DNA from: Candidatus Nealsonbacteria bacterium
GTDB lineage: Bacteria > Patescibacteriota > Minisyncoccia > Minisyncoccales > JAGMDC01
DNA length: 64,000 bases
Direction: 5' to 3'
Assembly: GCA_030612885.1 (NCBI GenBank)
Contig: JAUWMZ010000002.1
Span: 80,923 to 144,922 of the forward strand
Part shown: piece after piece, positions 1 through 64,000 of the stretch
Layout: each line of letters opens with the position of its first letter
Position numbering within the stretch: the first letter of the stretch is position 1
The notes under the pieces: generated by a model
Told to the model about the DNA's origin: nothing
Seen by the model: the letters and a program-made list of their open reading frames with translations, nothing else
Database searches by the model: none
Translations under genes and position numbers: made by a program

Positions 1-1499
1 AAATTTTCCTGCTTTTGCTCAACATTTCCTTTGTTTAATTCAACAAGCTGGGCTTGAAGCTGATTTAAAATATTCTGAATCTCTTCAATTTTGGAAGTAA
101 TTTCTTGTTTGGTCATTTCCGAAATCGGCTTTTCCAAAAAGTTCGGTTTTTCTTCTTTTTCCTTTTCTTCAACAGCAGTAGCAGAGGCCTCCCAGAAAAA
201 TGGAAAACTCGGTTCCGGGTTTAAAAATTCAGATGTTTTGCTTTGGATGGAAGGAATAATAATAACAGAGGTAATTTCTTTTCCAAAATCTGAAATAAAA
301 ATTTCTCCTCTTTGGTTTTCATCTAATTGAAAAAAATTAATATTGTATTTGCCAAAAGAATCCTTGGTAAGATAGGGTATTTTGAATAAATTTTCAGGGT
401 TGCCAATAAAGTTTATTTTCAGGTTTCCGTCTCCGCCAATAATCTTATACCAATTGCCGGCCCAGTTTTTGGTTGTCTGGCTTACTCCTAAACTACTTTT
501 GCCTGTTAGAGGCAGAAAATTAAAAGAAGGAGTTATTTTCAAATTTTTTAAATTCTTATTTTGATAACAGTATTTTTTTCCTAAATCACAGTCGTTAACT
601 AAAACAGTAATTGTCCAATTAGTAAAGACATCGGAAAAGTTTTCTCCAAAGCCGTTTTTCTTTAGAGCATAATTTAAACTGTTAATTCCTTTCTTTTCTG
701 TCCTCATTGAATCAGTCAAGATTTCTATTCCGTATTGTTCAACTAAATATTGGGTAAAAAGATTAAGAACACCGTAATCAGAAAGAGCGTTCTGCCATTC
801 GGTGAGGGAATCGGTGGGGTCGGCTAGAAAGAGTTTCACTCTTCCTTCAAGATTACTATTTTCATAGATATCATCATAACCGAGTAAAGTAGGAGCATAT
901 TCTGCCCTGGCTTCATTGAGCCATACTTCTTCTTCTATTTCCTGTTTTACATTCTTTTGATAAAAAGTGATTAGATGAGTAAATTCGTGAGCCAAGAGGC
1001 TTTTAGAATATGATTGATTAATATAAAGAGCGTTGAGATAAACCATTTCTTTTTCATTTGAGTTAGGAACTTGTATTTTTTCATATTCGTCAGCGCTTCT
1101 AAAATATCCTCCGGCTTCTTCAATCATTGGATGAATCAGAATCGTTAGGCGGCTGTCTTTATCAATTCCCGGCTTCCATTCAGAACCGTAAAAAGAAGTT
1201 AAGGTTGGATATATTCTGCTGTGAAATTCCTGGTCTAAATCTTGAAGAGATTGTTTTATTTTATTTTTTTCCTCAACATTTAAAGAATTCCAGTAATCGC
1301 TGTCAATGAAAAAATAGATTTCTTTTCCTATTCTTTGAAGGAGAGCAGATATTTCTTCTCTTTCAGATGAATCATAAGAAGAATCAACAAAAAAGGAATG
1401 TTTTTCGCCTAAAAAAACAGCTGAAGCAGAAAAAGGCAGGTAAAGAAAAAATACTGTAGTTATAAAAAAAATAATTTTTATCTTTGTAATCTTTGCCAT
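1..1499 (-). CDS. secreted HExxH metallopeptidase-like protein (C-terminus cut by window edge)
   Basis: Missing from the ORF track because it runs off the window. ATG (rc) at 1497-1499, and the frame stayed open to nt 1 in my hand translation. N-terminal signal/TM MAKITKIKIIFFITTVFFLYLPFSASA; HEFTH zinc motif near nt 975-990. Confidence 0.6.
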   Translation of the reverse strand, partial: MAKITKIKIIFFITTVFFLYLPFSASAVFLGEKHSFFVDSSYDSSEREEISALLQRIGKEIYFFIDSDYWNSLNVEEKNKIKQSLQDLDQEFHSRIYPTLTSFYGSEWKPGIDKDSRLTILIHPMIEEAGGYFRSADEYEKIQVPNSNEKEMVYLNALYINQSYSKSLLAHEFTHLITFYQKNVKQEIEEEVWLNEARAEYAPTLLGYDDIYENSNLEGRVKLFLADPTDSLTEWQNALSDYGVLNLFTQYLVEQYGIEILTDSMRTEKKGINSLNYALKKNGFGENFSDVFTNWTITVLVNDCDLGKKYCYQNKNLKNLKITPSFNFLPLTGKSSLGVSQTTKNWAGNWYKIIGGDGNLKINFIGNPENLFKIPYLTKDSFGKYNINFFQLDENQRGEIFISDFGKEITSVIIIPSIQSKTSEFLNPEPSFPFFWEASATAVEEKEKEEKPNFLEKPISEMTKQEITSKIEEIQNILNQLQAQLVELNKGNVEQKQEN

Positions 1500-1615
1500 T
1501 TTTTCATGGTAGCATATTTTCTAAAAATTTGCTATGATAGAAATGGCCGGGAGGCAGCACTCACTAAAGACTTAGAATTGGAGTAAACTCTCCCGGCCAC
1601 TTTAATAAATGATCA

Positions 1616-2713
1616 ATGATAAATAAATTATTGCCAGGTCTTAGAAAAAATATTTTATTAAAGAACTATACCACTTTTCATATTGGTGGTCCGGCAAAAT
1701 ATTTTTATACAGCAAAGAACAAAAATGACTTAATCAAGGCAGTAAAGGCAGCAAAAGAATTAAAGCTGCCTTTTTTTGTTTTAGGAGGAGGAAGCAATGT
1801 CCTCGTGGCAGATGATGGATATGATGGATTAGTAATAAAATTCCAAAGTTCAAATTACAAGTTCCAAACAAATTCTAAAATCCAAAACGCAAAAATTTAT
1901 ATTGAATCTGGAATGCCTTTATCTTTATTAGTTTCCAAAACAGCAGAGAAAGGACTAACTGGTTTAGAGTGGGCAGTAGGGATTCCTGGTACAGTTGGCG
2001 GAGCCATTAGAGGAAATGCCGGCGCCTTTGAACAGTCAATGAATAATATCGTAAAAAAGGTAGAAGTTTTGTCTATCCGGGAAGCCATCCCGGCGCTACG
2101 GGATGGCTTCCCGCAGGAAATTAAAACTTTCAGAAACAAGGATTGTAAATTTAAATACAGAGATAGTATTTTTAAACACAACAAGAACTTGATAATTCTT
2201 TCAGCAGAAATTGAATTAAAAAAAGGAGATAAAGAAGAGATTAAAAAAAGAGTAAAAGAGAATCTAAAATGGAGAAAAGACAATCAGTCCTTAGATTTTC
2301 CATCAGCCGGCTCAGTATTTCAAAATGTAAAATTAAAAAGGAACAAGTTCCTCGCAAGCGAGAGCAAAAATGAAAAATTACAAAGCAAAATTAAAAAAGA
2401 TAAAAATTTAAAATCAATAATTAAAAACAATATAATTCCTGCGGGTTACCTTATTGAGAAATGCGGATTAAAAGGAAAAAAGATTGGCAAGGCTCAGATC
2501 TCTGAAAAACATGCTAATTTTATTGTTAATTTAGGAGAAGCAAGAGCAAAAGATGTTTTGGGATTAATAAATTTAGCAAAAAGAAAAGTAAAACAAAAAT
2601 TCGGTGTTGAACTGAAAGAAGAAATAGAATATCTTACCACGAATAAAATCACGAATTACAATCACACACCGCTAATTATATCACGAATTATAATCCCTAA
2701 TTATCACGAATAA
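1616..2713 (+). CDS. murB: UDP-N-acetylenolpyruvoylglucosamine reductase
   Basis: MurB motifs TFHIGGPAKYF, LGGGSNVL, SAGSVFQN, AGYLIEKCGLKG. Extra segments at ~2072-2120 and ~2330-2440, plus a C-terminal tail encoded by TCACGAAT repeats. Confidence 0.85.
   Translation: MINKLLPGLRKNILLKNYTTFHIGGPAKYFYTAKNKNDLIKAVKAAKELKLPFFVLGGGSNVLVADDGYDGLVIKFQSSNYKFQTNSKIQNAKIYIESGMPLSLLVSKTAEKGLTGLEWAVGIPGTVGGAIRGNAGAFEQSMNNIVKKVEVLSIREAIPALRDGFPQEIKTFRNKDCKFKYRDSIFKHNKNLIILSAEIELKKGDKEEIKKRVKENLKWRKDNQSLDFPSAGSVFQNVKLKRNKFLASESKNEKLQSKIKKDKNLKSIIKNNIIPAGYLIEKCGLKGKKIGKAQISEKHANFIVNLGEARAKDVLGLINLAKRKVKQKFGVELKEEIEYLTTNKITNYNHTPLIISRIIIPNYHE
2079..2117. repeat. GC-rich hairpin inside murB sharing a 19-mer with terminator 7269-7291
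   Basis: GGGAAGCCATCCCG-GCGCTA-CGGGATGGCTTCCC. The rc of 2099-2117 equals CCTGCGGGAAGCCATCCCG at 7269-7287. Confidence 0.85.
2336..2364. repeat. 29-nt segment AAAAGGAACAAGTTCCTCGCAAGCGAGAG, copy 1 (in murB)
   Basis: Identical to 61348-61376. Contains the mini-hairpins GGAAC-AA-GTTCC and CTCG-CAAG-CGAG. Confidence 0.9.
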
Positions 2714-2810
2714 ATTATTAGTGAATATTCGTTATTGAAATTAGAGATTGATTAGTGGTTTAGTGATTTAAATTAGTGAATTATTAGTGGTTAGGTTATC
2801 CACATTGACA
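2637..2810 (+). repeat. iteron-like array: (T/C)CACGAAT x4, TTAG(T/A)G(A/G) x6, then TTATCCACA-TTGACA
   Basis: CACGAAT copies at 2637, 2649, 2681, 2704. TTAGTG/TTAGAG copies at 2718, 2741, 2752, 2760, 2773, 2784. DnaA-box 9-mer at 2796-2804. Confidence 0.7.
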
Positions 2811-3029
2811 AACTTTTTTAAAATGAAAAAATAAAGTAATAGATCTTCTTTAAAATTTTTGCTCGCCTAATTTTTAAAAAATTTTGGCGAGCGGGCAAAT
2901 AAGAAGTCGAATATTTGCCTTAACAGAATAGTTATTTCTGAAAGCATAAAATATGCTCTTTCTGAAATAATTAAATAAAATGGCAAAGAAAAAAAAGAAA
3001 AAGAAGAAGAAGTAAATTTCTTCTCCAAT

Positions 3030-3096
3030 CCCGCACCTTTTCTAGACAGAAGCCAAAGGCTTCAAAAATTCAAAGCAGTCCAGAAAAGGTGCGGGG
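3030..3096. repeat. GC-rich palindromic element, family 1 (termini CCCGCACCTTTT / AAAAGGTGCGGGG)
   Basis: 18-bp arms with one mismatch, an inner hairpin GAAGCC-AAA-GGCTTC, then a T run. Lies just upstream of secA. Confidence 0.8.
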
Positions 3097-3132
3097 TTGT
3101 TTTTTTATAAAAATCTGTTAAAATTAGGCGTA

Positions 3133-5640
3133 ATGAAGGTTTTGTCTAAACTCTTTGGCGATGCCAATGAAAAATATTTAAAGAAAATTCAGCCAATCGT
3201 TGACCAGATAAACAACCTCGAACAAGAGTTCGAGGGTTTTTCTGGTGAAAAGCTTCGTTTGGAGTCAGAAAAATTCAAAGAAGAATTAAAAAATGGCAAG
3301 ACGCTTGATGATATATTGCCAAAGGCATTCGCCTTAGCAAGAGAAGCAGCTAAAAAAACCTTAAATCAAAGGCATTTTGATGTTCAGCTAATCGGAGGCA
3401 TTGTTCTGCACCAAGGCAAAATCGCGGAAATGAAAACAGGTGAAGGAAAAACATTGGCATCTACTTTGGCGATTTATTTGAACGCTTTAACCGGCAAAGG
3501 AGTTCATGTAGTAACAGTTAATGATTATTTGGCCAAAAGAGACACGGTTTGGATGGGACAAATTTATCATTTGCTTGGTTTGTCAACAGGTTGTCTGGTG
3601 CATGATACGGCCTGTATTTATGATCCAGAATTTCAGCAGGAAAATCAAAACAATGATTCAGAACTCAAAACTAATGAAAGAGATAAAGAACGGGATACTT
3701 TGGGCGGATTTAAAGTTATTGAAAGTTATTTAAGACCTTGTTCCAGAAAAGAAGCATATGGCGCGGATATTACTTATGGCACTAACAATGAATTTGGTTT
3801 TGATTGTTTAAGAGATAATATGGTTTATGACTTAAAAGATAAAGCCCAGCGTGATTTTAATTTTGCCATTATTGATGAAGTTGACTCAATTTTAATTGAT
3901 GAAGCCAGAACCCCTTTAATTATTTCAGCTCCGGATGTAGAGGCAACAAAAATGTATTCAGAGTTTGCCAGTATTATTCCGAAACTAAACAAAGAAACCG
4001 ATTATGAAATTGATGAAAAAATGAAAGCTGTTACCCTAACTGAATCGGGCATTGAAAAAATAGAGAAAATTTTAGGTATGGAGAATATTTATCAGGAAAA
4101 AGGCATGAAATATTTACATCATTTAGAGCAATCTCTCCGCGCTCAAGCCCTTTTTAAGAAAGACAAGGATTATGTGGTAAAAGATGGTCAGGTTATTATT
4201 GTTGATGATTTTACCGGCCGTTTGCTTCCTGGCCGCCGTTATTCCGGAGGATTGCATCAAGCAATTGAGGCAAAGGAAGGAGTAGCAGTTCAGCCGGAAT
4301 CAAAAACCTTGGCTTCCATTACTTTTCAGAATTACTTTCGGCTTTATGATAAATTAGCAGGAATGACAGGAACAGCCGCCACTTCAGCAGAAGAATTTGA
4401 CAAAGTTTATAGTTTGGAAGTAGTGATTATACCAACAAACAAACCAATGGTTCGTGAGATATCGCCGGATAGAATTTATAAAACTGAAAACGGAAAGTTT
4501 AAGGCAGTGGTGGCAGAGATTAAAGCAAGGTATGAAACAGGCCAGCCAGTTTTAGTTGGTACCACTTCTATTGAGAAAAATGAATATCTTGGCAAATTAT
4601 TAGATATAGAAGGAGTTCCTCATCAGATTTTAAATGCCAAGCATCACCAGAAAGAAGGAGAAATTATTGCCCAGGCAGGCAGATACAATGCAGTGACCAT
4701 TGCTACAAATATGGCTGGCAGGGGAGTTGACATAATTTTAGGCGGTAATCCGTTTGACAAAAAAGAAGCAGAAAAAGTTATTAAAAGCAAAGGGCTTTGC
4801 GTTATCGGTACAGAGAGGCATGAAGCGAGGAGAATTGACAATCAGCTTAGGGGACGGTCTGGCAGGCAGGGTGACCCTGGCTCTTCACAGTTTTTTGTCT
4901 CTTTGGAAGATGATTTGCTAAGGATTTTCGGCGGAGAGAGAATCCAGAAGATGATGGAAATGCTGAAAATTCCGGAAGACCAGGCGATTGAAGCCAAAAT
5001 GGTTTCTGGAGTAATTGAATCAGCTCAGGAAAAGATTGAAGGAATGAATTTTGATTTAAGAAAACATTTATTGGATTATGATGATGTTTTAAACAAACAT
5101 CGGGATGTAATCTATAAAAAGCGGAGAGAAATCTTAGAGACAGGAAGCGAAGAGCGAAAAGCCAAAATTATAGAAATGGTTAAAAAACAGGGAAAGACAG
5201 AGCAAGATTATGAGAAAAAAGAAAAAGAAATAGGTGAAGAAAATATGAGAAAAGTGGAAAAGATTATCAGCTTGCGGAGTTTGGATTTCCTTTGGATGGA
5301 TCATTTGGAAAATATGGAGTATTTAAGGGATTCTGTCCGCTTGCGCGCTTATGGTCAGCAGGATCCCTTGGTAGAATACAAAAATGAAGGCCATAAAATG
5401 TTCCGCCAGCTTCTTAATATGATTGAGACCAATATTGTAGATACTCTTTTTAGGGTTAGTTTGACCAAACCAGAAGAAAAAGCTGTTCCTAGTCCTGGGT
5501 TGCAGTTCAGCCAGCCGTCTTTTTCTGCACCATCTCGTAACGAGGCCGGGCCTCGTAAAAACAAACCAGGTCGAAATGATACCTGCCCCTGCGGCAGCGG
5601 CAAAAAGTACAAAAAGTGCTGCTGGCCCAAATACGGATAA
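3133..5640 (+). CDS. secA: preprotein translocase ATPase SecA
   Basis: DEVDSILIDEARTPLIIS motor motif and C-terminal Zn finger CPCGSGKKYKKCC. ATG 3133 (MKVLSKLFGD) is preferred over the track's TTG 3097, which lies in a hairpin element. Confidence 0.95.
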   Translation: MKVLSKLFGDANEKYLKKIQPIVDQINNLEQEFEGFSGEKLRLESEKFKEELKNGKTLDDILPKAFALAREAAKKTLNQRHFDVQLIGGIVLHQGKIAEMKTGEGKTLASTLAIYLNALTGKGVHVVTVNDYLAKRDTVWMGQIYHLLGLSTGCLVHDTACIYDPEFQQENQNNDSELKTNERDKERDTLGGFKVIESYLRPCSRKEAYGADITYGTNNEFGFDCLRDNMVYDLKDKAQRDFNFAIIDEVDSILIDEARTPLIISAPDVEATKMYSEFASIIPKLNKETDYEIDEKMKAVTLTESGIEKIEKILGMENIYQEKGMKYLHHLEQSLRAQALFKKDKDYVVKDGQVIIVDDFTGRLLPGRRYSGGLHQAIEAKEGVAVQPESKTLASITFQNYFRLYDKLAGMTGTAATSAEEFDKVYSLEVVIIPTNKPMVREISPDRIYKTENGKFKAVVAEIKARYETGQPVLVGTTSIEKNEYLGKLLDIEGVPHQILNAKHHQKEGEIIAQAGRYNAVTIATNMAGRGVDIILGGNPFDKKEAEKVIKSKGLCVIGTERHEARRIDNQLRGRSGRQGDPGSSQFFVSLEDDLLRIFGGERIQKMMEMLKIPEDQAIEAKMVSGVIESAQEKIEGMNFDLRKHLLDYDDVLNKHRDVIYKKRREILETGSEERKAKIIEMVKKQGKTEQDYEKKEKEIGEENMRKVEKIISLRSLDFLWMDHLENMEYLRDSVRLRAYGQQDPLVEYKNEGHKMFRQLLNMIETNIVDTLFRVSLTKPEEKAVPSPGLQFSQPSFSAPSRNEAGPRKNKPGRNDTCPCGSGKKYKKCCWPKYG

Positions 5641-5666
5641 ATCTTAAATTTTAAACTAGAAATTTT

Positions 5667-6371
5667 ATGAAAAAATTAGTTTTATTTGATATAGATAAAA
5701 CATTAATTAAGCATTCTGATGCTCACATATCGGCATTTTCTGAAGCTCTCAAGAAAGTATATGGCATAGATAGTAGTATTGATGTTATTAATTACGATGG
5801 ATTAACAGATCAACTTATAATAATTGAAGTTCTAAAGAAGAACGGACTTGATGATGATACGATAAAATTAAAATTAAAAGATTGTATGAAAGTAATGATA
5901 GATTTTTTTAATAAAATTGTTGATAATGATCCAATTATTTTATTAGATGGCGTCAAGAAATTATTAGAAGAATTAAGAAAGGATAATGTTTTATTGGGAT
6001 TAGTTACCGGCAGTTTAGAACCTATAGCCAAAAGCAAACTTAAAAAAGTCAGCGTGGATTCTTATTTTAAACTCGGTGGATTTGGTAGTGACGATATGGA
6101 TAGAACTAAATTAATAAAAATAGCAATCAAAAAAGCAGAAGATAATTTTGATTTTAGATTTAGTGATAATGTTTTTCTTGTAGGAGATACTCCTCGAGAT
6201 ATAAAAGCCGGAAAAGAAGCAAGAGTAAAAACAATTGGAGTAGCAACTGGTATTTATTCAAAAGAAGATTTAGAGAAATCAGGCGCTGATTTTGTTTTAG
6301 AAAACTTAAAAGATAAAAATAGATTTTTAGAAATAATTTATGGCAATTATAAAAAAGAAAACTTGGTCTAA
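5667..6371 (+). CDS. HAD-superfamily phosphatase
   Basis: Motif I FDIDKTL (DxDxT), LVTGS, GDTPRDI. Confidence 0.75.
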   Translation: MKKLVLFDIDKTLIKHSDAHISAFSEALKKVYGIDSSIDVINYDGLTDQLIIIEVLKKNGLDDDTIKLKLKDCMKVMIDFFNKIVDNDPIILLDGVKKLLEELRKDNVLLGLVTGSLEPIAKSKLKKVSVDSYFKLGGFGSDDMDRTKLIKIAIKKAEDNFDFRFSDNVFLVGDTPRDIKAGKEARVKTIGVATGIYSKEDLEKSGADFVLENLKDKNRFLEIIYGNYKKENLV

Positions 6372-6600
6372 AGATTTTGAATTAATAAAATCTAAAAAGA
6401 AAAGATTTGAATTTAGATTGGCTGATTTTAAAGTTAAACAAGGCGATACTTTAATTCTCGAAGAATGGGATCCAAAGAAAAAAGAATATACTGGCAGAAA
6501 AATTCAAAGAAAAGTAAAATTCTTTTTAAAGTTTAATCTCAATGATTTCGGTCAAAAAAGAGAACTTGAGAAAAAAGGATTTTACATAATCCAGTTTTAG
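6340..6600 (+). CDS. ASCH/DUF3850-like small protein
   Basis: 86 aa. The pattern KKRFEFRLADFKVKQGDTLILEEWD resembles DUF3850/ASCH PUA-like proteins. Overlaps the HAD gene by 32 nt. Confidence 0.5.
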   Translation: MAIIKKKTWSKDFELIKSKKKRFEFRLADFKVKQGDTLILEEWDPKKKEYTGRKIQRKVKFFLKFNLNDFGQKRELEKKGFYIIQF

Positions 6601-6605
6601 ATAAA

Positions 6606-7265
6606 ATGTTTTTCTTTTCAATATTTCCAACAGGATGCCTGATTTTAATTATAGCTATTTTCTTTCTGCCCATTCTTTTTGTTTTGGGCTTTTTTCATAT
6701 TATTACTATTGGTTTCGGGAGGCTAGGCATTTCACCAGAAGCAACATTTTTGCTGCTTCTTTTAATTTTATTCGGTTCCTTAGTAAATATCCCTTTAACC
6801 AGAAAGAAATTGGTTCAGGTTAAAGAATATCGCTTTTTTGGTTTTTTTGCCAAACCGAATTTAATGATTCAAGGCCTGGCTATTAATTTAGGCGGCGGGG
6901 TTATTCCTCTTTTACTCTGTATTTTCTTTTTGTCTAAAATTCCATTAGAACCAGTTTTAGCAGCTACTGTTTTTATGGTAATTATCTGCTATTATTTGGC
7001 TCGGATTGTTCCAGGCAGGGGAATAACTTTGCCTTTTTTTGTTCCGCCTGTTTTTTCAGCTATTTTTGCCTTAATTTTAGCCCCTGGATTTGCTGCTTCC
7101 TGTGCTTTTGTCTCTGGCGTTTTAGGAGTTTTAATCGGCGCTGATATTTTGAATATCAGAAAAGCCCAAAAACTAAGTCCGGGCTTTATTTCTATTGGCG
7201 GAGCTGGCGTCTTTGACGGTATTTTTTTAGTGGGCATTGTTTCCGCTCTCTTAACCAGCTTTTAA
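6606..7265 (+). CDS. polytopic membrane protein, DUF1614-like
   Basis: 219 aa and multi-TM; Gly-rich loop NLGGGVIPLLL and IGADILN resemble DUF1614. Confidence 0.45.
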   Translation: MFFFSIFPTGCLILIIAIFFLPILFVLGFFHIITIGFGRLGISPEATFLLLLLILFGSLVNIPLTRKKLVQVKEYRFFGFFAKPNLMIQGLAINLGGGVIPLLLCIFFLSKIPLEPVLAATVFMVIICYYLARIVPGRGITLPFFVPPVFSAIFALILAPGFAASCAFVSGVLGVLIGADILNIRKAQKLSPGFISIGGAGVFDGIFLVGIVSALLTSF

Positions 7266-7268
7266 AAA

Positions 7269-7291
7269 CCTGCGGGAAGCCATCCCGCAGG
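7269..7291 (+). terminator. hairpin CCTGCGGGA-AGCCA-TCCCGCAGG followed by a T7 run
   Basis: Perfect 9-bp stem followed by TTTTTTT, 4 nt after the stop at 7265. Two more GC hairpins follow at 7301-7329 and 7348-7370. Confidence 0.75.
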
Positions 7292-7420
7292 TTTTTTTAT
7301 TTCGGAGACGGGATATTCCCGTCGCCGAAAGAACTTGCCCGAAGGGATGCCCCACCCTTTAGGTGGGGCAGTTCATTTGACAATTTGGATTTAAAGGATA
7401 CAATAAGATAATATTAAAAT

Positions 7421-8845
7421 ATGTCCAAAAAGAGAAATCGCATCATCATTATTCTTATATTTATTCTGGCTTTTTTGGCAGGAAATTTTGTTGAACCAAA
7501 GTATTGGAATAATACAGCTGATATTATTAATGCCAAGAAAAATGAGATTAAATATGTTGAGCGCTTAACTAATATCCCTCAAATGCCTCAAAAAGATTTT
7601 GTCTTGGGTCTGGATTTACAAGGAGGTACTCATTTAGTATATGATGCAGATATGTCCAAAATCGAAAAAGAGGACTATGCTTCTTCTTTGCAAGGATTAA
7701 GAGATGTTATTGAAAGAAGGGTTAATCTTTTCGGAGTTACCGAGCCGGTTGTTCAGATTCAAGAAACCCCGGGACATCACCGTTTAATTGTAGAATTGGC
7801 TGGTATAGAAGATCCAGCCAAAGCAATTGAGATGATTGGCCAGACACCTTTCTTGGAGTTCAGAGAGCAGAAAGATAATATTGAAGAGATTATGGCTAAG
7901 AGGGAAGAGGTAAATAAAGAATTGCAAGCAGGAAAAAGTTTTGAAGAAATACAAGCCATTGAAAATTGGGAATTAGCTTTTGAAGACCATTTTAAGCCAA
8001 CTGATTTAACTGGAAAATACCTTGAAAAAGCAGAAATGAGTTTTGGCCAAACCGCTTATGAGCCTTTGATTTTACTCCAGTTTGATGAAGAGGGTTCAAA
8101 AATGTTTGAAGAATTGACAGAAAAAAACATTGGCAGGCCTTTAGCTATTTATATTGATAATATTATGATTTCCAGCCCCACTGTTCAGGAGAAAATTTCT
8201 GGAGGAAAAGCTCAAATTACTGGCAAGTTTACTTTAGACGAAGCAAAAGAATTGGCTCGCAATCTTTCTGCCGGCGCATTGCCGGTTCCTATAAATTTAA
8301 TTTCCCAGCAAACAGTAGGACCAACTTTAGGAAAAATTTCTTTGGAAAAATCATTGACAGCAGGAATTTTCGGTTTTTTGGCTGTTTTATTGTTTTTAAT
8401 ACTTTTCTACCGCTTGCCAGGGATATTGGCTTCTGTGGCTTTATTGATTTATGTTATCTTGGTTTTAAGTATATTTAAGCTCATGTCAGTTACTTTAACT
8501 TTGGCTGGAATTGGCGGATTTATTTTATCTATTGGTATGGCTGTGGATGCTAATGTTTTGATTTTCTCTCGTCTAAGAGAGGAATTAAAAGAAGGAAAAA
8601 CTTTTTCTCAAAGTGTGGAGCAGGGCTTTAATAGGGCCTGGCCTTCTATTAGAGACGGGAATTTAACTACTTTAATTGTAGCTGTTATTTTATTTTCTTT
8701 CGGAACAAGTTTTGTAAAAGGTTTTGCCTTGACTTTGAGTTTGGGAATTCTTTTAAGTATGTTTTCCGCTATTTTTATTACCAAGAGTTTTTTACAATCA
8801 TTTGAAGGTACTCGTTGGGAAAAGTTTCAACGATTATGGAGATAA
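7421..8845 (+). CDS. secD: protein translocase subunit SecD
   Basis: LGLDLQGG motif, large periplasmic domain, C-terminal 6-TM block. Confidence 0.9.
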   Translation: MSKKRNRIIIILIFILAFLAGNFVEPKYWNNTADIINAKKNEIKYVERLTNIPQMPQKDFVLGLDLQGGTHLVYDADMSKIEKEDYASSLQGLRDVIERRVNLFGVTEPVVQIQETPGHHRLIVELAGIEDPAKAIEMIGQTPFLEFREQKDNIEEIMAKREEVNKELQAGKSFEEIQAIENWELAFEDHFKPTDLTGKYLEKAEMSFGQTAYEPLILLQFDEEGSKMFEELTEKNIGRPLAIYIDNIMISSPTVQEKISGGKAQITGKFTLDEAKELARNLSAGALPVPINLISQQTVGPTLGKISLEKSLTAGIFGFLAVLLFLILFYRLPGILASVALLIYVILVLSIFKLMSVTLTLAGIGGFILSIGMAVDANVLIFSRLREELKEGKTFSQSVEQGFNRAWPSIRDGNLTTLIVAVILFSFGTSFVKGFALTLSLGILLSMFSAIFITKSFLQSFEGTRWEKFQRLWR

Positions 8846-8849
8846 AGCT

Positions 8850-9740
8850 ATGAACTTCATTAAATACACAAAAATATACTTTCTTTTTTCTGGAATTTTA
8901 ATTCTGGGGTCTTTGATTGCCTTGGGAGTTTTTGGTTTGAAGCCCAGTATTGAATTCAGCGGCGGAAGCATTTTAGAAATAGAATATATTGAAGAAAGGC
9001 CAAGCAATCAGGAAATTCAAGAACAGCTTTCCGGCCTTGATTTAGGGGGAATAATTATTCAGCCAACAGGAGACAAAGGAGTGATTATTAGAATGAAAGA
9101 TATAACCGAAGAAACCCATCAGCAAGTTATTGAGAAGTTAAAAGAAAGCAGAGAATTAGAACAGCAAAGGTATGAAAACATTGGGCCGGTTATCGGCCAG
9201 GAATTAAAAGATAAAACAAGAACTATTATTATTGTTTCTCTTTTAGCCATTGTTTTATACATTGCCTTTGCTTTTAGAAAAATACAAAGGCCAATAAAAA
9301 GTTGGCAGTATGGGTTAGCCGCTCTTATTGCTTTGGGCCATGATGTTTTAATACCCCTGGGAGTGCTGGCTGTTTTAGGAGAATTTTGCGGTTTAGAGAT
9401 TTCTATTCCTATTATTGTCGCTCTGCTTACGATTCTCGGTTACTCTATTAATAATACAGTGGTTGTTTTTGACAGGATAAGAGAAAATATTTTAAGCCCT
9501 CAGAGAGGAGAGGATTTTGATGGAATAGTTAATATCTCTTTGCATCAAACCCTTACCCGCTCAATCAACACTTCTTTAACTACTTTATTTGTTCTTTCAG
9601 CCATTTTCTTTTTTGGCGGAGAGACCTTAAAATACTTTGCTTTAGCTTTAATAATGGGAATTATCGCCGGGACTTATTCTTCTTTATTCTTGGCAAGCCC
9701 AGTTCTGGTTTGGTGGCTGAAACGCAAACAAAAAATTTGA
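8850..9740 (+). CDS. secF: protein translocase subunit SecF
   Basis: SecF-like TM pattern. ATG at 8850 (MNFIKYTKIYF), just after the secD stop, is preferred over the track start 8802. Confidence 0.9.
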   Translation: MNFIKYTKIYFLFSGILILGSLIALGVFGLKPSIEFSGGSILEIEYIEERPSNQEIQEQLSGLDLGGIIIQPTGDKGVIIRMKDITEETHQQVIEKLKESRELEQQRYENIGPVIGQELKDKTRTIIIVSLLAIVLYIAFAFRKIQRPIKSWQYGLAALIALGHDVLIPLGVLAVLGEFCGLEISIPIIVALLTILGYSINNTVVVFDRIRENILSPQRGEDFDGIVNISLHQTLTRSINTSLTTLFVLSAIFFFGGETLKYFALALIMGIIAGTYSSLFLASPVLVWWLKRKQKI

Positions 9741-9773
9741 CACTTCTTTTGGAATATGATATAAAAACTTAAT

Positions 9774-10838
9774 ATGTTTATTAATTATCAAAAAATTTGT
9801 AATGATATTTTAAAGGATTTATCGCAGAACAGAACTAAAGATATTATAAGTCGGCGTTTTGCTTTGCCATTTGAAGCCCAAAAGGCGAAGGAAGGGTTAT
9901 ACAAAAAAGAGACATTAGAATCAATTGGCAAGAGTTATAATATTACTCGGGAAAGAGTGCGTCAGATAGAAGAAGACGGACTCAAAAAAGTTATAGGAAA
10001 AGCAAAACAGATATCTCAAGAAGCTTTTCAGGGTTTTACCAAAGAGTTGAAAGATTGCGGCGGATTAAAGAGAGAAGATTTACTTTTAGAGAAACTTGGA
10101 GGAAAAAAGTTTAAACCCCAAGTTTTATTTTTGTTAACTTTGGGAGAACAATTTGAAAGATTTTCTGAAACCGAAGATTTTTATCCTTTTTGGACTATAG
10201 ATAAGAATTCTTTAAATTCAGCCCAGCAAATTATAAATTCCTTTATTAAAGAACTGAAAAATAAAAATCAGCCCCTGCCTTTAGAAAATTTCAGTGTTTC
10301 CTCTTCTTATTTTTCACGGCGTAGCCGTGAAAATCAAGGTTCTGCCGAGCAGAGCGAGGTAGGTTCTTATATTGAAATCTCAAAACAGATATTAGCAGGG
10401 CCAGAAGGATTATACGGCTTTTCTATTTGGCCCGAGATTAATCCGAAAGGAATTAAAGATAAAGCATTTTTAGTAATAAAAAAAGAGAGCAAGCCATTAC
10501 ATTTTACTAAGGTAGCAGAGTTTATTGAAGCACAGGAGCAGGAAAAGAAACCATGCCTGGTTAAGACGGTCCATAATGAATTAATTAAGGACCCAAGATT
10601 TGTTTTAGTGGGCAGGGGTCTTTACGCCTTAAAAGATTGGGGGTATCAGCCAGGAGTAGTGAAAGATGTCATTATGGATATATTAAAAAAATCAAAAAAG
10701 CCATTATTTCCAAAAGAAATCGCTGAGCAAGTTCTCTCCCAACGTTTTGTCCAGAAAAATACCGTTCTTTTGAATTTGCAGAATAAAAAATATTTCCTAA
10801 GAAATTCTCAAGGAAAATATACTATCAAAGAAGCATAA
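9774..10838 (+). CDS. sigma-70 region-4-like HTH plus HARE-HTH-like protein
   Basis: ESIGKSYNITRERVRQIEEDGLKKV (region 4 HTH style); C-terminal HFTKVAEFI...RFVLVGRGLYALKDW (HARE-HTH style). Confidence 0.5.
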   Translation: MFINYQKICNDILKDLSQNRTKDIISRRFALPFEAQKAKEGLYKKETLESIGKSYNITRERVRQIEEDGLKKVIGKAKQISQEAFQGFTKELKDCGGLKREDLLLEKLGGKKFKPQVLFLLTLGEQFERFSETEDFYPFWTIDKNSLNSAQQIINSFIKELKNKNQPLPLENFSVSSSYFSRRSRENQGSAEQSEVGSYIEISKQILAGPEGLYGFSIWPEINPKGIKDKAFLVIKKESKPLHFTKVAEFIEAQEQEKKPCLVKTVHNELIKDPRFVLVGRGLYALKDWGYQPGVVKDVIMDILKKSKKPLFPKEIAEQVLSQRFVQKNTVLLNLQNKKYFLRNSQGKYTIKEA

Positions 10839-10841
10839 TAA

Positions 10842-12131
10842 ATGGAAGAGCAAATTTTTCTAGCCTTCAATATCATATGGGATTTTTTAAAAGATTGGTG
10901 GTGGGTGATTATACCCTTTATTTTAATTAAGCCCTTTTTATTTCTTTATCTTTGGTGGAGGAACGGTGTCTGGCTTAGTAAATTAAGATTTATTTTATTG
11001 GAAATAAAGCCGCCTAAAGAGGTTTTAAGGCCTATTAAAGCAATGGAAACTGTTTTTAACGGATTATGGCATTTTTATGATCCGCCTAATTACAGGGAAA
11101 AATGGTTTGAAGGAAAAATGCAATTAGGTTTTTCTTTAGAAATTGCTTGTTTCGGGGGCTCACCCCATTTTTTTATTAGAATTCCGGAAAATCTCCGTAA
11201 TTTAGTAGAATCAACACTTTATTCCCAATATTCGGACTTGGAAATTATAGAGGTTAGTGATTATACCAAGTACGTTCCTCAAGATATTCCTAATAAGGAC
11301 TGGGAAATATGGGGTTGTGATTATGAAGAGCTAAAAGATGATATTTATCCCATTAAGACCTATTCTAAATTTTTTGAAGAAAAACCAGAAATATCAAAAG
11401 AAGAAAAAAGAATTGATCCTATGTCTAATCTTTTAGAAGGTATGGCAAAATTTAAGCCGGGTGAGCAGCTATGGGTTCAGATTATGGCTAAGCCAGTTTC
11501 TCATCTTGACGAAAGCAAAGATTTTATAGAAAAAGGAAAGAAAGAAGTAGATAAATTAGTGAATAGACCTAAGCCGCCGGTTCCAAAACCAATAATTGAA
11601 GAAGCAGTAGGAATATTAGTTACTGGAGAAGTGCCAAAAGAAGCAGAGGAAAAAGAAAGAGCTATTCTTCCGGAAATGGAGCTTACCCCTGGGGAGAAAA
11701 AAGTAGTGTCTGCTATTGAAGATAAAATAAGCAAATACGCTTTTGAGTGTAATATAAGGTTCATTCAATTAGGAAAAAGAGATGTCTTCTTCTCTCCTAA
11801 TAAAGCTATTCCAATGGGCTTTTTTGACCTTTTTGGCACAGCTGATCTTAATGGATTAAAACCAATGAGGAAAACTATTACTAAGGTTCATACTGTTTGG
11901 CTTTGGTTTTTAGACATTAGAAGAGTTTATGTCCGGAAAAGAAGAATGTTTAGAAATTTTATTGAAAGATTAAGTCCTTTTTTTCCTTCTTCAGGAGGCA
12001 CTTTTATTCTAAATATTGAAGAATTGGCTTCTCTATATCATTTTCCAGGAAGAGGAGTTACAGCTGCGCCTGCTATTTCTCGTGTTGAAGCCAAGAGAGG
12101 CGAAGCCCCGCCAGAACTGCCTACTGAATAA
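10842..12131 (+). CDS. membrane protein, operon partner of the VirD4/TraG-like ATPase
   Basis: N-terminal Trp-rich TM hairpin and no catalytic motif recognised. Tightly packed between 9774..10838 and 12143..13753. Confidence 0.4.
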   Translation: MEEQIFLAFNIIWDFLKDWWWVIIPFILIKPFLFLYLWWRNGVWLSKLRFILLEIKPPKEVLRPIKAMETVFNGLWHFYDPPNYREKWFEGKMQLGFSLEIACFGGSPHFFIRIPENLRNLVESTLYSQYSDLEIIEVSDYTKYVPQDIPNKDWEIWGCDYEELKDDIYPIKTYSKFFEEKPEISKEEKRIDPMSNLLEGMAKFKPGEQLWVQIMAKPVSHLDESKDFIEKGKKEVDKLVNRPKPPVPKPIIEEAVGILVTGEVPKEAEEKERAILPEMELTPGEKKVVSAIEDKISKYAFECNIRFIQLGKRDVFFSPNKAIPMGFFDLFGTADLNGLKPMRKTITKVHTVWLWFLDIRRVYVRKRRMFRNFIERLSPFFPSSGGTFILNIEELASLYHFPGRGVTAAPAISRVEAKRGEAPPELPTE

Positions 12132-12142
12132 AATTTTAATTT

Positions 12143-13753
12143 ATGTCTGAGATAAATTTTTTTGCAGAAACAAACTTTCGTAATATCAGAAAGAAATTTG
12201 GTATAAAAACCGATGATAGACGCCGGCATGTTTATGCTGTAGGAAAGACAGGTATGGGCAAAACAGTTATGCTGGAAAATATGGCTATTCAGGATATTCA
12301 ACAAGGCAATGGAATAGGTTTTGTTGATCCTCATGGCGAAGCAGCGGAAAATCTTCTTGATTTTGTGCCAAAAAATAGAATCAAAGATGTTATTTATTTT
12401 AATCCAGCTGATTTGAATTATCCTATTGCTTTTAATGTTATGGAAGAGGTAGATCCAGAAAAAAGGCATTTAGTGGCTGGCGGTTTGATGGGCGTTTTTA
12501 AAAAAATCTGGCCTGATGTCTGGTCAGCCAGAATGGAATATATTTTAAACAACTGTATTTTAGCTCTTTTAGAATATCCTGGTTCCACTCTTTTGGGTAT
12601 CAATCGGATGCTGGCTGATATTGATTATCGCAAGAAAGTTATAGAAAAAGTAACTGATCCGGTAGTAAAAGCATTTTGGACGCAAGAATTTGCCAGGTAT
12701 AATCAAAGGTATGAGACAGAGGCGACTGCGGCTATTCAAAATAAAATTGGCCAGTTTATTTCCGCACCTTTAATTAGAAATATTATTGGCCAAACAAAAT
12801 CAACTATTAACGTAAGGCAGGCAATGGATGAAGGAAAGATTTTAATATTGAACTTGTCTAAAGGGAGAATAGGGGAGGATGCTTCCCGCTTGTTGGGCGC
12901 TCTTTTAATTACAAGAATACAGTTAGCAGCTATGTCCAGAGTTGATATGCCAGAAGAAAAAAGAAGAGATTTTTTTCTTTATGTAGATGAATTTCAAAAC
13001 TTTGCCACCGAGTCCTTTGTTAATATCTTATCTGAAGCGCGAAAATACCGTTTGTCTTTGATTTTGGCTCATCAATATATTGCCCAAATGGAAGAAACAG
13101 TAAGAGATGCAGTTTTCGGGAATGTAGGCACTATTATTTCTTTTAGAGTAGGAGCCGAAGATGCTGAATTTTTAGAAAGAGAATTCCTGCCAGAGTTTAA
13201 TGGTTCTGATTTAGTTAATTTATCCAAATATAATATCTATTTAAAGCTAATGATTGATGGCTTGGCAGGCAGGCCGTTTTCAGCTGAAACTTTAGCTCCT
13301 GAATCAAGGCTAGAGGAATCAAACAAAGAAGCAATTATCCAAGAATCCAGAAAACAATACGGTACAGAGAAAAAATTTGTTGAGGAAAGGATTATTCAAT
13401 GGGCAGAGCCTATAAAAGGAATTGAACCGGCATTGGCAGAACCGCAGGTTCTTTACGATGCCCAATGCCAGAATTGCAAGAGAATGATAAAAGTTCCATT
13501 TAAACCAGATGGAGTAAGGCCTGTTTATTGCAAGACTTGCCTTGAAAAAATAAAGAAAACAGAAAATGAACCACCCAGTTCCCAAAGTAAAAAAGAACCA
13601 GGCATATCTTTAAATGAGGCAGTGGAAAAAGAACCTATTTTTTTCTCTCCTCATAGAAAAGTTCAAGAGAAAAGGGAGAAACCCAAAAGAAGAGAAGTTA
13701 ATACTGAAGAATTAAAAGAAGTTTTAAAAGAGTCTCTGAAAAAAGAAGAATGA
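12143..13753 (+). CDS. VirD4/TraG/TraD-like P-loop ATPase with C-terminal zinc ribbon
   Basis: Walker A GKTGMGKT, FFLYVDEFQNF, LILAHQYIAQM. C-terminal CQNCKRMIKVPFKPDGVRPVYCKTC. Confidence 0.65.
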   Translation: MSEINFFAETNFRNIRKKFGIKTDDRRRHVYAVGKTGMGKTVMLENMAIQDIQQGNGIGFVDPHGEAAENLLDFVPKNRIKDVIYFNPADLNYPIAFNVMEEVDPEKRHLVAGGLMGVFKKIWPDVWSARMEYILNNCILALLEYPGSTLLGINRMLADIDYRKKVIEKVTDPVVKAFWTQEFARYNQRYETEATAAIQNKIGQFISAPLIRNIIGQTKSTINVRQAMDEGKILILNLSKGRIGEDASRLLGALLITRIQLAAMSRVDMPEEKRRDFFLYVDEFQNFATESFVNILSEARKYRLSLILAHQYIAQMEETVRDAVFGNVGTIISFRVGAEDAEFLEREFLPEFNGSDLVNLSKYNIYLKLMIDGLAGRPFSAETLAPESRLEESNKEAIIQESRKQYGTEKKFVEERIIQWAEPIKGIEPALAEPQVLYDAQCQNCKRMIKVPFKPDGVRPVYCKTCLEKIKKTENEPPSSQSKKEPGISLNEAVEKEPIFFSPHRKVQEKREKPKRREVNTEELKEVLKESLKKEE

Positions 13754-14874
13754 AAACTTTAAAAGATTTTAATTTTCAAGGAAAAAGAGTTTTATTAAGA
13801 ACAGATTTTAATGTTCCTTTGTCAGAACAAAGGGATATTTTAGATGATTTTCGGATAAAATCAGTTATTCCTACTATTGAATACTTAATAAAGAATAGAG
13901 CTAAGATTATTATAATCAGCCATCTTGGCCGGCCGGAAAAAAAAGAAGAAAAATTTAGTTTAAGGCCAGTTGCTTTGAAATTAGAAGAATTATTAAATAA
14001 GAAGATTAAGTTTTTTCCGGATTGTATTGGCAATAAGGTTGAAAAGGAAATAGAAAAAATGGAATCAGAAGACATTGTTGCTTTAGAGAATTTAAGATTT
14101 TACAAACAAGAAAAAGAAAATAATGAGAAATTTGCGAAGGACTTGGCAAAATTAACAGGAGATATTTACCCCGCACCTTTTGTCAGCAGGGTGCCTTCGG
14201 TACTTAAATTAAGAAAGTTAGCTGACAAAAGGTGCGGGGTTTATATTGATGATGCTTTTGCTGTTTGCCATCGTGAGCATGCTTCTATTGTTGGCATTCC
14301 AAAATATTTGCCAGCAGGAATTGGATTTTTAATAGAAAAAGAAATTAAAAATTTAAATAAAATTATAACAAGTCCCAAAAAGCCGTTTGTTTCTGTTCTT
14401 GGAGGGAAAAAAGCAGAAACAAAAGTAAAATTTATTGATAAAATTTCTAAAATTTCTGATTTCGTTTTAATCGGCGGTCTAATACCTAAAGAAATAAAAG
14501 AGCAAAACATAAAATTTAAAGAGCCGGAAAAAATTATTCTGCCTGTGGATTGGAAGGAAAATAATTATGATATTGGAGAAAAAACTACAAAAATTTTTAA
14601 AGAAAAAATTAAAACAGCAAAAACCATTTTCTGGAATGGTCCTTTGGGCAAGTTTGAAGAAGAAAAATTTGCTAAAGCAACAAAAGAAATTGCCAGGGCT
14701 ATTATTGGCAGTAACGCTTTTTCAGTAGTTGGAGGAGGGGAGACAATTGAGTTTTTAACCAGGATTGGCTTAATTAAAAAATTCAGCTTTATATCCACTG
14801 GCGGCGGCGCAATGCTTGACTATATAGTTGACGAAAAGTTGGTAGGTTTAGAAGCAATACGTTCGGGAATATGA
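13750..14874 (+). CDS. pgk: phosphoglycerate kinase (carries a 25-codon palindromic insertion)
   Basis: RTDFNVPL, IDDAFAVCHREHAS, ISTGGGAMLDY. ATGA overlap with the upstream stop. Confidence 0.9.
   Translation: MKTLKDFNFQGKRVLLRTDFNVPLSEQRDILDDFRIKSVIPTIEYLIKNRAKIIIISHLGRPEKKEEKFSLRPVALKLEELLNKKIKFFPDCIGNKVEKEIEKMESEDIVALENLRFYKQEKENNEKFAKDLAKLTGDIYPAPFVSRVPSVLKLRKLADKRCGVYIDDAFAVCHREHASIVGIPKYLPAGIGFLIEKEIKNLNKIITSPKKPFVSVLGGKKAETKVKFIDKISKISDFVLIGGLIPKEIKEQNIKFKEPEKIILPVDWKENNYDIGEKTTKIFKEKIKTAKTIFWNGPLGKFEEEKFAKATKEIARAIIGSNAFSVVGGGETIEFLTRIGLIKKFSFISTGGGAMLDYIVDEKLVGLEAIRSGI
14169..14239. repeat. GC-rich palindromic element, family 1, in-frame inside pgk
   Basis: CCCCGCACCTTTTGTCAGC-N33-GCTGACAAAAGGTGCGGGG with perfect 19-bp arms. 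TTTA sits on both flanks. Confidence 0.85.
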
Positions 14875-14889
14875 GTTTTTGGTACACGC

Positions 14890-15004
14890 AAATTTCTCCA
14901 GCGGAAATTTGCTGCTACTCACGAATTGCCGAGCACTCAACAAGTTGAGTGCTCGAACCAAGCCCTGACGCCAAAGGCGACTCCCCGTAGGGTTGCTTCG
15001 CTGC
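14890..15004. repeat. 115-bp GC-rich insertion in a conserved stem-loop motif
   Basis: AGTTTTTGGTACACGC[115 nt]GGATTGTCCCAAAAACTATATT here, against the uninterrupted AGTTTTTAGCACACGCGGATTGTCCCAAAAACTATATT at ~56932-56969. Confidence 0.75.
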
Positions 15005-15071
15005 GGATTGTCCCAAAAACTATATTTCCTCACTTCAATCTTAAAAGAAAAACAAAGGAAGACGCAAAAGT

Positions 15072-16220
15072 ATGCCTGAAATCAAAAATCTAAAAAAAGC
15101 ATCCAACAGAATTCTAAAAGCAATCAAAAATAAAGAAAAAATCATTATCTATGGTGATGCTGATTTAGACGGCACTGCTTCAGTGGTTATTTTAAAAGAA
15201 GCTATTGAGAATTTAAAAGGGAATATTGCTGCTGTTTATTTTGTGGACCGAGAAAATGAAGGATATGGAATAAATAAAAATGCTCTATCTTTTTTGAAAC
15301 GTTTCTCGCCAGCTATTCTTATTGCCTTGGATTTGGGTATTACTAACTTTGAAGAAGTTAAAATAGCCAAGAAACTCGGTTTGGAAACAATTATTATTGA
15401 CCATCATCAGGTCATTGATTCTTTGCCAGAAGCTTCAATTATTGTTGACCCAAAACAAAAAGGCGACAACTATCCCTTTAAAGAATTTGCCGCTGCCGGT
15501 CTTGTTTATGAATTGACGAAGGTGATACTTAAAGACAAAATGAGCAATTCATTAGATAATAGTTTTTTAGAATTAGCGGCTTTAGCTACTATTGCTGACA
15601 TGATGATTCGAGAAAAAGACAACAAAACATATATTGAAAAAGGGCTTCAGTCCTTGAAAAACACTCAACGGATAGGAATAAAAGTTTTTTTAGAAATCAA
15701 TTCTCTAAAAATTTTCAAAGAAAAAGAAAAAGTTCAAAAAATTGTTTCTGCTTTAAATGCAAGCGAAATTAAAAACCATTTAACTGAAGCGTATTTGCTT
15801 CTTACTTGCCAGAACAAGAGAAAGGCAGAAAATTTAGTAGAAAAGTTATTAGATAGAAATGAAGCAAGACGTTTTCAAATAAAAGACATTGTGGAACAGG
15901 TAGAAGAGAGAATTTTAGACAGCGCTGATTCTATAATTTTTGAAGGAGATATTGGCTGGTCTAATATCTTAATCGGCTCAGTAGCTTCGAGAATATGCAA
16001 TAAGCACAAAAAGCCGTGTTTTATTTTTAAAAAAAGAAAAGAAAGCAGTATGGGCGCAGTGCGAGTGCCTTCTGGTATGGATGCTGTCCAAGCAATGAAA
16101 AGCTGTCAAAAGCTTTTAATGACTTTCGGCGGACACGCGCCAGCTGCTGGCTTTACTGTAAAAAACGAGAATTTAGAAAAGTTTAAAGAGTGCTTAATTA
16201 AATATTTTAAAGCAATATGA
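15072..16220 (+). CDS. recJ: DHH-family single-stranded-DNA exonuclease RecJ-like
   Basis: DADLDGTAS, IIIDHHQ, GGHAPAAG motifs. Confidence 0.8.
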   Translation: MPEIKNLKKASNRILKAIKNKEKIIIYGDADLDGTASVVILKEAIENLKGNIAAVYFVDRENEGYGINKNALSFLKRFSPAILIALDLGITNFEEVKIAKKLGLETIIIDHHQVIDSLPEASIIVDPKQKGDNYPFKEFAAAGLVYELTKVILKDKMSNSLDNSFLELAALATIADMMIREKDNKTYIEKGLQSLKNTQRIGIKVFLEINSLKIFKEKEKVQKIVSALNASEIKNHLTEAYLLLTCQNKRKAENLVEKLLDRNEARRFQIKDIVEQVEERILDSADSIIFEGDIGWSNILIGSVASRICNKHKKPCFIFKKRKESSMGAVRVPSGMDAVQAMKSCQKLLMTFGGHAPAAGFTVKNENLEKFKECLIKYFKAI

Positions 16221-16660
16221 AGAAAATTATTATTTACACTGATGGCGGGTCGCGCGGGAACCCGGGACCGTCAGCTATAGGAGTAGTAATTTCTGATGAA
16301 AAGGGAAATAGATTAAAAGAATATTCCCAGTATTTGGGTGATGATTTAACCAATAACGAGGCAGAATATCAGGCCGTGATTTTTGCTTTGAAAAAAATTA
16401 AATTATTATTCGGCAAAAAAACAGCTTATAATTCAGAGATTGAGATTAATTCTGACTCTGAATTGTTGGTAAAACAATTAAACGGCAGATATAAGATTTT
16501 GGAACCAAACCTGCAGCCATACTTTCTAAAAGTTTGGAATTTAAAAATTGATTTTAAAAAAATAACATTTAAATCAATTCCAAGGGAACAAAACAAAGAT
16601 GCAGATAGATTAGTCAATGAGGCGTTAGACGCTCAAAACAGCGACAGAAAGTTATTTTAG
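16217..16660 (+). CDS. rnhA: ribonuclease HI
   Basis: IYTDGGSRGNPGPSAIG, TNNEAEYQAVIFAL, DSELLVKQLNGRYK, DADRLVNEA. Confidence 0.85.
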   Translation: MKKIIIYTDGGSRGNPGPSAIGVVISDEKGNRLKEYSQYLGDDLTNNEAEYQAVIFALKKIKLLFGKKTAYNSEIEINSDSELLVKQLNGRYKILEPNLQPYFLKVWNLKIDFKKITFKSIPREQNKDADRLVNEALDAQNSDRKLF

Positions 16661-16669
16661 GGTCTAAAG

Positions 16670-16698
16670 CCCGACGTCAAACCAAAACGTCGGGTTTT
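16670..16698 (+). terminator. rho-independent terminator after rnhA
   Basis: CCCGACGT-N9-ACGTCGGG followed by TTTT. Confidence 0.7.
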
Positions 16699-16743
16699 AA
16701 ATTCTTGACTAATTGCTTTCATTTTGTTATACTAAAAATAGTT

Positions 16744-17107
16744 CAAGCAGGCAAGGCAATCGCTGAGTATTCAGTTCGCTGAATGCTTAGAGGAAAGTCC
16801 GAACACCCATTCTAAGCAATTTATGTGCTTAGTCTAAAAAGATAGCGGCTAACAGCCGTCGACCGCAAGGTTAGAGGTGCGAACAGTGACGCTTTGAGCC
16901 GAAAGGTAAAAAGCACCCTTTACAGGGTGAGCCTTGGTGGAAACATCAGGGGTGAAACGGCTAAATCCTTATCGGGTGCAAGAACAAGCATTTCGGCAAT
17001 CTCCGGATTTGCCGAAATGAAAAAGTAGTTCGCTTGACCCTGAGAGTAATCAAGGGGCTAGATAAATGATTGTCCAAGACAGAATTCGGCTTATTGCCTG
17101 CTTGGGC
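16744..17107 (+). ncRNA. rnpB: RNase P RNA, bacterial type A
   Basis: GAGGAAAGTCCG at 16790-16801 and ACAGAATTCGGCTTA at 17079-17093. P1 pairing CAAGCAGGCAA (16744) with TTGCCTGCTTG (17094-17104). Confidence 0.85.
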
Positions 17108-17142
17108 TTTTTTATTTGCTTTAAAAAAGTTAAAATTAAACT

Positions 17143-17847
17143 ATGGAACCTTTACCTAATCCTCAAAAAAAACTTGTTGTAGATATTAATGGAGAAAAAT
17201 GGGCCCGTTATCCCATTAAAACTCATTTCATTACAACAAAAGATGAATTAGAAAATATTGTTGAAAGATATCTTATTTCTTTTGTCCAAGAAAAAGATAT
17301 TATTGTTTTATGCCAAAAAATAGTTGCTATCACACAAGGCAAAATAGTTTATAAAAAAGATATTAAAGTAAGCCATTGGGCTAAGTTTCTTTCTAAATTC
17401 GTCAAAAAAACCCCTTATGGTTTTTCAGTTGGCAACCCTTTAAAAATGCAATTAGCCATTAACTTAGCCGGCCTGACAAGAATTTTATTAGCCAGTTTTT
17501 TAGGCGGCATAGCTAAGATTTTTGGCATTAAGGGAGTTTTTTACAAAGTGGCTGGCCATCAAATAAATCAAATAGACGGATTTTACGGCAAGGCATTTCC
17601 TCAATATGCTGAAATGGGCATATTAGGATTTAAGAATCTTGATAATTTCTGTAATAAATTAAAAGAAAAATATGGATTTTCTTTTGTCGTAGGGGATATA
17701 AATGATTTAGGAGGAAATATTTTAGGAAAAACCGATGGATTAAAAGGCAAAGATAAGTTATTGCTTCAGATACTAAAAGATAATCCAGCCGGCCAATCAA
17801 ACGAACAAACACCAATAATTATTTTGAGAAAGTTAAGGCATGTTTAA
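17143..17847 (+). CDS. CofE-like (F420-0:gamma-glutamyl ligase fold) protein
   Basis: Recalled resemblance only to CofE-like proteins annotated in Parcubacteria (KTHFIT..., LCQKIVAITQGKIVYKKDIKVS). Confidence 0.4.
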   Translation: MEPLPNPQKKLVVDINGEKWARYPIKTHFITTKDELENIVERYLISFVQEKDIIVLCQKIVAITQGKIVYKKDIKVSHWAKFLSKFVKKTPYGFSVGNPLKMQLAINLAGLTRILLASFLGGIAKIFGIKGVFYKVAGHQINQIDGFYGKAFPQYAEMGILGFKNLDNFCNKLKEKYGFSFVVGDINDLGGNILGKTDGLKGKDKLLLQILKDNPAGQSNEQTPIIILRKLRHV

Positions 17848-19246
17848 AAAAATTCTTAATCTCCAAACCAAAAGCATTAATTCAGCTGCTTTTATATTGG
17901 CCGGGGCTTTTTTAATCAGCGCTCTTTTGGGTTTTATCAGAGACCGGCTTTTAGCCGGCAAGTTCGGCGCTGGAGATGAGTTAGATATATATTATGCTGC
18001 TTTTGAAATTCCGGATTTTTTGACAATGATATTAATGACCGGCGCTATTTCCGCAGCCATTATCCCTCTTTTTAGCCAGTATTTAATTAGTTCCAAAGAC
18101 AAGGCCTGGCAATATCTCTCCAATCTTTTGAATTTATTTTTATTTATTTTAATAATTGCTTCTCTTGTCTTGTTTGTATTTGCTCCCCAGTTAATTTCTT
18201 TAATCACCCCCGGCTTTTCGGCTGAAAAAAAAGTCCTGACAATACTTTTAACCAGGATTATGCTTTTAAGCCCGATTATCTTGGGAATGAGCAATATAAT
18301 TTCTGGAATTCTACGAGTTTTTAGAAGATTTCTCATTACTTCTTTGGCTCCGATAATGTATAATTTGGGAATTATCTTTGGTATCTTGGTATTTGTTCCT
18401 TATATGGGAATTAAAGGTTTGGCTTGGGGAGTAGCTTTTGGAGCTTTTTTACATTTTTTAATTCAAATTCCGGTTTTGTTTAAAACAGGATTCAGGTATA
18501 AGAAAATCTTTGATTTTTCTGAACCCGGTTTTAGAAAAACAATAAAGCTAACTATTCCTCGCTCTATAGGATTAGCTGCTACTCAAATTAATTTAGTGGT
18601 AGTAACCATTATTGCTTCTACTTTGAGCGCCGGGAGCATAGCCGTTTTTAATTTAGCAGAAAATCTTTCTCGTCCTCTTTTGACTTTAGCGGCAATTTCT
18701 TTTTCCACTGCTGCTTTTCCCAGCTTGAGCTTATCGTTTGCCAAAAAGCAGAAAGAAAAATTCAATAATATCTTTTTTTCGGTTTTTTATAAAATTCTTT
18801 TTTTAAGTTTATTTTTAAGCATTATCCTTTTTATTTTTAGAGAAGAAGTAGTCAATATTATTCTGAGAGTAGGGGAGTTTAGTTTATTAGACGCTCAATT
18901 AACTTCTGCTTGCTTAGCTATGATTTGCTTTGGAATTTTCGCCCAGTCCCTGGTTCTTTTAATTGCTAAAGCGTTTTATGCTGTTCAAAATACTAAAATC
19001 CCGGCTTTTGCCAGTGTGATAGCAACCATGGTAAACGTTTTTCTTTGCCTCTATTTTGTGCATTTACTTTCTTTTTCTAATTCTTTTCAGCAATTCTGGA
19101 CCAGCTTTCTCAATATTCAAAATTTAGAAAATATTCAAGTTATCGGCTTGCCCTTAGCTTTATCTTTTTCCGCTATCTTCCAACTCTTTTTATTATTATT
19201 ATTTTTACCCAAACTAAGAAAATTTAACGAGAACACTTCTCGTTAA
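17840..19246 (+). CDS. murJ: lipid II flippase MurJ
   Basis: 468 aa and ~14 TM; N-terminal RDRLLAGKFGAGDELDIYYAAFEIPDF is a typical MurJ signature. Confidence 0.85.
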   Translation: MFKKILNLQTKSINSAAFILAGAFLISALLGFIRDRLLAGKFGAGDELDIYYAAFEIPDFLTMILMTGAISAAIIPLFSQYLISSKDKAWQYLSNLLNLFLFILIIASLVLFVFAPQLISLITPGFSAEKKVLTILLTRIMLLSPIILGMSNIISGILRVFRRFLITSLAPIMYNLGIIFGILVFVPYMGIKGLAWGVAFGAFLHFLIQIPVLFKTGFRYKKIFDFSEPGFRKTIKLTIPRSIGLAATQINLVVVTIIASTLSAGSIAVFNLAENLSRPLLTLAAISFSTAAFPSLSLSFAKKQKEKFNNIFFSVFYKILFLSLFLSIILFIFREEVVNIILRVGEFSLLDAQLTSACLAMICFGIFAQSLVLLIAKAFYAVQNTKIPAFASVIATMVNVFLCLYFVHLLSFSNSFQQFWTSFLNIQNLENIQVIGLPLALSFSAIFQLFLLLLFLPKLRKFNENTSR

Positions 19247-19259
19247 ATTTATCATAAAA

Positions 19260-21107
19260 ATGCCAGACGAAATGAAACAAATTCGGAACTTTAGTATAAT
19301 CAGCCATGTGGATCACGGGAAATCTACTTTAGCTGATAGGTTTTTAGAACTGACTAATGCTGTTCCTGAAGAAAAGATGAAGGAACAGTTTTTAGATATG
19401 ATGGATTTAGAAAGAGAAAGGGGGATTACAATCAAACTCCAGCCCTGCCGAATGGAGCATGAAGGATTCATTCTGAATCTAATTGATACCCCGGGCCATG
19501 TGGATTTTTCTTACGAAGTTTCCCGTTCTTTAGCAGCTGTAGAAGGAGCAATTTTATTAGTAGATGTTATTAAGGGAATTCAAGCTCAGACCCTGGCTAA
19601 TTTAGAATTAGCTAAAAAGCAAGGTTTGGTTATTATTCCAGTAATTAATAAAATTGATTTAGTTCAAACCCCGGTCAAAATTGAAGAAACAAAAAAAGAA
19701 TTAGCAAAAATTCTGGATATTTCAGAACAAGATATTTTATCTATTTCAGCTAAAAAAGGCACCAATATTGAAAAGGTTTTAGAGAAAGTAATAGAGAGGG
19801 TACCTTCGCCCACCCAAATTTTGCCACAGGCAAAAATTATGGCGGATAAACCATTTCGAGCTTTGATTTTTGATTCCAAATACGATCCCTATAAAGGAGT
19901 TATTGCTTATGTTCGGGTTGTAGATGGTCAGATAAATAGCAACGAAGGAATATATTTAATGGCTTCTGAAACTGAAGCAAAAATAAAAGAATTGGGTTGT
20001 TTTAAACCAGAATTATCTCCTCAAAATGTTTTGTCTGCTGGTGAAATTGGTTATATTGCTACTGGCATCAAGGAACCGGGCCAAGTGAGGGTTGGAGACA
20101 CGATTGTCAGTGATAAGTTATTAGTTATCAATAATCAGGTGAAGTCACTGCCGGGTTATAAGGAGCCGAAGCCAGTTGTTTTTGTAAGTATTTATCCGGA
20201 GAATTCTAAAAAGTATGGTTTATTAAAAGAATCTTTAAGTAAATTAAAACTAAATGATCCCTCTTTGTATTTTGAGCCGGAGCATAAAGAAATTTTTGGC
20301 CAGGGATTCCGTTGCGGGTTTTTAGGTTCATTACATTTGGAAATTGCCGTAGAGCGTCTTCGCAGAGAATTTGATTTAGAGTTAATAGTTTTTTCTCCTT
20401 CAGTGGTTTATAAAATTATTGATGAAAGTAATAAAGAGAGATTAATTTATTCATCGGCTGACTGGCCAAGTTTCTTTTACGCCGCTTCCAAAAGCAGGCA
20501 GGAAGGCGGCAAAGAGATTCAAGAACCCTATGCTAAATTAGAAATTATCACTCCCTCGGATTATTTAGGCAAAGTAATGAAGGTGTTAGATGAATTTCAG
20601 ACAAAATATATCGGAACTGAATATCTGGGACCTAATAAATTACTTTTAATCCATCATTGTCCTTTAAGAGAAATTATTACTGGTTTTTATGATAAACTTA
20701 TGTCAGCTTCTCAGGGTTATGCTTCTATGAATTACGAAATTTTAGGATATCAAAAATCTGATTTAAAGAAAATAGAAATCTTGATAGCTGGTAAAAAAGA
20801 AGAGGCCTTTTCTAAAATTGTTTCTAAAGACAAGGCCTATCCAGAAGCCAGTAAGTTTTTAAAGAAAATAAAAGAAGTTCTGCCTCCTCAGCAATTTAGC
20901 GTTGCCCTTCAAGCCGTTGTTGATGGAAAAATCATTGCCCGGGAGACAGTTAGAGCCAGAGGAAAGGACGTTATTGCTCCTCTTTACGGCGGTGACTATA
21001 CCAGAAAAAGAAAACTCTTAGAAAAACAGAAAAAGGGCAAGAAAAAACTCAAAGAAAAAGCCCAGATTAAAATTCCTTCCGATGTTTATCTAAAGGTTTT
21101 GAGTTAG
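19260..21107 (+). CDS. lepA: elongation factor 4
   Basis: IRNFSIISHVDHGKSTLADR, DTPGHVDF, NKIDL, and a LepA C-terminal domain. Confidence 0.95.
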   Translation: MPDEMKQIRNFSIISHVDHGKSTLADRFLELTNAVPEEKMKEQFLDMMDLERERGITIKLQPCRMEHEGFILNLIDTPGHVDFSYEVSRSLAAVEGAILLVDVIKGIQAQTLANLELAKKQGLVIIPVINKIDLVQTPVKIEETKKELAKILDISEQDILSISAKKGTNIEKVLEKVIERVPSPTQILPQAKIMADKPFRALIFDSKYDPYKGVIAYVRVVDGQINSNEGIYLMASETEAKIKELGCFKPELSPQNVLSAGEIGYIATGIKEPGQVRVGDTIVSDKLLVINNQVKSLPGYKEPKPVVFVSIYPENSKKYGLLKESLSKLKLNDPSLYFEPEHKEIFGQGFRCGFLGSLHLEIAVERLRREFDLELIVFSPSVVYKIIDESNKERLIYSSADWPSFFYAASKSRQEGGKEIQEPYAKLEIITPSDYLGKVMKVLDEFQTKYIGTEYLGPNKLLLIHHCPLREIITGFYDKLMSASQGYASMNYEILGYQKSDLKKIEILIAGKKEEAFSKIVSKDKAYPEASKFLKKIKEVLPPQQFSVALQAVVDGKIIARETVRARGKDVIAPLYGGDYTRKRKLLEKQKKGKKKLKEKAQIKIPSDVYLKVLS

Positions 21108-21145
21108 GTATATTGAAATAATGAGTAAATTTTATTAGGATAAGA

Positions 21146-21250
21146 TTAGAAGAGAGGAGCGAATAGAAAACCAATCATACCTAAGACAACTAAGGATATT
21201 AGAATAATCCAGATCGCTTTTAAAATTGTTTTTCCTTTAAGTTTTGCCAT
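21146..21250 (-). CDS. possible 34-aa membrane mini-protein
   Basis: Read by hand: MAKLKGKTILKAIWIILISLVVLGMIGFLFAPLF. One TM, no clear SD, too short for the track. Confidence 0.25.
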   Translation of the reverse strand: MAKLKGKTILKAIWIILISLVVLGMIGFLFAPLF

Positions 21251-21256
21251 TCTTTT

Positions 21257-21652
21257 ATGATAACAAAATTTGGAAAATATAAAAAGAGTAGAAAGAGTAA
21301 TTTACTTTCAATGTTTTCTTTTTTGCTTTTAGGAGTGTTTATTTTTGGAGTCATTACTTTCTTGGTTGTTTCTAATTGGAGAATAAGCCAAAAAAGAGCT
21401 GACTTTCGTTTAAAGATAAAAGAATTGACAGAGGAGATTAAGGTTTTAGAAGCAAAGAAAGAACAATTAGAAGCCGGCATTTATCAGTCCACGCAGGATG
21501 AGTATTGGGAGGAAAAAATCAGGGAGCAGGGTTATAAAAAACCAGGCGAGGAGGCAGTGGTGATTAAAAAAGAAATAGAAGAAAAAGAAAATCAAGAAGA
21601 AAAAGAAAAAAGTTTTTTAGATAAATTTTTAGAAAAATTCAAGCGGGATTAG
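21257..21652 (+). CDS. FtsB/DivIC-like septum formation initiator
   Basis: N-terminal TM then a coiled coil (RLKIKELTEEIKVLEAKKEQLEAG). The last 11 nt overlap tRNA-Gly. Confidence 0.5.
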   Translation: MITKFGKYKKSRKSNLLSMFSFLLLGVFIFGVITFLVVSNWRISQKRADFRLKIKELTEEIKVLEAKKEQLEAGIYQSTQDEYWEEKIREQGYKKPGEEAVVIKKEIEEKENQEEKEKSFLDKFLEKFKRD

Positions 21653-21712
21653 TTGAGCGGTTCAACACAACCTTCCCAAGGTTGAAAGACGGGTTCGACT
21701 CCCGTATCTCGC
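21642..21712 (+). tRNA. tRNA-Gly(CCC)
   Basis: Hand fold: acceptor GCGGGAT/ATCTCGC, anticodon arm CAACC-TTCCCAA-GGTTG, T arm ACGGG-TTCGACT-CCCGT. No encoded CCA. Confidence 0.8.
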
Positions 21713-21718
21713 TCGCTT

Positions 21719-21791
21719 TGCCGATGTAGCTCAACTGGTAGAGCAGGCGCTCCGTAAGTGTCAGGTTGTCGGTTCGAGACCGACCATCGGC
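21719..21791 (+). tRNA. tRNA-Thr(CGU) (anticodon loop TCCGTAA)
   Basis: Acceptor GCCGATG/CATCGGC, D arm GCTC-AACTGGTA-GAGC, T arm GTCGG-TTCGAGA-CCGAC. The anticodon stem needs two G-U pairs. Confidence 0.7.
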
Positions 21792-21802
21792 TATAGAAAA
21801 TT

Positions 21803-21830
21803 TGAGGGGACTTTATTCACCCTCTTTTCT
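21803..21830 (+). terminator. terminator after the tRNA pair
   Basis: GAGGG-N11-CCCTC followed by TTTTCTTTTT. Confidence 0.55.
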
Positions 21831-21861
21831 TTTTGGCAATTTTTTGCTATCATATAAAAAT

Positions 21862-22960
21862 ATGAAGGATATTGAAGAAAAAATTAAGAATTTAGAAGAT
21901 AAAATCCTCTATTTAGAGGACTGTCTTTGACTTAATTAAAAAACAGGAAAAAATTAAAGAATTAGAAAAAGAAATTCAGAAACCGGATTTTTGGCAAAAC
22001 AAGCAAAAGGCAGCTGAAATTTCCCAGGAATTAGCTGATTTAAAAGATGAGAAAGAAGAATTTGAAAAATTTAAAGAAAATTTAGAGGAATTAAAAGAGA
22101 TAATTAAATTAAACGACGAGAGCTTAGAAAAAGAAATAGAAGAAAGAATTTTTCAATTTGAAAAAGAAATAAAAAAAGAGGAAGAAAAAACTTTTCTTTC
22201 CGGAAAATACGACAAAGGAAACGCTGTTTTATCCATATATTCCGGCGCCGGCGGACAGGATGCTCAGGACTGGGCAACAATCCTTTTACGAATGTATGAA
22301 AGATATTGCCAGCAAAAAGAATTTAAGGCAAAAATTTTAGAACAATCCTTTGGAGAAGGAGGAGGGCCGGAAGGAAGGATTGGAACCAAATCAGCAACTC
22401 TGGAAATTAAAGGAAAGTATGCTTTTGGATTTTTAAAGAAAGAGACCGGAGTTCACCGCTTGGTTCGCATTTCTCCATTTTCTCCGCAAAAGCTTCGCCA
22501 TACCTCTTTTGCTTTAATTGAAGTTTTGCCAGAGATTTCAAAAATAGACGAAGAAGAAATGAAAATCAGTCCGGATGATTTGAGAATTGATGTCTTTCGG
22601 GCTTCTGGTCCCGGCGGCCAATACGTCAATAAAAGGGAATCAGCTGTTCGCATCACTCATCTTCCGACTAATATCGTGGTAAGCTGCCAGGGTGAGCGCC
22701 TCCAGGGCTTGAATAAAGAAAAAGCAATGAAATTATTGTATGCTAAGCTTTATCAAATGAAAGAAAAAGAAAGACAAAAAGAAATCAAGGAAGTGAAAGG
22801 AAAACCAGTTTCTGCTGAATGGGGGAGTCAAATCAGGTCTTATGTTCTGCATCCTTATAAAATGGTAAAGGACTTGCGGACTAACATTGAAACCTCTAAT
22901 GTGGAAGCTGTTTTAGACGGAAATTTGGATGAATTCATTGAAGCAGAAATTAAAAGCTAA
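21862..22960 (+). CDS. prfB: peptide chain release factor 2 with programmed +1 frameshift
   Basis: Frame 0 reads MKDIEEKIKNLEDKILYLEDCL-TGA. The +1 frame continues DLIKKQEKIKEL... into track ORF 22292..22960 (SPF, GGQ motifs). Confidence 0.9.
21925..21931 (+). other. RF2 +1 frameshift site CTT TGA C
   Basis: CTTTGAC, preceded by the SD-like AGAGGA at 21915-21920. Confidence 0.9.
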
Positions 22961-22974
22961 ATATAGACCTCTAT

Positions 22975-23655
22975 ATGATTAAATTTCAAAATGTAAGCAA
23001 AATCTATAATCCTGATATTTACGCCCTTGATAATATCTCTTTAGAGATAAAGGAAAAGGAGTTTATTTCTATTGTTGGCAAATGCGGAGCAGGGAAGACA
23101 ACTTTATTGAAATTGCTTTTAGCGGAGGAAAAGCCGAATTCCGGCCAAGTTTTTTTTCAGGACAATGATGTCAATCAAATTAAACCTCATTATATTCCAA
23201 AATTTCGGCGAAAAATCGGAGTGATATTCCAGGACTATAAACTGCTTCCTTCCAGGAATGTTTACGAAAACGTTGCTTATGTAATGGAGGTTATGGGAGC
23301 CAGTAATGAAGAAATTGCCAGAGATGTGCCTCAGGTTCTGGAGATTGTGGGTTTAGCTGAGAAAAGAGAAAATTTCCCGGTCCAGCTTTCTGGCGGAGAA
23401 AAACAAAGAGTAGCGATTGCCAGGGCTTTAATTCACAGGCCTCAATTGATAATTGCCGATGAACCGACTGGTAATCTTGACCCTTATCACACCCAGGATA
23501 TCATAAAACTTTTGGAGAAAATCAATGAATTAGGCACAACAGTTATTTTAGCCACTCATTATAAAGAGATAGTTAATAATTTAAGAAAAAGAGTGGTTAC
23601 CTTAGAAGAAGGTCGGATAATCAGAGACGAGGAAAAAGGAAGATTTATACTTTAA
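22975..23655 (+). CDS. ftsE: cell division ATP-binding protein FtsE
   Basis: GKCGAGKTT, LSGGEKQRVAIARAL, IIADEPTGNLD. Confidence 0.9.
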   Translation: MIKFQNVSKIYNPDIYALDNISLEIKEKEFISIVGKCGAGKTTLLKLLLAEEKPNSGQVFFQDNDVNQIKPHYIPKFRRKIGVIFQDYKLLPSRNVYENVAYVMEVMGASNEEIARDVPQVLEIVGLAEKRENFPVQLSGGEKQRVAIARALIHRPQLIIADEPTGNLDPYHTQDIIKLLEKINELGTTVILATHYKEIVNNLRKRVVTLEEGRIIRDEEKGRFIL

Positions 23656-23663
23656 TCAAAAAA

Positions 23664-24578
23664 ATGCCTATAATAATTTCTTTAAGACGAATATTGAATA
23701 CTGGTTGGAAAAGTTTTTCCCAAAATATTGGACTTTCCGTAGCCATGGTTTTTGTTTTAGTTTTAACGATTTCTTTAGCCAGTTCGCTTTTTATCGTAAA
23801 AGATGCTACTCAATTCGTGATATCCGATCTTCAAGAAAAAGTTGACATTTCTGTTTATTTTAAAGAAGATTGTTTGGAAGAAGATATTTTTGTCATTAAA
23901 GAAAAAGTTGAAGCTATTTCCGAGGTGAAGAAAGTAGAATATGTTTCCAGAGAAAAAGCGCTGGAAAGTTTTAAACAAAGGCATCAAGACGATGAAGTTT
24001 TAATGAGTTCATTAGATGAATTGGGAACAAATCCTTTTTTAGCTTCTTTAAATATTAAATCCTGGCAGGCTTCTCAATACGCCTCGGTGGTTAATTTTTT
24101 AGAAAATAATGGATTTGGAGGGCAAATAGCTAAGATTGATTATTTCCAGAAAAAACCGGTGATTGAAAAAATATTTTCCATAAGCTCTCAAATCAATATA
24201 ACCGGTCTTGCTTTAGGTTTGATATTTTCTATTATCGCTCTTTTAATTGTTTTCAACCATGTTCGTTTGGCAATTCTGAATTCCAAAGAAGAAATTGAGA
24301 TTCAGCGTCTGGTTGGCGCCTCCAATTGGTTTATCAGAGGACCTTTTGTAGTTCAGGGAATAATCGCTGGAATATTCGCTATTATCATCAGTATTTTAAT
24401 TTTTAGTATTGGTATTTTCTTTTTAAGCCCTAAAATTGGAGAGATTGTCCCGGGATTTATTCTCTTTGAATATTTTGCGAGCAATTTCTTTATTATTCTC
24501 TTAATCCAGGTTTTAGTAGGCATTGGCTTAGGGGTTATTTCCAGCTCAATCGCTATCAGAAAATACTTAAAGGTGTAA
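23664..24578 (+). CDS. ftsX: cell division permease FtsX
   Basis: Follows ftsE. N-terminal TM, periplasmic domain, C-terminal 3-TM FtsX fold. Confidence 0.85.
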   Translation: MPIIISLRRILNTGWKSFSQNIGLSVAMVFVLVLTISLASSLFIVKDATQFVISDLQEKVDISVYFKEDCLEEDIFVIKEKVEAISEVKKVEYVSREKALESFKQRHQDDEVLMSSLDELGTNPFLASLNIKSWQASQYASVVNFLENNGFGGQIAKIDYFQKKPVIEKIFSISSQINITGLALGLIFSIIALLIVFNHVRLAILNSKEEIEIQRLVGASNWFIRGPFVVQGIIAGIFAIIISILIFSIGIFFLSPKIGEIVPGFILFEYFASNFFIILLIQVLVGIGLGVISSSIAIRKYLKV

Positions 24579-24597
24579 TTTTTGAAGAGCCAAATAT

Positions 24598-24668
24598 TGC
24601 CGGGTCGGCTAATGGTAGGCCAAATGCCCCTGGAGCATTGAATCTTGGTTCGAATCCAAGCCCGGCAG
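24598..24668 (+). tRNA. tRNA-Gln(CUG) (anticodon loop CCCTGGA)
   Basis: U1-A72 acceptor TGCCGGG/CCCGGCA and G73. Anticodon arm AATGC-CCCTGGA-GCATT, T arm CTTGG-TTCGAAT-CCAAG. Confidence 0.75.
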
Positions 24669-24823
24669 CACGAGTCAGCGCAGTATCGAGGCCGACCGAG
24701 AGGCCTATTTTGAGGCTATTTTTTCACGACGGGTCTAGGGCGTCCTAAACCCGTACTCGTCTAGGGCACCGAACTTTGTTCGAGACTAAACCGTATCAAT
24801 TAGTCGCCATTTGGGCGATTTTT

Positions 24824-24832
24824 TGGTAGAAT
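24824..24832 (+). promoter_or_regulatory. extended -10 TGGTAGAAT, 6 nt before the ATG (probably a leaderless mRNA)
   Basis: TTTTTTGGTAGAAT preceded by the hairpin TCGCC-ATTTG-GGCGA. The same 9-mer occurs at 30194, 35085 and 47502. Confidence 0.55.
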
Positions 24833-24838
24833 GAAAAT

Positions 24839-25258
24839 ATGAAAACGAGCATTTCCGTAAAGAACATCTTTATATTATTGGGCGCAATATTGGGAGGTTT
24901 AATTGTTGTTTGGTTTGTTGTTTGGTTGGTTTTAGCATCATCTATCTTTATAAATGACGCAAAAGAAAACAGAGAAAGGGCTGAACTTTTTTACAAGGAA
25001 GATGTTGAGAGATATGAAGAAAGTGGAAGGTCTCCCTTCGTAATAAAATATACTTATAGCAAGATAAAAAATTTAGGATTCTACGGTGGCGGAGGATACA
25101 TTAGTGGGACAGATTGTTGGGAGAGATTTATTAAAGATGTTTGGACAAGAGAAGAAATTGTTTTTGTCTCTGCTTGCGATGGTGAAGATTGGGATGAAGG
25201 AGCAGAAAAGAAGATAGAAGGATTTTGGGAAAAATACAAAGAGTTGTTCGGGGAATAA
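24839..25258 (+). CDS. membrane-anchored protein, paralog A1
   Basis: N-terminal TM. Shares FINDAKENRERAELFYKEDV...GGGYI...WERFIKD...FWEK.KELFGE with 27276..27674. Confidence 0.6.
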   Translation: MKTSISVKNIFILLGAILGGLIVVWFVVWLVLASSIFINDAKENRERAELFYKEDVERYEESGRSPFVIKYTYSKIKNLGFYGGGGYISGTDCWERFIKDVWTREEIVFVSACDGEDWDEGAEKKIEGFWEKYKELFGE

Positions 25259-25313
25259 ACTGATTTCATTTTAACAACATTCATTCCTGACAAATTTTAA
25301 ATAAAGCTTAAAT

Positions 25314-26012
25314 ATGAAAAAATCAGTAAAAATTATTATTGTCTTAGGTGTAATTGGAGTTGTATTAATTGGTGTTTGGTTGAATTTGGATAGCCATACT
25401 AAATGTAAATTGATATATAGGAAAAACATCTGCAATTTTTACAAAATGACGGAGACCATAAGCCACGATCCTGAAATTTCTGATTTTGAAAAAGCAATGT
25501 TGTTGTGCCGAGAAATGGAAGATGTTCCTAAAAAGGATAGCTGTTTTGAGTATATTGCTCAAGTAGTTTCTTTCTACGATACAGAAAGAGCAAAACAAGC
25601 TTGTGATGAGATTAAAGAATTTCAAGAAGTGCATAGCAAAAAAGAGTGTTATCAAATGATCGAAAGTTCAAGAGAAAAGAAGTTGGCAGAATCTTCGGTG
25701 GTGGCATTTATGGAAAGTCGCGTTCAACGAAACCAAGAAAAAGCGTTAAATTGGCTTACTGATAACGTTAAACAGCAATACGCTCAACCAAGCTTAACTT
25801 TAATTGGAACTTCTAATCCTCATTTCGCCGATTACCAAATTTTAGAAGCGAAACAATTAGATTTTCAAAAACATACATTCAAAGTGAGAATCTATGAAGA
25901 ATATACCGGAGAAGGAATGGTGGGTTATTTTGATGAAATTTTGACAGTAGTTAAAGGAAATGATCAATACTTAATAGATTCGGTAGAACGAGACGAATAT
26001 GTAAATCTTTAA
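25314..26012 (+). CDS. membrane-anchored Cys-containing protein, paralog B1
   Basis: N-terminal TM. Shares CKLIY.KNICNFY...DVPKKD.CFEYIAQVV...SNPHFA.Y...FKVRIYEEYT.EG with 27767..28471. Confidence 0.6.
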   Translation: MKKSVKIIIVLGVIGVVLIGVWLNLDSHTKCKLIYRKNICNFYKMTETISHDPEISDFEKAMLLCREMEDVPKKDSCFEYIAQVVSFYDTERAKQACDEIKEFQEVHSKKECYQMIESSREKKLAESSVVAFMESRVQRNQEKALNWLTDNVKQQYAQPSLTLIGTSNPHFADYQILEAKQLDFQKHTFKVRIYEEYTGEGMVGYFDEILTVVKGNDQYLIDSVERDEYVNL

Positions 26013-26016
26013 ACCT

Positions 26017-26044
26017 TAATTAAAATGCAACCTTTTGGGATTTT
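26017..26044 (+). promoter_or_regulatory. ECF-type promoter GCAACC-N14-GCGTTATA (AAC-N16-CGT)
   Basis: ~45 nt upstream of the sigma gene. The same bipartite motif with identical spacing occurs at 28484-28511. Confidence 0.6.
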
Positions 26045-26089
26045 CTGCGTTATAATAAATAGAGGTAGGGAATCCCCTTTGTTTTAGAT

Positions 26090-26641
26090 ATGAACTTGAA
26101 AGAAGATAAAGAATTAATAAAAGAAGCCAAGCGAAATCCAGAGGTTTTCGGCGAGCTTTATGATAAATACTATTCCCGAATTTTTAGTTATACTTTAAAA
26201 AGAACAGCCAATTTAGAAATTGCCCAAGATATAACCTCCGAGACATTTTTCAAAGCATTAAAGAAGCTCTGGCAGTTTCGCTGGCGGAACATTCCTTTTT
26301 CATCTTGGCTTTATAGAATTGCCTCAAACGAAATAGCCAATTATTTCAGGAAAAATAAGTATAAACCAATCTCTTTGGAAAAAATCCCAGAACCAATTAC
26401 TGTTTCAAATCCTTCTATTGAAATTCTTGAAGCCGAACAAGAGCTAAAAAAGCATCAAGATTTTTTAATGCTCCGAAAAGAAATCTCCAAACTCCCGATT
26501 AAATACCAAGAGGTAATCACTTTGAGATTTTTTGAGAAAAAGCAAATTAAAGAAATTGCTGAAATTTTAGGCAAAAGAGGGGGGACAATAAAATCATTAT
26601 TATCAAGGGGATTAGAAAAATTAAAAAATTCAGTAAAATGA
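26090..26641 (+). CDS. ECF (group 4) sigma-70 factor
   Basis: Region 2: IAQDITSETFFKALKKLWQF...WLYRIASNEIANYFRK. Region 4: YQEVITLRFFEKKQIKEIAEILGKRGGTIKSLLSRGLEKLK. Confidence 0.85.
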   Translation: MNLKEDKELIKEAKRNPEVFGELYDKYYSRIFSYTLKRTANLEIAQDITSETFFKALKKLWQFRWRNIPFSSWLYRIASNEIANYFRKNKYKPISLEKIPEPITVSNPSIEILEAEQELKKHQDFLMLRKEISKLPIKYQEVITLRFFEKKQIKEIAEILGKRGGTIKSLLSRGLEKLKNSVK

Positions 26642-26689
26642 AAGGTCGAGGATTAAAAAGATTTAAAAATTTAGTAAGAAAAATTTATA

Positions 26690-26890
26690 ATGACAAACAA
26701 AAAATGTCTAAAATGTGGAAGTAAAAACCTTTATAGATGTTTGCTTAAAGGATTTGATACTGGTATTGGTGAAAGATGGGAATTGATTAATAAAAGAGTA
26801 GAGGCACAAGTTTGTTTAGATTGTGGTTATATCGAACTATATCTAAACGAGAAAGATTTGGAGAAATTAAAGAAAAAGTTGAAAAAATAG
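26690..26890 (+). CDS. 66-aa zinc-ribbon protein (possible minimal anti-sigma)
   Basis: CLKCG...CLDCG pairs. Sits immediately downstream of the ECF sigma gene. Confidence 0.45.
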   Translation: MTNKKCLKCGSKNLYRCLLKGFDTGIGERWELINKRVEAQVCLDCGYIELYLNEKDLEKLKKKLKK

Positions 26891-26899
26891 AATAAAGTT

Positions 26900-27265
26900 A
26901 TGACAAAAACAAAATTACTTTATTTAGGAGTGGGAATATTCATCGCTTTATTTGTGTTGGTTTTTACTTTTAATTTGAAGTATTTTTTTCTTTGCTCTGA
27001 CCATTATATAGTTAACTGCTGGCGAGAGTCAGGACTACTAATACAGGTATCACCACCTATTTCCACAACCGAAGAATACATCCCTTGTTCTAACAATAAC
27101 GATTGCTCTGTTGAAATAATGCAGAATTTTTGCAGTCTAGGAGGTCATGCCAACTTATTGAAATGTGATGGAGCAAGGTATTACTGTGAAGATGACGGAT
27201 ATTGTAAGGGGTGTGTTTGTCCTTGGTATTCTCCAGCTCGCTGGCTGTCGGTGATTAAAAAGTAA
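26900..27265 (+). CDS. membrane-anchored Cys-rich protein
   Basis: N-terminal TM, then 13 Cys in ~90 aa (CSNNNDCS...CEDDGYCKGCVCPW). Confidence 0.5.
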   Translation: MTKTKLLYLGVGIFIALFVLVFTFNLKYFFLCSDHYIVNCWRESGLLIQVSPPISTTEEYIPCSNNNDCSVEIMQNFCSLGGHANLLKCDGARYYCEDDGYCKGCVCPWYSPARWLSVIKK

Positions 27266-27275
27266 ATTTAATTTT

Positions 27276-27674
27276 ATGAAACAACCTCTAAAGATAATTA
27301 TTATTTTGTTCGTTATTATAGTTAGTTTGGTTGTTGTTTGGTTGATTCTAGCATTACCTATTTTTATAAATGACGCAAAAGAAAACAGGGAAAGAGCTGA
27401 ACTTTTTTACAAGGAAGATGTTGGAAGATATGAAGAAAGTGGAAGAGAATCTTTTGAGATGAAATACACCTATAGTTATACTCAAAATTTAGGATTTTAC
27501 AGCGGAGGAGGATACATTGCCGGAACTAATTATTGGGAGAGATTTATTAAAGATGCTTGGACAGGGCAGGAAATTATCTCTCTCAATGTTTACGAAGACA
27601 AAGAGACGAACAAAGAAACGGAAAGAAAGATAGAAGAATTTTGGGAAAAACACAAAGAGTTGTTTGGGGAATAA
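27276..27674 (+). CDS. membrane-anchored protein, paralog A2
   Basis: See 24839..25258; roughly two-thirds of residues look identical by eye. Confidence 0.6.
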   Translation: MKQPLKIIIILFVIIVSLVVVWLILALPIFINDAKENRERAELFYKEDVGRYEESGRESFEMKYTYSYTQNLGFYSGGGYIAGTNYWERFIKDAWTGQEIISLNVYEDKETNKETERKIEEFWEKHKELFGE

Positions 27675-27766
27675 GCTGATTTCATCGAGACTTGTTGAAG
27701 TTTGATTTCAACAAATTAATAAGGTTTTAACGTCCAGTCCTGACGAATTTTAAATAAAACTTAAAT

Positions 27767-28471
27767 ATGAAAAAATTAGTAAAAATTATCATTACCTTAG
27801 GTGTAATTGGAGTTGTATTAATTGGTGTTTGGTTTTCATTAGATAAAACCACCAGATGTAAATTGATTTATGGAAAAAATATCTGCAATTTTTATGCAAT
27901 GATGGATACTGTAAGTCATAACCCTGAAACCTCTGATTTTGAGAAAGCAATGCAATTATGCCAAGAAATGAGCGATGTTCCTAAAAAAGATGGTTGCTTT
28001 GAATATATTGCTCAAGTAGTTTTTTTCTATGATGTAGAAAAAGCGAAAGAGGCGTGTGACGAAATTAAGGGATTTGATGGCGTTTACGGCAAAGAAGATT
28101 GTTATAAGATAATTCAAAAACCAGATGAAAAAGAATTTGCCAGACAAATCATTGAGAAATTTATAATTGCCAGAATTCAGAGAAATCAACCATTTGCTGA
28201 GAGTTTTCTAACCGACAATGCTAAGGGGCAATATCTTGTGCGTAGCGATTTGCCCTTAGTTGGGCTTTCTAATCCTCATTTTGCCAGTTACGAGGTTTTA
28301 GAAACAGAAAAATTAGATTCTACTCAATTTAAATTTAAAGTAAGAATTTACGAAGAATATACTAGCGAGGGAATAATTGATTACTTTGACGAGACCTTAA
28401 TCGTAGTTAAAAAAGATGATAAGTATATGGTTGATTCGTTAATAGAACGGAGCAAAGTTATAGAGCTTTAA
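27767..28471 (+). CDS. membrane-anchored Cys-containing protein, paralog B2
   Basis: See 25314..26012. Confidence 0.6.
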   Translation: MKKLVKIIITLGVIGVVLIGVWFSLDKTTRCKLIYGKNICNFYAMMDTVSHNPETSDFEKAMQLCQEMSDVPKKDGCFEYIAQVVFFYDVEKAKEACDEIKGFDGVYGKEDCYKIIQKPDEKEFARQIIEKFIIARIQRNQPFAESFLTDNAKGQYLVRSDLPLVGLSNPHFASYEVLETEKLDSTQFKFKVRIYEEYTSEGIIDYFDETLIVVKKDDKYMVDSLIERSKVIEL

Positions 28472-28483
28472 TCTTTCCAAAAC

Positions 28484-28511
28484 GCAACCTTTTTCGACCA
28501 AAGGCGTTATA
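28484..28511 (+). promoter_or_regulatory. second ECF-type promoter GCAACC-N14-GCGTTATA
   Basis: Same motif and spacing as 26017-26044; ~70 nt upstream of ORF 28583. Confidence 0.6.
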
Positions 28512-28582
28512 TTTACAGAGTATCAAGCGATGCTCGTAAAGGTCGAAAAAGGTAATAAATAACTATCTAAATATCTAGAGTT

Positions 28583-29851
28583 ATGAAAAAAGAAGATTTA
28601 ATCAAAAAATTAGAAACTATTAAAACTCCGGAAATTGAAATTCAGAGCCACAAACAAAGATTAAAAATGGCCCTGCTTAACTCTGGATATTTTAAGGAGA
28701 AAACTATTATGTTTTGGACAAAAAGATTAGTTCCAGTGGGAGTCGCTTTGGCTTTAATTTTAGTTTTGGGTATTTCAGTAATTCAACCGAAATTACAGAT
28801 AGCCAGAGCTATGGAAATCGCCAAGAACGACCCTCAAATTAAAGAGTTAATGGAAGAATACGGAGTAGAGATTAAAGAGATAAAATTGCAGGACGGCAAA
28901 GCTTATGTCTTACTTACTCTTCCTGAAGAAAAATTGCCCCCTGTACCTGGCTTAGAAAAAAGAGCTCTCTCTACAGAAGAAGAGGAAACTGGCATGCTTG
29001 GTATGCGCGGACCCGGGCAATTTTACATCGTCTACCACGACCCTGAAACAGGCGAAATAATAGAATCTTCTGGTTCGGTTGCTGAAATAGACCTTAAAGC
29101 AAAAAAAGTAGCAAAGCTTGAATTGATTGAAACACTACAGATTAATATCACTCCTTTAACCGAGGAAGAGAAAGTCAGAGCAATTGAAATTGCCAAAAGC
29201 GAGCCAAAGATTCAGGAGATGATTTCTGATTTAGAAGAGAGAGAAATAATTGTCAAGCCACTGCCTCCTCTCAAACTTCGCTTAGACGAAGATCCTGATG
29301 ACGGAATGGAAATTACTTCTGCCGACCCGAACGAAGACAAAAGAGCCAATGTGATTTTCAAATCCGATGAATATCAGGATACAATCACGGTTAATCTGAC
29401 CACGGGCAAAGTGGAAGGAGCGGTGTCATTCTCAACTGGCAGAATTGAAAGACCTCAATCCGAATATCCTATGCCAATTAAACCTTATCTCATTAAGCCC
29501 AAGTTTTATCTTGAGCCGGACAGAATAGAAACACTTTTACCTGATGAAGGAGTAATAATAAGCGAAGGTCAACTAAGCGGTCCCGGAAGCGCTACTGAAA
29601 AAGAAATGTTCGCGGCAATGCTAAAGGAAATTGGCGAGAAAGACGACAGAATCAAAGATTTATTAAAAGATAATGATTATGAGATTTTGGAGATTATCAG
29701 GTCAAAGCCAGTGATTACCAAGACCGAAACCAGCGAAACAATAAGAGTGGAAACAGTCACTATAGTTTTAGAAAAGGAAAGTACAGGAGAAGATTACTGG
29801 ATTACCATAGATTTGGGAAGTATGACGGTGGCATCAATAGAAAAGGAATGA
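28583..29851 (+). CDS. single-pass membrane protein with repeated PepSY-like modules (anti-sigma/sensor candidate)
   Basis: Cytoplasmic N-terminus, TM at ~aa 47-68. Repeats such as MEIAKNDPQIKELMEEYGVEIKEI and AIEIAKSEPKIQEMISDLEE. Sits behind an ECF promoter. Confidence 0.45.
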   Translation: MKKEDLIKKLETIKTPEIEIQSHKQRLKMALLNSGYFKEKTIMFWTKRLVPVGVALALILVLGISVIQPKLQIARAMEIAKNDPQIKELMEEYGVEIKEIKLQDGKAYVLLTLPEEKLPPVPGLEKRALSTEEEETGMLGMRGPGQFYIVYHDPETGEIIESSGSVAEIDLKAKKVAKLELIETLQINITPLTEEEKVRAIEIAKSEPKIQEMISDLEEREIIVKPLPPLKLRLDEDPDDGMEITSADPNEDKRANVIFKSDEYQDTITVNLTTGKVEGAVSFSTGRIERPQSEYPMPIKPYLIKPKFYLEPDRIETLLPDEGVIISEGQLSGPGSATEKEMFAAMLKEIGEKDDRIKDLLKDNDYEILEIIRSKPVITKTETSETIRVETVTIVLEKESTGEDYWITIDLGSMTVASIEKE

Positions 29852-30193
29852 ACAGAGGATCAAAGATGGATTAAAAAAACGCCAAAGTTTTGCAAAAACA
29901 GCCCGAATTGGGTTGTTTTTGGTTACTTTTTCCAATAAAAAAGTTTGCATTACGGAATGCAAGGTGGACGCAAACTTTTAAATTAAAAATCCCTCCGATT
30001 TTAGAGGATTTTTCAACCTTTTTTAACCCATTTTTGAACTGAAATTAGTGCGAGGGATCGAGCGATAGCGACCGACAAAGAAGGAATACAAATTAACAAA
30101 GCTATGTTAGAAAACCACACTGAAAGTGTATATAGTCGGGGGTAAGGATTGTCAGTTTTTCAGGTCTCTTTTCTTGGAGTTATGGATAAGATT

Positions 30194-30202
30194 TGGTAGA
30201 AT
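30194..30202 (+). promoter_or_regulatory. extended -10 TGGTAGAAT
   Basis: 52 nt upstream of ATG 30255. Confidence 0.45.
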
Positions 30203-30254
30203 GATAGAGAAAGTTTGAAGACGGTTAGCCCTTGAGCTAGATTAATTTAAATTT

Positions 30255-30842
30255 ATGGCAAACAAAGATTATCAAACTATAAATGAAAGACAAAGTTATG
30301 TCCAAAAAAGTGGCGAGGAATGGGAAAACAAAGTAATGAATTTTGTAAATAAAAAATTGAAAGATATTGAATCTGATTTATTTGTAATTAAGGGTAATTC
30401 TATTCAAAAAAACTCTCCCTTATGGAAGAAACTATCAATACCAGTAGGTAATCCTGGTTCAGAACAAAAAATTTGGGGAGATATTGATTTAGTCGCAATC
30501 GATGAAAACAAAAATCCTATCGCAGTAATAAGTTGTAAAACAAGTTTACATGGCAGATTTTCTGAAACACTTTTTTATGCAGTTGTTTTGAAAGAGTTGG
30601 TTGAAGAATTAAAAGTTGTATTTGCTACACCAGATAAAGGAAGACAGCAGAAAGGAAAGATTTGGCAATCTGAATGGGGGAGTGAAGATAAACCAACAAA
30701 AGACAGATTACTTGGTTCGCATTATCTTGATGGGGTTTATATTCTGAATAAAGATACAAAACTTGGTGGAATGATTAAATCATTGGACGACCTTCCAAAA
30801 GATTTAATAGAATGGCACAAGAAATCAAAATTAGTTAAATAA
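30255..30842 (+). CDS. PD-(D/E)XK-like nuclease, candidate restriction endonuclease
   Basis: GDIDLVAIDENKNPIAVISCKTSL resembles a D...(S/E)xK nuclease core. Convergent with the methyltransferase, 31 nt apart. Confidence 0.4.
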   Translation: MANKDYQTINERQSYVQKSGEEWENKVMNFVNKKLKDIESDLFVIKGNSIQKNSPLWKKLSIPVGNPGSEQKIWGDIDLVAIDENKNPIAVISCKTSLHGRFSETLFYAVVLKELVEELKVVFATPDKGRQQKGKIWQSEWGSEDKPTKDRLLGSHYLDGVYILNKDTKLGGMIKSLDDLPKDLIEWHKKSKLVK

Positions 30843-30873
30843 ATGAAATATTTTCTGGAAAAAACACTCTATT

Positions 30874-32304
30874 TTAGAGCGTTTTTTCTTTTCTATTAAT
30901 TATAAGTTTTTGTTGTTTTGATATAGTATTCACTCTCTCTTGGGCGGTTTTACAATATTGAGGAGATATATCTATATGAACAAAATGCCTTCCAGTTTTT
31001 ACAGCAACAGCGGCAACAGTTCCAGTTCCACCAAACATATCTAAAACATTATTATTTTTGTAAGAATAAAATTTAATTAATCGATAAATCAATTCTTCAG
31101 GAAAAGGAGCAGGGTGACCTTTTCTTCGTCTTTCTGGTTGAATACGCCACATACCATCAGAGAATTTCATAAATTCGTCTTTAGTAATATCTGCTTTTTT
31201 ATAACTACCATCTAATTTATCTTTATCTTTTGAAAAAATTAGGACATATTCCCAAGAAGGAACAATATGAGGATTAGACGGGCTTTTGAAACTTCCCCAG
31301 GCTGTTCTTTTGAGCATTGTTTGTTTATACCAAATAATTTCTGTTCTGAATTTCATTCCTAATTTTCTAAATTGATTTGTAAAATCATGATGTAAAGGAA
31401 CGAAATCTTTTATCCCTGTCGGAGCAATATTCAAAGCAAATCTTCCACCAGGTACAAGCACTCTTTTTGTCTCTTGCCATACTTTTTCTAACCAATCTAA
31501 ATATTCTTGATATTTCATTTTGTCAAAATGATTATCATAATCCTTGCCAACATTATAAGGCGGGGAAGTAATTGCTAAGTCAATAGAATTATTTGGAATT
31601 TCGGCCATTTTTTCTAATACATCACCACAAATTATTTTATCAAATTCAAATTTTTTAATTGCTTTTTGTTTAACAACCCTAAAAGTTTTGGCGCCTATTT
31701 TTAATTCTTTAAAGGTTCTAATAACGCTAATAACTTTTCCCTGAATAACTATCTCTTTTGTAAAAATTGGTCTAAGAGTTGGATTTGCTGGTTGCAGGCG
31801 AAATCCGTTTTTTTCTCTGTAAATTTTCTTTAGAGTCACTTCATTGTCATTTATTAAGGCAACCACTGTTTCTCCGTTTTCTGCTGTTGGTTGTTTTCTT
31901 ATAACTACAGTGTCGCCGTCAAAAATCCCTTCATCAATCATACTATCGCCCTGTACTCGTAAGGCATAATGTTCACCTGATTTAGATATTTGAGATTTAG
32001 GAATTTTAATTGTTTCTCTATCTTCTATTGCTTCAATTGGTTCGCCAGCAGCAATGGTCCCAAGTAGAGGAATACGTATTAAATCTGAATGTTTCTTTTG
32101 ATGGCTTAATTCAATCGACCTCGGCTGATTTTCTATTTTTTCTAAATATTCCTTTCCTCTTAGCGCTTCTATATGTTGATGAATAGTTGATACCGAAGAC
32201 AATCGAAAATGTCTCTTTATTTCTTCTAAAGAGGGGGCATAGTCATTTTCTTTAATACACTTAGTAATATAATCCAATATTTGTTTTTGTCTTTTCGTAA
32301 GCAT
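30874..32304 (-). CDS. LexA (wHTH + S24 peptidase) fused to a SPPY-type amino-DNA methyltransferase
   Basis: Start at MLTKRQKQILDYI (ATG rc 32302-32304). LexA hallmarks: LLGTIAAGEP (Ala-Gly site), VQGDSM (Ser), VTLKK (Lys), GKVISVIRTF end. Then the MTase with DLAITSPPYN (motif IV) and VLDMFGGTGTVA (motif I). Confidence 0.8.
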   Translation of the reverse strand: MLTKRQKQILDYITKCIKENDYAPSLEEIKRHFRLSSVSTIHQHIEALRGKEYLEKIENQPRSIELSHQKKHSDLIRIPLLGTIAAGEPIEAIEDRETIKIPKSQISKSGEHYALRVQGDSMIDEGIFDGDTVVIRKQPTAENGETVVALINDNEVTLKKIYREKNGFRLQPANPTLRPIFTKEIVIQGKVISVIRTFKELKIGAKTFRVVKQKAIKKFEFDKIICGDVLEKMAEIPNNSIDLAITSPPYNVGKDYDNHFDKMKYQEYLDWLEKVWQETKRVLVPGGRFALNIAPTGIKDFVPLHHDFTNQFRKLGMKFRTEIIWYKQTMLKRTAWGSFKSPSNPHIVPSWEYVLIFSKDKDKLDGSYKKADITKDEFMKFSDGMWRIQPERRRKGHPAPFPEELIYRLIKFYSYKNNNVLDMFGGTGTVAAVAVKTGRHFVHIDISPQYCKTAQERVNTISKQQKLIINRKEKTL

Positions 32305-32312
32305 ATTTTTAT

Positions 32313-32350
32313 TTGACACTATTTTTACCTTTGCTATAATTATTATAGCA
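32313..32350. promoter_or_regulatory. TTGACA-N16-TATAAT promoter (+) overlapping the 19-nt palindrome TGCTATAAT-T-ATTATAGCA
   Basis: TTGACA at 32313-32318 and TATAAT at 32335-32340. The palindrome at 32332-32350 gives a TGCTATAAT extended -10 on both strands. Confidence 0.65.
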
Positions 32351-32428
32351 TACCGAAAAAGAACCGAAAACACTGTCAACCTGTGGATAACTTTTAAAAG
32401 TCGAAAATTTAATTGAGAAATAAAATTT

Positions 32429-33559
32429 ATGGAAAATGGTGATTTTTTACTAAGAAACGAATATGAGATGTGTGAGTTTTTTGAAGATATTTTGTTTATG
32501 AAAACAGAAAAGTTTTCACCAGAACTGAGACACGAATTAGAGGAACGAAAACTTAGATTAAACAACGAAGATATAGCTCTTTTAGACAAGACAGGCGTTC
32601 TGAATCGCATTTTTAGAAGGTGGCTTCAAACTACTTGGCTCTATGAAGGAGATTCTAAACATTTTAAAGGAGAAACTCCGCGTCAGGAATTAGCAAATCT
32701 TTATCCTGATTTAGAAAATGGCTGGGATTTTATGTCGGTGAAATTAAGAAAGAAAAATGAAGAATGGAATGTTGCTCCATGCTATTTTTCCAAGAAATGG
32801 CTGGAAGAAGAAAGAAACATATTTGAATTCGGATTAAAGAATTTGAAAGATGAAAAAAATGAGTTTGTGGAACCACAGTTAGATTGCGAATTTAAAACTT
32901 TTATTGCTTGGCTTTTGCGTACAGAAAAAGTTGCTAAAAAAATCAATCCCAAAATGGAACATAAGAACGATTTTATTAAATACTTAATGTTATTTTTTGA
33001 AACAGCTTCTGCTAACATAGTGCTAAATTGTAAGACAAATTTAACTAAAGAAAAATTCGGAAAAGCAAGCTTTGAACTAAGGAAATATCTATTTTGGCTT
33101 TTTGAAAACCAACCTCGTGGCAAAGATAATTATTGGGACATTGATGATGTATTTTTTAATTGCTGGAATATTTTAAGAAAGGCAGATAAAAATCTTGTTT
33201 CATACAAAGATGCGGTAGATATTGGTGATAGAGTTCAAAGAATAGAAAGAGACAAACTATTACAAAAATCGGCGGAGGTATTGTATAGACTCGGAGTATC
33301 CTTTGATAGATATTTTCTTTTTCCTTTGGATAGATATTTTGGAGGGATGGAGATTGTTTGGACAGATACGCAAGCATTTTTAAATGAATTAGCAATAACA
33401 ATAAATCTTTTAAAAAATAATTTAAGCATAGAACGTAATTTGGAAGCTGAAAAAAAATTTTTAGACATTGGCGATATTACATACGATATTAGATATATCT
33501 GGTTTGCTCCTTCAACCTCTTTTCGTTTTTTAGGATCAATTTATCGATATTTCGATTAA
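32429..33559 (+). CDS. hypothetical 376-aa protein, divergent from the LexA-MTase gene
   Basis: Long clean ORF with no motif I can recognise. Confidence 0.6.
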   Translation: MENGDFLLRNEYEMCEFFEDILFMKTEKFSPELRHELEERKLRLNNEDIALLDKTGVLNRIFRRWLQTTWLYEGDSKHFKGETPRQELANLYPDLENGWDFMSVKLRKKNEEWNVAPCYFSKKWLEEERNIFEFGLKNLKDEKNEFVEPQLDCEFKTFIAWLLRTEKVAKKINPKMEHKNDFIKYLMLFFETASANIVLNCKTNLTKEKFGKASFELRKYLFWLFENQPRGKDNYWDIDDVFFNCWNILRKADKNLVSYKDAVDIGDRVQRIERDKLLQKSAEVLYRLGVSFDRYFLFPLDRYFGGMEIVWTDTQAFLNELAITINLLKNNLSIERNLEAEKKFLDIGDITYDIRYIWFAPSTSFRFLGSIYRYFD

Positions 33560-33580
33560 AATTTACTTTACAAGATACAC

Positions 33581-33617
33581 TAACGGCCGTCTCTCATTTT
33601 TGTAGTTTTAAGAGATT
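33581..33617 (+). repeat. 37-nt repeat TAACGGCCGTCTCTCATTTTTGTAGTTTTAAGAGATT (copy 1 of 2)
   Basis: 32/37 identical to 40128-40164. Both are preceded by ACTTTAC and follow the stop of a plus-strand ORF. Confidence 0.8.
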
Positions 33618-33712
33618 AGCAAAAAACGAAATCTAACGGTTTCGCTTTTTTGTTTTCAAAAGATTGATAAAAAGTTAAAAATGGGTTAAATTAAAAATAG
33701 AAAGTAAGGAAA

Positions 33713-33736
33713 AAAAATGGGGTCAACTCTATTTTT
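33713..33736 (+). repeat. 24-nt repeat AAAAATGGGGTCAACTCTATTTTT (copy 1 of 3)
   Basis: Other copies at 37336-37359 and 39487-39510. Partial AAAAATGGGT(T/A) at 33677 and 37326, and the rc AACCCATTTTT at 30025. Confidence 0.85.
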
Positions 33737-33817
33737 GATTTCAGAAACGGGTTTTTCAACCTGTTTTTTCTTTGTTAAATTGGTATAATACAGTAAAGAA
33801 TAAAATTTTTAGATGAT

Positions 33818-34063
33818 ATGAGTAAAAAGCAAAAAGTATTAACTGAAATTTATAGAATTTGCCAAAAACAAAATGATTTTGTTTTTGACAATGATTTAGT
33901 AAAAAGAATTGCCAATTAAACAAATCTCAACTTGTTATATTTTACGAAAGAAAATTGATAATAAGTCAATTTTGCGTTTGTATAATTATACTTTTGAAAA
34001 TGTAAATAATATAGCTTCAATCAAATTACTTAAATCTGCTCAATATTATTTAATTAAAAAATA
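33818..34063 (+). pseudogene. possible frameshifted small ORF upstream of the second methyltransferase
   Basis: A 33-aa ORF (MSKKQKVLTEIYRICQKQNDFVFDNDLVKRIAN*) ends at 33919. The +1 frame then stays open from 33918 to 34063. Confidence 0.3.
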
Positions 34064-34070
34064 AAAAAAT

Positions 34071-34910
34071 ATGAATAAATTTTCTTTTAATAATGTTTAT
34101 AATACAGATGTGATGGAAGTTTTGAAAGGATTGCCAGATAAAAGTATTGATATGGTTTATGGTGATCCGGACTATAATGTTGGTATAAAATATAATGATA
34201 AATCTTATACAAAAAATTTTAATGAATATATTGAATGGTATACAGAATTAGCAGAAGAATCATTAAGAGTTTTGAAGGATGACGGCAATTTATTTTTTAT
34301 TAACTATCCAAAACAGAATGCCTATTTAAGAGTTAAATGCTTAGACGAGGTTTGTTATAAAGTGTCGGATTATGTGTGGGTCTATAATACTAATGTTGGA
34401 CATAGCTCAAAACGATTTACTACCGCCCACAGAAGTATTCTGCATTGTCAAAAGACAAAAGATAATAAATTTTGCAAAAAAAATGTAGCTGTTCCATATC
34501 AAAATCCAACAGATAAGAGAATTTTAAAAAACATCGCCAACGGTTCTAAGGGGAGGATGCCTTATGATTGGTTTTATTTTGATTTAGTAAAAAATGTGTC
34601 AAAAGATAAAACATTTCATCCTTGTCAGATACCAAAAGGCTTAGTGGAGATGTTAATCAAGGCGAGTACCAAGGAAAACGATAGAATATTTATTTTATTC
34701 GGTGGTTCGGGAAATGAAATTTTACTTTGTAAAGAATTAAAGAGACAGTTTATTTCTGCTGAGATTGACAAAAAATATTATAATATGATTCTTGATAGAT
34801 TAAGTAATGGCGGTATTATCAGGAAAGATTATAAGTTGCAAGGAATAAATCGCAATAAGGTAGAATTTTCTTACGCTCAAAAAGAATTGTTTTTTGTTAA
34901 ATCAGTATAA
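34071..34910 (+). CDS. beta-class amino-DNA methyltransferase with variant motif IV (DPDY)
   Basis: DMVYGDPDYNVG where (D/S/N)PPY is expected. FHPCQIPKGLVEMLI and ILFGGSGNE (motif I). Confidence 0.7.
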   Translation: MNKFSFNNVYNTDVMEVLKGLPDKSIDMVYGDPDYNVGIKYNDKSYTKNFNEYIEWYTELAEESLRVLKDDGNLFFINYPKQNAYLRVKCLDEVCYKVSDYVWVYNTNVGHSSKRFTTAHRSILHCQKTKDNKFCKKNVAVPYQNPTDKRILKNIANGSKGRMPYDWFYFDLVKNVSKDKTFHPCQIPKGLVEMLIKASTKENDRIFILFGGSGNEILLCKELKRQFISAEIDKKYYNMILDRLSNGGIIRKDYKLQGINRNKVEFSYAQKELFFVKSV

Positions 34911-35084
34911 CAAGATATTAAAAAAATATTTGAAATTGCGAATTAAAAAATTTAAGCAGAGGTAACATTAAGCAGCAAAAGCAGGGCCAAAATTATTCTC
35001 AAGTTCTCGAGAACATTGGAATGATTTTATTAAACAAGAATCGCCGAGAGGGCCTGTCTCTCCTCGACGAAGTGGGTGGTTTTT

Positions 35085-35093
35085 TGGTAGAAT
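35085..35093 (+). promoter_or_regulatory. extended -10 TGGTAGAAT, 11 nt before the engB ATG
   Basis: TTTTTGGTAGAATAAAAT, the same context as at 24824. Confidence 0.5.
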
Positions 35094-35104
35094 AAAATAG
35101 AATT

Positions 35105-35680
35105 ATGAAAATATCAAAAGCAGAATTTATTAAAGGTGTTATCGGGGACGATTACGGTTTGAAGGACAATTTACCGCACATCGCTTTTTTTGGCCGCTCC
35201 AATGCTGGGAAATCAAGCGTGATTAACTCTTTAGTCGGCAAAAAAGACCTTGTAAAAACAAGCAAGATACCGGGGAAAACACGTGAAGCGAATTTTTTCC
35301 GTATCAATAATTCTTTTTATTTTGTGGATTTTCCCGGATATGGATATGCGAAGCATTCAATATTGGAGCGCAATAAAATGATCAAAAGAATTTTTTGGTA
35401 CGTGGAGTTTTCCGATGCGAGGCCCAAAGCAGTTTTCTTAATTATTGACGCTAATGTCGGTTTGACTGCCCTTGATCGGGATATGATAAAAACTCTCAAG
35501 GCGAATAAACATCAAATTGTCATTATTGCAAACAAAATTGATAAATTAGCTAAAAGCGCCGCGGGAAAACAGCTTTCCTCAATCAAAAAAGAAGCGCGAG
35601 ATATACCGGTTTTGGGATATTCGGCTAAAACAAACGAAGGAAAAGACGAATTAACCCAAAAAATTGCGAGTTTTGTATAA
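35105..35680 (+). CDS. engB: ribosome biogenesis GTPase EngB/YsxC
   Basis: FFGRSNAGKSSVINSL (G1), DFPGYGYA (G3), NKIDK (G4). Confidence 0.9.
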   Translation: MKISKAEFIKGVIGDDYGLKDNLPHIAFFGRSNAGKSSVINSLVGKKDLVKTSKIPGKTREANFFRINNSFYFVDFPGYGYAKHSILERNKMIKRIFWYVEFSDARPKAVFLIIDANVGLTALDRDMIKTLKANKHQIVIIANKIDKLAKSAAGKQLSSIKKEARDIPVLGYSAKTNEGKDELTQKIASFV

Positions 35681-35785
35681 AATATCCTAACCGAAACGGG
35701 TCAATGGGACATCTGTTTTTTAAAGCTAAACTGCCCACTAAACAGGTTCTAACGTCGTCCACGCCCAGTAGCCATATCTTTTTAA

Positions 35786-35814
35786 TTGACAAAATATTAG
35801 TTTTGTAATATACT
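35786..35814 (+). promoter_or_regulatory. TTGACA-N17-TATACT promoter with a ~110-nt leader
   Basis: Hexamers at 35786-35791 and 35809-35814. The leader contains hairpins built on GAGACC/GGTCT. Confidence 0.5.
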
Positions 35815-35930
35815 ATTAGAGTAATTGAATCTCATAGTATTATTTAAAAATCTACGAGACCAACAGGTCTTTTTTTATTTGAAAAGACCAAAGTTACAGG
35901 AGGGAGACCTCTTAAGATTAAGAAAAAATT

Positions 35931-37148
35931 ATGTATACAAGAAGTTTTAACAATAGAAGACCGAAAAAATATCTCTTTCAATCCCATTACAAAGATACGG
36001 GCTCTTCGGGTTTAGGTCGCAGGAGGCCCATGGGCCGGCCCGAAAAAAGAATAGATCCCGCAAGGTTTATCAATAAAGCGAGTATGACTGAGGATAATGA
36101 AAATTTCACACCTGAACACAAATTTCAGGATTTTAAAATTGATCAGCGATTAATAGCGGCTGTTGTGAATAAGGGTTATAAAATACCCACGCCAATTCAA
36201 GATCAAATTATTCCGCACATCACTAATGGTTTTGATGTTGTGGGTATCGCCGATACTGGTACAGGGAAGACAGCAGCTTTTCTTTTGCCCCTTATTAATA
36301 AAATTTTACAAAATTCAAGAGAACAAATTTTGATTGTCGCTCCGACCCGGGAACTTGCCATTCAGATTGACCAGGAGTTTAAATTTTTTGCCAGGGGAAT
36401 GAGAATCTCTTCTGTTTATTGTGTGGGAGGCATGAGTATTGGCAGGCAGATTTCAGAACTTCGCCATAATTACAATTTAATTATTGGCACGCCCGGAAGA
36501 TTAAGAGACTTGATAGGGAAAAGAATAATTAATCTGTCTAAATTTAACACTGTTGTTTTGGACGAGGCAGACAGAATGTTTGATATGGGCTTCATCAATG
36601 ATACTCGTTTCATAATGAACGAGATGTCGAGAGGGCGCCAGACACTCTTTTTCTCGGCAACCATTTCAAACGAGATAGAAAGGATTATCAAAGAATTTAC
36701 CAAAAATCCAGTTAGGATTTCGGTTAAGGATAGAGACACTTCAAAAAACGTTGAGCAGGATATTATTAAAATTGGGCAAGGTAAAACAAAATTAGACATT
36801 CTTAATAATCTTTTGAGTCAAAAAGAATTCAATAAAGTGCTCATTTTCGGACGAACTAAGTACGGAGTTGAAAAAATATCAAAAACGCTTTTTCGTAAGG
36901 GCTTTAATGTAGAATCAATACATGGAAACAAAAATAATTCTCAACGTCAGCGAGCGCTCGGCATGTTTAAGAATAACCGCATTCAGATTTTAGTTGCAAC
37001 TGATGTTGCGGCCAGAGGACTTGATATCGCCGACATTAGTCATGTCATTAATTATGACGTACCGGCAACTTACGATGACTACATTCATCGCATTGGCCGC
37101 ACCGGCCGTTGGAATAAACGGGGGGTGGCGCTAACATTTATTGAATAG
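35931..37148 (+). CDS. DEAD-box RNA helicase
   Basis: PTPIQ, DTGTGKT, DEAD, SAT, HRIGRTGR. Arg-rich N-terminal extension. Confidence 0.9.
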   Translation: MYTRSFNNRRPKKYLFQSHYKDTGSSGLGRRRPMGRPEKRIDPARFINKASMTEDNENFTPEHKFQDFKIDQRLIAAVVNKGYKIPTPIQDQIIPHITNGFDVVGIADTGTGKTAAFLLPLINKILQNSREQILIVAPTRELAIQIDQEFKFFARGMRISSVYCVGGMSIGRQISELRHNYNLIIGTPGRLRDLIGKRIINLSKFNTVVLDEADRMFDMGFINDTRFIMNEMSRGRQTLFFSATISNEIERIIKEFTKNPVRISVKDRDTSKNVEQDIIKIGQGKTKLDILNNLLSQKEFNKVLIFGRTKYGVEKISKTLFRKGFNVESIHGNKNNSQRQRALGMFKNNRIQILVATDVAARGLDIADISHVINYDVPATYDDYIHRIGRTGRWNKRGVALTFIE

Positions 37149-37253
37149 AGAAAGAAAAAAGGCGTTAAGTGTGCGAATTATTTGTCCTGCCATAAAACCT
37201 CCATTTCCTTCTTTTTTTCGAGCTTATAATGAGTTCTAAACTGGAAAAAGTTC

Positions 37254-37277
37254 AAAACGCCCGTAATCGGGCGTTTT
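37254..37277 (+). terminator. terminator AAAACGCCCG-TAAT-CGGGCGTTTT
   Basis: Perfect 10-bp stem with flanking A and T runs. Confidence 0.75.
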
Positions 37278-37335
37278 GAATTAAAGAAATAGTAAGTTAT
37301 AATGATTTAAGGAGTAATGTAGAGTAAAAATGGGT

Positions 37336-37359
37336 AAAAATGGGGTCAACTCTGTTTTT
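37336..37359 (+). repeat. 24-nt repeat AAAAATGGGGTCAACTCTGTTTTT (copy 2)
   Basis: 36 nt upstream of the xseA ATG. Confidence 0.85.
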
Positions 37360-37394
37360 GGAATAACCAAAATTTAAGTTGAAGTTTAAGGATT

Positions 37395-38663
37395 ATGGAA
37401 GAAGAAAACCAACAAAAAGATGAGAAAATTTTTTCAGTTTCAGATTATATTAAAACTGTAAACCAGGGATTAAAAGCCTTTAGATCGAAAATTATAGGAG
37501 AGGTAAGCGAGGTTAGTTTTGGGCCCACGGGTCACGTTTATTTCACCCTAAAAGATGAAAAAGATGAGAGTATAATAAAGTGTATAATCTGGAAGTCTAG
37601 ATACGATATTTATGGTATTAAATTAAAAGAGGGAATTAAAATTATTGCCACTGGATATCCCGAAATATATGCGCCGTGGGGGAAGCTATCTTTTAAATCT
37701 GAAGTCATTGAACATGCCGGAGAGGGAATCTTGAAAAAAGAGTATGAAAAATTAAAAGAGAAATTAACCAAAGAGGGACTTTTTGAGGAAGTTAGGAAAC
37801 GGCCAATCCCAAAATATCCGCAGAAAGTCGGAATAATTACCTCAAAACAGGGCGCAGTTCTCGCCGATTTCTTAAATAATTTAGGAAGGTTTGGATTCAA
37901 AATTAAAATGATTGATTCTCGCGTGGAGGGACAAGCCGCTATTGTTGATTTATTGCTTTCTATTAAAACGCTGAAGAAAGAAAATATAGAAGTACTGGTA
38001 ATTATGCGCGGAGGAGGTTCTTTAGAATCAATGTCGGCGTTTAATAACGAATCACTAGTGAGAGAAATAACCGGTTTTCCGGTTCCGGTGATTGCGGCAA
38101 TTGGCCATCATAAGGATGTCCCGCTCACAGCGTTAGCAGCCGATTGTTCGGTTTCAACGCCAAGTATTGCCGCAACCTTTCTTAGTGAATCATGGGAGCA
38201 AGCTGCATCATTATTAAAAGAATACGAAAGAAATGTTATTGGTTCTTATGAGAATATATTAGAAAATGCTAATTCGTTAATAAATCAGTCAATAGATACA
38301 ATTCGCGGGATAAAGGATTTAATTTTTGATAAATATAAAGAAATTGAAACTGCGCTAAAAATTTCTTTCCAGGCATTCAAAAATGCTCTTCAAAACAGTA
38401 AAAGCGATTTAAAGAATTCATGGAAGAAATCCATATTCGGATTTAATTCGCTATTATCAATAATCAAACAACAATTAGAGCATTCAGAAGAAGTCGTTTA
38501 TCTTCGTAATCCCGAGACCCAGCTTAAGCTTGGTTATAGTATCGCACGATGCAGGGGTAGATTGATTAAAAGTATAAAAGATACTAAAATAGGAGAAGAT
38601 GTGGATATTCGAGTAAAGGATGGAACAATTATTTCTAAAGTAAAAAACAAAAAACATGCCTAA
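37395..38663 (+). CDS. xseA: exodeoxyribonuclease VII large subunit
   Basis: N-terminal OB fold (VSDYIKTVNQGL...GEVSEV), catalytic core GIITS...RGGGS, coiled-coil C-terminus. Confidence 0.85.
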   Translation: MEEENQQKDEKIFSVSDYIKTVNQGLKAFRSKIIGEVSEVSFGPTGHVYFTLKDEKDESIIKCIIWKSRYDIYGIKLKEGIKIIATGYPEIYAPWGKLSFKSEVIEHAGEGILKKEYEKLKEKLTKEGLFEEVRKRPIPKYPQKVGIITSKQGAVLADFLNNLGRFGFKIKMIDSRVEGQAAIVDLLLSIKTLKKENIEVLVIMRGGGSLESMSAFNNESLVREITGFPVPVIAAIGHHKDVPLTALAADCSVSTPSIAATFLSESWEQAASLLKEYERNVIGSYENILENANSLINQSIDTIRGIKDLIFDKYKEIETALKISFQAFKNALQNSKSDLKNSWKKSIFGFNSLLSIIKQQLEHSEEVVYLRNPETQLKLGYSIARCRGRLIKSIKDTKIGEDVDIRVKDGTIISKVKNKKHA

Positions 38664-38919
38664 AGAAAAGCCAGATATTAAAAATTTAAGCGATAATCTT
38701 AAGAAGCTTTCCGAGATTACAGAATGGTTTGAAAACCAAGGAGAGGTTGACATTGAAGAGGGTTTGAAAAAAGTAAAAGAGGCGGCAGGCCTTATTAAAG
38801 CCAGCAAAGAACGACTCAAGGCGGTGGAGAACGAATTCGAAGAAATTAAAAAAGAGGTACATATTGAAGAGGATAATGGCGATGAAGAAGACGTGGAAGA
38901 AGATATGCCTCAAATTTAA
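38656..38919 (+). CDS. xseB: exodeoxyribonuclease VII small subunit
   Basis: Overlaps the xseA stop. Helical hairpin pattern LKKLSEITEWFENQ...IEEGLKKVKEAAGLIKASKERL. Confidence 0.75.
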   Translation: MPKEKPDIKNLSDNLKKLSEITEWFENQGEVDIEEGLKKVKEAAGLIKASKERLKAVENEFEEIKKEVHIEEDNGDEEDVEEDMPQI

Positions 38920-38986
38920 TTTTTTTTCGCGCTCTACGCGGAAATTTTCCTTAACTCGCCTGCCATTTAGAGCAGGGTAGTTCATT

Positions 38987-39385
38987 ATGTTTAAAGAATT
39001 TAATGTTTCAACAGAAGATAGATATCAATTAATTGATATTACTGAAAAAGCAGAAGAAATAGTTAAAGAAAGCGGTGTAAAAAACGGCTTGGTTTTTATT
39101 TTTGTTCCTCATTCCACGGCCAGCATTATTTTGACCGAGAATGAAGAAGGATTAAAAAAGGACTGGCTTGAAATTTTCAAGAAGCTAACATCTGGGATTG
39201 ATTTTCAGCATAACAAAATTGATGATAATGCTGATTCTCATATCCTTTCCGGCTTGGCGGGTCAAGGGAAGATTTTGCCGATTAAAGATAGTAGAACTGT
39301 AAGAGGGACTTGGCAGCAGATATTTTTAGTAGAATTTGACGGTCCAAGAACAAGAAAAATAATAGTAAAAATAGTAGAAGGTTGA
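38987..39385 (+). CDS. YjbQ/UPF0047 family protein
   Basis: VPHSTASIILTENEEG, DNADSHI, GTWQQIFLVEFDGPR. Confidence 0.8.
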   Translation: MFKEFNVSTEDRYQLIDITEKAEEIVKESGVKNGLVFIFVPHSTASIILTENEEGLKKDWLEIFKKLTSGIDFQHNKIDDNADSHILSGLAGQGKILPIKDSRTVRGTWQQIFLVEFDGPRTRKIIVKIVEG

Positions 39386-39486
39386 AATATGAAATTTGGT
39401 ATGAAATTTAGGATGTTTCTGTTTTTTTTCTTGTTGTTTAATCCGGTTAAGCAATAAATACAGCTCTAAGCAAATTTTTAACATAG

Positions 39487-39510
39487 AAAAATGGGGTCAG
39501 CTTTATTTTT
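39487..39510 (+). repeat. 24-nt repeat AAAAATGGGGTCAGCTTTATTTTT (copy 3)
   Basis: Immediately upstream of the TTGACT -35 element at 39518. Confidence 0.85.
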
Positions 39511-39517
39511 TATGGGC

Positions 39518-39545
39518 TTGACTTGTTTAGATATATATGTACTAT
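39518..39545 (+). promoter_or_regulatory. TTGACT-N16-TACTAT promoter
   Basis: The hexamers overlap the track's ATG 39523, which supports the downstream start at 39586. Confidence 0.5.
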
Positions 39546-39585
39546 TGATGTAGTAGGTAATAATGAAAAAAAGGAGAAAAACAAG

Positions 39586-40026
39586 ATGGTTGATACAATA
39601 CAAGGGGATTTTGCGGATAAAAACTGCAGTGATTGCGGAGAAAAAGGATGTATATTTGAACACTGGGGGAATTTAGTGCCAAAAGAAAAGACAGGATTTT
39701 TTTGCGGTTTTTGCTGGCAAGAAAGGAACAATTGTTTTGAAAGAGGAGAGGCGCCGAAACCTTTGGGTGTTAAACTGCCCGGGGTACCAGAGGAGTTTTC
39801 AGATATGCCCATTAGGGCAAGCACCAAAAATGGCTCTATTTACAAATTTAGTAAACCAAACGAAAAAGGAGAGCGAAAGGTATCCTGTGCCACAAAGACG
39901 TTGGATTTCACTAGCTGTAAAATAATATGTTTGCGTGTCGGTAGAGAAATATTCTTCAGAGCCCTTGATAGCAGTGATCCGGACTTACACGCATGGATAA
40001 CTTCGCCTGTCGTTTCAATAAAGTAA
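39586..40026 (+). CDS. Cys-rich hypothetical protein
   Basis: AAGGAG SD before ATG 39586 (MVDTIQGDF). CSDCGEKGC...FCGFCWQERNNC cluster. Confidence 0.55.
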   Translation: MVDTIQGDFADKNCSDCGEKGCIFEHWGNLVPKEKTGFFCGFCWQERNNCFERGEAPKPLGVKLPGVPEEFSDMPIRASTKNGSIYKFSKPNEKGERKVSCATKTLDFTSCKIICLRVGREIFFRALDSSDPDLHAWITSPVVSIK

Positions 40027-40127
40027 AGTACTGAATGCGTGAATAGAGAAAATCTATATGCGGCTTAATCCTTAACTTAATTCTTAAAGAAAAGTTATAG
40101 GAGAGTCGCTTTTTTTATATACTTTAC

Positions 40128-40164
40128 TGACGGCTGTCTCTCGTTTTTGTAGCTTTAAAAGATT
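40128..40164 (+). repeat. 37-nt repeat TGACGGCTGTCTCTCGTTTTTGTAGCTTTAAAAGATT (copy 2)
   Basis: See 33581-33617. Confidence 0.8.
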
Positions 40165-40220
40165 GAAAAATTCCCAAAAATAAGTTAAATTAAGAGCATA
40201 GAGGATAAAACCTATTATCA

Positions 40221-40601
40221 ATGTTGGAAAAAGATTTTGAGAAATTAGTTAAAAAAGCTATGAAGAAATTGCCTCAGCATATCCAAAAGAAAATGGATAA
40301 TGTGGCTATTGTAGTTAAAGAAAAACCTTCTAAATATGAATTGGAAGAAACCGGGATAAAAATAGGAGGAACGCTTTTAGGGCTTTATCAGGGAGTTCCT
40401 AAAACAGCTTGGGGCAGGGGTTTTGGCATGATATTGCCAGACAAAATTACTATTTTCCAGAACTCAATCGAACAAATGGCTTCTTCAGAGGAAGAAATAA
40501 AAGAATTAGTCACAATCGTTGTTTGGCACGAAATTGCCCACCACTTTGGCTTCAATGAAAGCCAAATTCGCAAATTAGAAACCAAGTGGAAAAAGAGATA
40601 A
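40221..40601 (+). CDS. zincin-like minimal metallopeptidase (DUF1025-like)
   Basis: VVWHEIAHHFG HExxH motif in a 126-aa protein. Confidence 0.7.
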   Translation: MLEKDFEKLVKKAMKKLPQHIQKKMDNVAIVVKEKPSKYELEETGIKIGGTLLGLYQGVPKTAWGRGFGMILPDKITIFQNSIEQMASSEEEIKELVTIVVWHEIAHHFGFNESQIRKLETKWKKR

Positions 40602-40629
40602 TTAGACAATCCGGAAAAAATCAAGGTTA

Positions 40630-40845
40630 GTGAATATGAATTTTTTTAATCCATCAAAAAGAGCTGAAATTGTTAGAAATAGAATGATAAGGAATGGAAA
40701 GTATTTGATTGCCAAAATAGAAGGTAGTGGACAGGAACAAAAAGACAAAAAAGTTCTTGATACATATTTTAGATACAAGGACTATATGGACAACAAGGAA
40801 TGGTTTCAGTCCTCTTTAGATGAAGTTTGGTCGTCAAATTTTTAG
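40630..40845 (+). CDS. small hypothetical protein overlapping the radical SAM gene
   Basis: 71 aa (ATG at 40636 is also possible). Ends ...A AAT TTT TAG. No Cys. Confidence 0.45.
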   Translation: MNMNFFNPSKRAEIVRNRMIRNGKYLIAKIEGSGQEQKDKKVLDTYFRYKDYMDNKEWFQSSLDEVWSSNF

Positions 40846-41720
40846 GCCTATCTAATAATTTTCAATCAAGACCAATAGAAGAGGTTAAAAAATTAGAATT
40901 TCAAAATCCTGCTTATTCTGCTGCTTTCCGATTTGGCGGAGATCCAAGAAATTATAGCAAGGTTTTTACAATTCAGGTTTCCGGTTGTGATTTCGATTGT
41001 AATTATTGCTATGTGCCCAAACAAATAAATGTTGCTAATCCAGAACTTGGAAAATATTTTTCAGCAAAAGAAATAATTGGTTATTTTCTATCAGCAAAAG
41101 AAAAATCAAAAGAGCCGATGAATGTTATAAGAATAAGCGGCGGCAATCCGACAATAATTCCTGAAGTAATTGTAGATGTTTACAATGAAATAAAGAATCA
41201 GGGTTTGGATGTTTATCTTTGGATTGATTCCAATCTTTCAACTCAGAAATATTTAGAAAACTTAGAAGGTAATTTAAAAAATATACTTAATCAAAAAAAT
41301 GTGGGTGTGGTTGGATGTTTTAAAGGGATTTGTAAAGAAGATTTTTCTATGCTTACAGGCGCTGAATCGAAATATTATCAAAGACAATTTGAGACAGCAA
41401 AATGGTTTTTAGAACATAGAACTGATTTTTATGTTTATTTACCTGCTTTAGTTTACAAAGGTAATATTGAGGAAAAATTGACCATGTTTATTGAAAGATT
41501 AAGAGGGTTAAATAAAAATTTACCTCTTAGAGTAGAGGTTTTAGAAATTATAGATTACCCTGGGGCAAAATTAAATTTTGAGAGAGCAGAAAAATTAGGC
41601 AGGCCAATACCCAAAACTGACCAAAGAATGGTATTTGATATATGGTATAACAAACTTCTTCCTAAATTTTATTCTCAAGAGTATTTAAATAAATACTGCT
41701 GCGAAATTTCTTTGTATTAG
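40827..41720 (+). CDS. radical SAM protein
   Basis: CDFDCNYC (CX3CX2C) and RISGGNP (GGE-like SAM motif). No SPASM-like Cys cluster. The track start is TTG. Confidence 0.75.
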   Translation: MVVKFLGLSNNFQSRPIEEVKKLEFQNPAYSAAFRFGGDPRNYSKVFTIQVSGCDFDCNYCYVPKQINVANPELGKYFSAKEIIGYFLSAKEKSKEPMNVIRISGGNPTIIPEVIVDVYNEIKNQGLDVYLWIDSNLSTQKYLENLEGNLKNILNQKNVGVVGCFKGICKEDFSMLTGAESKYYQRQFETAKWFLEHRTDFYVYLPALVYKGNIEEKLTMFIERLRGLNKNLPLRVEVLEIIDYPGAKLNFERAEKLGRPIPKTDQRMVFDIWYNKLLPKFYSQEYLNKYCCEISLY

Positions 41721-41755
41721 AATCTGCGGCAGTTCCGATTTTTAAAACTAAACGA

Positions 41756-41786
41756 GTATGCCTTCGCCTTTCGGGCGAAGGCATAC
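41756..41786. repeat. GC-rich perfect 13-bp hairpin GTATGCCTTCGCC-TTTCG-GGCGAAGGCATAC
   Basis: Read directly; lies between the radical SAM stop and the csaA fragment. Confidence 0.8.
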
Positions 41787-41798
41787 AGAAAAAAATCT

Positions 41799-41948
41799 AT
41801 GGCTACAATCGAAGATTTTGAAAAATTAGATATCAGAGTAGGAAAAATTATTGAAGTTGAGGATTTTCCAGAGGCCCAAAAACCTTCTTACAAGCTTAAA
41901 ATTGATTTTGGGAAAGAAATTGCTGAAATTGGCGGAAAACTTTATTAA
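41799..41948 (+). pseudogene. csaA: truncated tRNA-binding protein CsaA (first ~40 of ~110 aa conserved)
   Basis: [41 protein letters not shown] matches the CsaA/EMAP N-terminus, then diverges and stops at 49 aa. Confidence 0.75.
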
Positions 41949-42131
41949 GAAATGAATAAGAAACTAACCAGGAATTTTTATACTAAAGAAACCTTGATTT
42001 TTGTTTAGGTTGAGATAAGGTGAAGATACCTTAAAAATTTGGGAGAAATCAGATAGATAAAGAAAATTAGTTTATTGAGAGTTGAATTATTTCAGCGCTC
42101 AGTAAATTAAAAACTAAAGAGGTGATGTAAG

Positions 42132-42233
42132 ATGAGTATAAGACAAGAAACAATAATTAAGGAAATTGGAGCATTGGTAGTATGGGTGACAGTGATATTA
42201 ACTGTGATATATGGCGTAAGAATGGTGTGTTGA
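42132..42233 (+). CDS. 33-aa hydrophobic mini-protein (type I toxin-like)
   Basis: Strong SD AGAGGTGA 8 nt upstream. MSIRQETIIKEIGALVVWVTVILTVIYGVRMVC, followed by a strong terminator. Confidence 0.35.
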   Translation: MSIRQETIIKEIGALVVWVTVILTVIYGVRMVC

Positions 42234-42240
42234 TGAAATG

Positions 42241-42278
42241 AAAAAGCCCATTATGGGCGTTTTTTTTATTTTTTTTGG
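42241..42278. terminator. bidirectional terminator AAAAAGCCCA-TTA-TGGGCGTTTTTTTT
   Basis: Stem flanked by an A run and a T run, between convergent genes. Confidence 0.7.
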
Positions 42279-42294
42279 CGGAGAAAAATGTTTT

Positions 42295-43404
42295 TCAGCT
42301 TCTTCTTTGTTGTTTTTCAATTCTTTTTATTGCTTCTCTAATGCCAATTTCTACTTTTCTTTCTTCTACTTCAGCGATAAAATTCTTGCCTGAAAAAAAT
42401 TCCACTTGGAGAGTGATGTCAAAAAGAATAATTCCCCCAGCCGGCTTTTTTGATTTTTTGAAATTTATTTTTATCTGCTGAACAGGGGACATTTTATCTA
42501 ACTTTTCCCCCAGTCGCTCAAGTAAAGTATATATTTTTCCCATTTCATAATCAGTGGTTTTTTTAGTCGGCTTTCTGAAAATAATGGGAATTTCTTTTTT
42601 CGGTTTGAATTCTGCCATAGCTTTTAAAATCGTGCGATTGGAAATTATTCCATAAGGGAGATTATTTTTATCTACTATAACAATGCTATTTTTTCCTGCC
42701 CTGAACATTCTTTGAAGAATTTTTTCAATTCCTAATTCTTTTTTAGCGGTTAGAACATTTCTGGTATAAAATTTTGATATAGCAATATCAAATCTGTTCG
42801 CTCTTTCCTGGTCAAGGGAATAATTTATCGGTTCTCCTCTTCTGGTAGACGCTTTCTGTTTTTTAGTCGGTTTTATAAATGCGTTCTCAATATCTTTTCT
42901 TGTTATAATACCAGCTAATTTTTTATTATTATCAACTAAAACAACACGTGTAGTTCCTTTTTCACGGAGCAGTTTATAAACATCTTTTACAGTTGAATTT
43001 ATTTTAGCTGTTGTGGTTTTTTCTATTTTTATTTTTTGCGCTATCTGGCTGAAAATATCCGGTTTTTTCGATAACTCCTTTATTATATTTTTAGCTCTTA
43101 CAATTTCTTTGATTTCATTCTTATCATTAAATACTGGCAGGGCGTAAATTCTGGTGGCGACCATAAAATCAGCAATTTCATAAAAGGGAGTTGAGTTGTT
43201 TATGCGAGGCGGAATAATAATCACAGACTTAACTTTAGTTGTATAAGGCAATCTTTTTTTGAATAGGACATAGTATGGCGAGACCAATCCAAGAAATTCA
43301 TCATTGTCATTAAAAACAAAAACCGGCTCATGACTGCTTTGTATCACAGATAAAGCTGAACCAAGAGTTGTTTCAGGGAAGCATCGAGCAATAGTGTTGT
43401 TCAT
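42295..43404 (-). CDS. four-CBS-motif protein with a C-terminal HPF/RaiA-like domain
   Basis: Four CBS-like repeats (e.g. VVLVDNNKKLAGIITRKDI, IVIVDKNNLPYGIISNRTI). The last ~95 aa follow a beta-alpha-beta-beta-beta-alpha pattern ending IREAIKRIEKQQRR. Confidence 0.6.
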   Translation of the reverse strand: MNNTIARCFPETTLGSALSVIQSSHEPVFVFNDNDEFLGLVSPYYVLFKKRLPYTTKVKSVIIIPPRINNSTPFYEIADFMVATRIYALPVFNDKNEIKEIVRAKNIIKELSKKPDIFSQIAQKIKIEKTTTAKINSTVKDVYKLLREKGTTRVVLVDNNKKLAGIITRKDIENAFIKPTKKQKASTRRGEPINYSLDQERANRFDIAISKFYTRNVLTAKKELGIEKILQRMFRAGKNSIVIVDKNNLPYGIISNRTILKAMAEFKPKKEIPIIFRKPTKKTTDYEMGKIYTLLERLGEKLDKMSPVQQIKINFKKSKKPAGGIILFDITLQVEFFSGKNFIAEVEERKVEIGIREAIKRIEKQQRRS

Positions 43405-43464
43405 ATATTCATTATATCATAAAAACACATTTTTAAAAGTGTGTTTTTTATTACAATAAATCAA

Positions 43465-43540
43465 AGACTTGATATATCAGACTAAGGTCTGTTATAGCAA
43501 GTCGGAGACTTGATATATCAAGCTAAGGCTTGTTATAATA
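43465..43540 (+). promoter_or_regulatory. tandem 41-bp duplication carrying palindrome CTTGATATATCA(A/G)(G/A) and -35/-10 elements
   Basis: Units at 43465-43499 and 43506-43540. The second has TTGATA-N18-TATAAT (43510-43539) and the perfect 14-bp palindrome 43509-43522. Confidence 0.55.
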
Positions 43541-43545
43541 CTTAA

Positions 43546-44754
43546 ATGGTTTCTTTAGTCGCTAAAATCAAAAATCAGTTTTCAGGCATTGAGCCAATAA
43601 CAAAAAAGCTTTCTTTTTCCCATTTTTTGCTGATGTTCGGTTATAAGCTTTTTTCTCTTTATTTTCCGCTTTTTTTGATTTGGAAAGGATTATCATTTAC
43701 CCAGGTTGGTTATACATATCTTTTTATATATCTTCCTTTAGCTTTTTTTTCGCCGATAAGCGGTTTTCTTTGCTCTAGGTTTAATGAAAAAATTTTAATG
43801 CTAATTGGTATTTTTGGTTATTTTCTTTATTCCTTGGGAATGATTTTAAATGTTGACTTATTTTTCTTTTATCTTTTCCAAGTTCTTTTAGGAATTTCTG
43901 CTTCTTTATTTTTTGTAAGTTCCAGAAGCCTGCTTATTTCTTTAACTAAGAAAGCGAATGAATCTTTCGCCTGGTTTTATTCAATGCCTGTTTATGCAGA
44001 GGTGTTGGCGCCGGCAATAGGAGCTTTTCTAATCTGGCAATTTAATTTTATCGGTGTTTTTATTTTCAGCTTTGCTATCCATTTTTTTAATATTTTTTAT
44101 TCTTCTAAATCCCTTAGGAAAATAAAAAACTTCAATAGAACTCAACCAGAAAACATTGAAAAAATTAAAAAGGATTATTCGTCAATATTTAAAGAAATTA
44201 AAGAAAAGGAAGTAGCGCTTCTTTTAGGACTGGTCTTTTCAACTATTATCTTAACCGGTTTTTACAGAGCATTTTTTGTCCTATATTTAAAAAATCAGCT
44301 TCTCTGGTCTCAAAATAAGATTTTGCTTTTTATTTCTTTAGTCTCAATAGTATTCGTGGTTATCTCCTGGAAATTGATTAAAACTATCGGCGCTCAAAAA
44401 AGCAGAACTAATGTGCTTCAGGGAAGCATTATAAAATCATTAGTAACAATTGTTTTAGGAGTTGGTTTTAAATTCTTAACTTTCAACTCGCTTTTTATTG
44501 TTAAAATTGTTGAAAGAATGAGTTATCTAATGATAAATTCCGGCAGAAGCGGTTATTTTGCAAGAAAGTTTAAAAAATTCCCTGAAGAAATCGGAGCCAT
44601 TGATACACTTTTCATTCCATTAGGAGTGGCTATTGGTTCTTTGGCTGGCGGTTTTTTACTGAATTTCTTTTCTTTCGCAGTTATTTTCCAATGGTTTGGA
44701 ATTTTTCTTTTAATTTCTACTATTCTTGTCTGGTTTTTAATAAGAAGAGGATAA
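43546..44754 (+). CDS. MFS-type transporter
   Basis: 402 aa with ~12 TM segments arranged 6+6 around a central loop. Confidence 0.6.
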   Translation: MVSLVAKIKNQFSGIEPITKKLSFSHFLLMFGYKLFSLYFPLFLIWKGLSFTQVGYTYLFIYLPLAFFSPISGFLCSRFNEKILMLIGIFGYFLYSLGMILNVDLFFFYLFQVLLGISASLFFVSSRSLLISLTKKANESFAWFYSMPVYAEVLAPAIGAFLIWQFNFIGVFIFSFAIHFFNIFYSSKSLRKIKNFNRTQPENIEKIKKDYSSIFKEIKEKEVALLLGLVFSTIILTGFYRAFFVLYLKNQLLWSQNKILLFISLVSIVFVVISWKLIKTIGAQKSRTNVLQGSIIKSLVTIVLGVGFKFLTFNSLFIVKIVERMSYLMINSGRSGYFARKFKKFPEEIGAIDTLFIPLGVAIGSLAGGFLLNFFSFAVIFQWFGIFLLISTILVWFLIRRG

Positions 44755-44841
44755 AAACCCACAACTAAAGTTGTAGGTCTGTATATTTCCTCGCATTCAT
44801 CCACGACTAAAGTCGCGGTCTTCTGCGAGGAATTATAAAAT

Positions 44842-45609
44842 ATGAGAATTATTTCTTGGAATGTTAATGGAATAAGGGCGGTTTACAAAAGAGGTTTTTT
44901 AAAATGGCTTAGAGAATCCAAGGCTGATATTGTTTGTCTTCAGGAAACAAAGGCATGGCCAGAGCAGTTAGAGCCAGAGTTAGTAAATCCCAAAGGATAC
45001 TTTTCTTATTTTAATTCTGCTCAAAAGAAGGGATACGCTGGATTAGCTGTTTATACAAAAGAGAAACCCATAAAAATAGAAACCAAGACAGGCCTAAAGC
45101 GATTTGATGAAGAGGGGAGAATATTAAAACTTGAATATTCTAATTTTATTTTAATCAATCTTTATTTGCCTCACGGCGGAAGGCAAAAAGAAAATATGGT
45201 TTATAAACTGAAGAGTTATGATGAGCTTTTGAAATATTTTAAAAAGATTAATAAGAAGAAAGTAATACTTGTTGGAGATTTTAATGTTGCTCATCAAGAA
45301 ATTGATTTAGCCAGGCCAAAAGATAATAAAAACAATACTATGTTTACTTCAGAAGAAAGAAAAAGAATTGATAAAATAATTGAGATTGATTTTATAGACA
45401 CTTTTAGAAAATTTCATAAAGAGCCGGGAAATTATACTTGGTGGCCATATTATAGAAATGCCAGGCAGAGAAATTTGGGCTGGAGAATAGATTATATTTT
45501 TACTAACAAGGCATTAACTCTCGAATTAAAGAAAGCGTTTATTCTCAAGGACATAAAAAGTTCAGACCATTGTCCAATAGGAGTAGAGATTTCAAAAGGA
45601 AAACATTAA
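44842..45609 (+). CDS. xth: exodeoxyribonuclease III
   Basis: SWNVNGIRA, CLQETK, GDFNVAH, SDHCPI. Confidence 0.9.
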   Translation: MRIISWNVNGIRAVYKRGFLKWLRESKADIVCLQETKAWPEQLEPELVNPKGYFSYFNSAQKKGYAGLAVYTKEKPIKIETKTGLKRFDEEGRILKLEYSNFILINLYLPHGGRQKENMVYKLKSYDELLKYFKKINKKKVILVGDFNVAHQEIDLARPKDNKNNTMFTSEERKRIDKIIEIDFIDTFRKFHKEPGNYTWWPYYRNARQRNLGWRIDYIFTNKALTLELKKAFILKDIKSSDHCPIGVEISKGKH

Positions 45610-45626
45610 GTTTTCTTTTCAAAAAA

Positions 45627-46742
45627 ATGAAAATAAGAAAAGGATTAAAAAATATTATTGCTTTGGAGTCAAAAATTTCTCGCATTGACGGTAAAAAAGG
45701 TATTCTTGAATATCGAGGATATAGTATTCACGATTTAGTAAAATATTCCTGTTTTGAAGAAGTGGTTTATTTGCTTTGGTATGGACGTTTGCCAGGCAGT
45801 CAGGAACTGAAGGAATTTTCAAAAGATTTATCAAGACAAAGAGAACTTTCTCCAGAGATAATTAAACTTTTGAAAATTTTGCCAAAAGATACTCATCCCA
45901 TTGTAATTTTAAGAACAGTAATTTCTTATTTAGGTTCTTTAGACAAAAATCTCCATAAGATATCCAGAAATGAAGTATTAGAAAAATCAAAAAAGCTTTT
46001 AGCTAAAGTTCCTACTATTATTGCTTATTATCAAAGAATAGTAGAAGGAAAACCCATAATCCATCCTAAGAAAAACTTAGGGCAGGCTGCTAATTTTTTA
46101 TGGATGCTTAAAGGCAAAGAACCATTAGATTTTAAAGAAAAGGTTCTGGATTCAGACCTAATATTACATGCTGAACATGGGTTAAATCCTTCTACTTTTA
46201 CGGCCAGAATTGCTGCTTCTACTCTTTCAGACATATACGCTGGTATTGTTGCAGCTACAGGAGTTTTAACAGGCCCTTTACATGGCGGAGCCAGTGAAGA
46301 AGTGATTAAGATGCTTCGGGAGATAAAAGACGAAAAAAATCTATCAACCTGGCTAAAAGAAAAACTTGAAAAAAAAGAAAAGATACCGGGTTTTGGCCAC
46401 AGAGTTTATAAAACAGAAGATCCTAGAGCAAAGGAACTGAAAAAACTTGGAGAAAGTTTGGCTAAAACAAAAAAGAAAAAATGGTTGTTTTCCCTCTCCA
46501 ATAAGTTAGTTGAAGAAGTAAGAAAGAAAAAAAGAAATCTTTATCCCAATGTTGATTTCTATACAAGTTCTGTTTATCCCAATTTGGGAATTCCAGATAG
46601 GCTTTTTATCAATATGTTCACTATGGCAAGAGTTGCTGGTTGGTCTGCTCATATGATGGAGCAATACAAAGACAATGAACTTATTAGGCCTCTTGAAAAA
46701 TACATTGGCGAAAAGAATAAAAAATATACTCAAAGAAATTAA
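45627..46742 (+). CDS. citrate synthase (short type)
   Basis: HAEHGLNPSTF, GPLHGGA, GFGHRVYK. ATG 45627 (MKIRKGLKNI) is preferred over the track start 45570. Confidence 0.85.
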   Translation: MKIRKGLKNIIALESKISRIDGKKGILEYRGYSIHDLVKYSCFEEVVYLLWYGRLPGSQELKEFSKDLSRQRELSPEIIKLLKILPKDTHPIVILRTVISYLGSLDKNLHKISRNEVLEKSKKLLAKVPTIIAYYQRIVEGKPIIHPKKNLGQAANFLWMLKGKEPLDFKEKVLDSDLILHAEHGLNPSTFTARIAASTLSDIYAGIVAATGVLTGPLHGGASEEVIKMLREIKDEKNLSTWLKEKLEKKEKIPGFGHRVYKTEDPRAKELKKLGESLAKTKKKKWLFSLSNKLVEEVRKKKRNLYPNVDFYTSSVYPNLGIPDRLFINMFTMARVAGWSAHMMEQYKDNELIRPLEKYIGEKNKKYTQRN

Positions 46743-46743
46743 A

Positions 46744-47430
46744 TTGGAAAAAGATTTAAAACCCATCAATAAAGAAATTTCTCTTGTTACTGTTTATGAT
46801 AATTACCAAGTTAAGCCAGAACTGAAAACCGGCTGGGGTTTTAGTTGTTTAGTAAAAATGTCTGAGCAGAGTATTTTATTTGACACTGGCGCTGATAGTT
46901 CGACTTTATTCAGTAATATGAAAAAGCTAAAGATTGATCCCAAGAGCATTGATTTTGTTTTTATATCTCATATGCACGGAGACCATACTGGGGGATTGCA
47001 GGATTTATTAAAATTAAATGAAGATTTAAAAGTATATACTCCTGATTTGTTTTCAGAACCAACAAGAATATTTAAAAACGTATATTCCACGGGCTGGTTA
47101 GGGGATTGGACTAAAGAACAATCTTTAATATTAAACACTGAAAAAGGATTAGTGGTTATCACTGGCTGCGCCCATCCCGGAATTATTAATATTATTAAGA
47201 AAAGCAAAGACATGCTTAAGGGAGAGGTTTATTTGGTTTTAGGCGGTTTCCATTTGTCAGGAAATAGTGATTCTGAGTTGAGAAAGATTATTGACGATTT
47301 CAGAAGGTTAGAAGTTCAAAAAGCAGCGCCATGCCACTGTTCAGGGGACAGATGCCGGGAATTGTTCAAACAAGAATACAAAAATAACTTTATTGAGAAT
47401 GGCGTTGGAAAAATTATTGAGATACAATAA
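46744..47430 (+). CDS. MBL-fold metallo-hydrolase
   Basis: FISHMHGDHTGG (HxHxDH). TTG 46744, right after the citrate synthase stop, is proposed; the track ATG 46675 overlaps that gene by 68 nt. Confidence 0.65.
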   Translation: MEKDLKPINKEISLVTVYDNYQVKPELKTGWGFSCLVKMSEQSILFDTGADSSTLFSNMKKLKIDPKSIDFVFISHMHGDHTGGLQDLLKLNEDLKVYTPDLFSEPTRIFKNVYSTGWLGDWTKEQSLILNTEKGLVVITGCAHPGIINIIKKSKDMLKGEVYLVLGGFHLSGNSDSELRKIIDDFRRLEVQKAAPCHCSGDRCRELFKQEYKNNFIENGVGKIIEIQ

Positions 47431-47501
47431 AAACAGAATGTTTAGGAGCTAAACCTCTAAACATTTTTTGCCCGAGGCATGTTTGCTTCGGGCTTTTGTT
47501 G

Positions 47502-47510
47502 TGGTAGAAT
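47502..47510 (+). promoter_or_regulatory. extended -10 TGGTAGAAT
   Basis: Follows two hairpins (47437-47470 and 47470-47493); 46 nt before ATG 47557. Confidence 0.5.
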
Positions 47511-47556
47511 AATAAAAAGTCGAAGAAAATTAAAATTTAATTAAATGTAAAAAAAT

Positions 47557-48969
47557 ATGAGAAAAATAAAAATAGGAATTACTATGTTAACCTTAGTAAT
47601 GATGGGCGGTTTAGTTTTAGGCATAGCGGCTCTTGCCAATTCTTCTTCAAGGACAGGAAATTCTAACAATGAGGGAATTGATTATGCCCCGGGTCAGCTC
47701 ATTGTTAAGTTTCAAGGAGATACAGAACCTTTTAGGGTAATTAAAGTTCCTAAAGGAAAAGTTATGGAGAAAGTAGAAGAATACCGAGTCAAAGCAAATG
47801 TAGTTTATGCTGAGCCGAATTATATTCTTTACGCTTTTGGTTCCAATGATAGGTATTATGGAAATCAGTGGGCATTGAACAATACAAGCCAAGATATCTA
47901 CAATAAAGTTGTTTTGGATTGTATTGATGAACAGGGAGAAGAATTCGTTGAATGGTGCTGTAATAATATTGACGGCGCTATATGTAGACTTGACAGCACC
48001 CCGGACGCTGATATTAACTGGGATGAAGCATGGGCAGATTTTAACGCGTCTCTATTTTTTGAAACCATTATTGCAATTCTTGACACTGGCATTGACAAAA
48101 ATCACCTGGATTTATTTAACAAATTAGTTGATGGTGAAAATTTTACAAAAGACGGCGATAACGACTTCTATGGACACGGCACTCATGTTGCCGGAATTGC
48201 CGCGGCAGAAACAAATAATTCAGAAGGAATTACTGGAGTTGCTTTTTCTGATAATGTTAAAATTATGCCAGTAAAAGTTCTTGGTGATGATGGTTGCAGT
48301 GATACTGGAAGCGTTGTAAATGGAATTTATTACGCAACAGAGCATGGAGCTAAAGTAATAAATCTTAGTTTAGGCGGACGCGGTTCTGAAACATTAAAAG
48401 CCGCGATAGATGACGCGTGGAAAAATGGGGTCTTGATAGCAGCGGCGGCTGGCAATGATGGTGGTGGCAGAAAACGTTATCCAGCCAGTTATTCCAATGT
48501 GATGTCAGTGGCAGCCACTAATTATAATGACAATACCGCTTCTTTTTCCAACTTTAATGATGAGATAGATATTTCAGCGCCCGGAGTTAATGTTTTTTCT
48601 ACTTTTCCTACTTATGATTTTGTTCTCGGGACAAAATATGACCGTTCTCAAGATTATGATATAGGCAGCGGCACTTCAATGGCGGTTCCTCATGTCGCTG
48701 GTTTGGCAGGATTACTTTTTGCTCAAGATAATAGCCGGAATAATGCTGATGTAAGATACATTATTGAAAAAACCGCTGATGATTTAGGAACAGAAGGCTG
48801 GGATAGGCATTTTGGCTGGGGAAGGATTAATGTTTATAATGCTTTGAATTATACTGGTGAAACACCGCCGCCAGAAGAATGTATAAAGGATGGAAGATAC
48901 TGTAATTGTAATGGTAAATGTGATAAGTTTGAAACTTCTGAAAGTTGCCTTTCGGATTGTCCTTTATAA
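47557..48969 (+). CDS. secreted subtilisin-like (S8) serine protease with a Cys-rich tail
   Basis: Signal peptide. ILDTGID (Asp), HGTHVAG (His), GTSMAVPHVAG (Ser). C-terminal CIKDGRYCNCNGKCD...CLSDC. Confidence 0.9.
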   Translation: MRKIKIGITMLTLVMMGGLVLGIAALANSSSRTGNSNNEGIDYAPGQLIVKFQGDTEPFRVIKVPKGKVMEKVEEYRVKANVVYAEPNYILYAFGSNDRYYGNQWALNNTSQDIYNKVVLDCIDEQGEEFVEWCCNNIDGAICRLDSTPDADINWDEAWADFNASLFFETIIAILDTGIDKNHLDLFNKLVDGENFTKDGDNDFYGHGTHVAGIAAAETNNSEGITGVAFSDNVKIMPVKVLGDDGCSDTGSVVNGIYYATEHGAKVINLSLGGRGSETLKAAIDDAWKNGVLIAAAAGNDGGGRKRYPASYSNVMSVAATNYNDNTASFSNFNDEIDISAPGVNVFSTFPTYDFVLGTKYDRSQDYDIGSGTSMAVPHVAGLAGLLFAQDNSRNNADVRYIIEKTADDLGTEGWDRHFGWGRINVYNALNYTGETPPPEECIKDGRYCNCNGKCDKFETSESCLSDCPL

Positions 48970-49019
48970 AAATTAGTTGATGACCAACCTCGAGTTTTAG
49001 TCTTTTTAGATGAGATAAC

Positions 49020-49047
49020 AAAATCCCTTATTGAGGGATTTTGTTTT
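49020..49047 (+). terminator. terminator AAAATCCCT-TATTG-AGGGATTTT
   Basis: 9-bp stem followed by a T-rich tail. Confidence 0.7.
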
Positions 49048-49073
49048 ATTGAGGAATAAGATACAATAAAAAA

Positions 49074-50033
49074 ATGAAGAAAAAAATAATATTGATAATA
49101 ATTATAATCTCTTTTGCTTTTCTTTTTGCAGCAATAATTTTGTATAAAGAAAATAAGTCGCTTTCCTTTACTGATATTAATCTTGAAACATTTAATATTA
49201 ATATTAGTTCTGAAATATCTAAGGAAACTCAAGATGCTCTGACAGTCAATGAGAAAGAGACAAACTGGCAATGGATAGAAAAACAAAAGAAATTATATGA
49301 GTTGACTCCGACAGAGGTTGATTTACTTTTGAAAGAACTCTGGCAGAGATTTCCCGATAAAGACGAGCGGCTGAAAGCCATAGCTATTTTGCGGCTGGGC
49401 ACGCCTTATCATCTTGGTTGTTTGGGCGAAGAATCAGGGCGAGATAAGGATCCTATTTTTAGATTAGATACAGCTGATTGCACGGTATTTGTTTTAACCA
49501 CTGCTGCTTTGCTTAATTCCCAAAATTTAGAACAAGCAAGAGAGATGATGAAATTTTTAAACTATCAGCCAGAAAAAGAGATAAGTTTTGAGAATCGGCT
49601 TCATTTTACTACTGACCGTAATATGGTTTCGCCTTATTTTTCTGACATTACTGAAGAAATCGCTGGTTCTTCTAAAATAATTACCAGAAAAGTGATTTTA
49701 AATAAAGTAAAAACAGATGGTACACGTTGGATAGATATTGATTGGGAAAAAGAAATTATTATAAAATATTTGCCCAATGAATATATTACTAAAGAGTTTC
49801 TTATGGATTTGCCTAAATCAGTTGGTGTTGCCTTTATTAAAGAGAACTATTTTGAGACAGGATTAGATGTAGTTCATGAAGGGCTTTTGTTTGACGGAAA
49901 ATTACTTATTGCCGCAAGTTCAATAGAGAAAAAAGTTGCAGCAGAGGATTTCTGTAATTATTATTTTAGCGAAGATGGTTCTAGTCCTAAATTTGACGGT
50001 ATTGTATTATTTGACTTGACCTTTGACTTTTAA
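49074..50033 (+). CDS. DUF1460-like amidase/transglutaminase-fold protein, membrane anchored
   Basis: LGTPYHLGCLGEE...FRLDTADCTVFVLTTAALL matches the DUF1460 core pattern. Confidence 0.5.
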   Translation: MKKKIILIIIIISFAFLFAAIILYKENKSLSFTDINLETFNINISSEISKETQDALTVNEKETNWQWIEKQKKLYELTPTEVDLLLKELWQRFPDKDERLKAIAILRLGTPYHLGCLGEESGRDKDPIFRLDTADCTVFVLTTAALLNSQNLEQAREMMKFLNYQPEKEISFENRLHFTTDRNMVSPYFSDITEEIAGSSKIITRKVILNKVKTDGTRWIDIDWEKEIIIKYLPNEYITKEFLMDLPKSVGVAFIKENYFETGLDVVHEGLLFDGKLLIAASSIEKKVAAEDFCNYYFSEDGSSPKFDGIVLFDLTFDF

Positions 50034-50050
50034 ATGGTTAAACTAATACA

Positions 50051-51616
50051 ATGGTGAAAAAGAAGAAAAACAAAAAAATATTCAAGAAAAAGAAGAGAAT
50101 TTTAAAGAAAAAAGAGGTCAAAAAGAAAAAAACTCTTAAAAAAATAAAAAAGAGGAATATTAGGATTAAGCCGAAAAAAGCAAAAAAAAAGGTTTCCAAA
50201 AAGATTAAAATAGTTAAGAGAAAAAAAGTGTTTCGGTCTTTAAAAAGTTCAGATGTTTTTGAAGATGTTTACCAGACAAAAATAAAGGTAGTCGGCATTG
50301 GCGGCGGCGGCAGCTCTATTGTTTCGGAAATCGCTCCTCAATTAAAAAAAGTAAGTTCCATAGCAGCCAATACAGATACTCAAGCTCTTAAAAAGATAAG
50401 CAAGAAATGTAGACGTTTTTCTTTTGGCCAGAATCTAACCGGGGGTTTGGGCTGCGGAATGAACGCGGATTTAGGAAAAAAGGCGGCTCAAGAAGCCAGA
50501 GAAAGCATAAAGAAGATTTTAGAAGGAGCAGACCTTTGTATTTTGGTTTCTTCTTTGGGTGGCGGCACCGGCACCGGCGCTTCTCCGGTTTTTGCTGAAG
50601 TTTCCAGAGAACTTAAAAATATTACTTTTGGAATTTTTACTTTACCTTTTAAATTTGAAGGAGAAAAAAAATTAAAGATTGCTTTAAATTCCTTAGAAAA
50701 ATTAAAGTTAGATTTAAATGCTTTTACGGTCATTCCCAATGAAAAGATTTTTCAGATTATTGATAAGACAACGCCCCTAAAACAATCTCTTTCTAATTTA
50801 AATAAAATTTTAGAACAGGGATTAGAAGGTCTCATTGAAATGATTTTTTTGCCAGGCCTGATTAATATTGACTGGGCTGACTTAAAAGTAATTTTAGAAG
50901 GTAGGGGAAAGCTCTGTTATTTGAACAGTATTGACGCCAGAAGCGATGAGGAACCAGAAGAAATAGTAAGACGGCTTATTCAAAGTCCTTTAAGCGAATA
51001 CAACCCCCAAAAAGCAGATAAAATTTTATATAGTATAACCTCTGATAAGGATTTGAAAATGGATACAGTTGAGCAAATCAGCAAGGCCATTACCGGTTTT
51101 AATCAACGAGCAAAAATTATTTTCGGCATCTCTCAATATCCAAGTTATAAGAATAAAATAAGAATAACTTTATTAGCTACTAGTGATGATCAAAAAGAGA
51201 AAGTTGTAAAAAAAAGAAAAAAAGCAAAGCCCAAGCCCGAGCCCGAGTTAAAACCAGAACCAGAACCGATATCAGAACCAAAGCCAAAGCCAAAACCAGA
51301 ACCAGAGCCAAAAGAATCTTTAAAAGGAGCTAAGCTTCTTTTGGAAAAGGGGAAAGAGAAAATTTCTAATTTAAAAAAGAAAAGACCAAAAAAGAAAAAA
51401 AAACCAAAACCTGCCCGCATTGCTACGCAAAGCGTTGCAGGCGGGAAGAAAAAAAGAGTTCAGATATCAATTCCAAAAGCTCCGAAAGAAAAAACCAGAA
51501 AGAATGCCTTACAATTAAAAAAAGAAGCAGAACAAACTGAAAAAGAACTCTTGGCAGAAGAAAAAAAATGGGACATTCCTGCTTTTTTACGGAAAAACAC
51601 AGGTGATAATTCATAA
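50051..51616 (+). CDS. ftsZ: cell division GTPase FtsZ with a Lys-rich N-terminal extension and PEPK linker
   Basis: VVGIGGGGSSIV, GGGTGTGASPV, and the C-terminal peptide WDIPAFLRK. The N-terminal ~65 aa is poly-K/R; an alternative GTG start near 50228 is possible. Confidence 0.9.
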   Translation: MVKKKKNKKIFKKKKRILKKKEVKKKKTLKKIKKRNIRIKPKKAKKKVSKKIKIVKRKKVFRSLKSSDVFEDVYQTKIKVVGIGGGGSSIVSEIAPQLKKVSSIAANTDTQALKKISKKCRRFSFGQNLTGGLGCGMNADLGKKAAQEARESIKKILEGADLCILVSSLGGGTGTGASPVFAEVSRELKNITFGIFTLPFKFEGEKKLKIALNSLEKLKLDLNAFTVIPNEKIFQIIDKTTPLKQSLSNLNKILEQGLEGLIEMIFLPGLINIDWADLKVILEGRGKLCYLNSIDARSDEEPEEIVRRLIQSPLSEYNPQKADKILYSITSDKDLKMDTVEQISKAITGFNQRAKIIFGISQYPSYKNKIRITLLATSDDQKEKVVKKRKKAKPKPEPELKPEPEPISEPKPKPKPEPEPKESLKGAKLLLEKGKEKISNLKKKRPKKKKKPKPARIATQSVAGGKKKRVQISIPKAPKEKTRKNALQLKKEAEQTEKELLAEEKKWDIPAFLRKNTGDNS

Positions 51617-51643
51617 TCAATAATTAATGATCAATAATTAATA

Positions 51644-52516
51644 ATGATGATTAAGAAAGCTGTTATTCCTATTGCTGGTTTAGGAACAAGATTCCTACCT
51701 TTATCTAAAGCTTCACCCAAAGAGCTTTTACCTTTGGTTGATAAACCAGAAATTCAATATATTATTGAAGAAATTAAAAATTCAGGCATAAATGATATTA
51801 TTTTTGTTATTCGTCCAAAAGCAAAAGAAGTTTTTAATTATTTCCAAAAATCTCCGAAATTAGAAAAAATATTAAAAGAGAGGAAAAAAGAAAATTTTTT
51901 GGAAGAAGTTAAAAAACTGACAGAGATTTCCAAGAATACTTCTTTTTCGTGGGCTGTCCAGAAAGAACCATTAGGTGATGGCCATGCCATATTACAGGCA
52001 AAAAAATTAATAGGTAAAGATCCTTTTGTAGTTTTGTTTCCTGATGATATTATTGATTCAAAGACACCTTGTTTGACTCAGCTTGAACAAGTTTTTAAAA
52101 CCTGCCAAAAGCCGGTTATTGCTTTAAAAAAAATGCCTAAAGAAAAACTTCATCGTTACGGTGTAGTAAAAGTAGAAAAAATTGCCAATCGTATTTATAA
52201 AATAAAAAAGATTATTGAAAAACCAAATCCAGAGAACGCTCCTTCTGATTTAGTTATAGTCGGAAGGTATATTCATACTCCAGAAGTTTTTCAATATTTA
52301 GAAAAAGCCAGTCCTAGTAAGAAAGGTGAAATATATATGTCTGAAGTTTTAGAGAAAATGCTTAGCGATGGCAAAATAATCTATGGTTATGAGTTTGAAG
52401 GCGAATGGTTAGAATGTGGAAATAAATTAGATTGGCTAAAATCAAATTTTTATCTTTCTTTAAAACATCCTCAGTTCGGCCCGGAATTAAAAAAATATAT
52501 AAGAGAAATAGTATAG
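51644..52516 (+). CDS. galU: UTP--glucose-1-phosphate uridylyltransferase
   Basis: PIAGLGTRFLPLSKASPKELLPLVDKP; VVGRYI-type motif. Confidence 0.9.
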   Translation: MMIKKAVIPIAGLGTRFLPLSKASPKELLPLVDKPEIQYIIEEIKNSGINDIIFVIRPKAKEVFNYFQKSPKLEKILKERKKENFLEEVKKLTEISKNTSFSWAVQKEPLGDGHAILQAKKLIGKDPFVVLFPDDIIDSKTPCLTQLEQVFKTCQKPVIALKKMPKEKLHRYGVVKVEKIANRIYKIKKIIEKPNPENAPSDLVIVGRYIHTPEVFQYLEKASPSKKGEIYMSEVLEKMLSDGKIIYGYEFEGEWLECGNKLDWLKSNFYLSLKHPQFGPELKKYIREIV

Positions 52517-53779
52517 ATGAATAATCATACAGTAAAATCAATCAAAGCAAGGGAGATATTAGATTCAAGAGGTATTCCTACTATAGAAGTGGAGCTGATT
52601 ACTGACATCGGCTCTTTTTTTGCTTCTGTTCCTTCTGGAACTTCCACCGGAAAAAATGAAGCCAAAGAATTAAGAGACAAAGGAAAAAGATATCAGGGTA
52701 AAGGAGTATTAAAAGCAGTAGAGAATGTAGAAAAGATTATTTCGCCTGAATTAAAAGGAAAAGATGTTGTTCAACAAAAAGAAATTGATGAAATAATGAT
52801 TGAATTAGACGGCAGAAAAGATAAGTCAAAATTAGGAGCTAATGCTATTTTAGGAGTTTCTATGGCTATTTGCCGGGCCGGAGCTGCGGCAAATAACATA
52901 CCCTTATATCAATATATTTTTCAATTACGAGACCCAGACTCGCAACGAGTCTGGGTCTCGTTGCTTTTACCCAGACCTTGTTTTTTAATGATTGAAGGAG
53001 GGGTTCATGCTGGAAATGATTTGGATTTTCAGGAGTTTATGATTCAGCCAAGAGAAGATGGATTTTCAAAAAATCTGGAAACAGGAACAGAAATTTATCA
53101 TACACTGAAAGAGATTTTAGAAGAAGAACAAGGAAAATCATCTATAAATGTTGGTTTGGAAGGCGGTTTTACTCCTTCTTTAAGGTTCCCGGAACAAGCG
53201 CTTGACTTAATAGTTAGGGCAATAGAAAAAGCCGGCCATAAAGATAGAATAGGTATTATTTTGGACTGCGCTGCTTCGCAATTTTATAAAGATGGAAAAT
53301 ATAAGATGCAGATGGGTGTTTTTATAAGACAAGGGTTTTTAAGATATTATTCAGATTTAATTTCTAAATATCCTATTACAGGATTAGAAGATCCTTTTTC
53401 AGAAGATGACTGGCAAGGTTTTAAAGAAATAACAAAGAATGTGGATAGTAAAATTAACATTATTGGCGATGATTTATTGGTTACTAATCTTGAAAAAGTA
53501 AAGAAAGCAGTTAAAGAAAATGCCTGCAATGCAATGATTGTCAAACCGAATCAAATCGGAACTGTTTCTGAAACTTTAGAAGTGGTAAGGTATGCAAAAG
53601 AAAACAATTTTAAAATTTTTGTCAAACATCGGTCCGGAGAAACAAAAGATGATTTTATTGCTGATTTAGCTGTTGGCGTTGGCGCAGACGGAATAATGGC
53701 TGGAGCGCCTGCCCGCAGTGAACGGCTGGCAAAATATAATCGGTTATTAAAAATAGAGGAAGAAATTTTGTCAGTTTGA
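52517..53779 (+). CDS. eno: enolase (carries an 11-codon palindromic insertion)
   Basis: IKAREILDSRGIPTIEVEL, QEFMIQP, IVKPNQIGTVSET, SHRSGET-like HRSGETKD. Confidence 0.9.
   Translation: MNNHTVKSIKAREILDSRGIPTIEVELITDIGSFFASVPSGTSTGKNEAKELRDKGKRYQGKGVLKAVENVEKIISPELKGKDVVQQKEIDEIMIELDGRKDKSKLGANAILGVSMAICRAGAAANNIPLYQYIFQLRDPDSQRVWVSLLLPRPCFLMIEGGVHAGNDLDFQEFMIQPREDGFSKNLETGTEIYHTLKEILEEEQGKSSINVGLEGGFTPSLRFPEQALDLIVRAIEKAGHKDRIGIILDCAASQFYKDGKYKMQMGVFIRQGFLRYYSDLISKYPITGLEDPFSEDDWQGFKEITKNVDSKINIIGDDLLVTNLEKVKKAVKENACNAMIVKPNQIGTVSETLEVVRYAKENNFKIFVKHRSGETKDDFIADLAVGVGADGIMAGAPARSERLAKYNRLLKIEEEILSV
52928..52960. repeat. perfect 15-bp-arm palindrome in-frame inside eno
   Basis: CGAGACCCAGACTCG-CAA-CGAGTCTGGGTCTCG. 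Confidence 0.9.
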
Positions 53780-53782
53780 TAT

Positions 53783-54985
53783 ATGAAAAAAATTCTTTTG
53801 ATTATTATTGATGGTTTAGGCGACAGGCCTATTTCTCAATTAAATAACAAAACGCCTTTAGAATCTGCTCAGACGCCTAATCTGGATTTAATGGCTAAAA
53901 AGGGGATTTGCGGGTTGGTAGAAACATTTAGGTTTTCAAAAGAAAAAGTGCCTAGTTCAGAAGGCGCCCACATTGCTTTATTTGGTTATAAAGATTATTT
54001 TTTAGGACGGGGTCCTTATGAAGCAGCAGGAGTAGGAATAAAATTAAAGAAAGGAGATGTTGCTTTAAGGGTCAATTTCGGCACTATTGATAATAGTATG
54101 AAAGTTATTGATAGACGGGCAGGAAGAATAAGCAAGACAGAACTATTGATTAGAAAACTACAAGGAATAAAAATTGACAGCGTTGAATTTTTAATAAAAA
54201 AATCCTATGGCCACCGGGCTGTTTTAGTTTTACGAGGCAGGAACTTATCGCCAAGAATAAGTGACGGTGACTCCCATCAAGAAAGAGTAAGGGTAAAAAG
54301 AGTTATTCCTTTAGATGAGTCAAAACAAGCAAAATTTACAGCCGATGTTTTAAATAAATATTTAGAAACAACTCATCAAATTTTGAAAGAGCATCCTTTA
54401 AATAAAAAAATAGAAAAACAAGGAAAATTGCCGGCTAATTATCTTTTAATTAGAGGAGCAGGAATTATAAAAGAAACGCCCAGTTTCAAAAAAAGATATG
54501 GTTTAAAAGCAGCTTGTATCGCTGGCGGCACGCTTTATAAAGGAGTGGCAAAGATTATTGGCATGGATTTAATAAAAGTCAAAGGAGCAACTGGTTTGGC
54601 AGACACTAATCTTAAAACAAAGTTTTTAGCAGTTAAAAAAGCTATCAAAAAATATAATTTTATTTTCTTACACATAAAAGCCACTGATACTTTTTCTCAT
54701 GACGGTGATTTTCAAGGCAAAAAGAAATTTATTGAGAAGATCGACAAAGAAATTAAAACCTTGTTTGGGTTAAAAAATATTTTAATTGTTATTACTGCTG
54801 ACCATTCAACTTGTTGCTCTGACAAAGACCATTGTGTTGAACCAGTGCCAATTTTAATTTTTGGTAATGGCAAAAATTCAGCGAGCCGGTTTTCCGAGAA
54901 AGATTGTAAAAAAGGGAAATTGGGAAAGATAAAACAAACCAATTTAATGAAGACGATTTTAAGGATAAACAAGAATAAGAATTGA
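53783..54985 (+). CDS. apgM: cofactor-independent phosphoglycerate mutase, archaeal ApgM type
   Basis: LIIIDGLGDRP, GSEGAHIALFGY-like motif, ITADHSTCC. Confidence 0.8.
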   Translation: MKKILLIIIDGLGDRPISQLNNKTPLESAQTPNLDLMAKKGICGLVETFRFSKEKVPSSEGAHIALFGYKDYFLGRGPYEAAGVGIKLKKGDVALRVNFGTIDNSMKVIDRRAGRISKTELLIRKLQGIKIDSVEFLIKKSYGHRAVLVLRGRNLSPRISDGDSHQERVRVKRVIPLDESKQAKFTADVLNKYLETTHQILKEHPLNKKIEKQGKLPANYLLIRGAGIIKETPSFKKRYGLKAACIAGGTLYKGVAKIIGMDLIKVKGATGLADTNLKTKFLAVKKAIKKYNFIFLHIKATDTFSHDGDFQGKKKFIEKIDKEIKTLFGLKNILIVITADHSTCCSDKDHCVEPVPILIFGNGKNSASRFSEKDCKKGKLGKIKQTNLMKTILRINKNKN

Positions 54986-55008
54986 CATAATTTCATAAAA
55001 AGAATATA

Positions 55009-55794
55009 ATGCATAATATGAAAAACTTATTAGGCTCCAAAGGAGCAAGCAAAAATTTAATAGCCTTAGCAATAGCTGTTATAGGAATTTTAGTTATTGC
55101 TTCAGTGGCTTACACCAATGGATTTTTTGAAAATAACCAAAATCAGAACGAAAATGAGAATGTTTTGTCTGCTAATGAGATTTCAGAAAAAGTTATAAAT
55201 TTTATTAATGAGAATATTTTACAAGGACAAGCTAATGCTTCTTTGATTGAAATTGTGGAAGAAAATGGCTTGTATAAGGTTAAAATAAAAATAGGCGAGG
55301 AAGAATTTGATTCTTATGTTACCAAAGATGGAAAACTTTTGTTTCCCCAAGTGATTGATATTGAGAATAGTTCTTCTGTCCCTGAAGAAGAAAACGAAGA
55401 AATAGTGTCTACTATTGGTAATTTTTTAATCAGTAAAGACGAAATTTGCAGAGAAGATGGAAAACCAATTATATATTTCTTTGGATCTGAAGGCTGTCCG
55501 CATTGTGTTTGGGAGCATCCTATTATAGAAAAGGTGGCAGAAGATTTTGATGGATACATATTATTCCATAATAATATGAATTCAAGCACAGATACTGACA
55601 TATTCCAAAAATACAGCACTGGAGGCGTACCAACATTGGTTTTAGGATGCAAATATTATAGAGTTGGTTCAGGACAAAGCAATGGCGAAGAAGGGGAGTC
55701 TAATATTCTAACAGCTTTAATTTGTAAATTAACAGATGGCCAGCCATCTAATGTTTGCGAGAAGGTTCAAGATTTAATTGAGCAGATTCAATAA
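55009..55794 (+). CDS. membrane-anchored thioredoxin-fold protein
   Basis: N-terminal TM and a GCPHC active-site CxxC. Confidence 0.65.
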   Translation: MHNMKNLLGSKGASKNLIALAIAVIGILVIASVAYTNGFFENNQNQNENENVLSANEISEKVINFINENILQGQANASLIEIVEENGLYKVKIKIGEEEFDSYVTKDGKLLFPQVIDIENSSSVPEEENEEIVSTIGNFLISKDEICREDGKPIIYFFGSEGCPHCVWEHPIIEKVAEDFDGYILFHNNMNSSTDTDIFQKYSTGGVPTLVLGCKYYRVGSGQSNGEEGESNILTALICKLTDGQPSNVCEKVQDLIEQIQ

Positions 55795-55808
55795 ATTTAT
55801 ATAAAATA

Positions 55809-56669
55809 ATGTACAATATTGGCATTGATATCGGCGCTACCAATACAAAGTTTGTTTTGTTAAGCAAACTTAAAGTTGTAAAAAAAGAAAAGATTTCTAC
55901 TCCAAAGAACAAGGAAAAGCTGATTAAGCTTTTAGAGAAGAACATAAAAAATTTAATATCTGGCATACCTCAATCAAAAATTAAAGGTATTGGCATTGGA
56001 ATTCCTGGTCCCTTAGATAAAAAAAGGGATTTTATTTTAAATCCGCCTAATTTAAAACATCTTTCTAATTGTCCTTTATCTAAAATTATTCAAAAAGATT
56101 TGAATATTAGAACTGTGATGGAAAACGATGTGAATTGTTTTGTTTTAGCGGAGACAATATTGGGTTCGGCAAAAGGAGCAGAAATTGTGGCTGGTATTAC
56201 TTTAGGAACAGGAGTTGGCGGAGGAGTGATATGGAAAGGGAAATCAATTAAAGGTGCGTTTGGTTCAGCTGGTGAGTTTGGCTTTATGACAATTAAATTT
56301 GACGAAAAACACCTTGGTTTTTTAGAAGAGTATTGTTCAGAGAAGTTTTTTAATAGAAAAGGGATTTATTCAAAAGATTTAGAGGAAAAAGCAAAAAAAG
56401 GAAATAAACAGGCCTTAAAGATTTTTCAGGAATATGGAAAATACTTAGGAATTGGCATCTCTAATATTATTAATGTTTTAGACCCGGAAGCAATTGTAAT
56501 CGGAGGAGGAATTTCCAAAGCCAATAAATTTTTTATGAAATCAGCAAAAAAAGAAATTCAAAAAAGAGTTCTCTCGCCTTTGTCTAAGAAATTTGTTAAA
56601 ATAAAAATATCTAAACTTAAAGATTTTAGCGGAGCTATTGGTGCTACCCTGCTCATAGAAAATGGATAA
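55809..56669 (+). CDS. ROK-family sugar kinase (glucokinase-like)
   Basis: GIDIGATNTKF, ENDVNCFVLAE, GTGVGGG, GEFG. Confidence 0.8.
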   Translation: MYNIGIDIGATNTKFVLLSKLKVVKKEKISTPKNKEKLIKLLEKNIKNLISGIPQSKIKGIGIGIPGPLDKKRDFILNPPNLKHLSNCPLSKIIQKDLNIRTVMENDVNCFVLAETILGSAKGAEIVAGITLGTGVGGGVIWKGKSIKGAFGSAGEFGFMTIKFDEKHLGFLEEYCSEKFFNRKGIYSKDLEEKAKKGNKQALKIFQEYGKYLGIGISNIINVLDPEAIVIGGGISKANKFFMKSAKKEIQKRVLSPLSKKFVKIKISKLKDFSGAIGATLLIENG

Positions 56670-56919
56670 AAAAAATGTAAAACTTTATACTACTGATAAT
56701 TGCTCTTTTTGTTTTACTTTAAGAGAGTTTTTAAAAGAGAGCAATGTAGAATTTGAAGAAATTAGCATATCCCAAGATGAGAAAAAAAGAGATGAGTTAT
56801 TGAAAAGGCTAGAGGAGAAGGGGATATGGGGTTCTGTGCCAATTTTAGATATTAGCGGAGAACTTATTATAGGATTTGAGAGAGAAAAAATTTGTAATTT
56901 GTTAAATATAAAAGATTAG
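56662..56919 (+). CDS. glutaredoxin/NrdH-like redoxin
   Basis: 85 aa; CSFC active site; SVPIL-type motif. Confidence 0.75.
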   Translation: MDKKNVKLYTTDNCSFCFTLREFLKESNVEFEEISISQDEKKRDELLKRLEEKGIWGSVPILDISGELIIGFEREKICNLLNIKD

Positions 56920-56990
56920 CGCTCAAGAATTTAGTTTTTAGCACACGCGGATTGTCCCAAAAACTATATTCTTTCGCTTATTTTCTTAAT

Positions 56991-58001
56991 ATGACAAAAA
57001 TAGCTATAAATGGTTTTGGCCGCATAGGTCGTTCAACTTTTAAAAGGATTTTAGAAAAACATCCTGATTTAAAGATAGAAGCCATTAATGATTTAACAGA
57101 TACTAAGACCTTGGCTCATCTTTTAAAATATGATTCTGTATATGGTATTTATGAAAAAACAGTGAGAGCTGAAAATGATTCTATTGTAGTAGATGGTCAA
57201 AAAATAAAAATATTGGCTGAAAAAGAGCCAGCTAATCTTCCCTGGAAGAAGTTAGGCATAGATATTGTTTTAGAATGTACTGGTGTTTTCAGGGATTATG
57301 ATGGGGCAAAAAAACACATTAAGGCCGGTGCGAAAAAAGTAATAATTTCTGCTCCGTCTAAGACACCGGAAAAAATCCCTTCCTATGTTTTAGGAGTAAA
57401 TGAGGAAAAATATAATTCTGAAAAAGATGAGGTGATGGATATGGGTTCCTGTACTACTAATTGTCTGGCGCCAGTAGTCAAAGTTCTTAACGACAATTTT
57501 AAGATTATCAAAGGTTTTATGACTACTATTCACAGTTATACCACTGACCAGAAACTTTTAGATCTGCCTCATAAAGATTTGCGTCGGGCAAGAGCGGCTG
57601 CTTTAAATATTGTTCCTACTACTACTGGGGCGACTAAAGCTATTGGTAAAGTGATGCCAGAAGTTGAGGGGAAATTAGATGGTTTGGCAATAAGAGTTCC
57701 TACTCCAACAGTTTCTCTGGTGGATTTAATTTGTGAATTAGAGAAGAAAACAACAAAAAAAGAAGTTGATTCTTCCTTTAAAAAGGCGGCCCAAAGCAAG
57801 ACAATGAAAGGTATTTTAGATATAGAAGAGGCGCCATTGGTTTCTTCTGATTATATTGCTAATCCTTTTTCCTCTATAGTTGATGCTGATTTAACAATGG
57901 TTAAGGATAATTTAGTTAAAGTGATTTCCTGGTATGACAACGAATACGGCTATTCCTGTCGTTTAGCTGAATTCTCGGAATTTATTGGGAAAAAATTGTA
58001 A
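56991..58001 (+). CDS. gapA: glyceraldehyde-3-phosphate dehydrogenase
   Basis: INGFGRIGR, SCTTNCLAP, WYDNEYGYS. ATG 56991 is preferred over the track TTG 56952, which lies in a conserved stem-loop motif. Confidence 0.93.
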   Translation: MTKIAINGFGRIGRSTFKRILEKHPDLKIEAINDLTDTKTLAHLLKYDSVYGIYEKTVRAENDSIVVDGQKIKILAEKEPANLPWKKLGIDIVLECTGVFRDYDGAKKHIKAGAKKVIISAPSKTPEKIPSYVLGVNEEKYNSEKDEVMDMGSCTTNCLAPVVKVLNDNFKIIKGFMTTIHSYTTDQKLLDLPHKDLRRARAAALNIVPTTTGATKAIGKVMPEVEGKLDGLAIRVPTPTVSLVDLICELEKKTTKKEVDSSFKKAAQSKTMKGILDIEEAPLVSSDYIANPFSSIVDADLTMVKDNLVKVISWYDNEYGYSCRLAEFSEFIGKKL

Positions 58002-58004
58002 AAC

Positions 58005-59930
58005 ATGATTAAAAAAGGAGATATTTATTATCCGACAAAGGAAATAAAAAATAAGGCCTGGGTGAAAGACAAAAAGATTTACAAAGAGGCAGAAAAAGAC
58101 CCGATTAAGTTTTGGGAGAATTTGGCTAAGGAGATTTTTTGGTTTAATAAATGGAAGAAAGGATTTGTTCATAAACCACCATATTTTCAATGGTTTACTG
58201 AGGGCAAAATAAATATTACGTCAAATATCTTTGAACATAATTCTTTAGGATGGGAGAAAATTAAAAATAAAACAGCCATTATTTGGGAGCCAGAGCTGAT
58301 TGATGAGAAGCCAAGAATTTTAACTTATAATGAGCTTTCTGGAGAGGTTAACAAATTTGCTAATGCCTTGAAAAGGCTAGGAGTAAGAAAAGGGGACAGG
58401 GTAGGAATTTATTTGCCAATGATTCCGGAAGTAATAATCTCAATACTTGCTTGCGCTCGCATTGGCGCTATTCATGCAGTTGTTTTTTCTGCTTTTTCTC
58501 CTAATGCTTTAAAAATTCGTCTTCAAGATACTGAAGCAAAAGTTTTGATTACTGCTGATGGATACTTTAGAAGAGGGAAAATAATTGACCTAAAGAAAAA
58601 CGCTGATCAGGGAATTCAAGAAACAAAAGTGAAAAAAGTTATTATAGTAAAGAGAGCTGAAAACAAGATTAAAATGGAAAAAGAAAGAGATTTCTGGTGG
58701 CAGGATTTGGTTGAGAAAGAATCTGTTCAATGCGAGCCAAGAGTAATGGACTCAGAAGACACTTTATTTATACTTTATACGAGCGGAAGCACTGGCAAGC
58801 CGAAGGGAACAGTTCATGCCTGCGGCGGCTATACTGTTCAGGCAAAATGGACAGGTAAATGGATATTTGATTTGCACGATAATGATATAATGTGGTGCAC
58901 TGCTGATGTTGGTTGGGTGACAGGCCACACATACGGTGTTTATTCGCCATTATTGAACGGTATACCTACTCTAATTTATGAAGGTTCACCTGATTGGCCT
59001 AATCTAGATCGTTGGGCGCAAATTATTGAAAAACACAAAGTAAATATTTTCTATACTGCCCCTACTGCTGTTAGAATGTTTAAAAAATACGGTACTGAAT
59101 TTATTGAAAAGTATAAATTTGATACTTTAAGAATTTTAGGTTCAGTAGGAGAGCCAATTGATGAAGCGGCTTGGAATTGGTATTTCAAAGAGGTAGGAAA
59201 AGAAAAATGTCCCATTCTTGATACTTGGTGGCAGACAGAAACAGGCGGAATTTTAATAACTTCTTTGCCTGGCGTTGGTCCTTTTAAACCCTGTTTTACC
59301 GGTCTTCCTTTGCCAGGTTTGAAATTTGATATCTTAGATGAAAAAGGTAAGTCCCTGCCTTCAAACAAAGAAGGAAATTTAGTTCTTTTGCCTCCTTTTA
59401 CACCAGGACTTTTACGAGGCATCTATAAAAATCCTAAAAAATATTTAGAGACATATTGGAACGAGTACGGGAAAAAAGTTTACTTTACCAGCGATGCTGC
59501 CTATAAAGATAAAAACGGTTTAATCAGGATTGTTGGCAGAGTAGATGATGTGATAAAAGTGGCTGGCCATCGTTTATCTACCGGTGAGTTAGAAGATGCT
59601 ATTTCCAGAATTCCAGACATTTCTGAATGTGCCGTAATCGGTATTCCTGATGAGATAAAAGGGGAAGCGCTTTTATCTTTTGTAGTTTTAAAAAAAGAAA
59701 AATCTTTAGAGCAAGTTCAGGAGGAGATAAAAAAGCAGATAAGAAAAGAAATTGGACCCATTGCTTCAATTAAAAATGTATATTTAGTTAAAGATTTGCC
59801 AAAAACTCGCTCCGGCAAAATTATGCGTCGGATTTTAAAACGATTATTTACTAAAGAAGAGTTAGGCGATATTTCTACTTTAGCTAATCCTGAAAGCGTT
59901 AATCAAATTAAAAAAGTTATTATTCAATAG
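58005..59930 (+). CDS. acs: acetyl-CoA synthetase
   Basis: YTSGSTGKPKG, WWQTETGG, SGKIMRR. Confidence 0.93.
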   Translation: MIKKGDIYYPTKEIKNKAWVKDKKIYKEAEKDPIKFWENLAKEIFWFNKWKKGFVHKPPYFQWFTEGKINITSNIFEHNSLGWEKIKNKTAIIWEPELIDEKPRILTYNELSGEVNKFANALKRLGVRKGDRVGIYLPMIPEVIISILACARIGAIHAVVFSAFSPNALKIRLQDTEAKVLITADGYFRRGKIIDLKKNADQGIQETKVKKVIIVKRAENKIKMEKERDFWWQDLVEKESVQCEPRVMDSEDTLFILYTSGSTGKPKGTVHACGGYTVQAKWTGKWIFDLHDNDIMWCTADVGWVTGHTYGVYSPLLNGIPTLIYEGSPDWPNLDRWAQIIEKHKVNIFYTAPTAVRMFKKYGTEFIEKYKFDTLRILGSVGEPIDEAAWNWYFKEVGKEKCPILDTWWQTETGGILITSLPGVGPFKPCFTGLPLPGLKFDILDEKGKSLPSNKEGNLVLLPPFTPGLLRGIYKNPKKYLETYWNEYGKKVYFTSDAAYKDKNGLIRIVGRVDDVIKVAGHRLSTGELEDAISRIPDISECAVIGIPDEIKGEALLSFVVLKKEKSLEQVQEEIKKQIRKEIGPIASIKNVYLVKDLPKTRSGKIMRRILKRLFTKEELGDISTLANPESVNQIKKVIIQ

Positions 59931-59968
59931 AAATATCTATTATGAAAAATTTTGTAATCGCTAACTGG

Positions 59969-60000
59969 CCCCGTACAAATTCCTGCGGAATTTTACGGGG
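59969..60000. repeat. GC-rich hairpin CCCCGTACAAATTCC-TGC-GGAATTTTACGGGG in a duplicated tpiA 5' end
   Basis: 14-bp stem with a one-nt bulge. Flanked by two copies of TAATCGCTAACTGG (59956-59969 region and 60035-60048). Confidence 0.85.
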
Positions 60001-60015
60001 TAAAAAAATGAATCT

Positions 60016-60765
60016 ATGAAAAAGACATTAATAATCGCTAACTGGAAGATGAATCCTTCCAATACAACGCAAGCTAAGGTTCTTTTTGATGAAGTTGCAA
60101 AAGTATTAAAAGATGTTAAAAAAGCAAAGGTGGTTATATGCCCGCCATTTCCTTATCTATCAATTATCAATAATCAACTATCATTGATAAAACTCGGCGC
60201 GCAGGATTGTTTTTGGGAAGAAAGCGGCTCATTTACTGGTGAGATTTCTCTATCAATGTTAAAAGATCTTGGATGTAAATATGTTATTATCGGCCATTCT
60301 GAACGTAGGCAGTTTTTAAATGAAACAGATAGAATGGTAAACAAAAAAATAAAAGCAGCTTTAATTAAAAATATTAGGCCTATTTTTTGCTTCGGAGAAA
60401 GCAAAAAAGATAAAGACCAAGGAAAGACTCAGAATGTTCTAAAAAAACAATTAGAAAATGGTTTAAGAAAAATAATCAAAAGCGATGTTAAAAAAATTAT
60501 TTTTGCCTATGAACCATTATGGGCTATTGGAAGCGGTAAGCCATGTTCTCCAGAGGAAGCCAATGTTATAAGGTTGTTTATAAAAAAAATTATTACACAA
60601 AAATATTCCCGTCCAATTGCTAACGAAATTAAGATACTTTACGGTGGAAGCGTAAACAGTTCAAATGTTAAAAGTTTCATTCAGCAAGGCAGTTTTCAGG
60701 GGGTCTTAGTTGGTGGTGTCTCATTAAAACCTAAAGAATTTATTAAATTAGTGAAAAATATTTGA
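60016..60765 (+). CDS. tpiA: triosephosphate isomerase
   Basis: IANWKMN, IIGHSERR, AYEPLWAIG, YGGSV. Confidence 0.93.
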   Translation: MKKTLIIANWKMNPSNTTQAKVLFDEVAKVLKDVKKAKVVICPPFPYLSIINNQLSLIKLGAQDCFWEESGSFTGEISLSMLKDLGCKYVIIGHSERRQFLNETDRMVNKKIKAALIKNIRPIFCFGESKKDKDQGKTQNVLKKQLENGLRKIIKSDVKKIIFAYEPLWAIGSGKPCSPEEANVIRLFIKKIITQKYSRPIANEIKILYGGSVNSSNVKSFIQQGSFQGVLVGGVSLKPKEFIKLVKNI

Positions 60766-60802
60766 TTTGACTTTTTAGAAATGTTTTGTTATTATTTAAT
60801 AT

Positions 60803-61339
60803 ATGAGAAGTTTCAGTCAGGACTTGCTTAAAAACGGTTATTTTTATAATCCCAGCAAAGGGAACCTACTCCTTAATGAAGTACTTGAGGAGTTGTTTTC
60901 TTATATGAAAGAAAAACCAGAAAGATTTTATGATATTATTGTTGGCTGTGATTCTTCATCTCAAGAAGAGCCTCATTTTCCAGTGGTCTTGGTTATTTTA
61001 AGGAAAGGTGAGGGAGGAAGATTTTTCCTTAAAAAAATTAGTTATAAAGACAGAAAATTTTATAATTATCACCAAAGAATTTTAGAAGAGGTTTATCTTT
61101 CTTGTGAGTTAGCTCTATTTTTACGGGAGGACATAGAGAGAAAAGCCATGGAATTATCTGAGCAGGGATTTGATTTTTCTAATTATCAATTTCGCTACAT
61201 TCACGCTGATGTCGGAGAGAACGGTCAAACGCGCGATATGATAAAAGAAGTAATAGGGCTTATTCAGGGAAACGGTTTTGAGGCAAAAATAAAGCCAGAA
61301 TCATTTGTTGCTTCAGTGGTAGCGGATAGATTTACATAA
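60803..61339 (+). CDS. YkuK-like RNase H-fold protein (DUF458)
   Basis: FYDIIVGCDSS...PVVLVILRKGEGGRFF pattern. Confidence 0.45.
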   Translation: MRSFSQDLLKNGYFYNPSKGNLLLNEVLEELFSYMKEKPERFYDIIVGCDSSSQEEPHFPVVLVILRKGEGGRFFLKKISYKDRKFYNYHQRILEEVYLSCELALFLREDIERKAMELSEQGFDFSNYQFRYIHADVGENGQTRDMIKEVIGLIQGNGFEAKIKPESFVASVVADRFT

Positions 61340-61343
61340 AAAA

Positions 61344-62513
61344 ATGGAAAAGGAACAAGTTCCTCGCAAGCGAGAGAAAAAGCAATCCGCCAGCTGGCGG
61401 AGAAAAACCAGAGTAATGGTGGCGATGTCTGGAGGAGTTGATTCTTCACTAGCAGCTGCTTTACTAAAAAAACAAGGCCTTGAAGTTCAAGGTGTTTTTT
61501 TAAAGCTTTTTGATTCAGATAGTTTCAAAAAGTCAGAGAAAAGAGCGAAAAAAGTAGCAGGAGCCTTAGGAATTCCTTTTTTTGTTTTGGATTTAAGAAA
61601 CGAGTTCAAAAAGAAAATAATTGATTATTTTATTAAAGAACTTCAGCAAGGAAAAACGCCAAATCCTTGTGTTTTGTGCAATAAAGAGATTAAGTTCGGG
61701 ATTTTATTAAAAAAGCTTAGAGAACTAAAAATTGATTTTGATTTCATTGCTACAGGACACTATGCTCGCCTGCGGCAAGAAATTCAAAACTGTAGATTGT
61801 TTAAGGCAAAAAATAAAGAAAAAGACCAATCATATTTTTTGTGGCAGCTTAATCAGAAACAGTTAAAACATATTTTATTTCCTATTGGAAATTATAAAAA
61901 AGAAGAAGTTAGAAATTTAGCTGAAAAATTTAAATTGCCTGCTTTTTCTTCTGAATCCCAGGAAATTTGTTTTATTGGGAAAAATATAGATGATTTTCTA
62001 AGAAAAAATTTTAAAATTAAAAAAGGCGATATTGTGAATACTGAAGGAAAAATTATTGGAAAACATCAGGGTTTATGGTTTTATACTATTGGCCAGAGAA
62101 AAACGATAGGGCTTTCCGGCGGTCCCTATTATGTTTTAGATAAAGACATCAGGAAAAATGTTTTGATTGTGACTAAAAACGAGAACGATCTGTACGGCAA
62201 AGAATTGATTGTGAAAAAGGTTAATTGGATTTCTGGAAAGGAACCAAAATTACCAATAAAAGTTAAAGCGAAAATTCGTTATCGCCACAAATCCGCTGCA
62301 GCCATTATTACACCTACACACCAGTTCGTAGGTGTAAAAAAGAATGAATTGAAAGTGGTTTTTGATAAGCCGCAGCGGGCAATTACTCCGGGCCAATCAG
62401 TGGTATTCTACTTGCCCGCCGAAGCTTTTTTATCCGCCGTAGCTTCAGCGAAGGCGGGAGCGAAGGAGGGTAAAGGTCAGGAACTTTTAGGTGGCGGTAT
62501 CATAGGAAGTTAA
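61344..62513 (+). CDS. mnmA: tRNA 2-thiouridine(34) synthase MnmA
   Basis: VAMSGGVDSS, PNPCVLCN, GGGIIGS end. The first 24 codons are hairpin-rich and ATG 61416 is an alternative start. Confidence 0.88.
   Translation: MEKEQVPRKREKKQSASWRRKTRVMVAMSGGVDSSLAAALLKKQGLEVQGVFLKLFDSDSFKKSEKRAKKVAGALGIPFFVLDLRNEFKKKIIDYFIKELQQGKTPNPCVLCNKEIKFGILLKKLRELKIDFDFIATGHYARLRQEIQNCRLFKAKNKEKDQSYFLWQLNQKQLKHILFPIGNYKKEEVRNLAEKFKLPAFSSESQEICFIGKNIDDFLRKNFKIKKGDIVNTEGKIIGKHQGLWFYTIGQRKTIGLSGGPYYVLDKDIRKNVLIVTKNENDLYGKELIVKKVNWISGKEPKLPIKVKAKIRYRHKSAAAIITPTHQFVGVKKNELKVVFDKPQRAITPGQSVVFYLPAEAFLSAVASAKAGAKEGKGQELLGGGIIGS
61348..61376. repeat. 29-nt segment AAAAGGAACAAGTTCCTCGCAAGCGAGAG, copy 2 (mnmA 5' end)
   Basis: Identical to 2336-2364 but read in a different codon phase. 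Followed by the palindrome CCGCCAGCTGGCGG at 61385-61398. Confidence 0.9.
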
Positions 62514-62662
62514 AAATGAAAAATTAAAAGTTTGTATAGAATTGCTATTGACATATTTTTAGAAATTTGATAGAAACAAAATACCATAAAATGGTGGAAC
62601 TTTTACATTTGAATATCCCACCGTATGATTATAAAAAGAAAAGGGAGGTGAAAAAAAAGAAA

Positions 62663-63508
62663 ATGGCAGAAAATGAGAAGAAAGGAAGAATAGTGGGAAT
62701 GAGTGAGGAGGACTATATTAACACGGTAGTGAAAAAAGGAGTAATTCTGCGACTTAAAACAGAAGCCGAGGGATTGTCAATAGATAATCTCAAATTAGAT
62801 TTGGAGACAAAGGAATTCAAAATGGAAGGCACAACTACTAACTTTGAAAAAGGCGAAATTTCATACCAGGGTCGGGCGAGTTTTGCATTACTGGTAGACG
62901 GAAAACAGATAGTAGATCAAATAGAAATGAGTTTCAATGAAAATTCCATAGAAATAGTTCCCAAAACAGAATTGTATTTGAATGCAAGGGATTATATTAC
63001 AAGTATAATAGAGAACTTTGCGGAACTAAAATCTCTTTGGTACAAATGCGATGTTTGCGGCAAACTGATAGAAATAGTAATTGAGTGGCAGCCACGTTCT
63101 TATGTCTACAGTAGAAAATTGTCAGTAATTTCTGGGGAAAAGCTTGATTGTGATTTCAACGCGGTTTACCAGAAATTGAAAGAAATCGCTTGGAGTAAAA
63201 GAGATGAAATCGCTAAAGAAAACTTCAGAGCAGTAGTTATAGACGATTTCGAGAAGTTAAAAGAATTCAGAGAATCTGCGGAGAAAATCATTGGTTCAAT
63301 AGAAAATCCTTCCGGCATCAAGCGTCCAACGGGTCGTGGTTTTTTTGGAAAATACGATATTTGCTCTAAATGTCAAAAAAAGATAAAGCCAGAAATGACC
63401 TTGGAGGAAATCGCTAAACTTTTGCCGGATTTTTGTGAGCTCAACAAAGAACACTGGGAGGACATTAAAGAAGTTCCAGTAAAATGCGAGCTTAAGCCCG
63501 AACTATAA
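62663..63508 (+). CDS. hypothetical protein with two CxxC pairs
   Basis: GGGAGGTG SD before ATG 62663. CDVCG...CSKCQ. The track start 62567 is upstream of the putative TTGACA-N17-TAGAAA promoter region at 62548-62576. Confidence 0.5.
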   Translation: MAENEKKGRIVGMSEEDYINTVVKKGVILRLKTEAEGLSIDNLKLDLETKEFKMEGTTTNFEKGEISYQGRASFALLVDGKQIVDQIEMSFNENSIEIVPKTELYLNARDYITSIIENFAELKSLWYKCDVCGKLIEIVIEWQPRSYVYSRKLSVISGEKLDCDFNAVYQKLKEIAWSKRDEIAKENFRAVVIDDFEKLKEFRESAEKIIGSIENPSGIKRPTGRGFFGKYDICSKCQKKIKPEMTLEEIAKLLPDFCELNKEHWEDIKEVPVKCELKPEL

Positions 63509-63758
63509 AACGAGTAAAAAAAATCAAATTATGAGGAAATTACTTTCATTTCCTCTTTTTTTATTTTTTTTAACAAGGCAAAAATTCTCTAAAAAGTTAT
63601 CCACAGGTGATTTTTCCTTATTTCTGTTATAATATAATAATTTTGAGACCTAAAACCTGCGTGAGAGTGTTTTAAAATTAAATTCTCAAAGCAAGTTTAG
63701 GTAAAGGTCGAATTAAGAATTTATAGAAATATAAATATTAATAAAACTAAAAAATAAT

Positions 63759-64000
63759 ATGGTTTTCACGAATTGGGCAGAAATAACATTTGAAAAATTA
63801 GGAGAATTATGGTTAGGAATTTTAGATTTCATTCCAGCCTTAATTGGAGCTTTGGTTGTTTTTGTTATAGGTTGGTTTATAGCTTTAGCAATTGGAAGAC
63901 TAATTTCAGAAATTTTGATTCGCATTAAATTTAATGAACTTTTTGAAAGAACTGATTGGAAACAGGCATTGGAAAAAGCAAAACTTAACGTTAATCCAGC
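63759..64000 (+). CDS. membrane protein (mechanosensitive-channel/TM-helix-repeat-like), 3' end outside the window
   Basis: Read by hand: MVFTNWAEITFEKLGELWLGILDFIPALIGALVVFVIGWFIALAIGRLISEILIRIKFNELFERTDW... The track lists only the antisense shadow 63713..63925. Confidence 0.5.
   Translation, partial: MVFTNWAEITFEKLGELWLGILDFIPALIGALVVFVIGWFIALAIGRLISEILIRIKFNELFERTDWKQALEKAKLNVNP

Follow-up and report, generated by a model that had tools for sequence, protein, structure and literature searches.

The 71-nt hairpin that interrupts the pgk gene in the window (the whole 64,000-nt stretch of Candidatus Nealsonbacteria DNA analyzed here) probably belongs, as a non-autonomous element of the MITE type, to a widespread family of very small transposable elements, whose likely autonomous form, by inference, is a cassette that carries a GIY-YIG nuclease gene between the same termini. 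Descent of the hairpin from such a minimal GIY-YIG element is the most likely reading of the observed anatomy of the element, the target-site duplication, the empty sites in relatives, the size of the family, the selection on insertions within genes, and the physical linkage to GIY-YIG genes; mobility driven by the nuclease is inferred and has not been shown.

RESULTS

A hairpin element lies in frame within pgk

The element (positions 14169 to 14239 of the window) lies inside the pgk ORF (13750 to 14874, plus strand; 374 aa, with a PF00162 match and an AF2 model) and is flanked by a TTTA duplication, the left copy at 14165 to 14168 and the right copy at 14240 to 14243. Its left arm, CCCCGCACCTTTTGTCAGC (14169 to 14187), begins with the 13 nt that form the conserved family terminus, and its right arm, GCTGACAAAAGGTGCGGGG (14221 to 14239), is the perfect complement of the left one over 19 bp. 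The 33 nt between them (14188 to 14220) are a variable core, in which, on the plus strand, a small inner hairpin (GGGUGCC-UUC-GGUACUU) precedes an unpaired, A-rich stretch; no strand is assigned to the element, its arms, or the duplications. The predicted RNA fold has a free energy of −48.1 kcal/mol (z = −9.35), and none of 200 shuffled sequences folded equally well. Neither this copy nor the second one in the window had an Rfam match at the gathering threshold, and relaxing the cutoff to an E-value of 10 brought up only subthreshold noise. Together with one TTTA, the element amounts to 75 nt, removal of which converts GDIY-PAPFVSRVPSVLKLRKLADKRCGVY-IDDAF into GDIYIDDAF. The insert corresponds to residues 141 to 165, and the peptide stretches DIYPAPFVSR, VPSVLK, and CGVYIDDAFAVCHR are predicted from its reading frame. 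Tyr codons flank the element (TAC at 14167 to 14169 and TAT at 14241 to 14243), and the right TTTA copy contributes V-Y, restoring the core strand VYIDDAF. A sequence-only reading of this DNA had proposed a 75-nt in-frame hairpin insertion with 19-bp perfect arms and a TTTA duplication at this place, and coordinates and sequence agree with that proposal.

Identical insert-bearing pgk genes were present in three independent assemblies (L001 to L003), and three more assemblies (L004 to L006), from a second species, contained a 92%-identical insert; reproduction of the segment in independent assemblies met the concern that it might be an assembly artifact. Only 2 of 66 aligned Pgk proteins had residues in the insert columns, and distant Pgk proteins, which had been named as a possible source of a homologous peptide, contained none. 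The pgk gene of close relatives has the exact empty site, GATATTTATATT: L007 and L008 read GATATTTATATTAATGAT where the filled site reads GATATTTA[71 nt]TTTATATT, a match to the base. This empty site and the comparison of Pgk orthologues fixed the insertion boundaries at GDIY and IDDAF, where the earlier reading had placed them.

The insert-bearing L004 is nearer to the window genome (87.5% amino acid identity) than the insert-free L007 (80.8%). An unresolved Pgk tree suggested that the insert-free Pgk clade had lost the element precisely; this scenario is unneeded, because 13 of 14 syntenic genes make the two insert-bearing genomes sisters; a single insertion into pgk would have occurred in the common ancestor of these two Parcubacteria lineages. 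Six substitutions separate the inserts of the two species, five of them in the core of the element, yet the reading frame stays open in both. Exceptional constraint on the insert was considered and rejected (69 of 75 nt are identical between the two species, and neighboring core windows reach 96%). Nor was there a case for a conserved RNA fold: the inner hairpin gave a mixed picture, one double change beside two broken pairs, with only two sequences to compare.

The pgk copy would have survived because element and duplication add up to 75 nt without a stop codon and because the duplication rebuilds the start of a core beta-strand. In the AF2 model of Pgk (mean pLDDT, 85.5), only the insert falls to about 50, as a low-confidence segment between helix 126-136 and strand 164-167, which fits the surface loop that had been expected on the Pgk structure. 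Judging from this model, the extra 25 aa are probably tolerated as a disordered or floppy surface loop; translation of the insert is itself inferred, and, as a counterpoint, a stem of −48 kcal/mol within an essential mRNA should hinder ribosomes.

A second family copy, 68 nt long with termini TCCCGCACCTTTT...AAAAGGTGCGGGG (3029 to 3096; no strand assigned), lies in the intergenic space between a 12-codon ORF and a secA-like ORF starting at 3133, and it is also present at the orthologous site of a sister lineage (L045). As had been claimed for this sister copy, it has the same termini as the pgk copy (13 nt in common at each end) and a different core; it has no intact duplication, however (CCAA versus TTGT in the flanks). 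On the coding strand, both window copies show an inner hairpin together with an A-rich stretch, in the same layout but with different sequences. A T-rich run, TTGTTTTTTT (3097 to 3106, plus strand), directly follows the intergenic copy, and hairpin and T-run together resemble an intrinsic terminator, as far as can be read from the letters alone; the ordinary terminators of the window have far smaller loops, and a terminator scanner made no call there. The palindrome at 7264 to 7296 was considered as a pair of reversed arms and rejected; it is an ordinary terminator, with a core in common with that at 2078 to 2113.

A family of short hairpins with a 4-bp target-site duplication

Further copies of the termini, a check on the proposal of selfish DNA, turned up in very large number: loci with the same 11-nt core termini numbered at least 116 in genomes and at least 120 in metagenomes. 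The fetched loci yielded 236 non-redundant family copies, in which the 13-bp terminus was conserved. What defines the family is a pair of conserved 13-bp inverted termini (YCCCGCACCTTTT) together with a 4-bp T-N-N-A target duplication; the interior varies and usually lengthens the hairpin. Short copies measure 54 to 90 nt, several genomes hold four to seven sampled copies, and nested copies occur. Canonical termini (YCCCGCACCTTTT...AAAAGGTGCGGGR) were found in CPR bacteria, in Omnitrophota (35 of 35 copies), and in Planctomycetia-labeled MAGs (7 of 7); the family is not confined to the genome type of the window. A spread to Acidobacteriota, Lachnospiraceae, and most Bdellovibrionales/Proteobacteria was rejected, as these have other termini and other palindromes. 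No paper describing the hairpin family was found, in line with the impression that it was undescribed.

A perfect 4-nt direct repeat surrounded 92 of 234 copies, whereas shifted controls gave no more than 6 and scoring of the flanks as inverted repeats gave 13; fewer than half of the copies thus retain an intact duplication, the consensus of which is T-N-N-A. Among copies with unique flanks only, 77 of 168 (46%) had a perfect 4-bp duplication, versus 5 of 168 (3%) in the shifted control. Inflation of this statistic by conserved Omnitrophota flanks was ruled out, the signal being stronger without those copies.

Only 14 of 208 copies (approximately 7%) lay inside ORFs, versus 49% of random positions, and 12 of these 14 were in phase and stop-free, versus approximately 14% expected. 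The in-phase host genes were unrelated and included pgk, an nrdG-like gene, mnmA, the polA 5'-3' exonuclease, GT2, PMT, and others. A second empty site was found in an NrdG-type activase, where L015/P0236 carry the insertion and P0237/P0238 (95% and 93% identical) lack exactly 21 aa. The family has four hallmarks of MITEs: terminal inverted repeats, a target-site duplication of fixed length, small, non-coding, multicopy elements, and empty sites in relatives. A fifth, termini in common with an autonomous element that encodes the mobilizing enzyme, is only suggested by the cassettes described below, which share termini and duplications with the hairpins. The MITE-like interpretation given to the pgk insertion at the outset is upheld by the inverted repeats, the statistical 4-bp duplication, the exact or nearly exact empty sites in two genes, and gene insertions that are depleted and almost all in phase and stop-free.

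Cassettes with the same termini enclose a GIY-YIG nuclease

The same termini also bound elements of approximately 295 bp, each with a single gene for a stand-alone 85-aa GIY-YIG nuclease of the UPF0213/SLX1 type. All four elements longer than 250 bp with family termini that were encountered incidentally carry one PF01541 ORF and nothing else; the cassette proteins (85 to 94 aa) are wholly PF01541. When GIY-YIG genes were picked by protein alone, six of seven were bracketed by YCCC-type inverted repeats. The full CCCGCACCTT(T) pair was present in three of the seven, with the duplications TTGA/TTGA, TTGAA/TTGAA, and TTGA/TTGA, and a fourth gene (L291) had the left arm only. In the genes with the right end examined, the stop codon falls inside the right arm or immediately ahead of it, or, in L294, in the duplication. 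GIY-YIG proteins with the same terminus cluster at 54 to 78% identity, and tight bracketing across proteins this far apart implies long coevolution of gene and arms as a unit. Covariation of terminus and protein is partial only, as the proteins of L060 and L176 are divergent, yet have the same terminus. Short and GIY-YIG-bearing copies co-occur in VMFS01 (L032, L049, and L090) and CAYRSI01 (L060 and L108), and the L285 lineage has its own YCCC termini with its own short derivative adjoining.

The nuclease was modeled with a pLDDT of 93.8, closest to UPF0213 and Slx1 (best matches 1zg2, 6sei, and 7cq2), and residues Y5, Y16, and E62 are conserved; there is no NCBIfam model specific to it. SLX1 acts with SLX4 in eukaryotic DNA repair, and we know of no link between UPF0213 (YhbQ-type) proteins and mobile DNA.

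The GIY-YIG homologues L140 and L229 have no recognizable arms, and the only GIY-YIG gene in an Omnitrophota locus (L080) has termini that differ from those of the adjoining short copy. Two tRNA-Ser genes also lie between the same arms, which can thus hold other cargo. No GIY-YIG gene was found in the window itself, a statement that does not extend to the whole genome. In 1.72 Mb fetched around short copies, arm pairs (CCCGCACCTTTT termini) 0.3 to 4 kb apart enclosed no ORF but GIY-YIG, nor did this flanking DNA yield a kilobase-scale partner element with those termini. The candidate autonomous form had escaped the sequence-only reading. For a full-length cassette at prfB-ftsE, the window has the two genes adjacent without a cassette, but it is too diverged for an empty-site comparison at base level.

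DISCUSSION

The hairpins could be conventional MITEs moved in trans by a DDE-type transposase that has not been seen, such as one from the families with CC ends and 4- to 5-bp duplications, with the GIY-YIG genes being passengers or homing-endonuclease-like loop invaders, like the tRNA genes. We regard this explanation as unlikely. A fixed 4-bp duplication is the classical signature of DDE transposases, tRNA-Ser is an alternative cargo between the arms, some GIY-YIG genes lack arms, and the window contains none, all of which speak for it. However, no longer element with the same termini contained any other ORF in the 1.72 Mb of flanking DNA, whereas all four incidental long elements contained GIY-YIG. 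Moreover, passengers would not readily account for protein-picked genes that are tightly bracketed, with a stop codon in or just before the arm, among proteins 54 to 78% identical, or for other GIY-YIG lineages with their own YCCC termini, at least one of which (L285) has an adjoining short derivative.

It is very improbable that ribosomes bypass the hairpin, or that it is cut out of the RNA and the ends are ligated, so that the Pgk protein is unaltered. The very stable stem (−48.1 kcal/mol) and the Tyr codons on either side of the element would suit such a process, but no stop codon follows the putative take-off site, Rfam gave no match, and the insert frame has stayed open in both species through six substitutions; the in-phase, stop-free state of 12 of the 14 in-gene copies would be unnecessary were the element removed. 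We find it hardly credible that the hairpin is a structured element serving the host (a terminator or regulatory hairpin, REP-like) and not mobile, with the pgk copy as a by-product. The terminator-like T-run after the intergenic copy and the layout of inner hairpin and A-rich coding-strand stretch common to both window copies can be cited in its favor; duplications, empty sites at 95%-identical alleles, and nested and in-gene copies denote insertion events, however, and the ordinary terminators of the window belong to a different sequence family. A native lineage-specific Pgk loop or an assembly artifact, supported by nothing beyond the open frame of the insert, is already refuted by the palindromic DNA, termini common to hundreds of unrelated loci, absence of the insert from 64 of 66 Pgk proteins, and its recovery in six independent assemblies of two species.

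For the preferred reading, derivation from a minimal GIY-YIG element, the autonomous form would be the approximately 295-bp element, with family termini around a single 85-aa GIY-YIG gene of the UPF0213/SLX1/Ssn-like type. Enzymes of the GIY-YIG class are hydrolytic nucleases, and Slx1 cuts branched and stem-loop DNA; to our knowledge, no GIY-YIG enzyme carries out transposition. By analogy to SsnA and Slx1, the nuclease would recognize the hairpin or cruciform formed by the paired arms and cut at its base, and hairpin-dependent cuts would be expected at or a few nucleotides outside the base of the arms, depending on the CCCGCACC sequence. A 4-nt staggered break of the target, followed by repair, would then give the duplication. 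The mode of cutting, like the part of the nuclease in mobility and the translation of the insert, is an inference.

We put forward more tentatively, and with somewhat less than even confidence, that the approximately 295-bp elements are autonomous transposons with the 85-aa GIY-YIG protein as their only protein, from which hairpin-only derivatives have spread across CPR, Omnitrophota, and neighboring lineages. If true, these would be the smallest autonomous DNA transposons known to us, mobilized by an enzyme class not known for cut-and-paste or copy-in transposition, and their derivatives would have brought terminator-like hairpins into intergenic regions and new peptide loops into essential genes. 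If the overall reading holds, the most reduced bacterial genomes (CPR) carry active, cross-phylum selfish hairpins that rewrite essential proteins in frame and are tied to a concrete, very small enzyme, and the Rickettsia phenomenon is not the oddity of one genus. The published suspicion that small modules of GIY-YIG proteins and hairpin repeats are mobile would gain its first sequence-level evidence (inverted termini, target duplications, and empty sites), and the working of an IS-like element with a 255-bp gene would become testable. In addition, such elements would show up as spurious "lineage-specific insertions" when proteins of uncultured bacteria are aligned or their structures modeled, and the nuclease-hairpin pairs would be candidates for single-stranded DNA (ssDNA) tools of the kind suggested for Ssn enzymes.

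Rickettsia palindromic elements, to which the pgk insertion was compared when first noticed, are an apt analogy. These are small palindromic selfish DNA sequences found in frame in unrelated housekeeping genes and tolerated as additional peptide segments (Ogata et al. 2000, via PMC10969869). The hairpin family likewise shows repeated in-frame insertion in unrelated genes of a host with a reduced genome. Rickettsia elements are larger (approximately 100 to 150 nt versus 60 to 90 nt), and the hairpin family differs from them in its sharply conserved 13-bp terminus, its demonstrable 4-bp T-N-N-A duplication, the approximately 7% of copies in genes, its hosts (CPR, Omnitrophota, and Planctomycetia-labeled MAGs), and its candidate autonomous form.

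The closest published system, with a different architecture, is that of the Ssn nucleases and SRM/NTS (dRS3) repeats, the authors of which noted an IS-like gene architecture (Chenal et al. 2025; PMC11893778). SsnA, a GIY-YIG protein of 94 aa, binds to ssDNA at hairpin repeats and cleaves it a few nucleotides upstream of them (PMC11893778). Both systems link a single-domain GIY-YIG protein of approximately 90 aa to hairpin-forming, dispersed, multicopy repeats with a similar stem core (TCCCGC...GCGGGA), and Y5, Y16, and E62 of the cassettes correspond to Y6, Y17, and E64 of SsnA (PMC11893778). Each side of an Ssn gene has a complete small hairpin (PMC11893778), whereas the arms of the cassettes pair across the gene as true terminal inverted repeats, neither arm being self-complementary. 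The SRM motif, HGTCWYN(0-2)YYVSBRHN(0-5)WNVSBRGN(0-2)RNCYNB, matched nothing in the window, the elements, or the surroundings of nine GIY-YIG genes. Unlike for the hairpin family, no duplications, empty sites, or in-frame gene insertions are reported for Ssn in the accessible parts of that paper (PMC11893778). By sequence and fold, the cassette protein is nearest to UPF0213/SLX1.

Like bacterial MITEs (Correia, ERIC, BOX, RUP, and QMITE1; reviewed in PMC10969869), the hairpins are short, non-coding, multicopy, and mostly intergenic, with terminal inverted repeats, a duplication, and occasional in-frame fusions; the MITEs known so far are derivatives of IS elements with genes for DDE transposases, whereas the only coding relative of the hairpin family is approximately 295 bp long and encodes a GIY-YIG nuclease.

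REP/BIME sequences with RAYT, and IS200/IS605, are similar in that dispersed hairpins are probably read as folded single strands by a small enzyme encoded between them. REP/RAYT and IS200/IS605 make no target-site duplication, and REPs are extragenic. Their enzyme is an HUH Y1 tyrosine transposase, whereas that of the cassettes is a GIY-YIG protein.

An inserted hairpin in pgk

The pgk ORF of the window (13750 to 14874, + strand; PF00162) contains two arms, CCCCGCACCTTTTGTCAGC at 14169 to 14187 and GCTGACAAAAGGTGCGGGG at 14221 to 14239, which are perfect complements with 33 nt between them and TTTA bordering the element on both sides. Across the insert the protein reads GDIY-PAPFVSRVPSVLKLRKLADKRCGVY-IDDAF, exactly as the sequence-only reading had described the hairpin. 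The predicted RNA fold of the region has an energy of −48.1 kcal/mol (z = −9.35), and none of 200 shuffles folded equally well or better. Identical pgk sequences were present in three independent assemblies (L001 to L003), and a second species (P0002; L004 to L006) carries an insert at the same position that is identical at 69 of 75 nt. The Pgk proteins of five relatives of closer length (P0003 to P0007) lack the insert, and of 66 Pgk proteins aligned, 64 have no residues in the insert columns. An empty site, which the earlier reading had suggested looking for, was found at the DNA level in the relatives L007 and L008: it reads GATATTTATATTAATGAT, and the filled site reads GATATTTA[71 nt]TTTATATT, so that the two differ by the 71-nt element plus a TTTA duplication. 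The pgk hairpin is very probably a mobile, nonautonomous element inserted in frame.

In a tree of Pgk alone, the two insert-bearing sequences were not sisters. Since 13 of 14 syntenic genes placed the window genome nearer to insert-bearing L004 (87.5% amino acid identity) than to insert-free L007 (80.8%), a single ancestral insertion suffices. The most diverged of the 14 genes between the window and L004 was pgk itself (77% versus a mean of 87.5% amino acid identity), which may reflect relaxed or altered constraint following insertion.

An AlphaFold2 (AF2) model of Pgk (mean pLDDT, 85.5) kept the entire fold, with low confidence (about 50) in the insert only. The insert was placed between helix 126-136 and core strand 164-167, whose first residues come from the TTTA duplication. 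The predicted geometry is that of a tolerated surface loop, as had been expected; translation of the segment is unproven. Other Parcubacteria Pgk proteins (P0012, P0036, P0041, P0048/P0084/P0117, and P0062) carry unrelated R/S/P/A-rich inserts elsewhere, e.g., PNPKSEIRNPKQIPKFKIQNSKH and IAKRTSSSSLPSL, and this gene may have received in-frame elements of further families.

A dispersed family with a 4-bp target duplication

The second family copy in the window (3029 to 3096) has a 12-codon ORF on one side and a secA-like ORF on the other, and its relation to the pgk copy is as claimed from sequence inspection, with 13 nt in common at each end and different cores. Both copies share a + strand fold in which the outer stem is long, its 5′ arm is followed directly by a small GC hairpin, and an unpaired, A-rich stretch comes next; an Rfam search matched no family at either copy. 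The orthologous site in a sister lineage (L045) also holds the secA-upstream copy, and both genomes have the 12-codon ORF (MAKKKKKKKKK; window 2980 to 3015), which stops 13 nt ahead of it. Two other window palindromes (2078 to 2113 and 7264 to 7296) are ordinary, terminator-like structures with a common core, CGGGAAGCCATCCCG, and are unrelated to the element. Elsewhere, the window holds an ordinary bacterial class A RNase P RNA, tRNA-Gly(CCC), tRNA-Thr(CGT), and tRNA-Gln(CTG) (16744 to 17108, 21643 to 21792, and 24598 to 24669).

The pattern CCGCACCTTTT-N30-60-AAAAGGTGCGG matched at least 116 loci among species-representative genomes, and metagenomes contributed at least 120, which bears out the proposed multiplicity of the termini; by our own estimate, 22 fixed bases would match about twice by chance in the genome collection. 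The 1.72 Mb of fetched DNA contained 236 nonredundant copies, with a core of 50 to 86 nt between the fixed 11-mers, highly variable interiors (166 different hexamers after the arm), and terminal dinucleotides CC/GG in 143 and TC/GA in 57. The outer 4 nt formed a perfect direct repeat in 92 of 234 copies (shifted controls, at most 6; scored as inverted repeats, 13). After removal of conserved flanks common to some Omnitrophota copies and de-duplication of flanks, the count was 77 of 168 versus 5 of 168 in the control. Duplicated sites were TTTA, TAAA, TTGA, TCAA, TGAA, and TTCA, a few not being of the T...A type, and this spectrum favors genuine duplication of a 4-bp T-N-N-A target. The element inserts at T-N-N-A with a 4-bp duplication.

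Within the CPR, Saccharibacteria, Parcubacteria, Falkowbacteria, Peribacteria, and further groups have the canonical termini; outside it, these were found in all 35 Omnitrophota copies and all 7 copies from Planctomycetia-labelled MAGs. Matches in Acidobacteriota, Lachnospiraceae, and most Bdellovibrionales/Proteobacteria were rejected as palindromes of other kinds; the Bdellovibrionales/Proteobacteria repeat (L022, L066, L079, L101, and L122), AAGGTGAG-CCGCACCTTTT...AAAAGGTGCGG-CTCACCTT, has the 11-mer in common but not the termini. In Omnitrophota (L035, L051, L062, L070, L072, L078, and others), a conserved larger repeat surrounds the hairpin, ...GCGAATTAA[element]TAAGTTCGGA..., pointing to either a composite element or an insertion preference for a site in another repeat. 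The motif AAAGGTCGAA recurs directly beside many copies (L032, L049, L059, L195, L217, L227, L285, and L294).

In-frame copies in unrelated genes

Copies were excised in silico, and a copy was counted as genic only if the resulting ORF ran for 60 codons or more to both sides. Only 14 of 208 copies lay within ORFs (random positions, 49%), and in 12 of the 14 the element plus duplication was a multiple of three and the frame remained open, versus about 14% expected given how lengths and stop codons are distributed within the family. The copies that persist in genes are almost all in phase and stop-free. Three reading frames recur across the arms (NPAPF...KRCGV, TPHLL...KGAGF, and PRTF...KKVRD). 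The host genes are unrelated to one another: pgk, an NrdG-type radical-SAM activase, MnmA, a PolI 5′-3′ exonuclease, a family-2 glycosyltransferase (L037, about 3900 to 4060; nested elements, both in frame, HPAPFKQ[TPHLL...KGAGQS]IFDAKKQLLKRCGVK), a PMT-type glycosyltransferase, a reverse-transcriptase-like protein and a pilin-like leader (L209, 345 to 415), both assigned by sequence motifs without a Pfam match, and a giant protein with an intein (Hint)-like segment, judged from sequence. Activases 95% and 93% identical to the NrdG-type host lack exactly the 21 inserted residues, and this insertion is therefore recent. Another activase (P0245) has a different short insert, SPRPSPRTGEG, where the L015 element sits. 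The L209 copy duplicates G-F-T of the prepilin cleavage motif, and its extra peptide may be removed together with the leader.

GIY-YIG genes between the same termini

Four longer elements with the same termini, each 293 to 300 bp, were met by chance in the fetched DNA (L049, 6694 to 6991; L060, 2341 to 2636; L176, 8107 to 8406; L222, 3638 to 3930), and each contains a single ORF of 85 to 94 amino acids that is a GIY-YIG domain throughout (PF01541; E, 1e-14 to 1e-18). Such elements are candidates for the autonomous form of the family. To avoid circularity, GIY-YIG homologues were picked by protein search and the DNA around seven was fetched. Inverted repeats starting with YCCC bracketed six of the seven, L291 having the left arm only. 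The same CCCGCACCTT(T) terminus was present in L255, L265, and L294 (duplications TTGA/TTGA, TTGAA/TTGAA, and TTGA/TTGA), and other termini were present at L245, L275, and L285, the last adjoined by a short hairpin derivative whose terminus is almost the same. Two GIY-YIG genes in pattern-derived loci (L080 and L144) also had their own termini, with the duplication TATG/TATG in L144. Where the right end was examined, the stop codon fell inside the right arm or immediately ahead of it, and in L294 it fell in the duplication. The termini are linked to a GIY-YIG gene. Six proteins with the CCCGCACC terminus cluster at 54 to 78% identity, and those with different termini share no more than 60% identity with this cluster; since the divergent L060 and L176 proteins use CCCGCACC too, covariation of terminus and protein is only partial.

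Short and GIY-YIG-bearing copies occur together in genomes VMFS01 and CAYRSI01; no GIY-YIG gene was found within the 64-kb window. The protein family has 8,347 representatives at 50% identity (E up to 1e-3). By sequence and model (pLDDT, 93.8), the solved structures closest to it are those of UPF0213 proteins and of Slx1, a branched-DNA endonuclease, with I-TevI and UvrC far weaker matches.

Several arrangements were seen besides. A tRNA-Ser(UGA) gene lies between CCCGCACC arms on two unrelated contigs (L135, 770 to 911; L174, 4385 to 4537), in opposite orientations relative to the flanks. Cassettes with different termini (L285, 981 to 1263; L294, 967 to 1273) occupy the same intergenic position between rpsP and a KH-domain gene, either an insertion hotspot or an old insertion. 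A full-length cassette (L265, 1468 to 1772) stands in place of the last prfB codons (...FIEAEL-NPAPF*); in the window (about 22940 to 22975), prfB and ftsE adjoin without a cassette.

Proposed mechanism and relation to known systems

Mobilization by the GIY-YIG nuclease is an inference that we favor only slightly. The nuclease would recognize the arms when folded, whether into a single-strand hairpin or into a cruciform, and cut at their base, and a 4-nt staggered break in the target would then be mended by host repair. Arm pairing extends beyond the fixed 13 nt by unrelated complementary sequences (at least 6 extra pairs in 30% of copies versus 0.8% of shuffles), which fits recognition of a folded substrate.

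Our literature search found no paper on MITEs in the CPR, none containing the terminal sequence of the family, and no description of a prokaryotic element in which inverted termini and a duplication go with a GIY-YIG gene. Among published systems, Ssn comes nearest. Ssn proteins are single-domain GIY-YIG nucleases of 94 amino acids that bind hairpin repeats (NTS/SRM; core ATTCCCGCG...CGCGGGAAT) as single-stranded DNA only and cut a few nucleotides upstream of them; the repeats flank the Ssn genes and are also dispersed in hundreds of copies, and the authors call the architecture "identical to" insertion sequences (PMC11893778). Each Ssn flank is itself a hairpin, whereas here the two arms pair across the gene. 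A further difference is that duplications, empty sites, and in-frame copies in genes can be shown for the present family. The SRM motif has no match in our elements. In-frame MITEs are already known, the classic case being the Rickettsia palindromic elements (PMC10969869). The duplication, empty sites, and multicopy family uphold the MITE-like interpretation of the sequence-only reading, and its analogy to the Rickettsia elements is apt: the family is new but its kind is known, a MITE that behaves like them, with a GIY-YIG partner that is unexpected and potentially important.

Follow-up and report, generated by a model that had tools for sequence, protein, structure and literature searches.

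A complete LexA repressor fused in frame to a restriction-modification methyltransferase in Patescibacteria: a putative autorepressed, damage-inducible enzyme

The window, that is, the whole 64-kb stretch of DNA analysed here, carries a gene, lexA-M, in which residues 1-198 of the product form a complete LexA, apparently cleavage-competent by its motifs, in frame with an intact amino-methyltransferase (MTase) of the beta class. We suggest that this protein is an autorepressed, damage-inducible LexA-methyltransferase that limits self-restriction, and we regard this reading as on balance probable. The features of the locus are collected in Table 1.

Table 1. Features of the lexA-M locus, with positions in the window
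Feature	Position	Strand	Remarks
lexA-M, 476-aa LexA-methyltransferase fusion	30874..32304	minus	Single ORF, three Pfam domains; stop codon 30874-30876
LexA winged-HTH (wHTH) DNA-binding domain, residues 1-66	32107..32304	minus	Pfam LexA_DNA_bind; AF2 pLDDT ~85
Predicted self-cleavage site Ala86-Gly87	32044..32049	minus	GTIAA/GEP (within LLGTIAAGEP); conserved Ala-Gly
S24 peptidase / dimerisation domain, residues 79-198	31711..32070	minus	Pfam Peptidase_S24
Flexible Lys-rich linker, ~22 aa, residues 199-220	31645..31710	minus	Low identity; AF2 disorder
Beta-class DNA methyltransferase domain, residues 221-476	30877..31644	minus	Pfam N6_N4_Mtase, full length
Type II restriction endonuclease, 195 aa, BsaWI family	30255..30842	plus	Converges with lexA-M, 31-nt gap
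Predicted LexA operator (SOS box)	32352..32369	minus	TTTCGGT-tctt-TTTCGGT, direct repeat, period 11 bp
Extended -10 box TGCTATAAT of the lexA-M promoter	32342..32350	minus	Half of the 19-bp palindrome 32332-32350
Divergent consensus promoter TTGACA-16-TATAAT with TG	32313..32340	plus	Aimed at ORF 32429-33559
TTATCCACA element, identical to the DnaA-box consensus	32382..32390	minus	Just upstream of the lexA-M promoter
376-aa hypothetical ORF	32429..33559	plus	Behind the divergent promoter overlapping the SOS box

The minus-strand frame is open from 32610, and the conserved N-terminus MLTKRQKQ puts the start at ATG 32304; MLTK is the N-terminus of all homologues. The initial annotation had described a full LexA fused in one ORF to a beta-class amino-MTase, and domain searches agree with it in both halves. 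LexA_DNA_bind (PF01726) matches residues 2-62 (3e-17), with SVSTIHQHIEALR as the predicted recognition helix (helix 3), and Peptidase_S24 (PF00717) matches residues 79-192 (4e-31). The S24 dyad consists of Ser121 (GDSM, 31942-31944) and Lys159 (TLKK, 31828-31830), and the LexA part ends at IRTF198. The product scores 200 bits with the lexA equivalog model of NCBIfam (TIGR00498, cut-off 111), covering positions 4-202 of 203, and the best PDB match of the S24 domain is T. maritima LexA (3k2z, 3.7e-37). The Ala-Gly pair is kept in 70/70 readable LexA modules, the Ser and the Lys in 71/71 each; in one set of homologues (A2) I84 and G87 are invariant and A86 nearly so. The invariance of these residues across the modules indicates selection for cleavage. 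We note that cleavage at this site would cut off the wHTH and leave the S24 domain on the MTase, rather than separate LexA from the MTase.

The second half matches N6_N4_Mtase (PF01555) at residues 241-456 (7e-47) over the whole model, 1-221 of 221, and MTase_II of PADLOC at 2.7e-78. Motif IV (SPPY, residues 247-250, 31555-31566) precedes the target-recognition region and motif I (FGGTG, residues 424-428, 31021-31035), and this order defines the beta class. SPPY is present in 120/120 homologues and FGGTG in 119. The PDB matches of the domain include 2zie and the N4-cytosine MTases 8s9n and 8s9m, and the enzyme is probably of the m4C (N4-cytosine) type. The convergent ORF, described initially as PD-(D/E)XK-like, matches RE_BsaWI of Pfam (7.5e-13, 48.9 bits, cut-off 26.2), so that it is a restriction endonuclease (REase) and makes up, with the MTase, a true Type II restriction-modification (R-M) cassette. 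We consider the 195-aa REase, by its family and by the archaeal pairs described next, to be the predicted cognate partner of the fused MTase domain. In DPANN archaea (loci L020 and L021) the same M and R genes form an unfused pair, with M 74-81% and R 78% identical. Truncation of the REase, whose relatives have 270-290 aa, is ruled out by this archaeal partner of 194 aa. A PDB sequence search with the REase gave no match. CCGG is over-represented in the window rather than avoided, and no recognition site could be inferred from palindrome avoidance.

The two halves are joined by a linker that the initial annotation had put at about 24 aa; the length in Table 1 follows from the unfused archaeal MTase homologues, which begin at about residue 212-219 of the fusion, and from the AF2 model, in which pLDDT is below 50 for residues 197-217. 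Identity in the linker is 9-41% in every comparison, against 65-88% in the flanks on both sides. Relatedness thus switches exactly at the linker, and hence LexA and the R-M cassettes are exchanged as modules. In the LexA tree the MTase classes are intermixed. A breakpoint inside lexA, with the C-terminal domain of LexA co-transferred with the MTase, was not seen. When the junction was read for an internal start of a free MTase, no in-frame ATG, GTG or TTG was found from residue 199 to Met231, and Met231 falls within the conserved N-terminus of the MTase.

The fusion is a natural gene. An identical 476-aa product occurs in the independent assemblies ERZ4220366, SRR12623518 and ERZ4219663, the best 120 database homologues carry all three domains within a single frame (120/120), and hundreds of fusions from Patescibacteria, from many samples and pipelines, are 64-83% identical to the window protein. 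A missed stop or a frameshift, both of which the initial annotation had named as points to exclude, is by this evidence effectively refuted, as is a chimeric contig. Among species-representative genomes 64 of the 67 LexA loci examined are fused and three plain (about 20:1); in Patescibacteria (CPR) LexA is predominantly fused. No description of this architecture was found in the searchable literature, outside of which Sánchez-Osuna, Barbé & Erill 2017 (Environ Microbiol 19:3465) lies, and the fusion appears to be unstudied so far. The initial supposition that it is undescribed is therefore sustained within this scope, but rare it is not. In phage and plasmid collections no record spans 80% or more of the fusion.

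In the nearest LexA-half cluster representatives (n = 63) all partners that can be recognised are DNA MTases: N6_N4 in 27, Eco57I/N6_Mtase in seven, D12 in five and C-5 in three. The fused MTases fall into at least nine sequence-distinct groups and at least five structural classes, and the fused enzyme is always M, never R or another. A matching REase adjoins the fusion in most loci, and its family follows the MTase class (about 60 loci). The abutting families include BsaWI, HNH, MvaI/BcnI, EndoVII/His-Me, Bsp6I, MjaI, AccI, AlwI, MutH-like and other PD-(D/E)XK enzymes. The REase gene is co-directional with the fusion, and probably co-transcribed, in about 10 of 60 loci. A C protein gene of the XRE type precedes R in about 17 of 52 related cassettes; in the window no such small gene was found upstream of 30255. 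At two loci (L081 and L086) a plain LexA is followed by the methyl-dependent DpnI, which extends the association to restriction systems in general, not MTases alone. In one case (L054) a pair of co-resident LexA-MTase genes differs in both helix and operator, and this suggests that some copies are private controllers. The surroundings of lexA-M in relatives are variable and often contain defence genes (ThsB-TIR, Mrr, GmrSD, SIR2, Zeta toxin).

The direct repeat upstream of lexA-M overlies the -35/spacer region of its promoter and is likely the operator of the gene. Of the 66 upstream regions scored, about 50 have a repeat with the 11-bp period adjoining the -10 box, a repeat being counted when at least 7 of 8 positions match; in the orthologues a conserved TATAAT follows directly after it. 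The repeat unit co-varies with helix 3 of the orthologues, and at three loci (L042, L044, L061) it reads literally GTTC-N7-GTTC. In the window the TTTC-N7-TTTC repeat is the only exact copy; neither the 0.49 Mb of flanks nor the region before the REase gene has a further copy at two or fewer mismatches. A metagenome scan for the box gave 81 matches, 14 of them directly upstream of lexA. On related metagenomic contigs, a Y-family polymerase gene has the same box in its promoter (L128), and one of the lexA-proximal matches stands before a plain lexA that heads a lexA-uvrB-uvrA cluster (L140). Since it also precedes the polymerase gene, we read the direct repeat as a putative SOS box, and since the LexA half shares this box with canonical SOS genes, its role as an SOS repressor is most likely retained. 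Apart from L128 and L140, which alone are informative, the remaining metagenomic matches are mostly noise in compositionally unrelated contigs.

The initial annotation had proposed the palindrome of Table 1 as the site of binding. The 19-bp palindrome does exist, but as the best operator candidate it is ruled out: it is TGCTATAAT on both strands, and it is the direct repeat that co-varies with the protein instead. Its plus half belongs to the divergent promoter. We interpret the palindrome as two back-to-back TGnTATAAT extended -10 boxes, which serve divergent promoters. The divergent promoter matches the consensus at 12 of 12 positions and is the only one to do so across the scanned 29800-34200. 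Its transcript would begin near 32347 and run across the SOS box. The 376-aa ORF behind it has no Pfam, NCBIfam or convincing PADLOC match. This ORF had been listed initially as a member of the cluster, which is not borne out: it is not conserved at the locus and its homologues sit in unrelated contexts. It is also rejected as a missing REase or module component, as it was not found in the other lexA loci. Of the contexts examined, only the assemblies of this genome itself have the second MTase, likewise placed in the cluster, beside lexA-M.

R-M systems need methylation ahead of restriction, and its failure leads to DNA breaks and to SOS. Unbalanced Type II R-M activity is known to induce SOS in E. 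coli (review PMC3874152). We suggest that the S24-mediated dimer of LexA-MTase would bind the SOS box over its own promoter, which would fix the level of the LexA-methyltransferase by negative autoregulation and block the divergent promoter too. With DNA damage, including the breaks made by its own endonuclease when methylation lags, RecA-ssDNA filaments would form and stimulate the self-cleavage of LexA. The wHTH would be freed with the IAA C-terminus, and the S24-linker-methyltransferase fragment would stay. The promoter would be derepressed, with the methyltransferase going up just when repair and replication restart yield unmethylated DNA, and the extra enzyme would curb self-restriction. 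The initial annotation had supposed that SOS would switch a restriction or toxin module; the most economical consequence of cleavage, however, would be more MTase rather than less. We note against the damage-inducible synthesis that an operon alone would suffice for it, which leaves the selection for an in-frame fusion unexplained, and against the protection by M that a co-directional R would rise along with it. In the 64 kb of this genome that was searched no SOS box was found beyond lexA-M's own promoter, which also speaks against the mechanism, as do the plain LexA with DpnI at L081 and L086, the co-resident pair of L054 and the lack of CCGG avoidance in the window.

The same cleavage could have the opposite outcome if the S24-MTase fragment were degraded by ClpXP or Lon via exposed degrons. 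Methylation would then drop, the stable endonuclease would cut newly replicated host and phage DNA, and the cell would die, as in SOS-triggered suicide or abortive infection. Both fragments of E. coli LexA are degraded, by ClpXP or Lon. The invariant cleavage apparatus would here be a post-translational switch beyond what an operon offers, and this would account for a selected fusion; the convergent R gene without a LexA box of its own and the defence genes around the relatives' loci also fit. However, the derepressed promoter would at once remake the full-length MTase-bearing protein, LexA is cleaved under mild, routine damage so that lethality would be very costly, the sequence analysis gave no sign of fragment instability, and with a co-transcribed R both M and R would rise. 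We hold this outcome to be quite unlikely. Unlikely too is a LexA module that serves only as an autoregulatory binding and dimerisation domain, like a C protein or the HTH of SsoII, with no global SOS role and an irrelevant or vestigial response to RecA. Such private control would agree with one operator per locus, with the orthogonal helix/operator pairs of co-resident paralogues and with the known N-terminal HTH autoregulation of MTases (SsoII, EcoRII; references in PMC3874152). It is at odds with the invariance of Ala-Gly, Ser and Lys, with the same box at the Y-family polymerase promoter and before the plain lexA-uvrB-uvrA, with the lexA equivalog scores of the fused proteins, and with the window itself, where no second LexA gene was found.

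On a largely neutral origin, R-M cassettes would insert preferentially, or be anchored as part of a defence island, behind the 3' end of lexA, and stop and spacer would have been lost repeatedly in compact genomes with no new function. Exchange of cassettes exactly at a linker of unconserved sequence speaks for it, as do the variable, defence-rich surroundings and the loci where DpnI or another nuclease comes after a plain LexA, so that restriction genes are drawn there unfused too. We find it decidedly unlikely, since so many MTase groups and structural classes are joined in frame, always M and never R, both halves are strongly conserved across lineages, and fused genes so clearly outnumber plain ones in the sample. 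The damage-inducible, autorepressed LexA-methyltransferase is the reading that we carry further. Its extension to the whole group is more tentative, and we put it forward as a possibility rather than as probable: in Patescibacteria the SOS repressor and the R-M MTase might be an obligate bifunctional protein, through which RecA-sensed damage, including self-restriction, would act back directly on genome methylation, with R-M cassettes of any class plugged in at the linker.

The LexA half is similar to the canonical LexA of E. coli, B. subtilis and T. maritima (3k2z) in its wHTH, Ala-Gly site, Ser/Lys dyad and, as predicted here, the box upstream of its own gene. Unlike these, the window protein has a DNA methyltransferase of about 280 aa at its C-terminus, on the flexible linker, and its cleavage product would be the S24-MTase fragment, not a bare S24 domain. 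The predicted operator shares its geometry, a tetranucleotide at an 11-bp period, with the direct-repeat LexA box GTTC-N7-GTTC of Alphaproteobacteria (PMC8565304); here, however, the phylum is another, and the unit is about 7 nt and diversifies with the recognition helix. Other non-standard S24 regulators, UmuDAb, HdiR and the non-canonical LexA of Bacteroidetes (PMC8565304), are likewise self-cleaving repressors that control damage responses, but they vary the N-terminal DNA-binding domain and none has a C-terminal enzyme domain.

On the R-M side, MTases of the SsoII/Ecl18kI/EcoRII/MspI type carry an N-terminal HTH that represses their own promoter and sets the level of M (references in PMC3874152), and thus also join a DNA-binding domain to an R-M MTase. 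However, those enzymes belong to the C-5 MTases and their HTH region is short, without S24 protease, self-cleavage or a link to RecA and SOS, whereas the window protein has an entire LexA of about 198 aa and an N6_N4_Mtase catalytic domain, and its family uses at least five MTase classes. To judge by its domains, the fusion is partly SsoII-like in its working and is not a member of the SsoII type. Dedicated transcriptional control of the cassette is common to it and to the C-protein systems, but a C protein is a small, separate protein with R as its main target, while the LexA module sits on M. Type I restriction alleviation after DNA damage, in which ClpXP degrades HsdR (PMC11109961, PMC4231737), presumably answers the same problem, the protection of unmethylated host DNA in damage, repair and recombination. 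This likeness is functional only: there the restriction subunit is proteolysed, and here LexA would drive damage-inducible synthesis of a Type II MTase.

SOS and R-M are joined here in one polypeptide, repeatedly and with many MTase classes, across a radiation to which much of bacterial diversity belongs. If the proposed mechanism is true, it is a simple feedback design against autoimmunity, it shows a way for very small, regulator-poor genomes to keep mobile defence cassettes under control, and the linker is a natural plug-in site for cassette exchange, DPANN archaea included. The wider reading, with an obligate bifunctional protein, would also add a mode of R-M control to C proteins, HTH-MTases and antisense RNA, and would mean that the SOS response is rewired superphylum-wide. 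For annotation, the fusions are labelled just 'repressor LexA', which hides an R-M methyltransferase, and surveys of MTases in CPR genomes would overlook the LexA part.

Last, two further elements of the promoter region are conserved. GTCAA close to the lexA start codon is kept in many loci. The DnaA-box-like TTATCCACA has 68 exact copies in 851 kb, where 10.6 would be expected; 45 of them lie within 150 bp upstream of lexA. Before the REase genes it is not enriched (4/52 with one mismatch allowed). The element is invariant while the LexA helices vary, and it may add an input of the replication status at lexA-M promoters.

The lexA-M gene is one unbroken reading frame, in which a full LexA is joined to a DNA methyltransferase. 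The product has 476 aa, because the conserved N-terminus MLTKRQKQ begins at this start codon, promoter elements lie just upstream and every homologue shares the start. Three Pfam domains and the NCBIfam lexA equivalog bear out the initial annotation, which had read the gene in this way. All motifs listed there are found: the cleavage site Ala86-Gly87, Ser121, Lys159, the LexA end at residue 198, and SPPY (247-250) and FGGTG (424-428) of the methyltransferase. The LexA half has every feature that identifies a LexA at the sequence level. The convergent ORF, proposed as a nuclease, indeed matches a restriction-endonuclease (R) family, and together with the methyltransferase (M) it has the make-up of a Type II restriction-modification (R-M) system. 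The AlphaFold2 model, built from a 72-sequence alignment, has three confident modules, with pLDDT <50 at residues 197-217 and a pTM of 0.51, which fits independently mobile domains joined by a flexible tether.

Coordinates of features in the window and in related loci from other genomes or metagenomic contigs
Feature	Position	Strand	Remark
lexA-M	30874-32304	-	ATG at 32304; frame open further upstream, to 32610
LexA_DNA_bind	residues 2-62		Pfam, 3e-17
Peptidase_S24	residues 79-192		Pfam, 4e-31
N6_N4_Mtase, full-length	residues 241-456		Pfam, 7e-47
lexA equivalog	residues 2-198		NCBIfam, 200 bits (cut-off 111); model positions 4-202/203 covered
Endonuclease	30255-30842	+	BsaWI family, above Pfam threshold
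M and R pair compared with archaea	30255-31644		
Palindrome	32332-32350	both	TGCTATAAT
Direct repeat TTTCGGT-tctt-TTTCGGT	32352-32369		sole exact copy in 64 kb
TTATCCACA	32382-32390	-	
TTATCCACA	2796-2804	+	
TTATCCACA	63597-63605	+	
376-aa ORF	32429-33559	+	
Second methyltransferase	34071-34910	+	PADLOC MTase_II, 3e-123
CBS-domain gene	42295-43404	-	
L047, triple fusion	5998-8587		653 aa
L054, two LexA-methyltransferase genes	2943-7500		
L081, lexA and dpnI	6001-7380		
L086, lexA and dpnI	6001-7386		
L004/L005, defence genes	1-7815		
L010, defence genes	1812-7400		

The fusion is neither an artefact nor a one-off. The identical protein, with the same neighbours, occurs in three independently assembled data sets, and the best 120 homologues in a collection of 5.8 billion proteins (445-500 aa, 64-83% identity; Levy-, Shapiro-, Azam-, Zambryski-, Roizmanbacteria and other Patescibacteria) carry the same three Pfam domains in 120/120 cases, which argues strongly against a missed stop or frameshift. 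SPPY is retained in all 120, motif I in 119 and the S24 motifs in nearly all; the source annotation, where named, is mostly 'repressor LexA'. The initial annotation had known of no description of the architecture. Public genomes confirm the fusion itself; it is not rare, and it extends far beyond the window. In a species-level scan (one genome per GTDB species, best 80 of 521 relatives kept) the full ORF was taken wherever LexA matched. Of the resulting 67 ORFs, 64 run on past LexA by 250-625 aa at the C-terminus, and three are plain LexAs of ~200 aa. The extensions form nine sequence clusters with a DNA methyltransferase in each: beta-class N6_N4 enzymes of several subfamilies (one with only a partial, possibly permuted match), gamma-class N6_Mtase/Eco57I, TaqI-like and M.Eco57I-like enzymes, Dam-like D12 and C-5 cytosine methylases. 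The LexA half alone, a query that avoids bias from the methyltransferase half, was searched against 1.84 billion cluster representatives. Most of the nearest ones (at least ~52% identity) have 279-890 aa, with LexA at residues 1-200, and plain ~200-aa LexAs prevail only below ~50% identity. Recognisable partners in the 63 nearest are N6_N4 (27), Eco57I/N6_Mtase (7), D12 (5) and C-5 (3), and no enzyme other than a DNA methyltransferase was found among them. In L047 a single protein unites LexA and an N6_N4 methyltransferase with a domain resembling staphylococcal nuclease; an endonuclease of the MjaI family follows it.

LexA and methyltransferase are exchanged as modules. The LexA halves closest to that of the window (73-79% identity) carry four different methyltransferase types, and the methyltransferase halves nearest to that of the window (76-88%) are joined to LexAs whose wHTH is only 33-59% identical. 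Segment by segment, the switch in relatedness falls exactly in the linker 199-220, which has only 9-41% identity in every comparison. The window-type methyltransferase stands at at least six scattered positions of a neighbour-joining tree of LexA domains; these are positions in a domain tree and not a count of independent events.

The M and R pair of the window is also found unfused in DPANN archaea (L020, L021, L023, L025-L030). There the methyltransferase starts at the equivalent of residue ~212-219 and is 74-81% identical to that of the window, and R has 55-78% amino-acid identity. The cassette moves between domains of life, and its fusion to LexA is peculiar to Patescibacteria. Its sharing by Patescibacteria and DPANN, both ultra-small, points to a recent inter-domain transfer of the pair. 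That the 195-aa endonuclease of the window is a truncated enzyme was rejected, since an archaeal counterpart, convergent with an unfused methyltransferase, has 194 aa and 78% identity.

A nuclease gene abuts the fusion in most loci, usually convergently and at a distance of -4 to +35 bp, and its family tracks the methyltransferase class. Window-type methyltransferases are paired with BsaWI-like or HNH nucleases, the cluster with the partial N6_N4 match with MvaI/BcnI, another N6_N4 group with EndoVII/His-Me, C-5 enzymes with Bsp6I or PD-(D/E)XK, and other groups with MjaI, AccI, AlwI or MutH-like nucleases. Judged by this gene content, the loci are real R-M cassettes. In ~17 of 52 cassettes a putative XRE-type controller (C) gene, recognised by sequence pattern, lies immediately upstream of R, and in such cassettes R would be under a C protein while M carries LexA. 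The putative C proteins (L015, L016, L018, L032, L048, L051, L052, L070, L071, L074, L076, L078, L082, L083, L089) have ~70-75 aa (…QSYVSKIESGQRRFDVLQLKEFAKLYKKSLDFFVK), and their genes end 4-10 nt ahead of the endonuclease start. DpnI is a methyl-dependent endonuclease and needs no methyltransferase. Its gene follows two rare plain LexAs (~196 aa) on the same strand after 18-24 nt (Pfam DpnI 2e-77 for the representative at L081, with which L086 is grouped by sequence similarity); the arrangement resembles a lexA-dpnI operon that lacks a methyltransferase. Defence genes are abundant upstream of lexA-M in relatives (L004/L005, L010), namely ThsB-TIR, Mrr-NTPase, DpnI, Zeta toxin, Panacea/SocA, GmrSD, SIR2 and another methyltransferase, and the lexA locus seems to lie within, or to seed, a defence island.

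The region upstream of lexA is built alike in ~60 species. Its TGTGGATAA / TTATCCACA element is invariant, a tandem direct repeat (period 11 bp) adjoins the -10 box, and 'GTCAA' often stands near the start codon. Looser matches to the window repeat occur in the 64 kb at chance rate (11 observed, 8.5 expected). Repeat unit and predicted recognition helix vary together: TTTCGGT with …STIHQHI…, TTCTAG with …STVNHYM…, TTTCTAT with …STAHFHV / AHYYV…, TCGAAA (inverted, downstream of -10) with …STAHHHV…, GTTCGG with K-ST[IV]HQH… and TTTCGCT with …LATVHKH…. The geometry of the predicted window operator agrees with the alphaproteobacterial LexA box GTTC-N7-GTTC (PMC8565304). The repeat would lie over the -35/spacer region of the lexA-M promoter, and at ~+5 to +22 of the divergent transcript. 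The initial annotation had placed the operator in the palindrome instead. This is best read as two back-to-back -10 boxes, because it gives the same motif on both strands and, on the + strand, supplies the extended -10 of a TTGACA-16-TATAAT promoter (12/12) that points towards the 376-aa ORF; it is the direct repeat that co-varies with the helix. The exact DnaA-box consensus TTATCCACA is strongly associated with lexA-M promoters: 851 kb contain 68 copies where 10.6 are expected, and 45 copies lie <=150 bp upstream of lexA (loci L004-L091). It is invariant while LexA helices and operators diversify, which argues that it is probably bound by a different, conserved protein, perhaps DnaA. Of the other two copies in the window, the first is upstream of secA and the second after 63508; both adjoin promoter-like -35/-10 elements.

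We suggest that the window-type box is an SOS box and that the fused LexA most probably remains the SOS repressor. In L128 the box, flanked by -35-like and -10-like elements, precedes a Y-family polymerase gene (IMS 3.9e-36 plus IMS_C) by 255 nt, and the L140 copy belongs to a plain lexA that opens a lexA-uvrB-uvrA cluster. A metagenome scan gave 81 box sites, 14 of them 21-118 nt upstream of a lexA (among complete ORFs, five fused and three plain); most of the others look like chance matches on compositionally unrelated contigs. In the proposed mechanism, the fusion protein would bind as a dimer and repress its own promoter. RecA-ssDNA filaments would stimulate cleavage at Ala86-Gly87, freeing a wHTH fragment that ends …IAA and leaving an S24-linker-methyltransferase fragment. 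Derepression would then supply more methyltransferase when damage, including breaks made by the cell's own endonuclease, yields unmethylated DNA. Such feedback from damage to methylation is plausible because unbalanced Type II R-M activity induces SOS in E. coli (PMC3874152).

The feedback model leaves the preference for fusion over an operon unexplained, and in ~10 loci R is co-directional and would rise along with M. Its rivals are a suicide switch, a neutral fusion and a private controller. On the last of these bears the finding that, across 0.49 Mb of flanking sequence, each locus has a single copy of its genome's own operator, and R has none ahead of it. Furthermore, coexisting LexA-methyltransferase genes differ in helices and operators. 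L054 carries two complete genes ~1.2 kb apart with the convergent endonuclease of the first between them; one copy has the helix STAHHHIKKLQ with TTTTCTA-N4-TTTTCTA and the other STVHEHIETLR with TTTCGGT-N4-TTTCGGT. Such differing pairs suggest that some copies may be insulated, private circuits.

In its regulation the window protein comes closest to methyltransferases of the SsoII/EcoRII type, which carry an N-terminal HTH. It would act alike in part; however, it is of another catalytic class and has a full LexA with S24 protease, and is not a member of that type. No description of the fusion was found in searchable full text, including a 2013 review of R-M regulation and a 2026 preprint on CPR methyltransferases; a 2017 paper on the Patescibacteria SOS network, outside that scope, may mention it. 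The architecture was not found in phage and plasmid records. The fusion is common in sequence databases and apparently uncharacterised.

The hypothetical family of the 376-aa ORF (71 clusters) is restricted to Patescibacteria and has no Pfam domain; homologues elsewhere have unrelated neighbours. In the window genome this ORF stands behind a perfect consensus promoter, whose predicted transcript would cross the predicted SOS box. The second methyltransferase, also beta-class Type II, is 22% identical to the fused one and has no recognisable adjoining endonuclease; a 33-aa ORF and ~500 bp of non-coding sequence lie upstream of it. Coding-strand bias is extreme in the window: credible genes (ORFs >=110 aa) are essentially all on the + strand, and lexA-M and the CBS-domain gene are the only clear minus-strand ones. 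CCGG is ~three-fold over-represented in the window (148 observed, 50 by base composition). Other palindromes are strongly depleted (GATC 52 observed/159 expected, CTAG 28/106, TGCA 72/165), which suggests that restriction specific for GATC and TGCA acts, or has acted, on this DNA.

Follow-up and report, generated by a model that had tools for sequence, protein, structure and literature searches.

The acs-tpiA junction of the 64,000-nucleotide stretch of Candidatus Nealsonbacteria DNA analysed here (the window) raises the question of why the gene for triose-phosphate isomerase should be preceded by what looks like a second copy of its own beginning, interrupted by a hairpin. The original prediction was that an element had hit the N-terminal IANWKMN motif, that function had been rescued by a tandem duplication of the gene's 5' end, and that the 5' end of the hairpin resembled the terminus of a "family 1". 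Our analysis retains the element in the catalytic N-terminus and the rescue by a second 5' end, but not a family-1 identity, a recent event or the tandem copying, as the second end looks imported. The features concerned are as follows.

58005 to 59930, forward strand: acs (AMP-forming acetyl-CoA synthetase), the upstream gene, a 641-aa ORF with a TAG stop.
59942 to 59968, forward strand: relic head, read as ancestral tpiA codons 1-9 (MKNFVIANW), ATGAAAAATTTTGTAATCGCTAACTGG, matching the empty-site starts of relatives.
59969 to 60004, forward strand: 36-nt palindromic insert CCCCGTACAAATTCCTGCGGAATTTTACGGGGTAAA, a stem-loop at 59969-60000 followed by TAAA.
60005 to 60015, forward strand: relic tail AAAATGAATCT, read as ancestral codons 10-12 (KMN) plus 2 nt.
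59942 to 60019, forward strand: relic mini-ORF of 25 codons, whose TGA (60017-60019) overlaps the tpiA ATG (ATGA).
60016 to 60072, forward strand: putative replacement 5' end ("type B"), working tpiA codons 1-19, MKKTLIIANWKMNPSNTTQ, common to the window and the loci L004 and L005 only.
60016 to 60765, forward strand: functional tpiA, triose-phosphate isomerase, 249 aa.

The acs stop codon (59928-59930) is followed by an 11-nt spacer and then by the relic ATG at 59942; orthologues of acs carry the Pfam domains ACAS_N, AMP-binding and AMP-binding_C. With the hairpin excised, the upstream copy and tpiA 60016-60056 agree at 33 of 38 positions, with one 3-nt gap. The local alignment of the spacer with the tpiA 5' end scores 30, a value reached by none of 5000 dinucleotide-preserving shuffles (maximum 29) and by none of the 1588 other 85-mers of the window (maximum 26), so that chance similarity of the copies is ruled out by both controls. 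The 12-mer ATCGCTAACTGG occurs only twice in the 64 kb, once in each 5' copy, and in the window lineage the copies have an exact 14-nt stretch (TAATCGCTAACTGG) in common. The predicted layout thus holds: there is a second start-like copy 5' of tpiA, its 36-nt insert contains a hairpin with a 14-bp stem (59969-60000), as both sequence and fold indicate, and it ends in a stop where the functional copy begins, at the ATG of 60016. Two independent assemblies of the window organism (L001 and L002) have the identical structure, and two further metagenomes (L004 and L005) have the same composite with lineage-specific substitutions. An assembly artefact is ruled out by these four independent assemblies and by the lineage-specific substitutions present among them.

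We took the contigs of the closest public TpiA proteins, all from Parcubacteria/Patescibacteria metagenomes, as a comparative series for the acs-tpiA spacer, and found both loci filled by the hairpin and empty ones. The filled loci (TpiA identity to the window 84% in L004 and 69% in L005) have the same order as the window, namely relic head, hairpin, AAAATGAATCT and new ATG. In the empty ones (L003, 88%; L010, 82%; L007-L009, 80%; L006, 69%), tpiA begins with ATGAAAA(C/A)(T/A)TTTGT(A/G)AT(C/T)GC(T/C)AA(C/T)TGGAA(A/G)ATGAA(T/C)CC. In all four empty-site lineages (L003, L006, L007-9 and L010) this start coincides with the position of the relic, and in the acs-linked L003 and L010 the distance from the acs stop to the tpiA ATG equals that from the acs stop to the relic in the window. 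The hairpin-excised relic differs from the empty-site starts by 2 to 6 of 37 nt, the window relic being 2/37 off the start of L010 and 3/37 off that of L006, and removal of the insert restores AAC TGG AAA ATG AAT as judged against the empty sites. The AAAATGAATC of the relic tail is likewise the empty-site sequence 3' of TGG, and it is invariant in the three filled lineages of three. Since the empty-site relatives start tpiA at its position, the upstream copy is, on this comparison, the ancestral orthologous tpiA start, now dead, and L003, L006, L007-9 and L010 are empty sites. The relic was indeed expected to be the broken original start.

The relic also decays. In L004 its codon 9 has gone from TGG to TAG, 47 nt 5' of the tpiA ATG, tpiA itself being intact; the mini-ORF is therefore not a conserved peptide, whereas conservation as a real peptide would have spoken against a relic. 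The L004 hairpin has lost one base pair, and the change from G5 to A in L004 and L005 makes the stem weaker, with no compensating change. The locus, proposed as a snapshot, is no recent one in this genome: the allele is common to lineages whose TpiA proteins are only 69-84% identical. On comparison of the loci, the composite allele is old; in a population that recombines and is mosaic, it coexists and segregates with empty alleles, and it now moves between lineages by ordinary homologous recombination.

The insert folds into 14 bp with one bulged C and a 3-nt loop (MFE of the hairpin region -27.2 kcal/mol, z = -3.0). Its 5' end, CCCCGTAC, does resemble the CCCCGCAC ends of the window palindromes at 3026-3099 and 14162-14246, as had been noticed for the family-1 terminus. 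Membership of family 1 is nevertheless ruled out, as only the ends CCCCG(C/T)AC...CGGGG are in common and the interior is unrelated; the hairpin is, by sequence, a member of a separate and widespread 36-nt palindromic family of Patescibacteria. A search with the hairpin-core pattern matched 42 metagenome contigs and 9 GTDB species-representative genomes (about half of these 9 being chance matches in unrelated phyla), or 31 distinct sites after collapsing duplicates. The consensus is CCCCGAACAAATTCCTTCGGAATTATACGGGG, mostly followed by CAGG, CAAG or TAAA, and its palindrome is kept over the 31 sites. The core is open in five of the six reading frames, of which three forward and two reverse are used, and many copies are 12-residue in-frame inserts within long ORFs (750-2900 nt), including those of ProRS, a P-type ATPase, PheT, TrmD, Pgk, an RtcA-like protein and, in its C-terminal part, another TpiA. 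Unlike such translated copies, the one at the tpiA start, which is the only copy in the 64-kb window, lies in a dead ORF. The element is often nested in larger CCCCGAAGC...GCTACGGGG palindromes, and larger composite copies have A-rich direct repeats at their flanks. Comparison of filled with empty sites, at tpiA (TGG/AAAATG) and at the second locus described below (CGCA/TTGG), gives a clean addition of 36 nt and no target-site duplication. An intrinsic terminator is ruled out, as the hairpin is followed by TAAAAAAA with no T-run and a terminator scan was negative on both strands. Positions 59700-60300 had no Rfam match at E <= 1, the viral contigs searched for the hairpin contained no copy, and excision of 36 nt from a tRNA-like fragment (L060) gave no tRNA detectable by ARAGORN.

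The position of the insert is hardly a tolerant one. It splits the motif as IANW/KMN, between Trp9 and Lys10, within the N-terminal motif that had been named as the target. TpiA aligns from residue 2 (to 246) with solved TIM structures, the NWKM motif included (E = 2.7e-64 to 1b9b), and its homologues carry PF00121. The Asn and Lys of NWKM we take, from established TIM enzymology, to be the catalytic residues, and 12 extra residues between them should abolish TpiA activity. The working gene must start at 60016, because only from there are the catalytic residues included. Shine-Dalgarno-like motifs precede only 6 of the 54 window genes, and with so few such sites an ATG that follows an unstructured run rich in A (TAAAAAAATGAATCT) counts as an ordinary start; here the relic tail (60005-60015) doubles as the A-rich leader, and the ATG behind it would suffice for translation to begin. 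Termination and re-initiation at the ATGA may help, but would be dispensable; this coupling is at most a helper, because L004 breaks the relic ORF yet retains an intact tpiA. In the three filled lineages the type B copy stays open, with codon changes that are mostly synonymous or conservative, and it is therefore translated.

A search for other partial 5' duplications beside hairpins, which the original prediction had called for, covered the window and all fetched loci at the DNA and protein levels and yielded tpiA and one further case, gap (GAPDH). The latter came up among the hairpin matches, in a Patescibacteria MAG (L040, the same genome as L056), where the order is ATGACAAAAATCGCAATTAACGGCTTTGGCCGCA, the 36-nt element, TTGGCCGGCTCGCAAAAAT and then ATGATTAAAATAGCT..., the full-length gap. 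In protein terms the relic of L040/L056 and L062 reads MTKIAINGFGR, element, IGRLA, and is followed, across an ATGA overlap, by full-length gap; in L040 it is the TGA stop of the relic ORF that overlaps the new ATG. Excision of the 36 nt at the L040 gap restores MTKIAINGFGRIGRLA, and the insert therefore splits the GxGxxG NAD-binding loop. L062, from a separate sample and with a GAPDH 95% identical, shares this structure, though its relic head differs. The distantly syntenic L065 (homologous upstream gene) is empty, and its start agrees with the relic head of L040 at 31 of 33 nt; over its first 20 nt the new gap start is the same as the native one of L063, a locus with other genomic surroundings. 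The gap relic and the new copy disagree at almost every third codon position. Breakpoint mapping around the L040 gap by sliding identity was too noisy, the relatives being too distant. A DNA scan of about 2,470 candidate starts (window and 60+ loci) found no hairpin-free 5' duplication, and a protein-level scan of these data gave gap alone, which argues that hairpin and duplication are causally linked, both cases having been found via the hairpin and their ascertainment being biased to that extent. Mirror-image 3'-end relics did not rise above control level in the window and fetched loci.

Where the second 5' end came from is best seen in the near-isogenic pair L005 (filled) and L006 (empty). 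The two agree at 112 of 112 nt upstream and at more than 99% of positions in the gene body; what separates them is a 77-nt block and some 10 changes within the 18 nt behind it, and further 3' there are six scattered changes over about 215 nt and then none. The type B sequence thus runs about 18 nt past the duplicated interval. Such a pattern is that of a tract of recombination with another allele and not of a copy made in situ. Compared with the relic, the working copy has one more codon and several substituted bases, and it is the relic that is near the empty-site starts. Counted in 100-nt bins, the identity of the window to its relatives fluctuates between 65% and 97%, and these lineages therefore recombine freely. 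The AAAATGAATC of the relic tail recurs at the acs end and spacer of L007 (TAAAAAATGAATCTACTATG), the spacer of this one relative being the sole source of the argument for a 10-nt microhomology. No donor lineage with a type B start and no relic was found, type B being seen in the window, L004 and L005 only.

These comparisons lead us to favour, with moderate confidence, the reading that the element broke the ancestral tpiA start and that the gene was rescued by recombination with a hairpin-free, diverged allele. The ancestral gene started 11 nt 3' of acs with MK(N/T)FVIANWKMNP. A GC-rich 36-nt element of the REP-like or RPE-like family inserted at Trp9/Lys10 without target-site duplication, leaving an allele that TIM enzymology predicts to be null or crippled. 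Hairpin-free DNA would then have supplied a new 5' end, made up of the A-rich leader bases, the ATG and codons 1 to about 19 of the diverged type B allele; joined 10-11 nt 3' of the hairpin, it would have left the old start as a 25-codon dead-end ORF. We infer two joints, a homologous crossover within tpiA and, at AAAATGAATC, one that is illegitimate or based on microhomology. The route would most likely be homology-facilitated illegitimate recombination or an unequal crossover between alleles, with DNA of a related cell as the source; the former is a documented mechanism, defined in PMC3240628, and the term also appears in PMC5361080. The making of the second 5' end and a machinery that would mobilise the element are both inferred.

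The tandem duplication originally proposed would have occurred in situ after the insertion, through a slipped-strand or unequal sister-chromosome event copying the spacer end and codons 1-13; the hairpin would have been lost from one copy or skipped in the copying, and the copies would have diverged later. As the simplest mutational mechanism, and one that accounts for the head-to-tail order, for a joint at short similarity (ATC / AATCT, with ATCTAT before both ATGs) and for the 14-nt exact identity of the copies in the window, it is a serious rival, though one that we consider less likely. That the second 5' copy serves the gene still stands, but a tandem duplication fits poorly with the codon indel and with the extension of type B past the duplicated interval in L005/L006; nor should it have crossed the hairpin without copying it too. 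Under such a history, moreover, it is the constrained working copy that has diverged (a codon indel and 3-4 amino-acid changes), while the unconstrained relic has stayed near the empty-site starts; the copies are far less alike in L004 and L005 than in the window, and at gap the third codon positions have changed almost throughout. If instead a neutral 5' duplication had pre-existed and the element had later entered the dead copy harmlessly, no lethal intermediate would be needed, and the element family does insert in many places. We consider this quite improbable, given that none of the 2,470 or so candidate starts has a duplication without a hairpin, that both inserts fall within a catalytic or cofactor motif, and that the relics are targets of 38-50 nt, which makes two independent insertions by a family with one copy per locus very unlikely. 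A long target-site duplication made by the element itself is ruled out, as the hairpin is found within the first copy rather than between the two, the coding sequence runs on in the relic tail at both tpiA and gap, and the copies are unlike in the near-isogenic pair.

Other readings would give the composite a function or a single origin. The mini-ORF and hairpin could have been kept as an exapted leader controlling tpiA translation, by ATGA re-initiation or as a structured leader. The ATGA overlap occurs at both tpiA and gap, the filled lineages differ from one another at 4-7 positions of the 74-nt relic region, as compared with 8 of 57 positions of the new coding copy, and no promoter or terminator is called between acs and tpiA, all of which would suit such a leader; but the frame coincidence giving ATGA has a chance of about 1 in 9 for two cases, Rfam gives no match, and L004 keeps an intact tpiA behind a mini-ORF broken at codon 9, its stem, like that of L005, being weakened at G5 and uncompensated. 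We therefore find a retained leader very improbable. Extremely improbable, in our opinion, is a translational bypass in which ribosomes would begin at the relic ATG, leave the message at AAC-TGG and resume at the identical AAC-TGG 77 nt downstream, giving TpiA the N-terminus MKNFVIANWKMN... in place of the MKKTLII... that follows from a start at 60016. The identical GCT AAC TGG at 59960-59968 and 60037-60045, the hairpin directly 3' of the putative take-off site and the stop codon directly 3' of AAC in L004 are what a bypass would look like, yet the new copy has its own ATG, and its codons 1-8, which would be non-coding under bypass, stay open with mostly synonymous or conservative changes. 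Take-off and landing sites differ in L004 and L005 (GCC AAC TAG against GCA AAT TGG), and no nascent-peptide signal is known here. Finally, one might speculate that hairpin and replacement 5' end come from one process, either a mobile element or a cassette of element, leader and start, whose insertion is coupled to the re-creation of the 5' end. The element might induce breaks that are then mended on templates lacking the hairpin, or the block might home as a whole. We think such a single process unlikely; if true, it would explain why tpiA and gap are so nearly alike in layout (in both, the 36-nt insert follows 9-11 codons and precedes a tail of 10-19 nt and the ATGA), and the composite allele could spread through recombining Patescibacteria populations.

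Several known systems resemble parts of what we favour, namely damage by an element followed by repair from a diverged allele. REP/BIME sequences, mobilised by RAYT (IS200/IS605-like) proteins, are GC-rich imperfect palindromes of about 35 nt; their many dispersed copies tend to form nests or clusters, and their insertion produces no target-site duplication. They are extragenic by definition and have a conserved GTAG-type head. The 36-nt family is similar in size and in lacking a target-site duplication, but it is mostly intragenic and begins with CCCCG. The flanking target-site duplication that marks MITEs is likewise absent at tpiA and gap. Phage 21 and e14 in icd, and the integrators into tRNA genes, supply a duplicate of the gene end that they displace and leave a pseudo-fragment beside the restored gene, and the tpiA insertion is similarly neutralised by a duplicate gene end. 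Theirs however is an attP-borne 3' end brought by an integrase, whereas at tpiA the 5' end is replaced, the 36-nt insert has neither cargo nor integrase, and the new end lies outside the element. T4 gene 60 and the mitochondrial "byp" elements also combine a short hairpin-containing coding insert with matching codons on either side, but there the ribosome skips the insert, while at tpiA the second 5' end is under constraint and has a start of its own. A programmed bypass of the gene 60 type implies a downstream part that lacks an independent start, and is unnecessary here, the downstream part having its own ATG and constrained codons 1-10.

In the T6SS effector/immunity arrays and the Rhs/CDI orphan tips, gene ends are displaced by additive recombination: incoming diverged alleles are joined by homology on one side and illegitimately on the other, and the old end persists as a relic next to the new one. 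Homology-facilitated illegitimate recombination is a topic of PMC5361080. These systems concern 3' toxin ends under diversifying selection, and tpiA a 5' catalytic end after damage by a mobile hairpin. In behaviour the 36-nt family resembles the Rickettsia palindromic elements (RPEs), dispersed palindromes within protein genes that are read through in frame (PMC10969869), just as most of its own copies are intragenic and in frame. RPEs are however about 100-150 bp long and belong to Rickettsia, as against 36 nt in Patescibacteria; and the tpiA and gap copies, which fall in catalytic motifs, were not tolerated in frame but circumvented through a new start of the gene, something not described for RPEs.

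The empty sites, the filled sites and the decaying relic together amount to a natural before-and-after series for a selfish palindrome in a site that does not tolerate it. The element was not purged from tpiA; the gene instead acquired another front end, beside which the damaged one persists as a stub. That the same thing has happened to two glycolytic genes, each in a lineage of its own, suggests a general and previously undescribed repair route in small, recombining, Shine-Dalgarno-poor genomes. The analysis also exposes a 36-nt family that is compatible with translation in five of six frames and lies inside many Patescibacteria proteins. A practical point concerns annotation: public gene calls for the filled alleles take Met12 as the first residue of TpiA (238 aa), so that the catalytic Asn and Lys are missing.

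In the filled allele of tpiA, a relic start carrying the 36-nt palindromic hairpin is followed by the working start (60016 in the window). The public protein records P0001 and P0003, for the window-type gene and the filled tpiA of the related locus L004, begin this TpiA at Met12, which leaves 238 aa and loses the catalytic Asn/Lys motif. It is because gene callers begin at Met12 that the exact 249-aa protein is absent from public records. Among + strand ORFs of at least 120 aa in the window, only 6 of 54 have a GGAG, GAGG or AGGA motif within 20 nt before the ATG; A/T-rich sequence typically lies upstream of the gene starts there. The upstream gene, acs, is a single 641-aa ORF in the window, as against two called ORFs in L001, one public assembly of the same organism; the split is due to a frameshift or else to a difference between the assemblies. 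Two features bear on acs and on the spacer that follows it:

L001, 485-2410: acs, as two ORFs of 377 and 221 aa.
L007 (a relative with an empty site), 2975-3000: acs stop region and spacer, reading TAAAAAATGAATCTACTATG.

The leader that follows the hairpin in the window, TAAAAAAATGAATCTATG (60001-60018), is a near match to this L007 sequence, a similarity that could be the mark of a recombination joint or a coincidence.

The 36-nt family is widespread among Patescibacteria of groundwater and sediment (hairpin sites in the loci L011-L062), and five of the six reading frames of the element are open. Larger CCCCGAAGC...GCTACGGGG palindromes often enclose it, with A-rich direct repeats of 12-18 nt at their flanks (for example CAAAATTCAAAA), which might represent target duplications of this composite form. 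One copy lies in a tRNA-like sequence:

L060 (one of these loci), about 3290-3360, minus strand view: 36-nt element in a tRNA-like 3' fragment, reading ...GTGAG, the 36 nt, then TTCGAATCTCACCCCCACCGCCA.

The insertion point is exactly the T-stem/T-loop boundary of the fragment, which an intact tRNA-Ser(tga) adjoins. With the 36 nt excised, no tRNA was found in the fragment by ARAGORN.

Other inserts and palindromes, several of them in frame within coding sequences, were also seen:

Window, 14162-14246: family-1 palindrome CCCCGCACCTTTT...AAAAGGTGCGGGG, within the phosphoglycerate kinase gene.
Window, 3026-3099: second family-1 copy, intergenic, with a T-run after the palindrome.
Window, about 62400-62470: GC-rich stretch at the mnmA 3' end, coding for an in-frame insert of about 20 residues, LPAEAFLSAVASAKAGAKEG.
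P0008 (TpiA of a Parcubacteria genome): inserts NPCLPSPEAKATGGQVKS and DPPAGGGS.

The first adds 25 residues in frame to Pgk between GDI and YIDDAF, a clean gap in BLASTP against Pgk of the locus L065. The MnmA insert is lacking from the 75% identical MnmA of L004; it directly precedes the conserved C-terminus ELLGGGII and seems to represent an element of a third type. The two inserts of P0008 (67% identical), other ones again, are likewise GC-rich and in frame, and stand out in comparison with its relatives. Some 20-90 nt 3' of the tpiA stop, the empty-site locus L006 carries tandem copies of AGAACCTGCCTTTCAGGCAGAACCTTGATTCCTTCGGAATTAAG (columns 1110-1177 of its alignment with L005), another small palindromic repeat, with the loop motif TTCCTTCGGAA in common with the 36-nt family.
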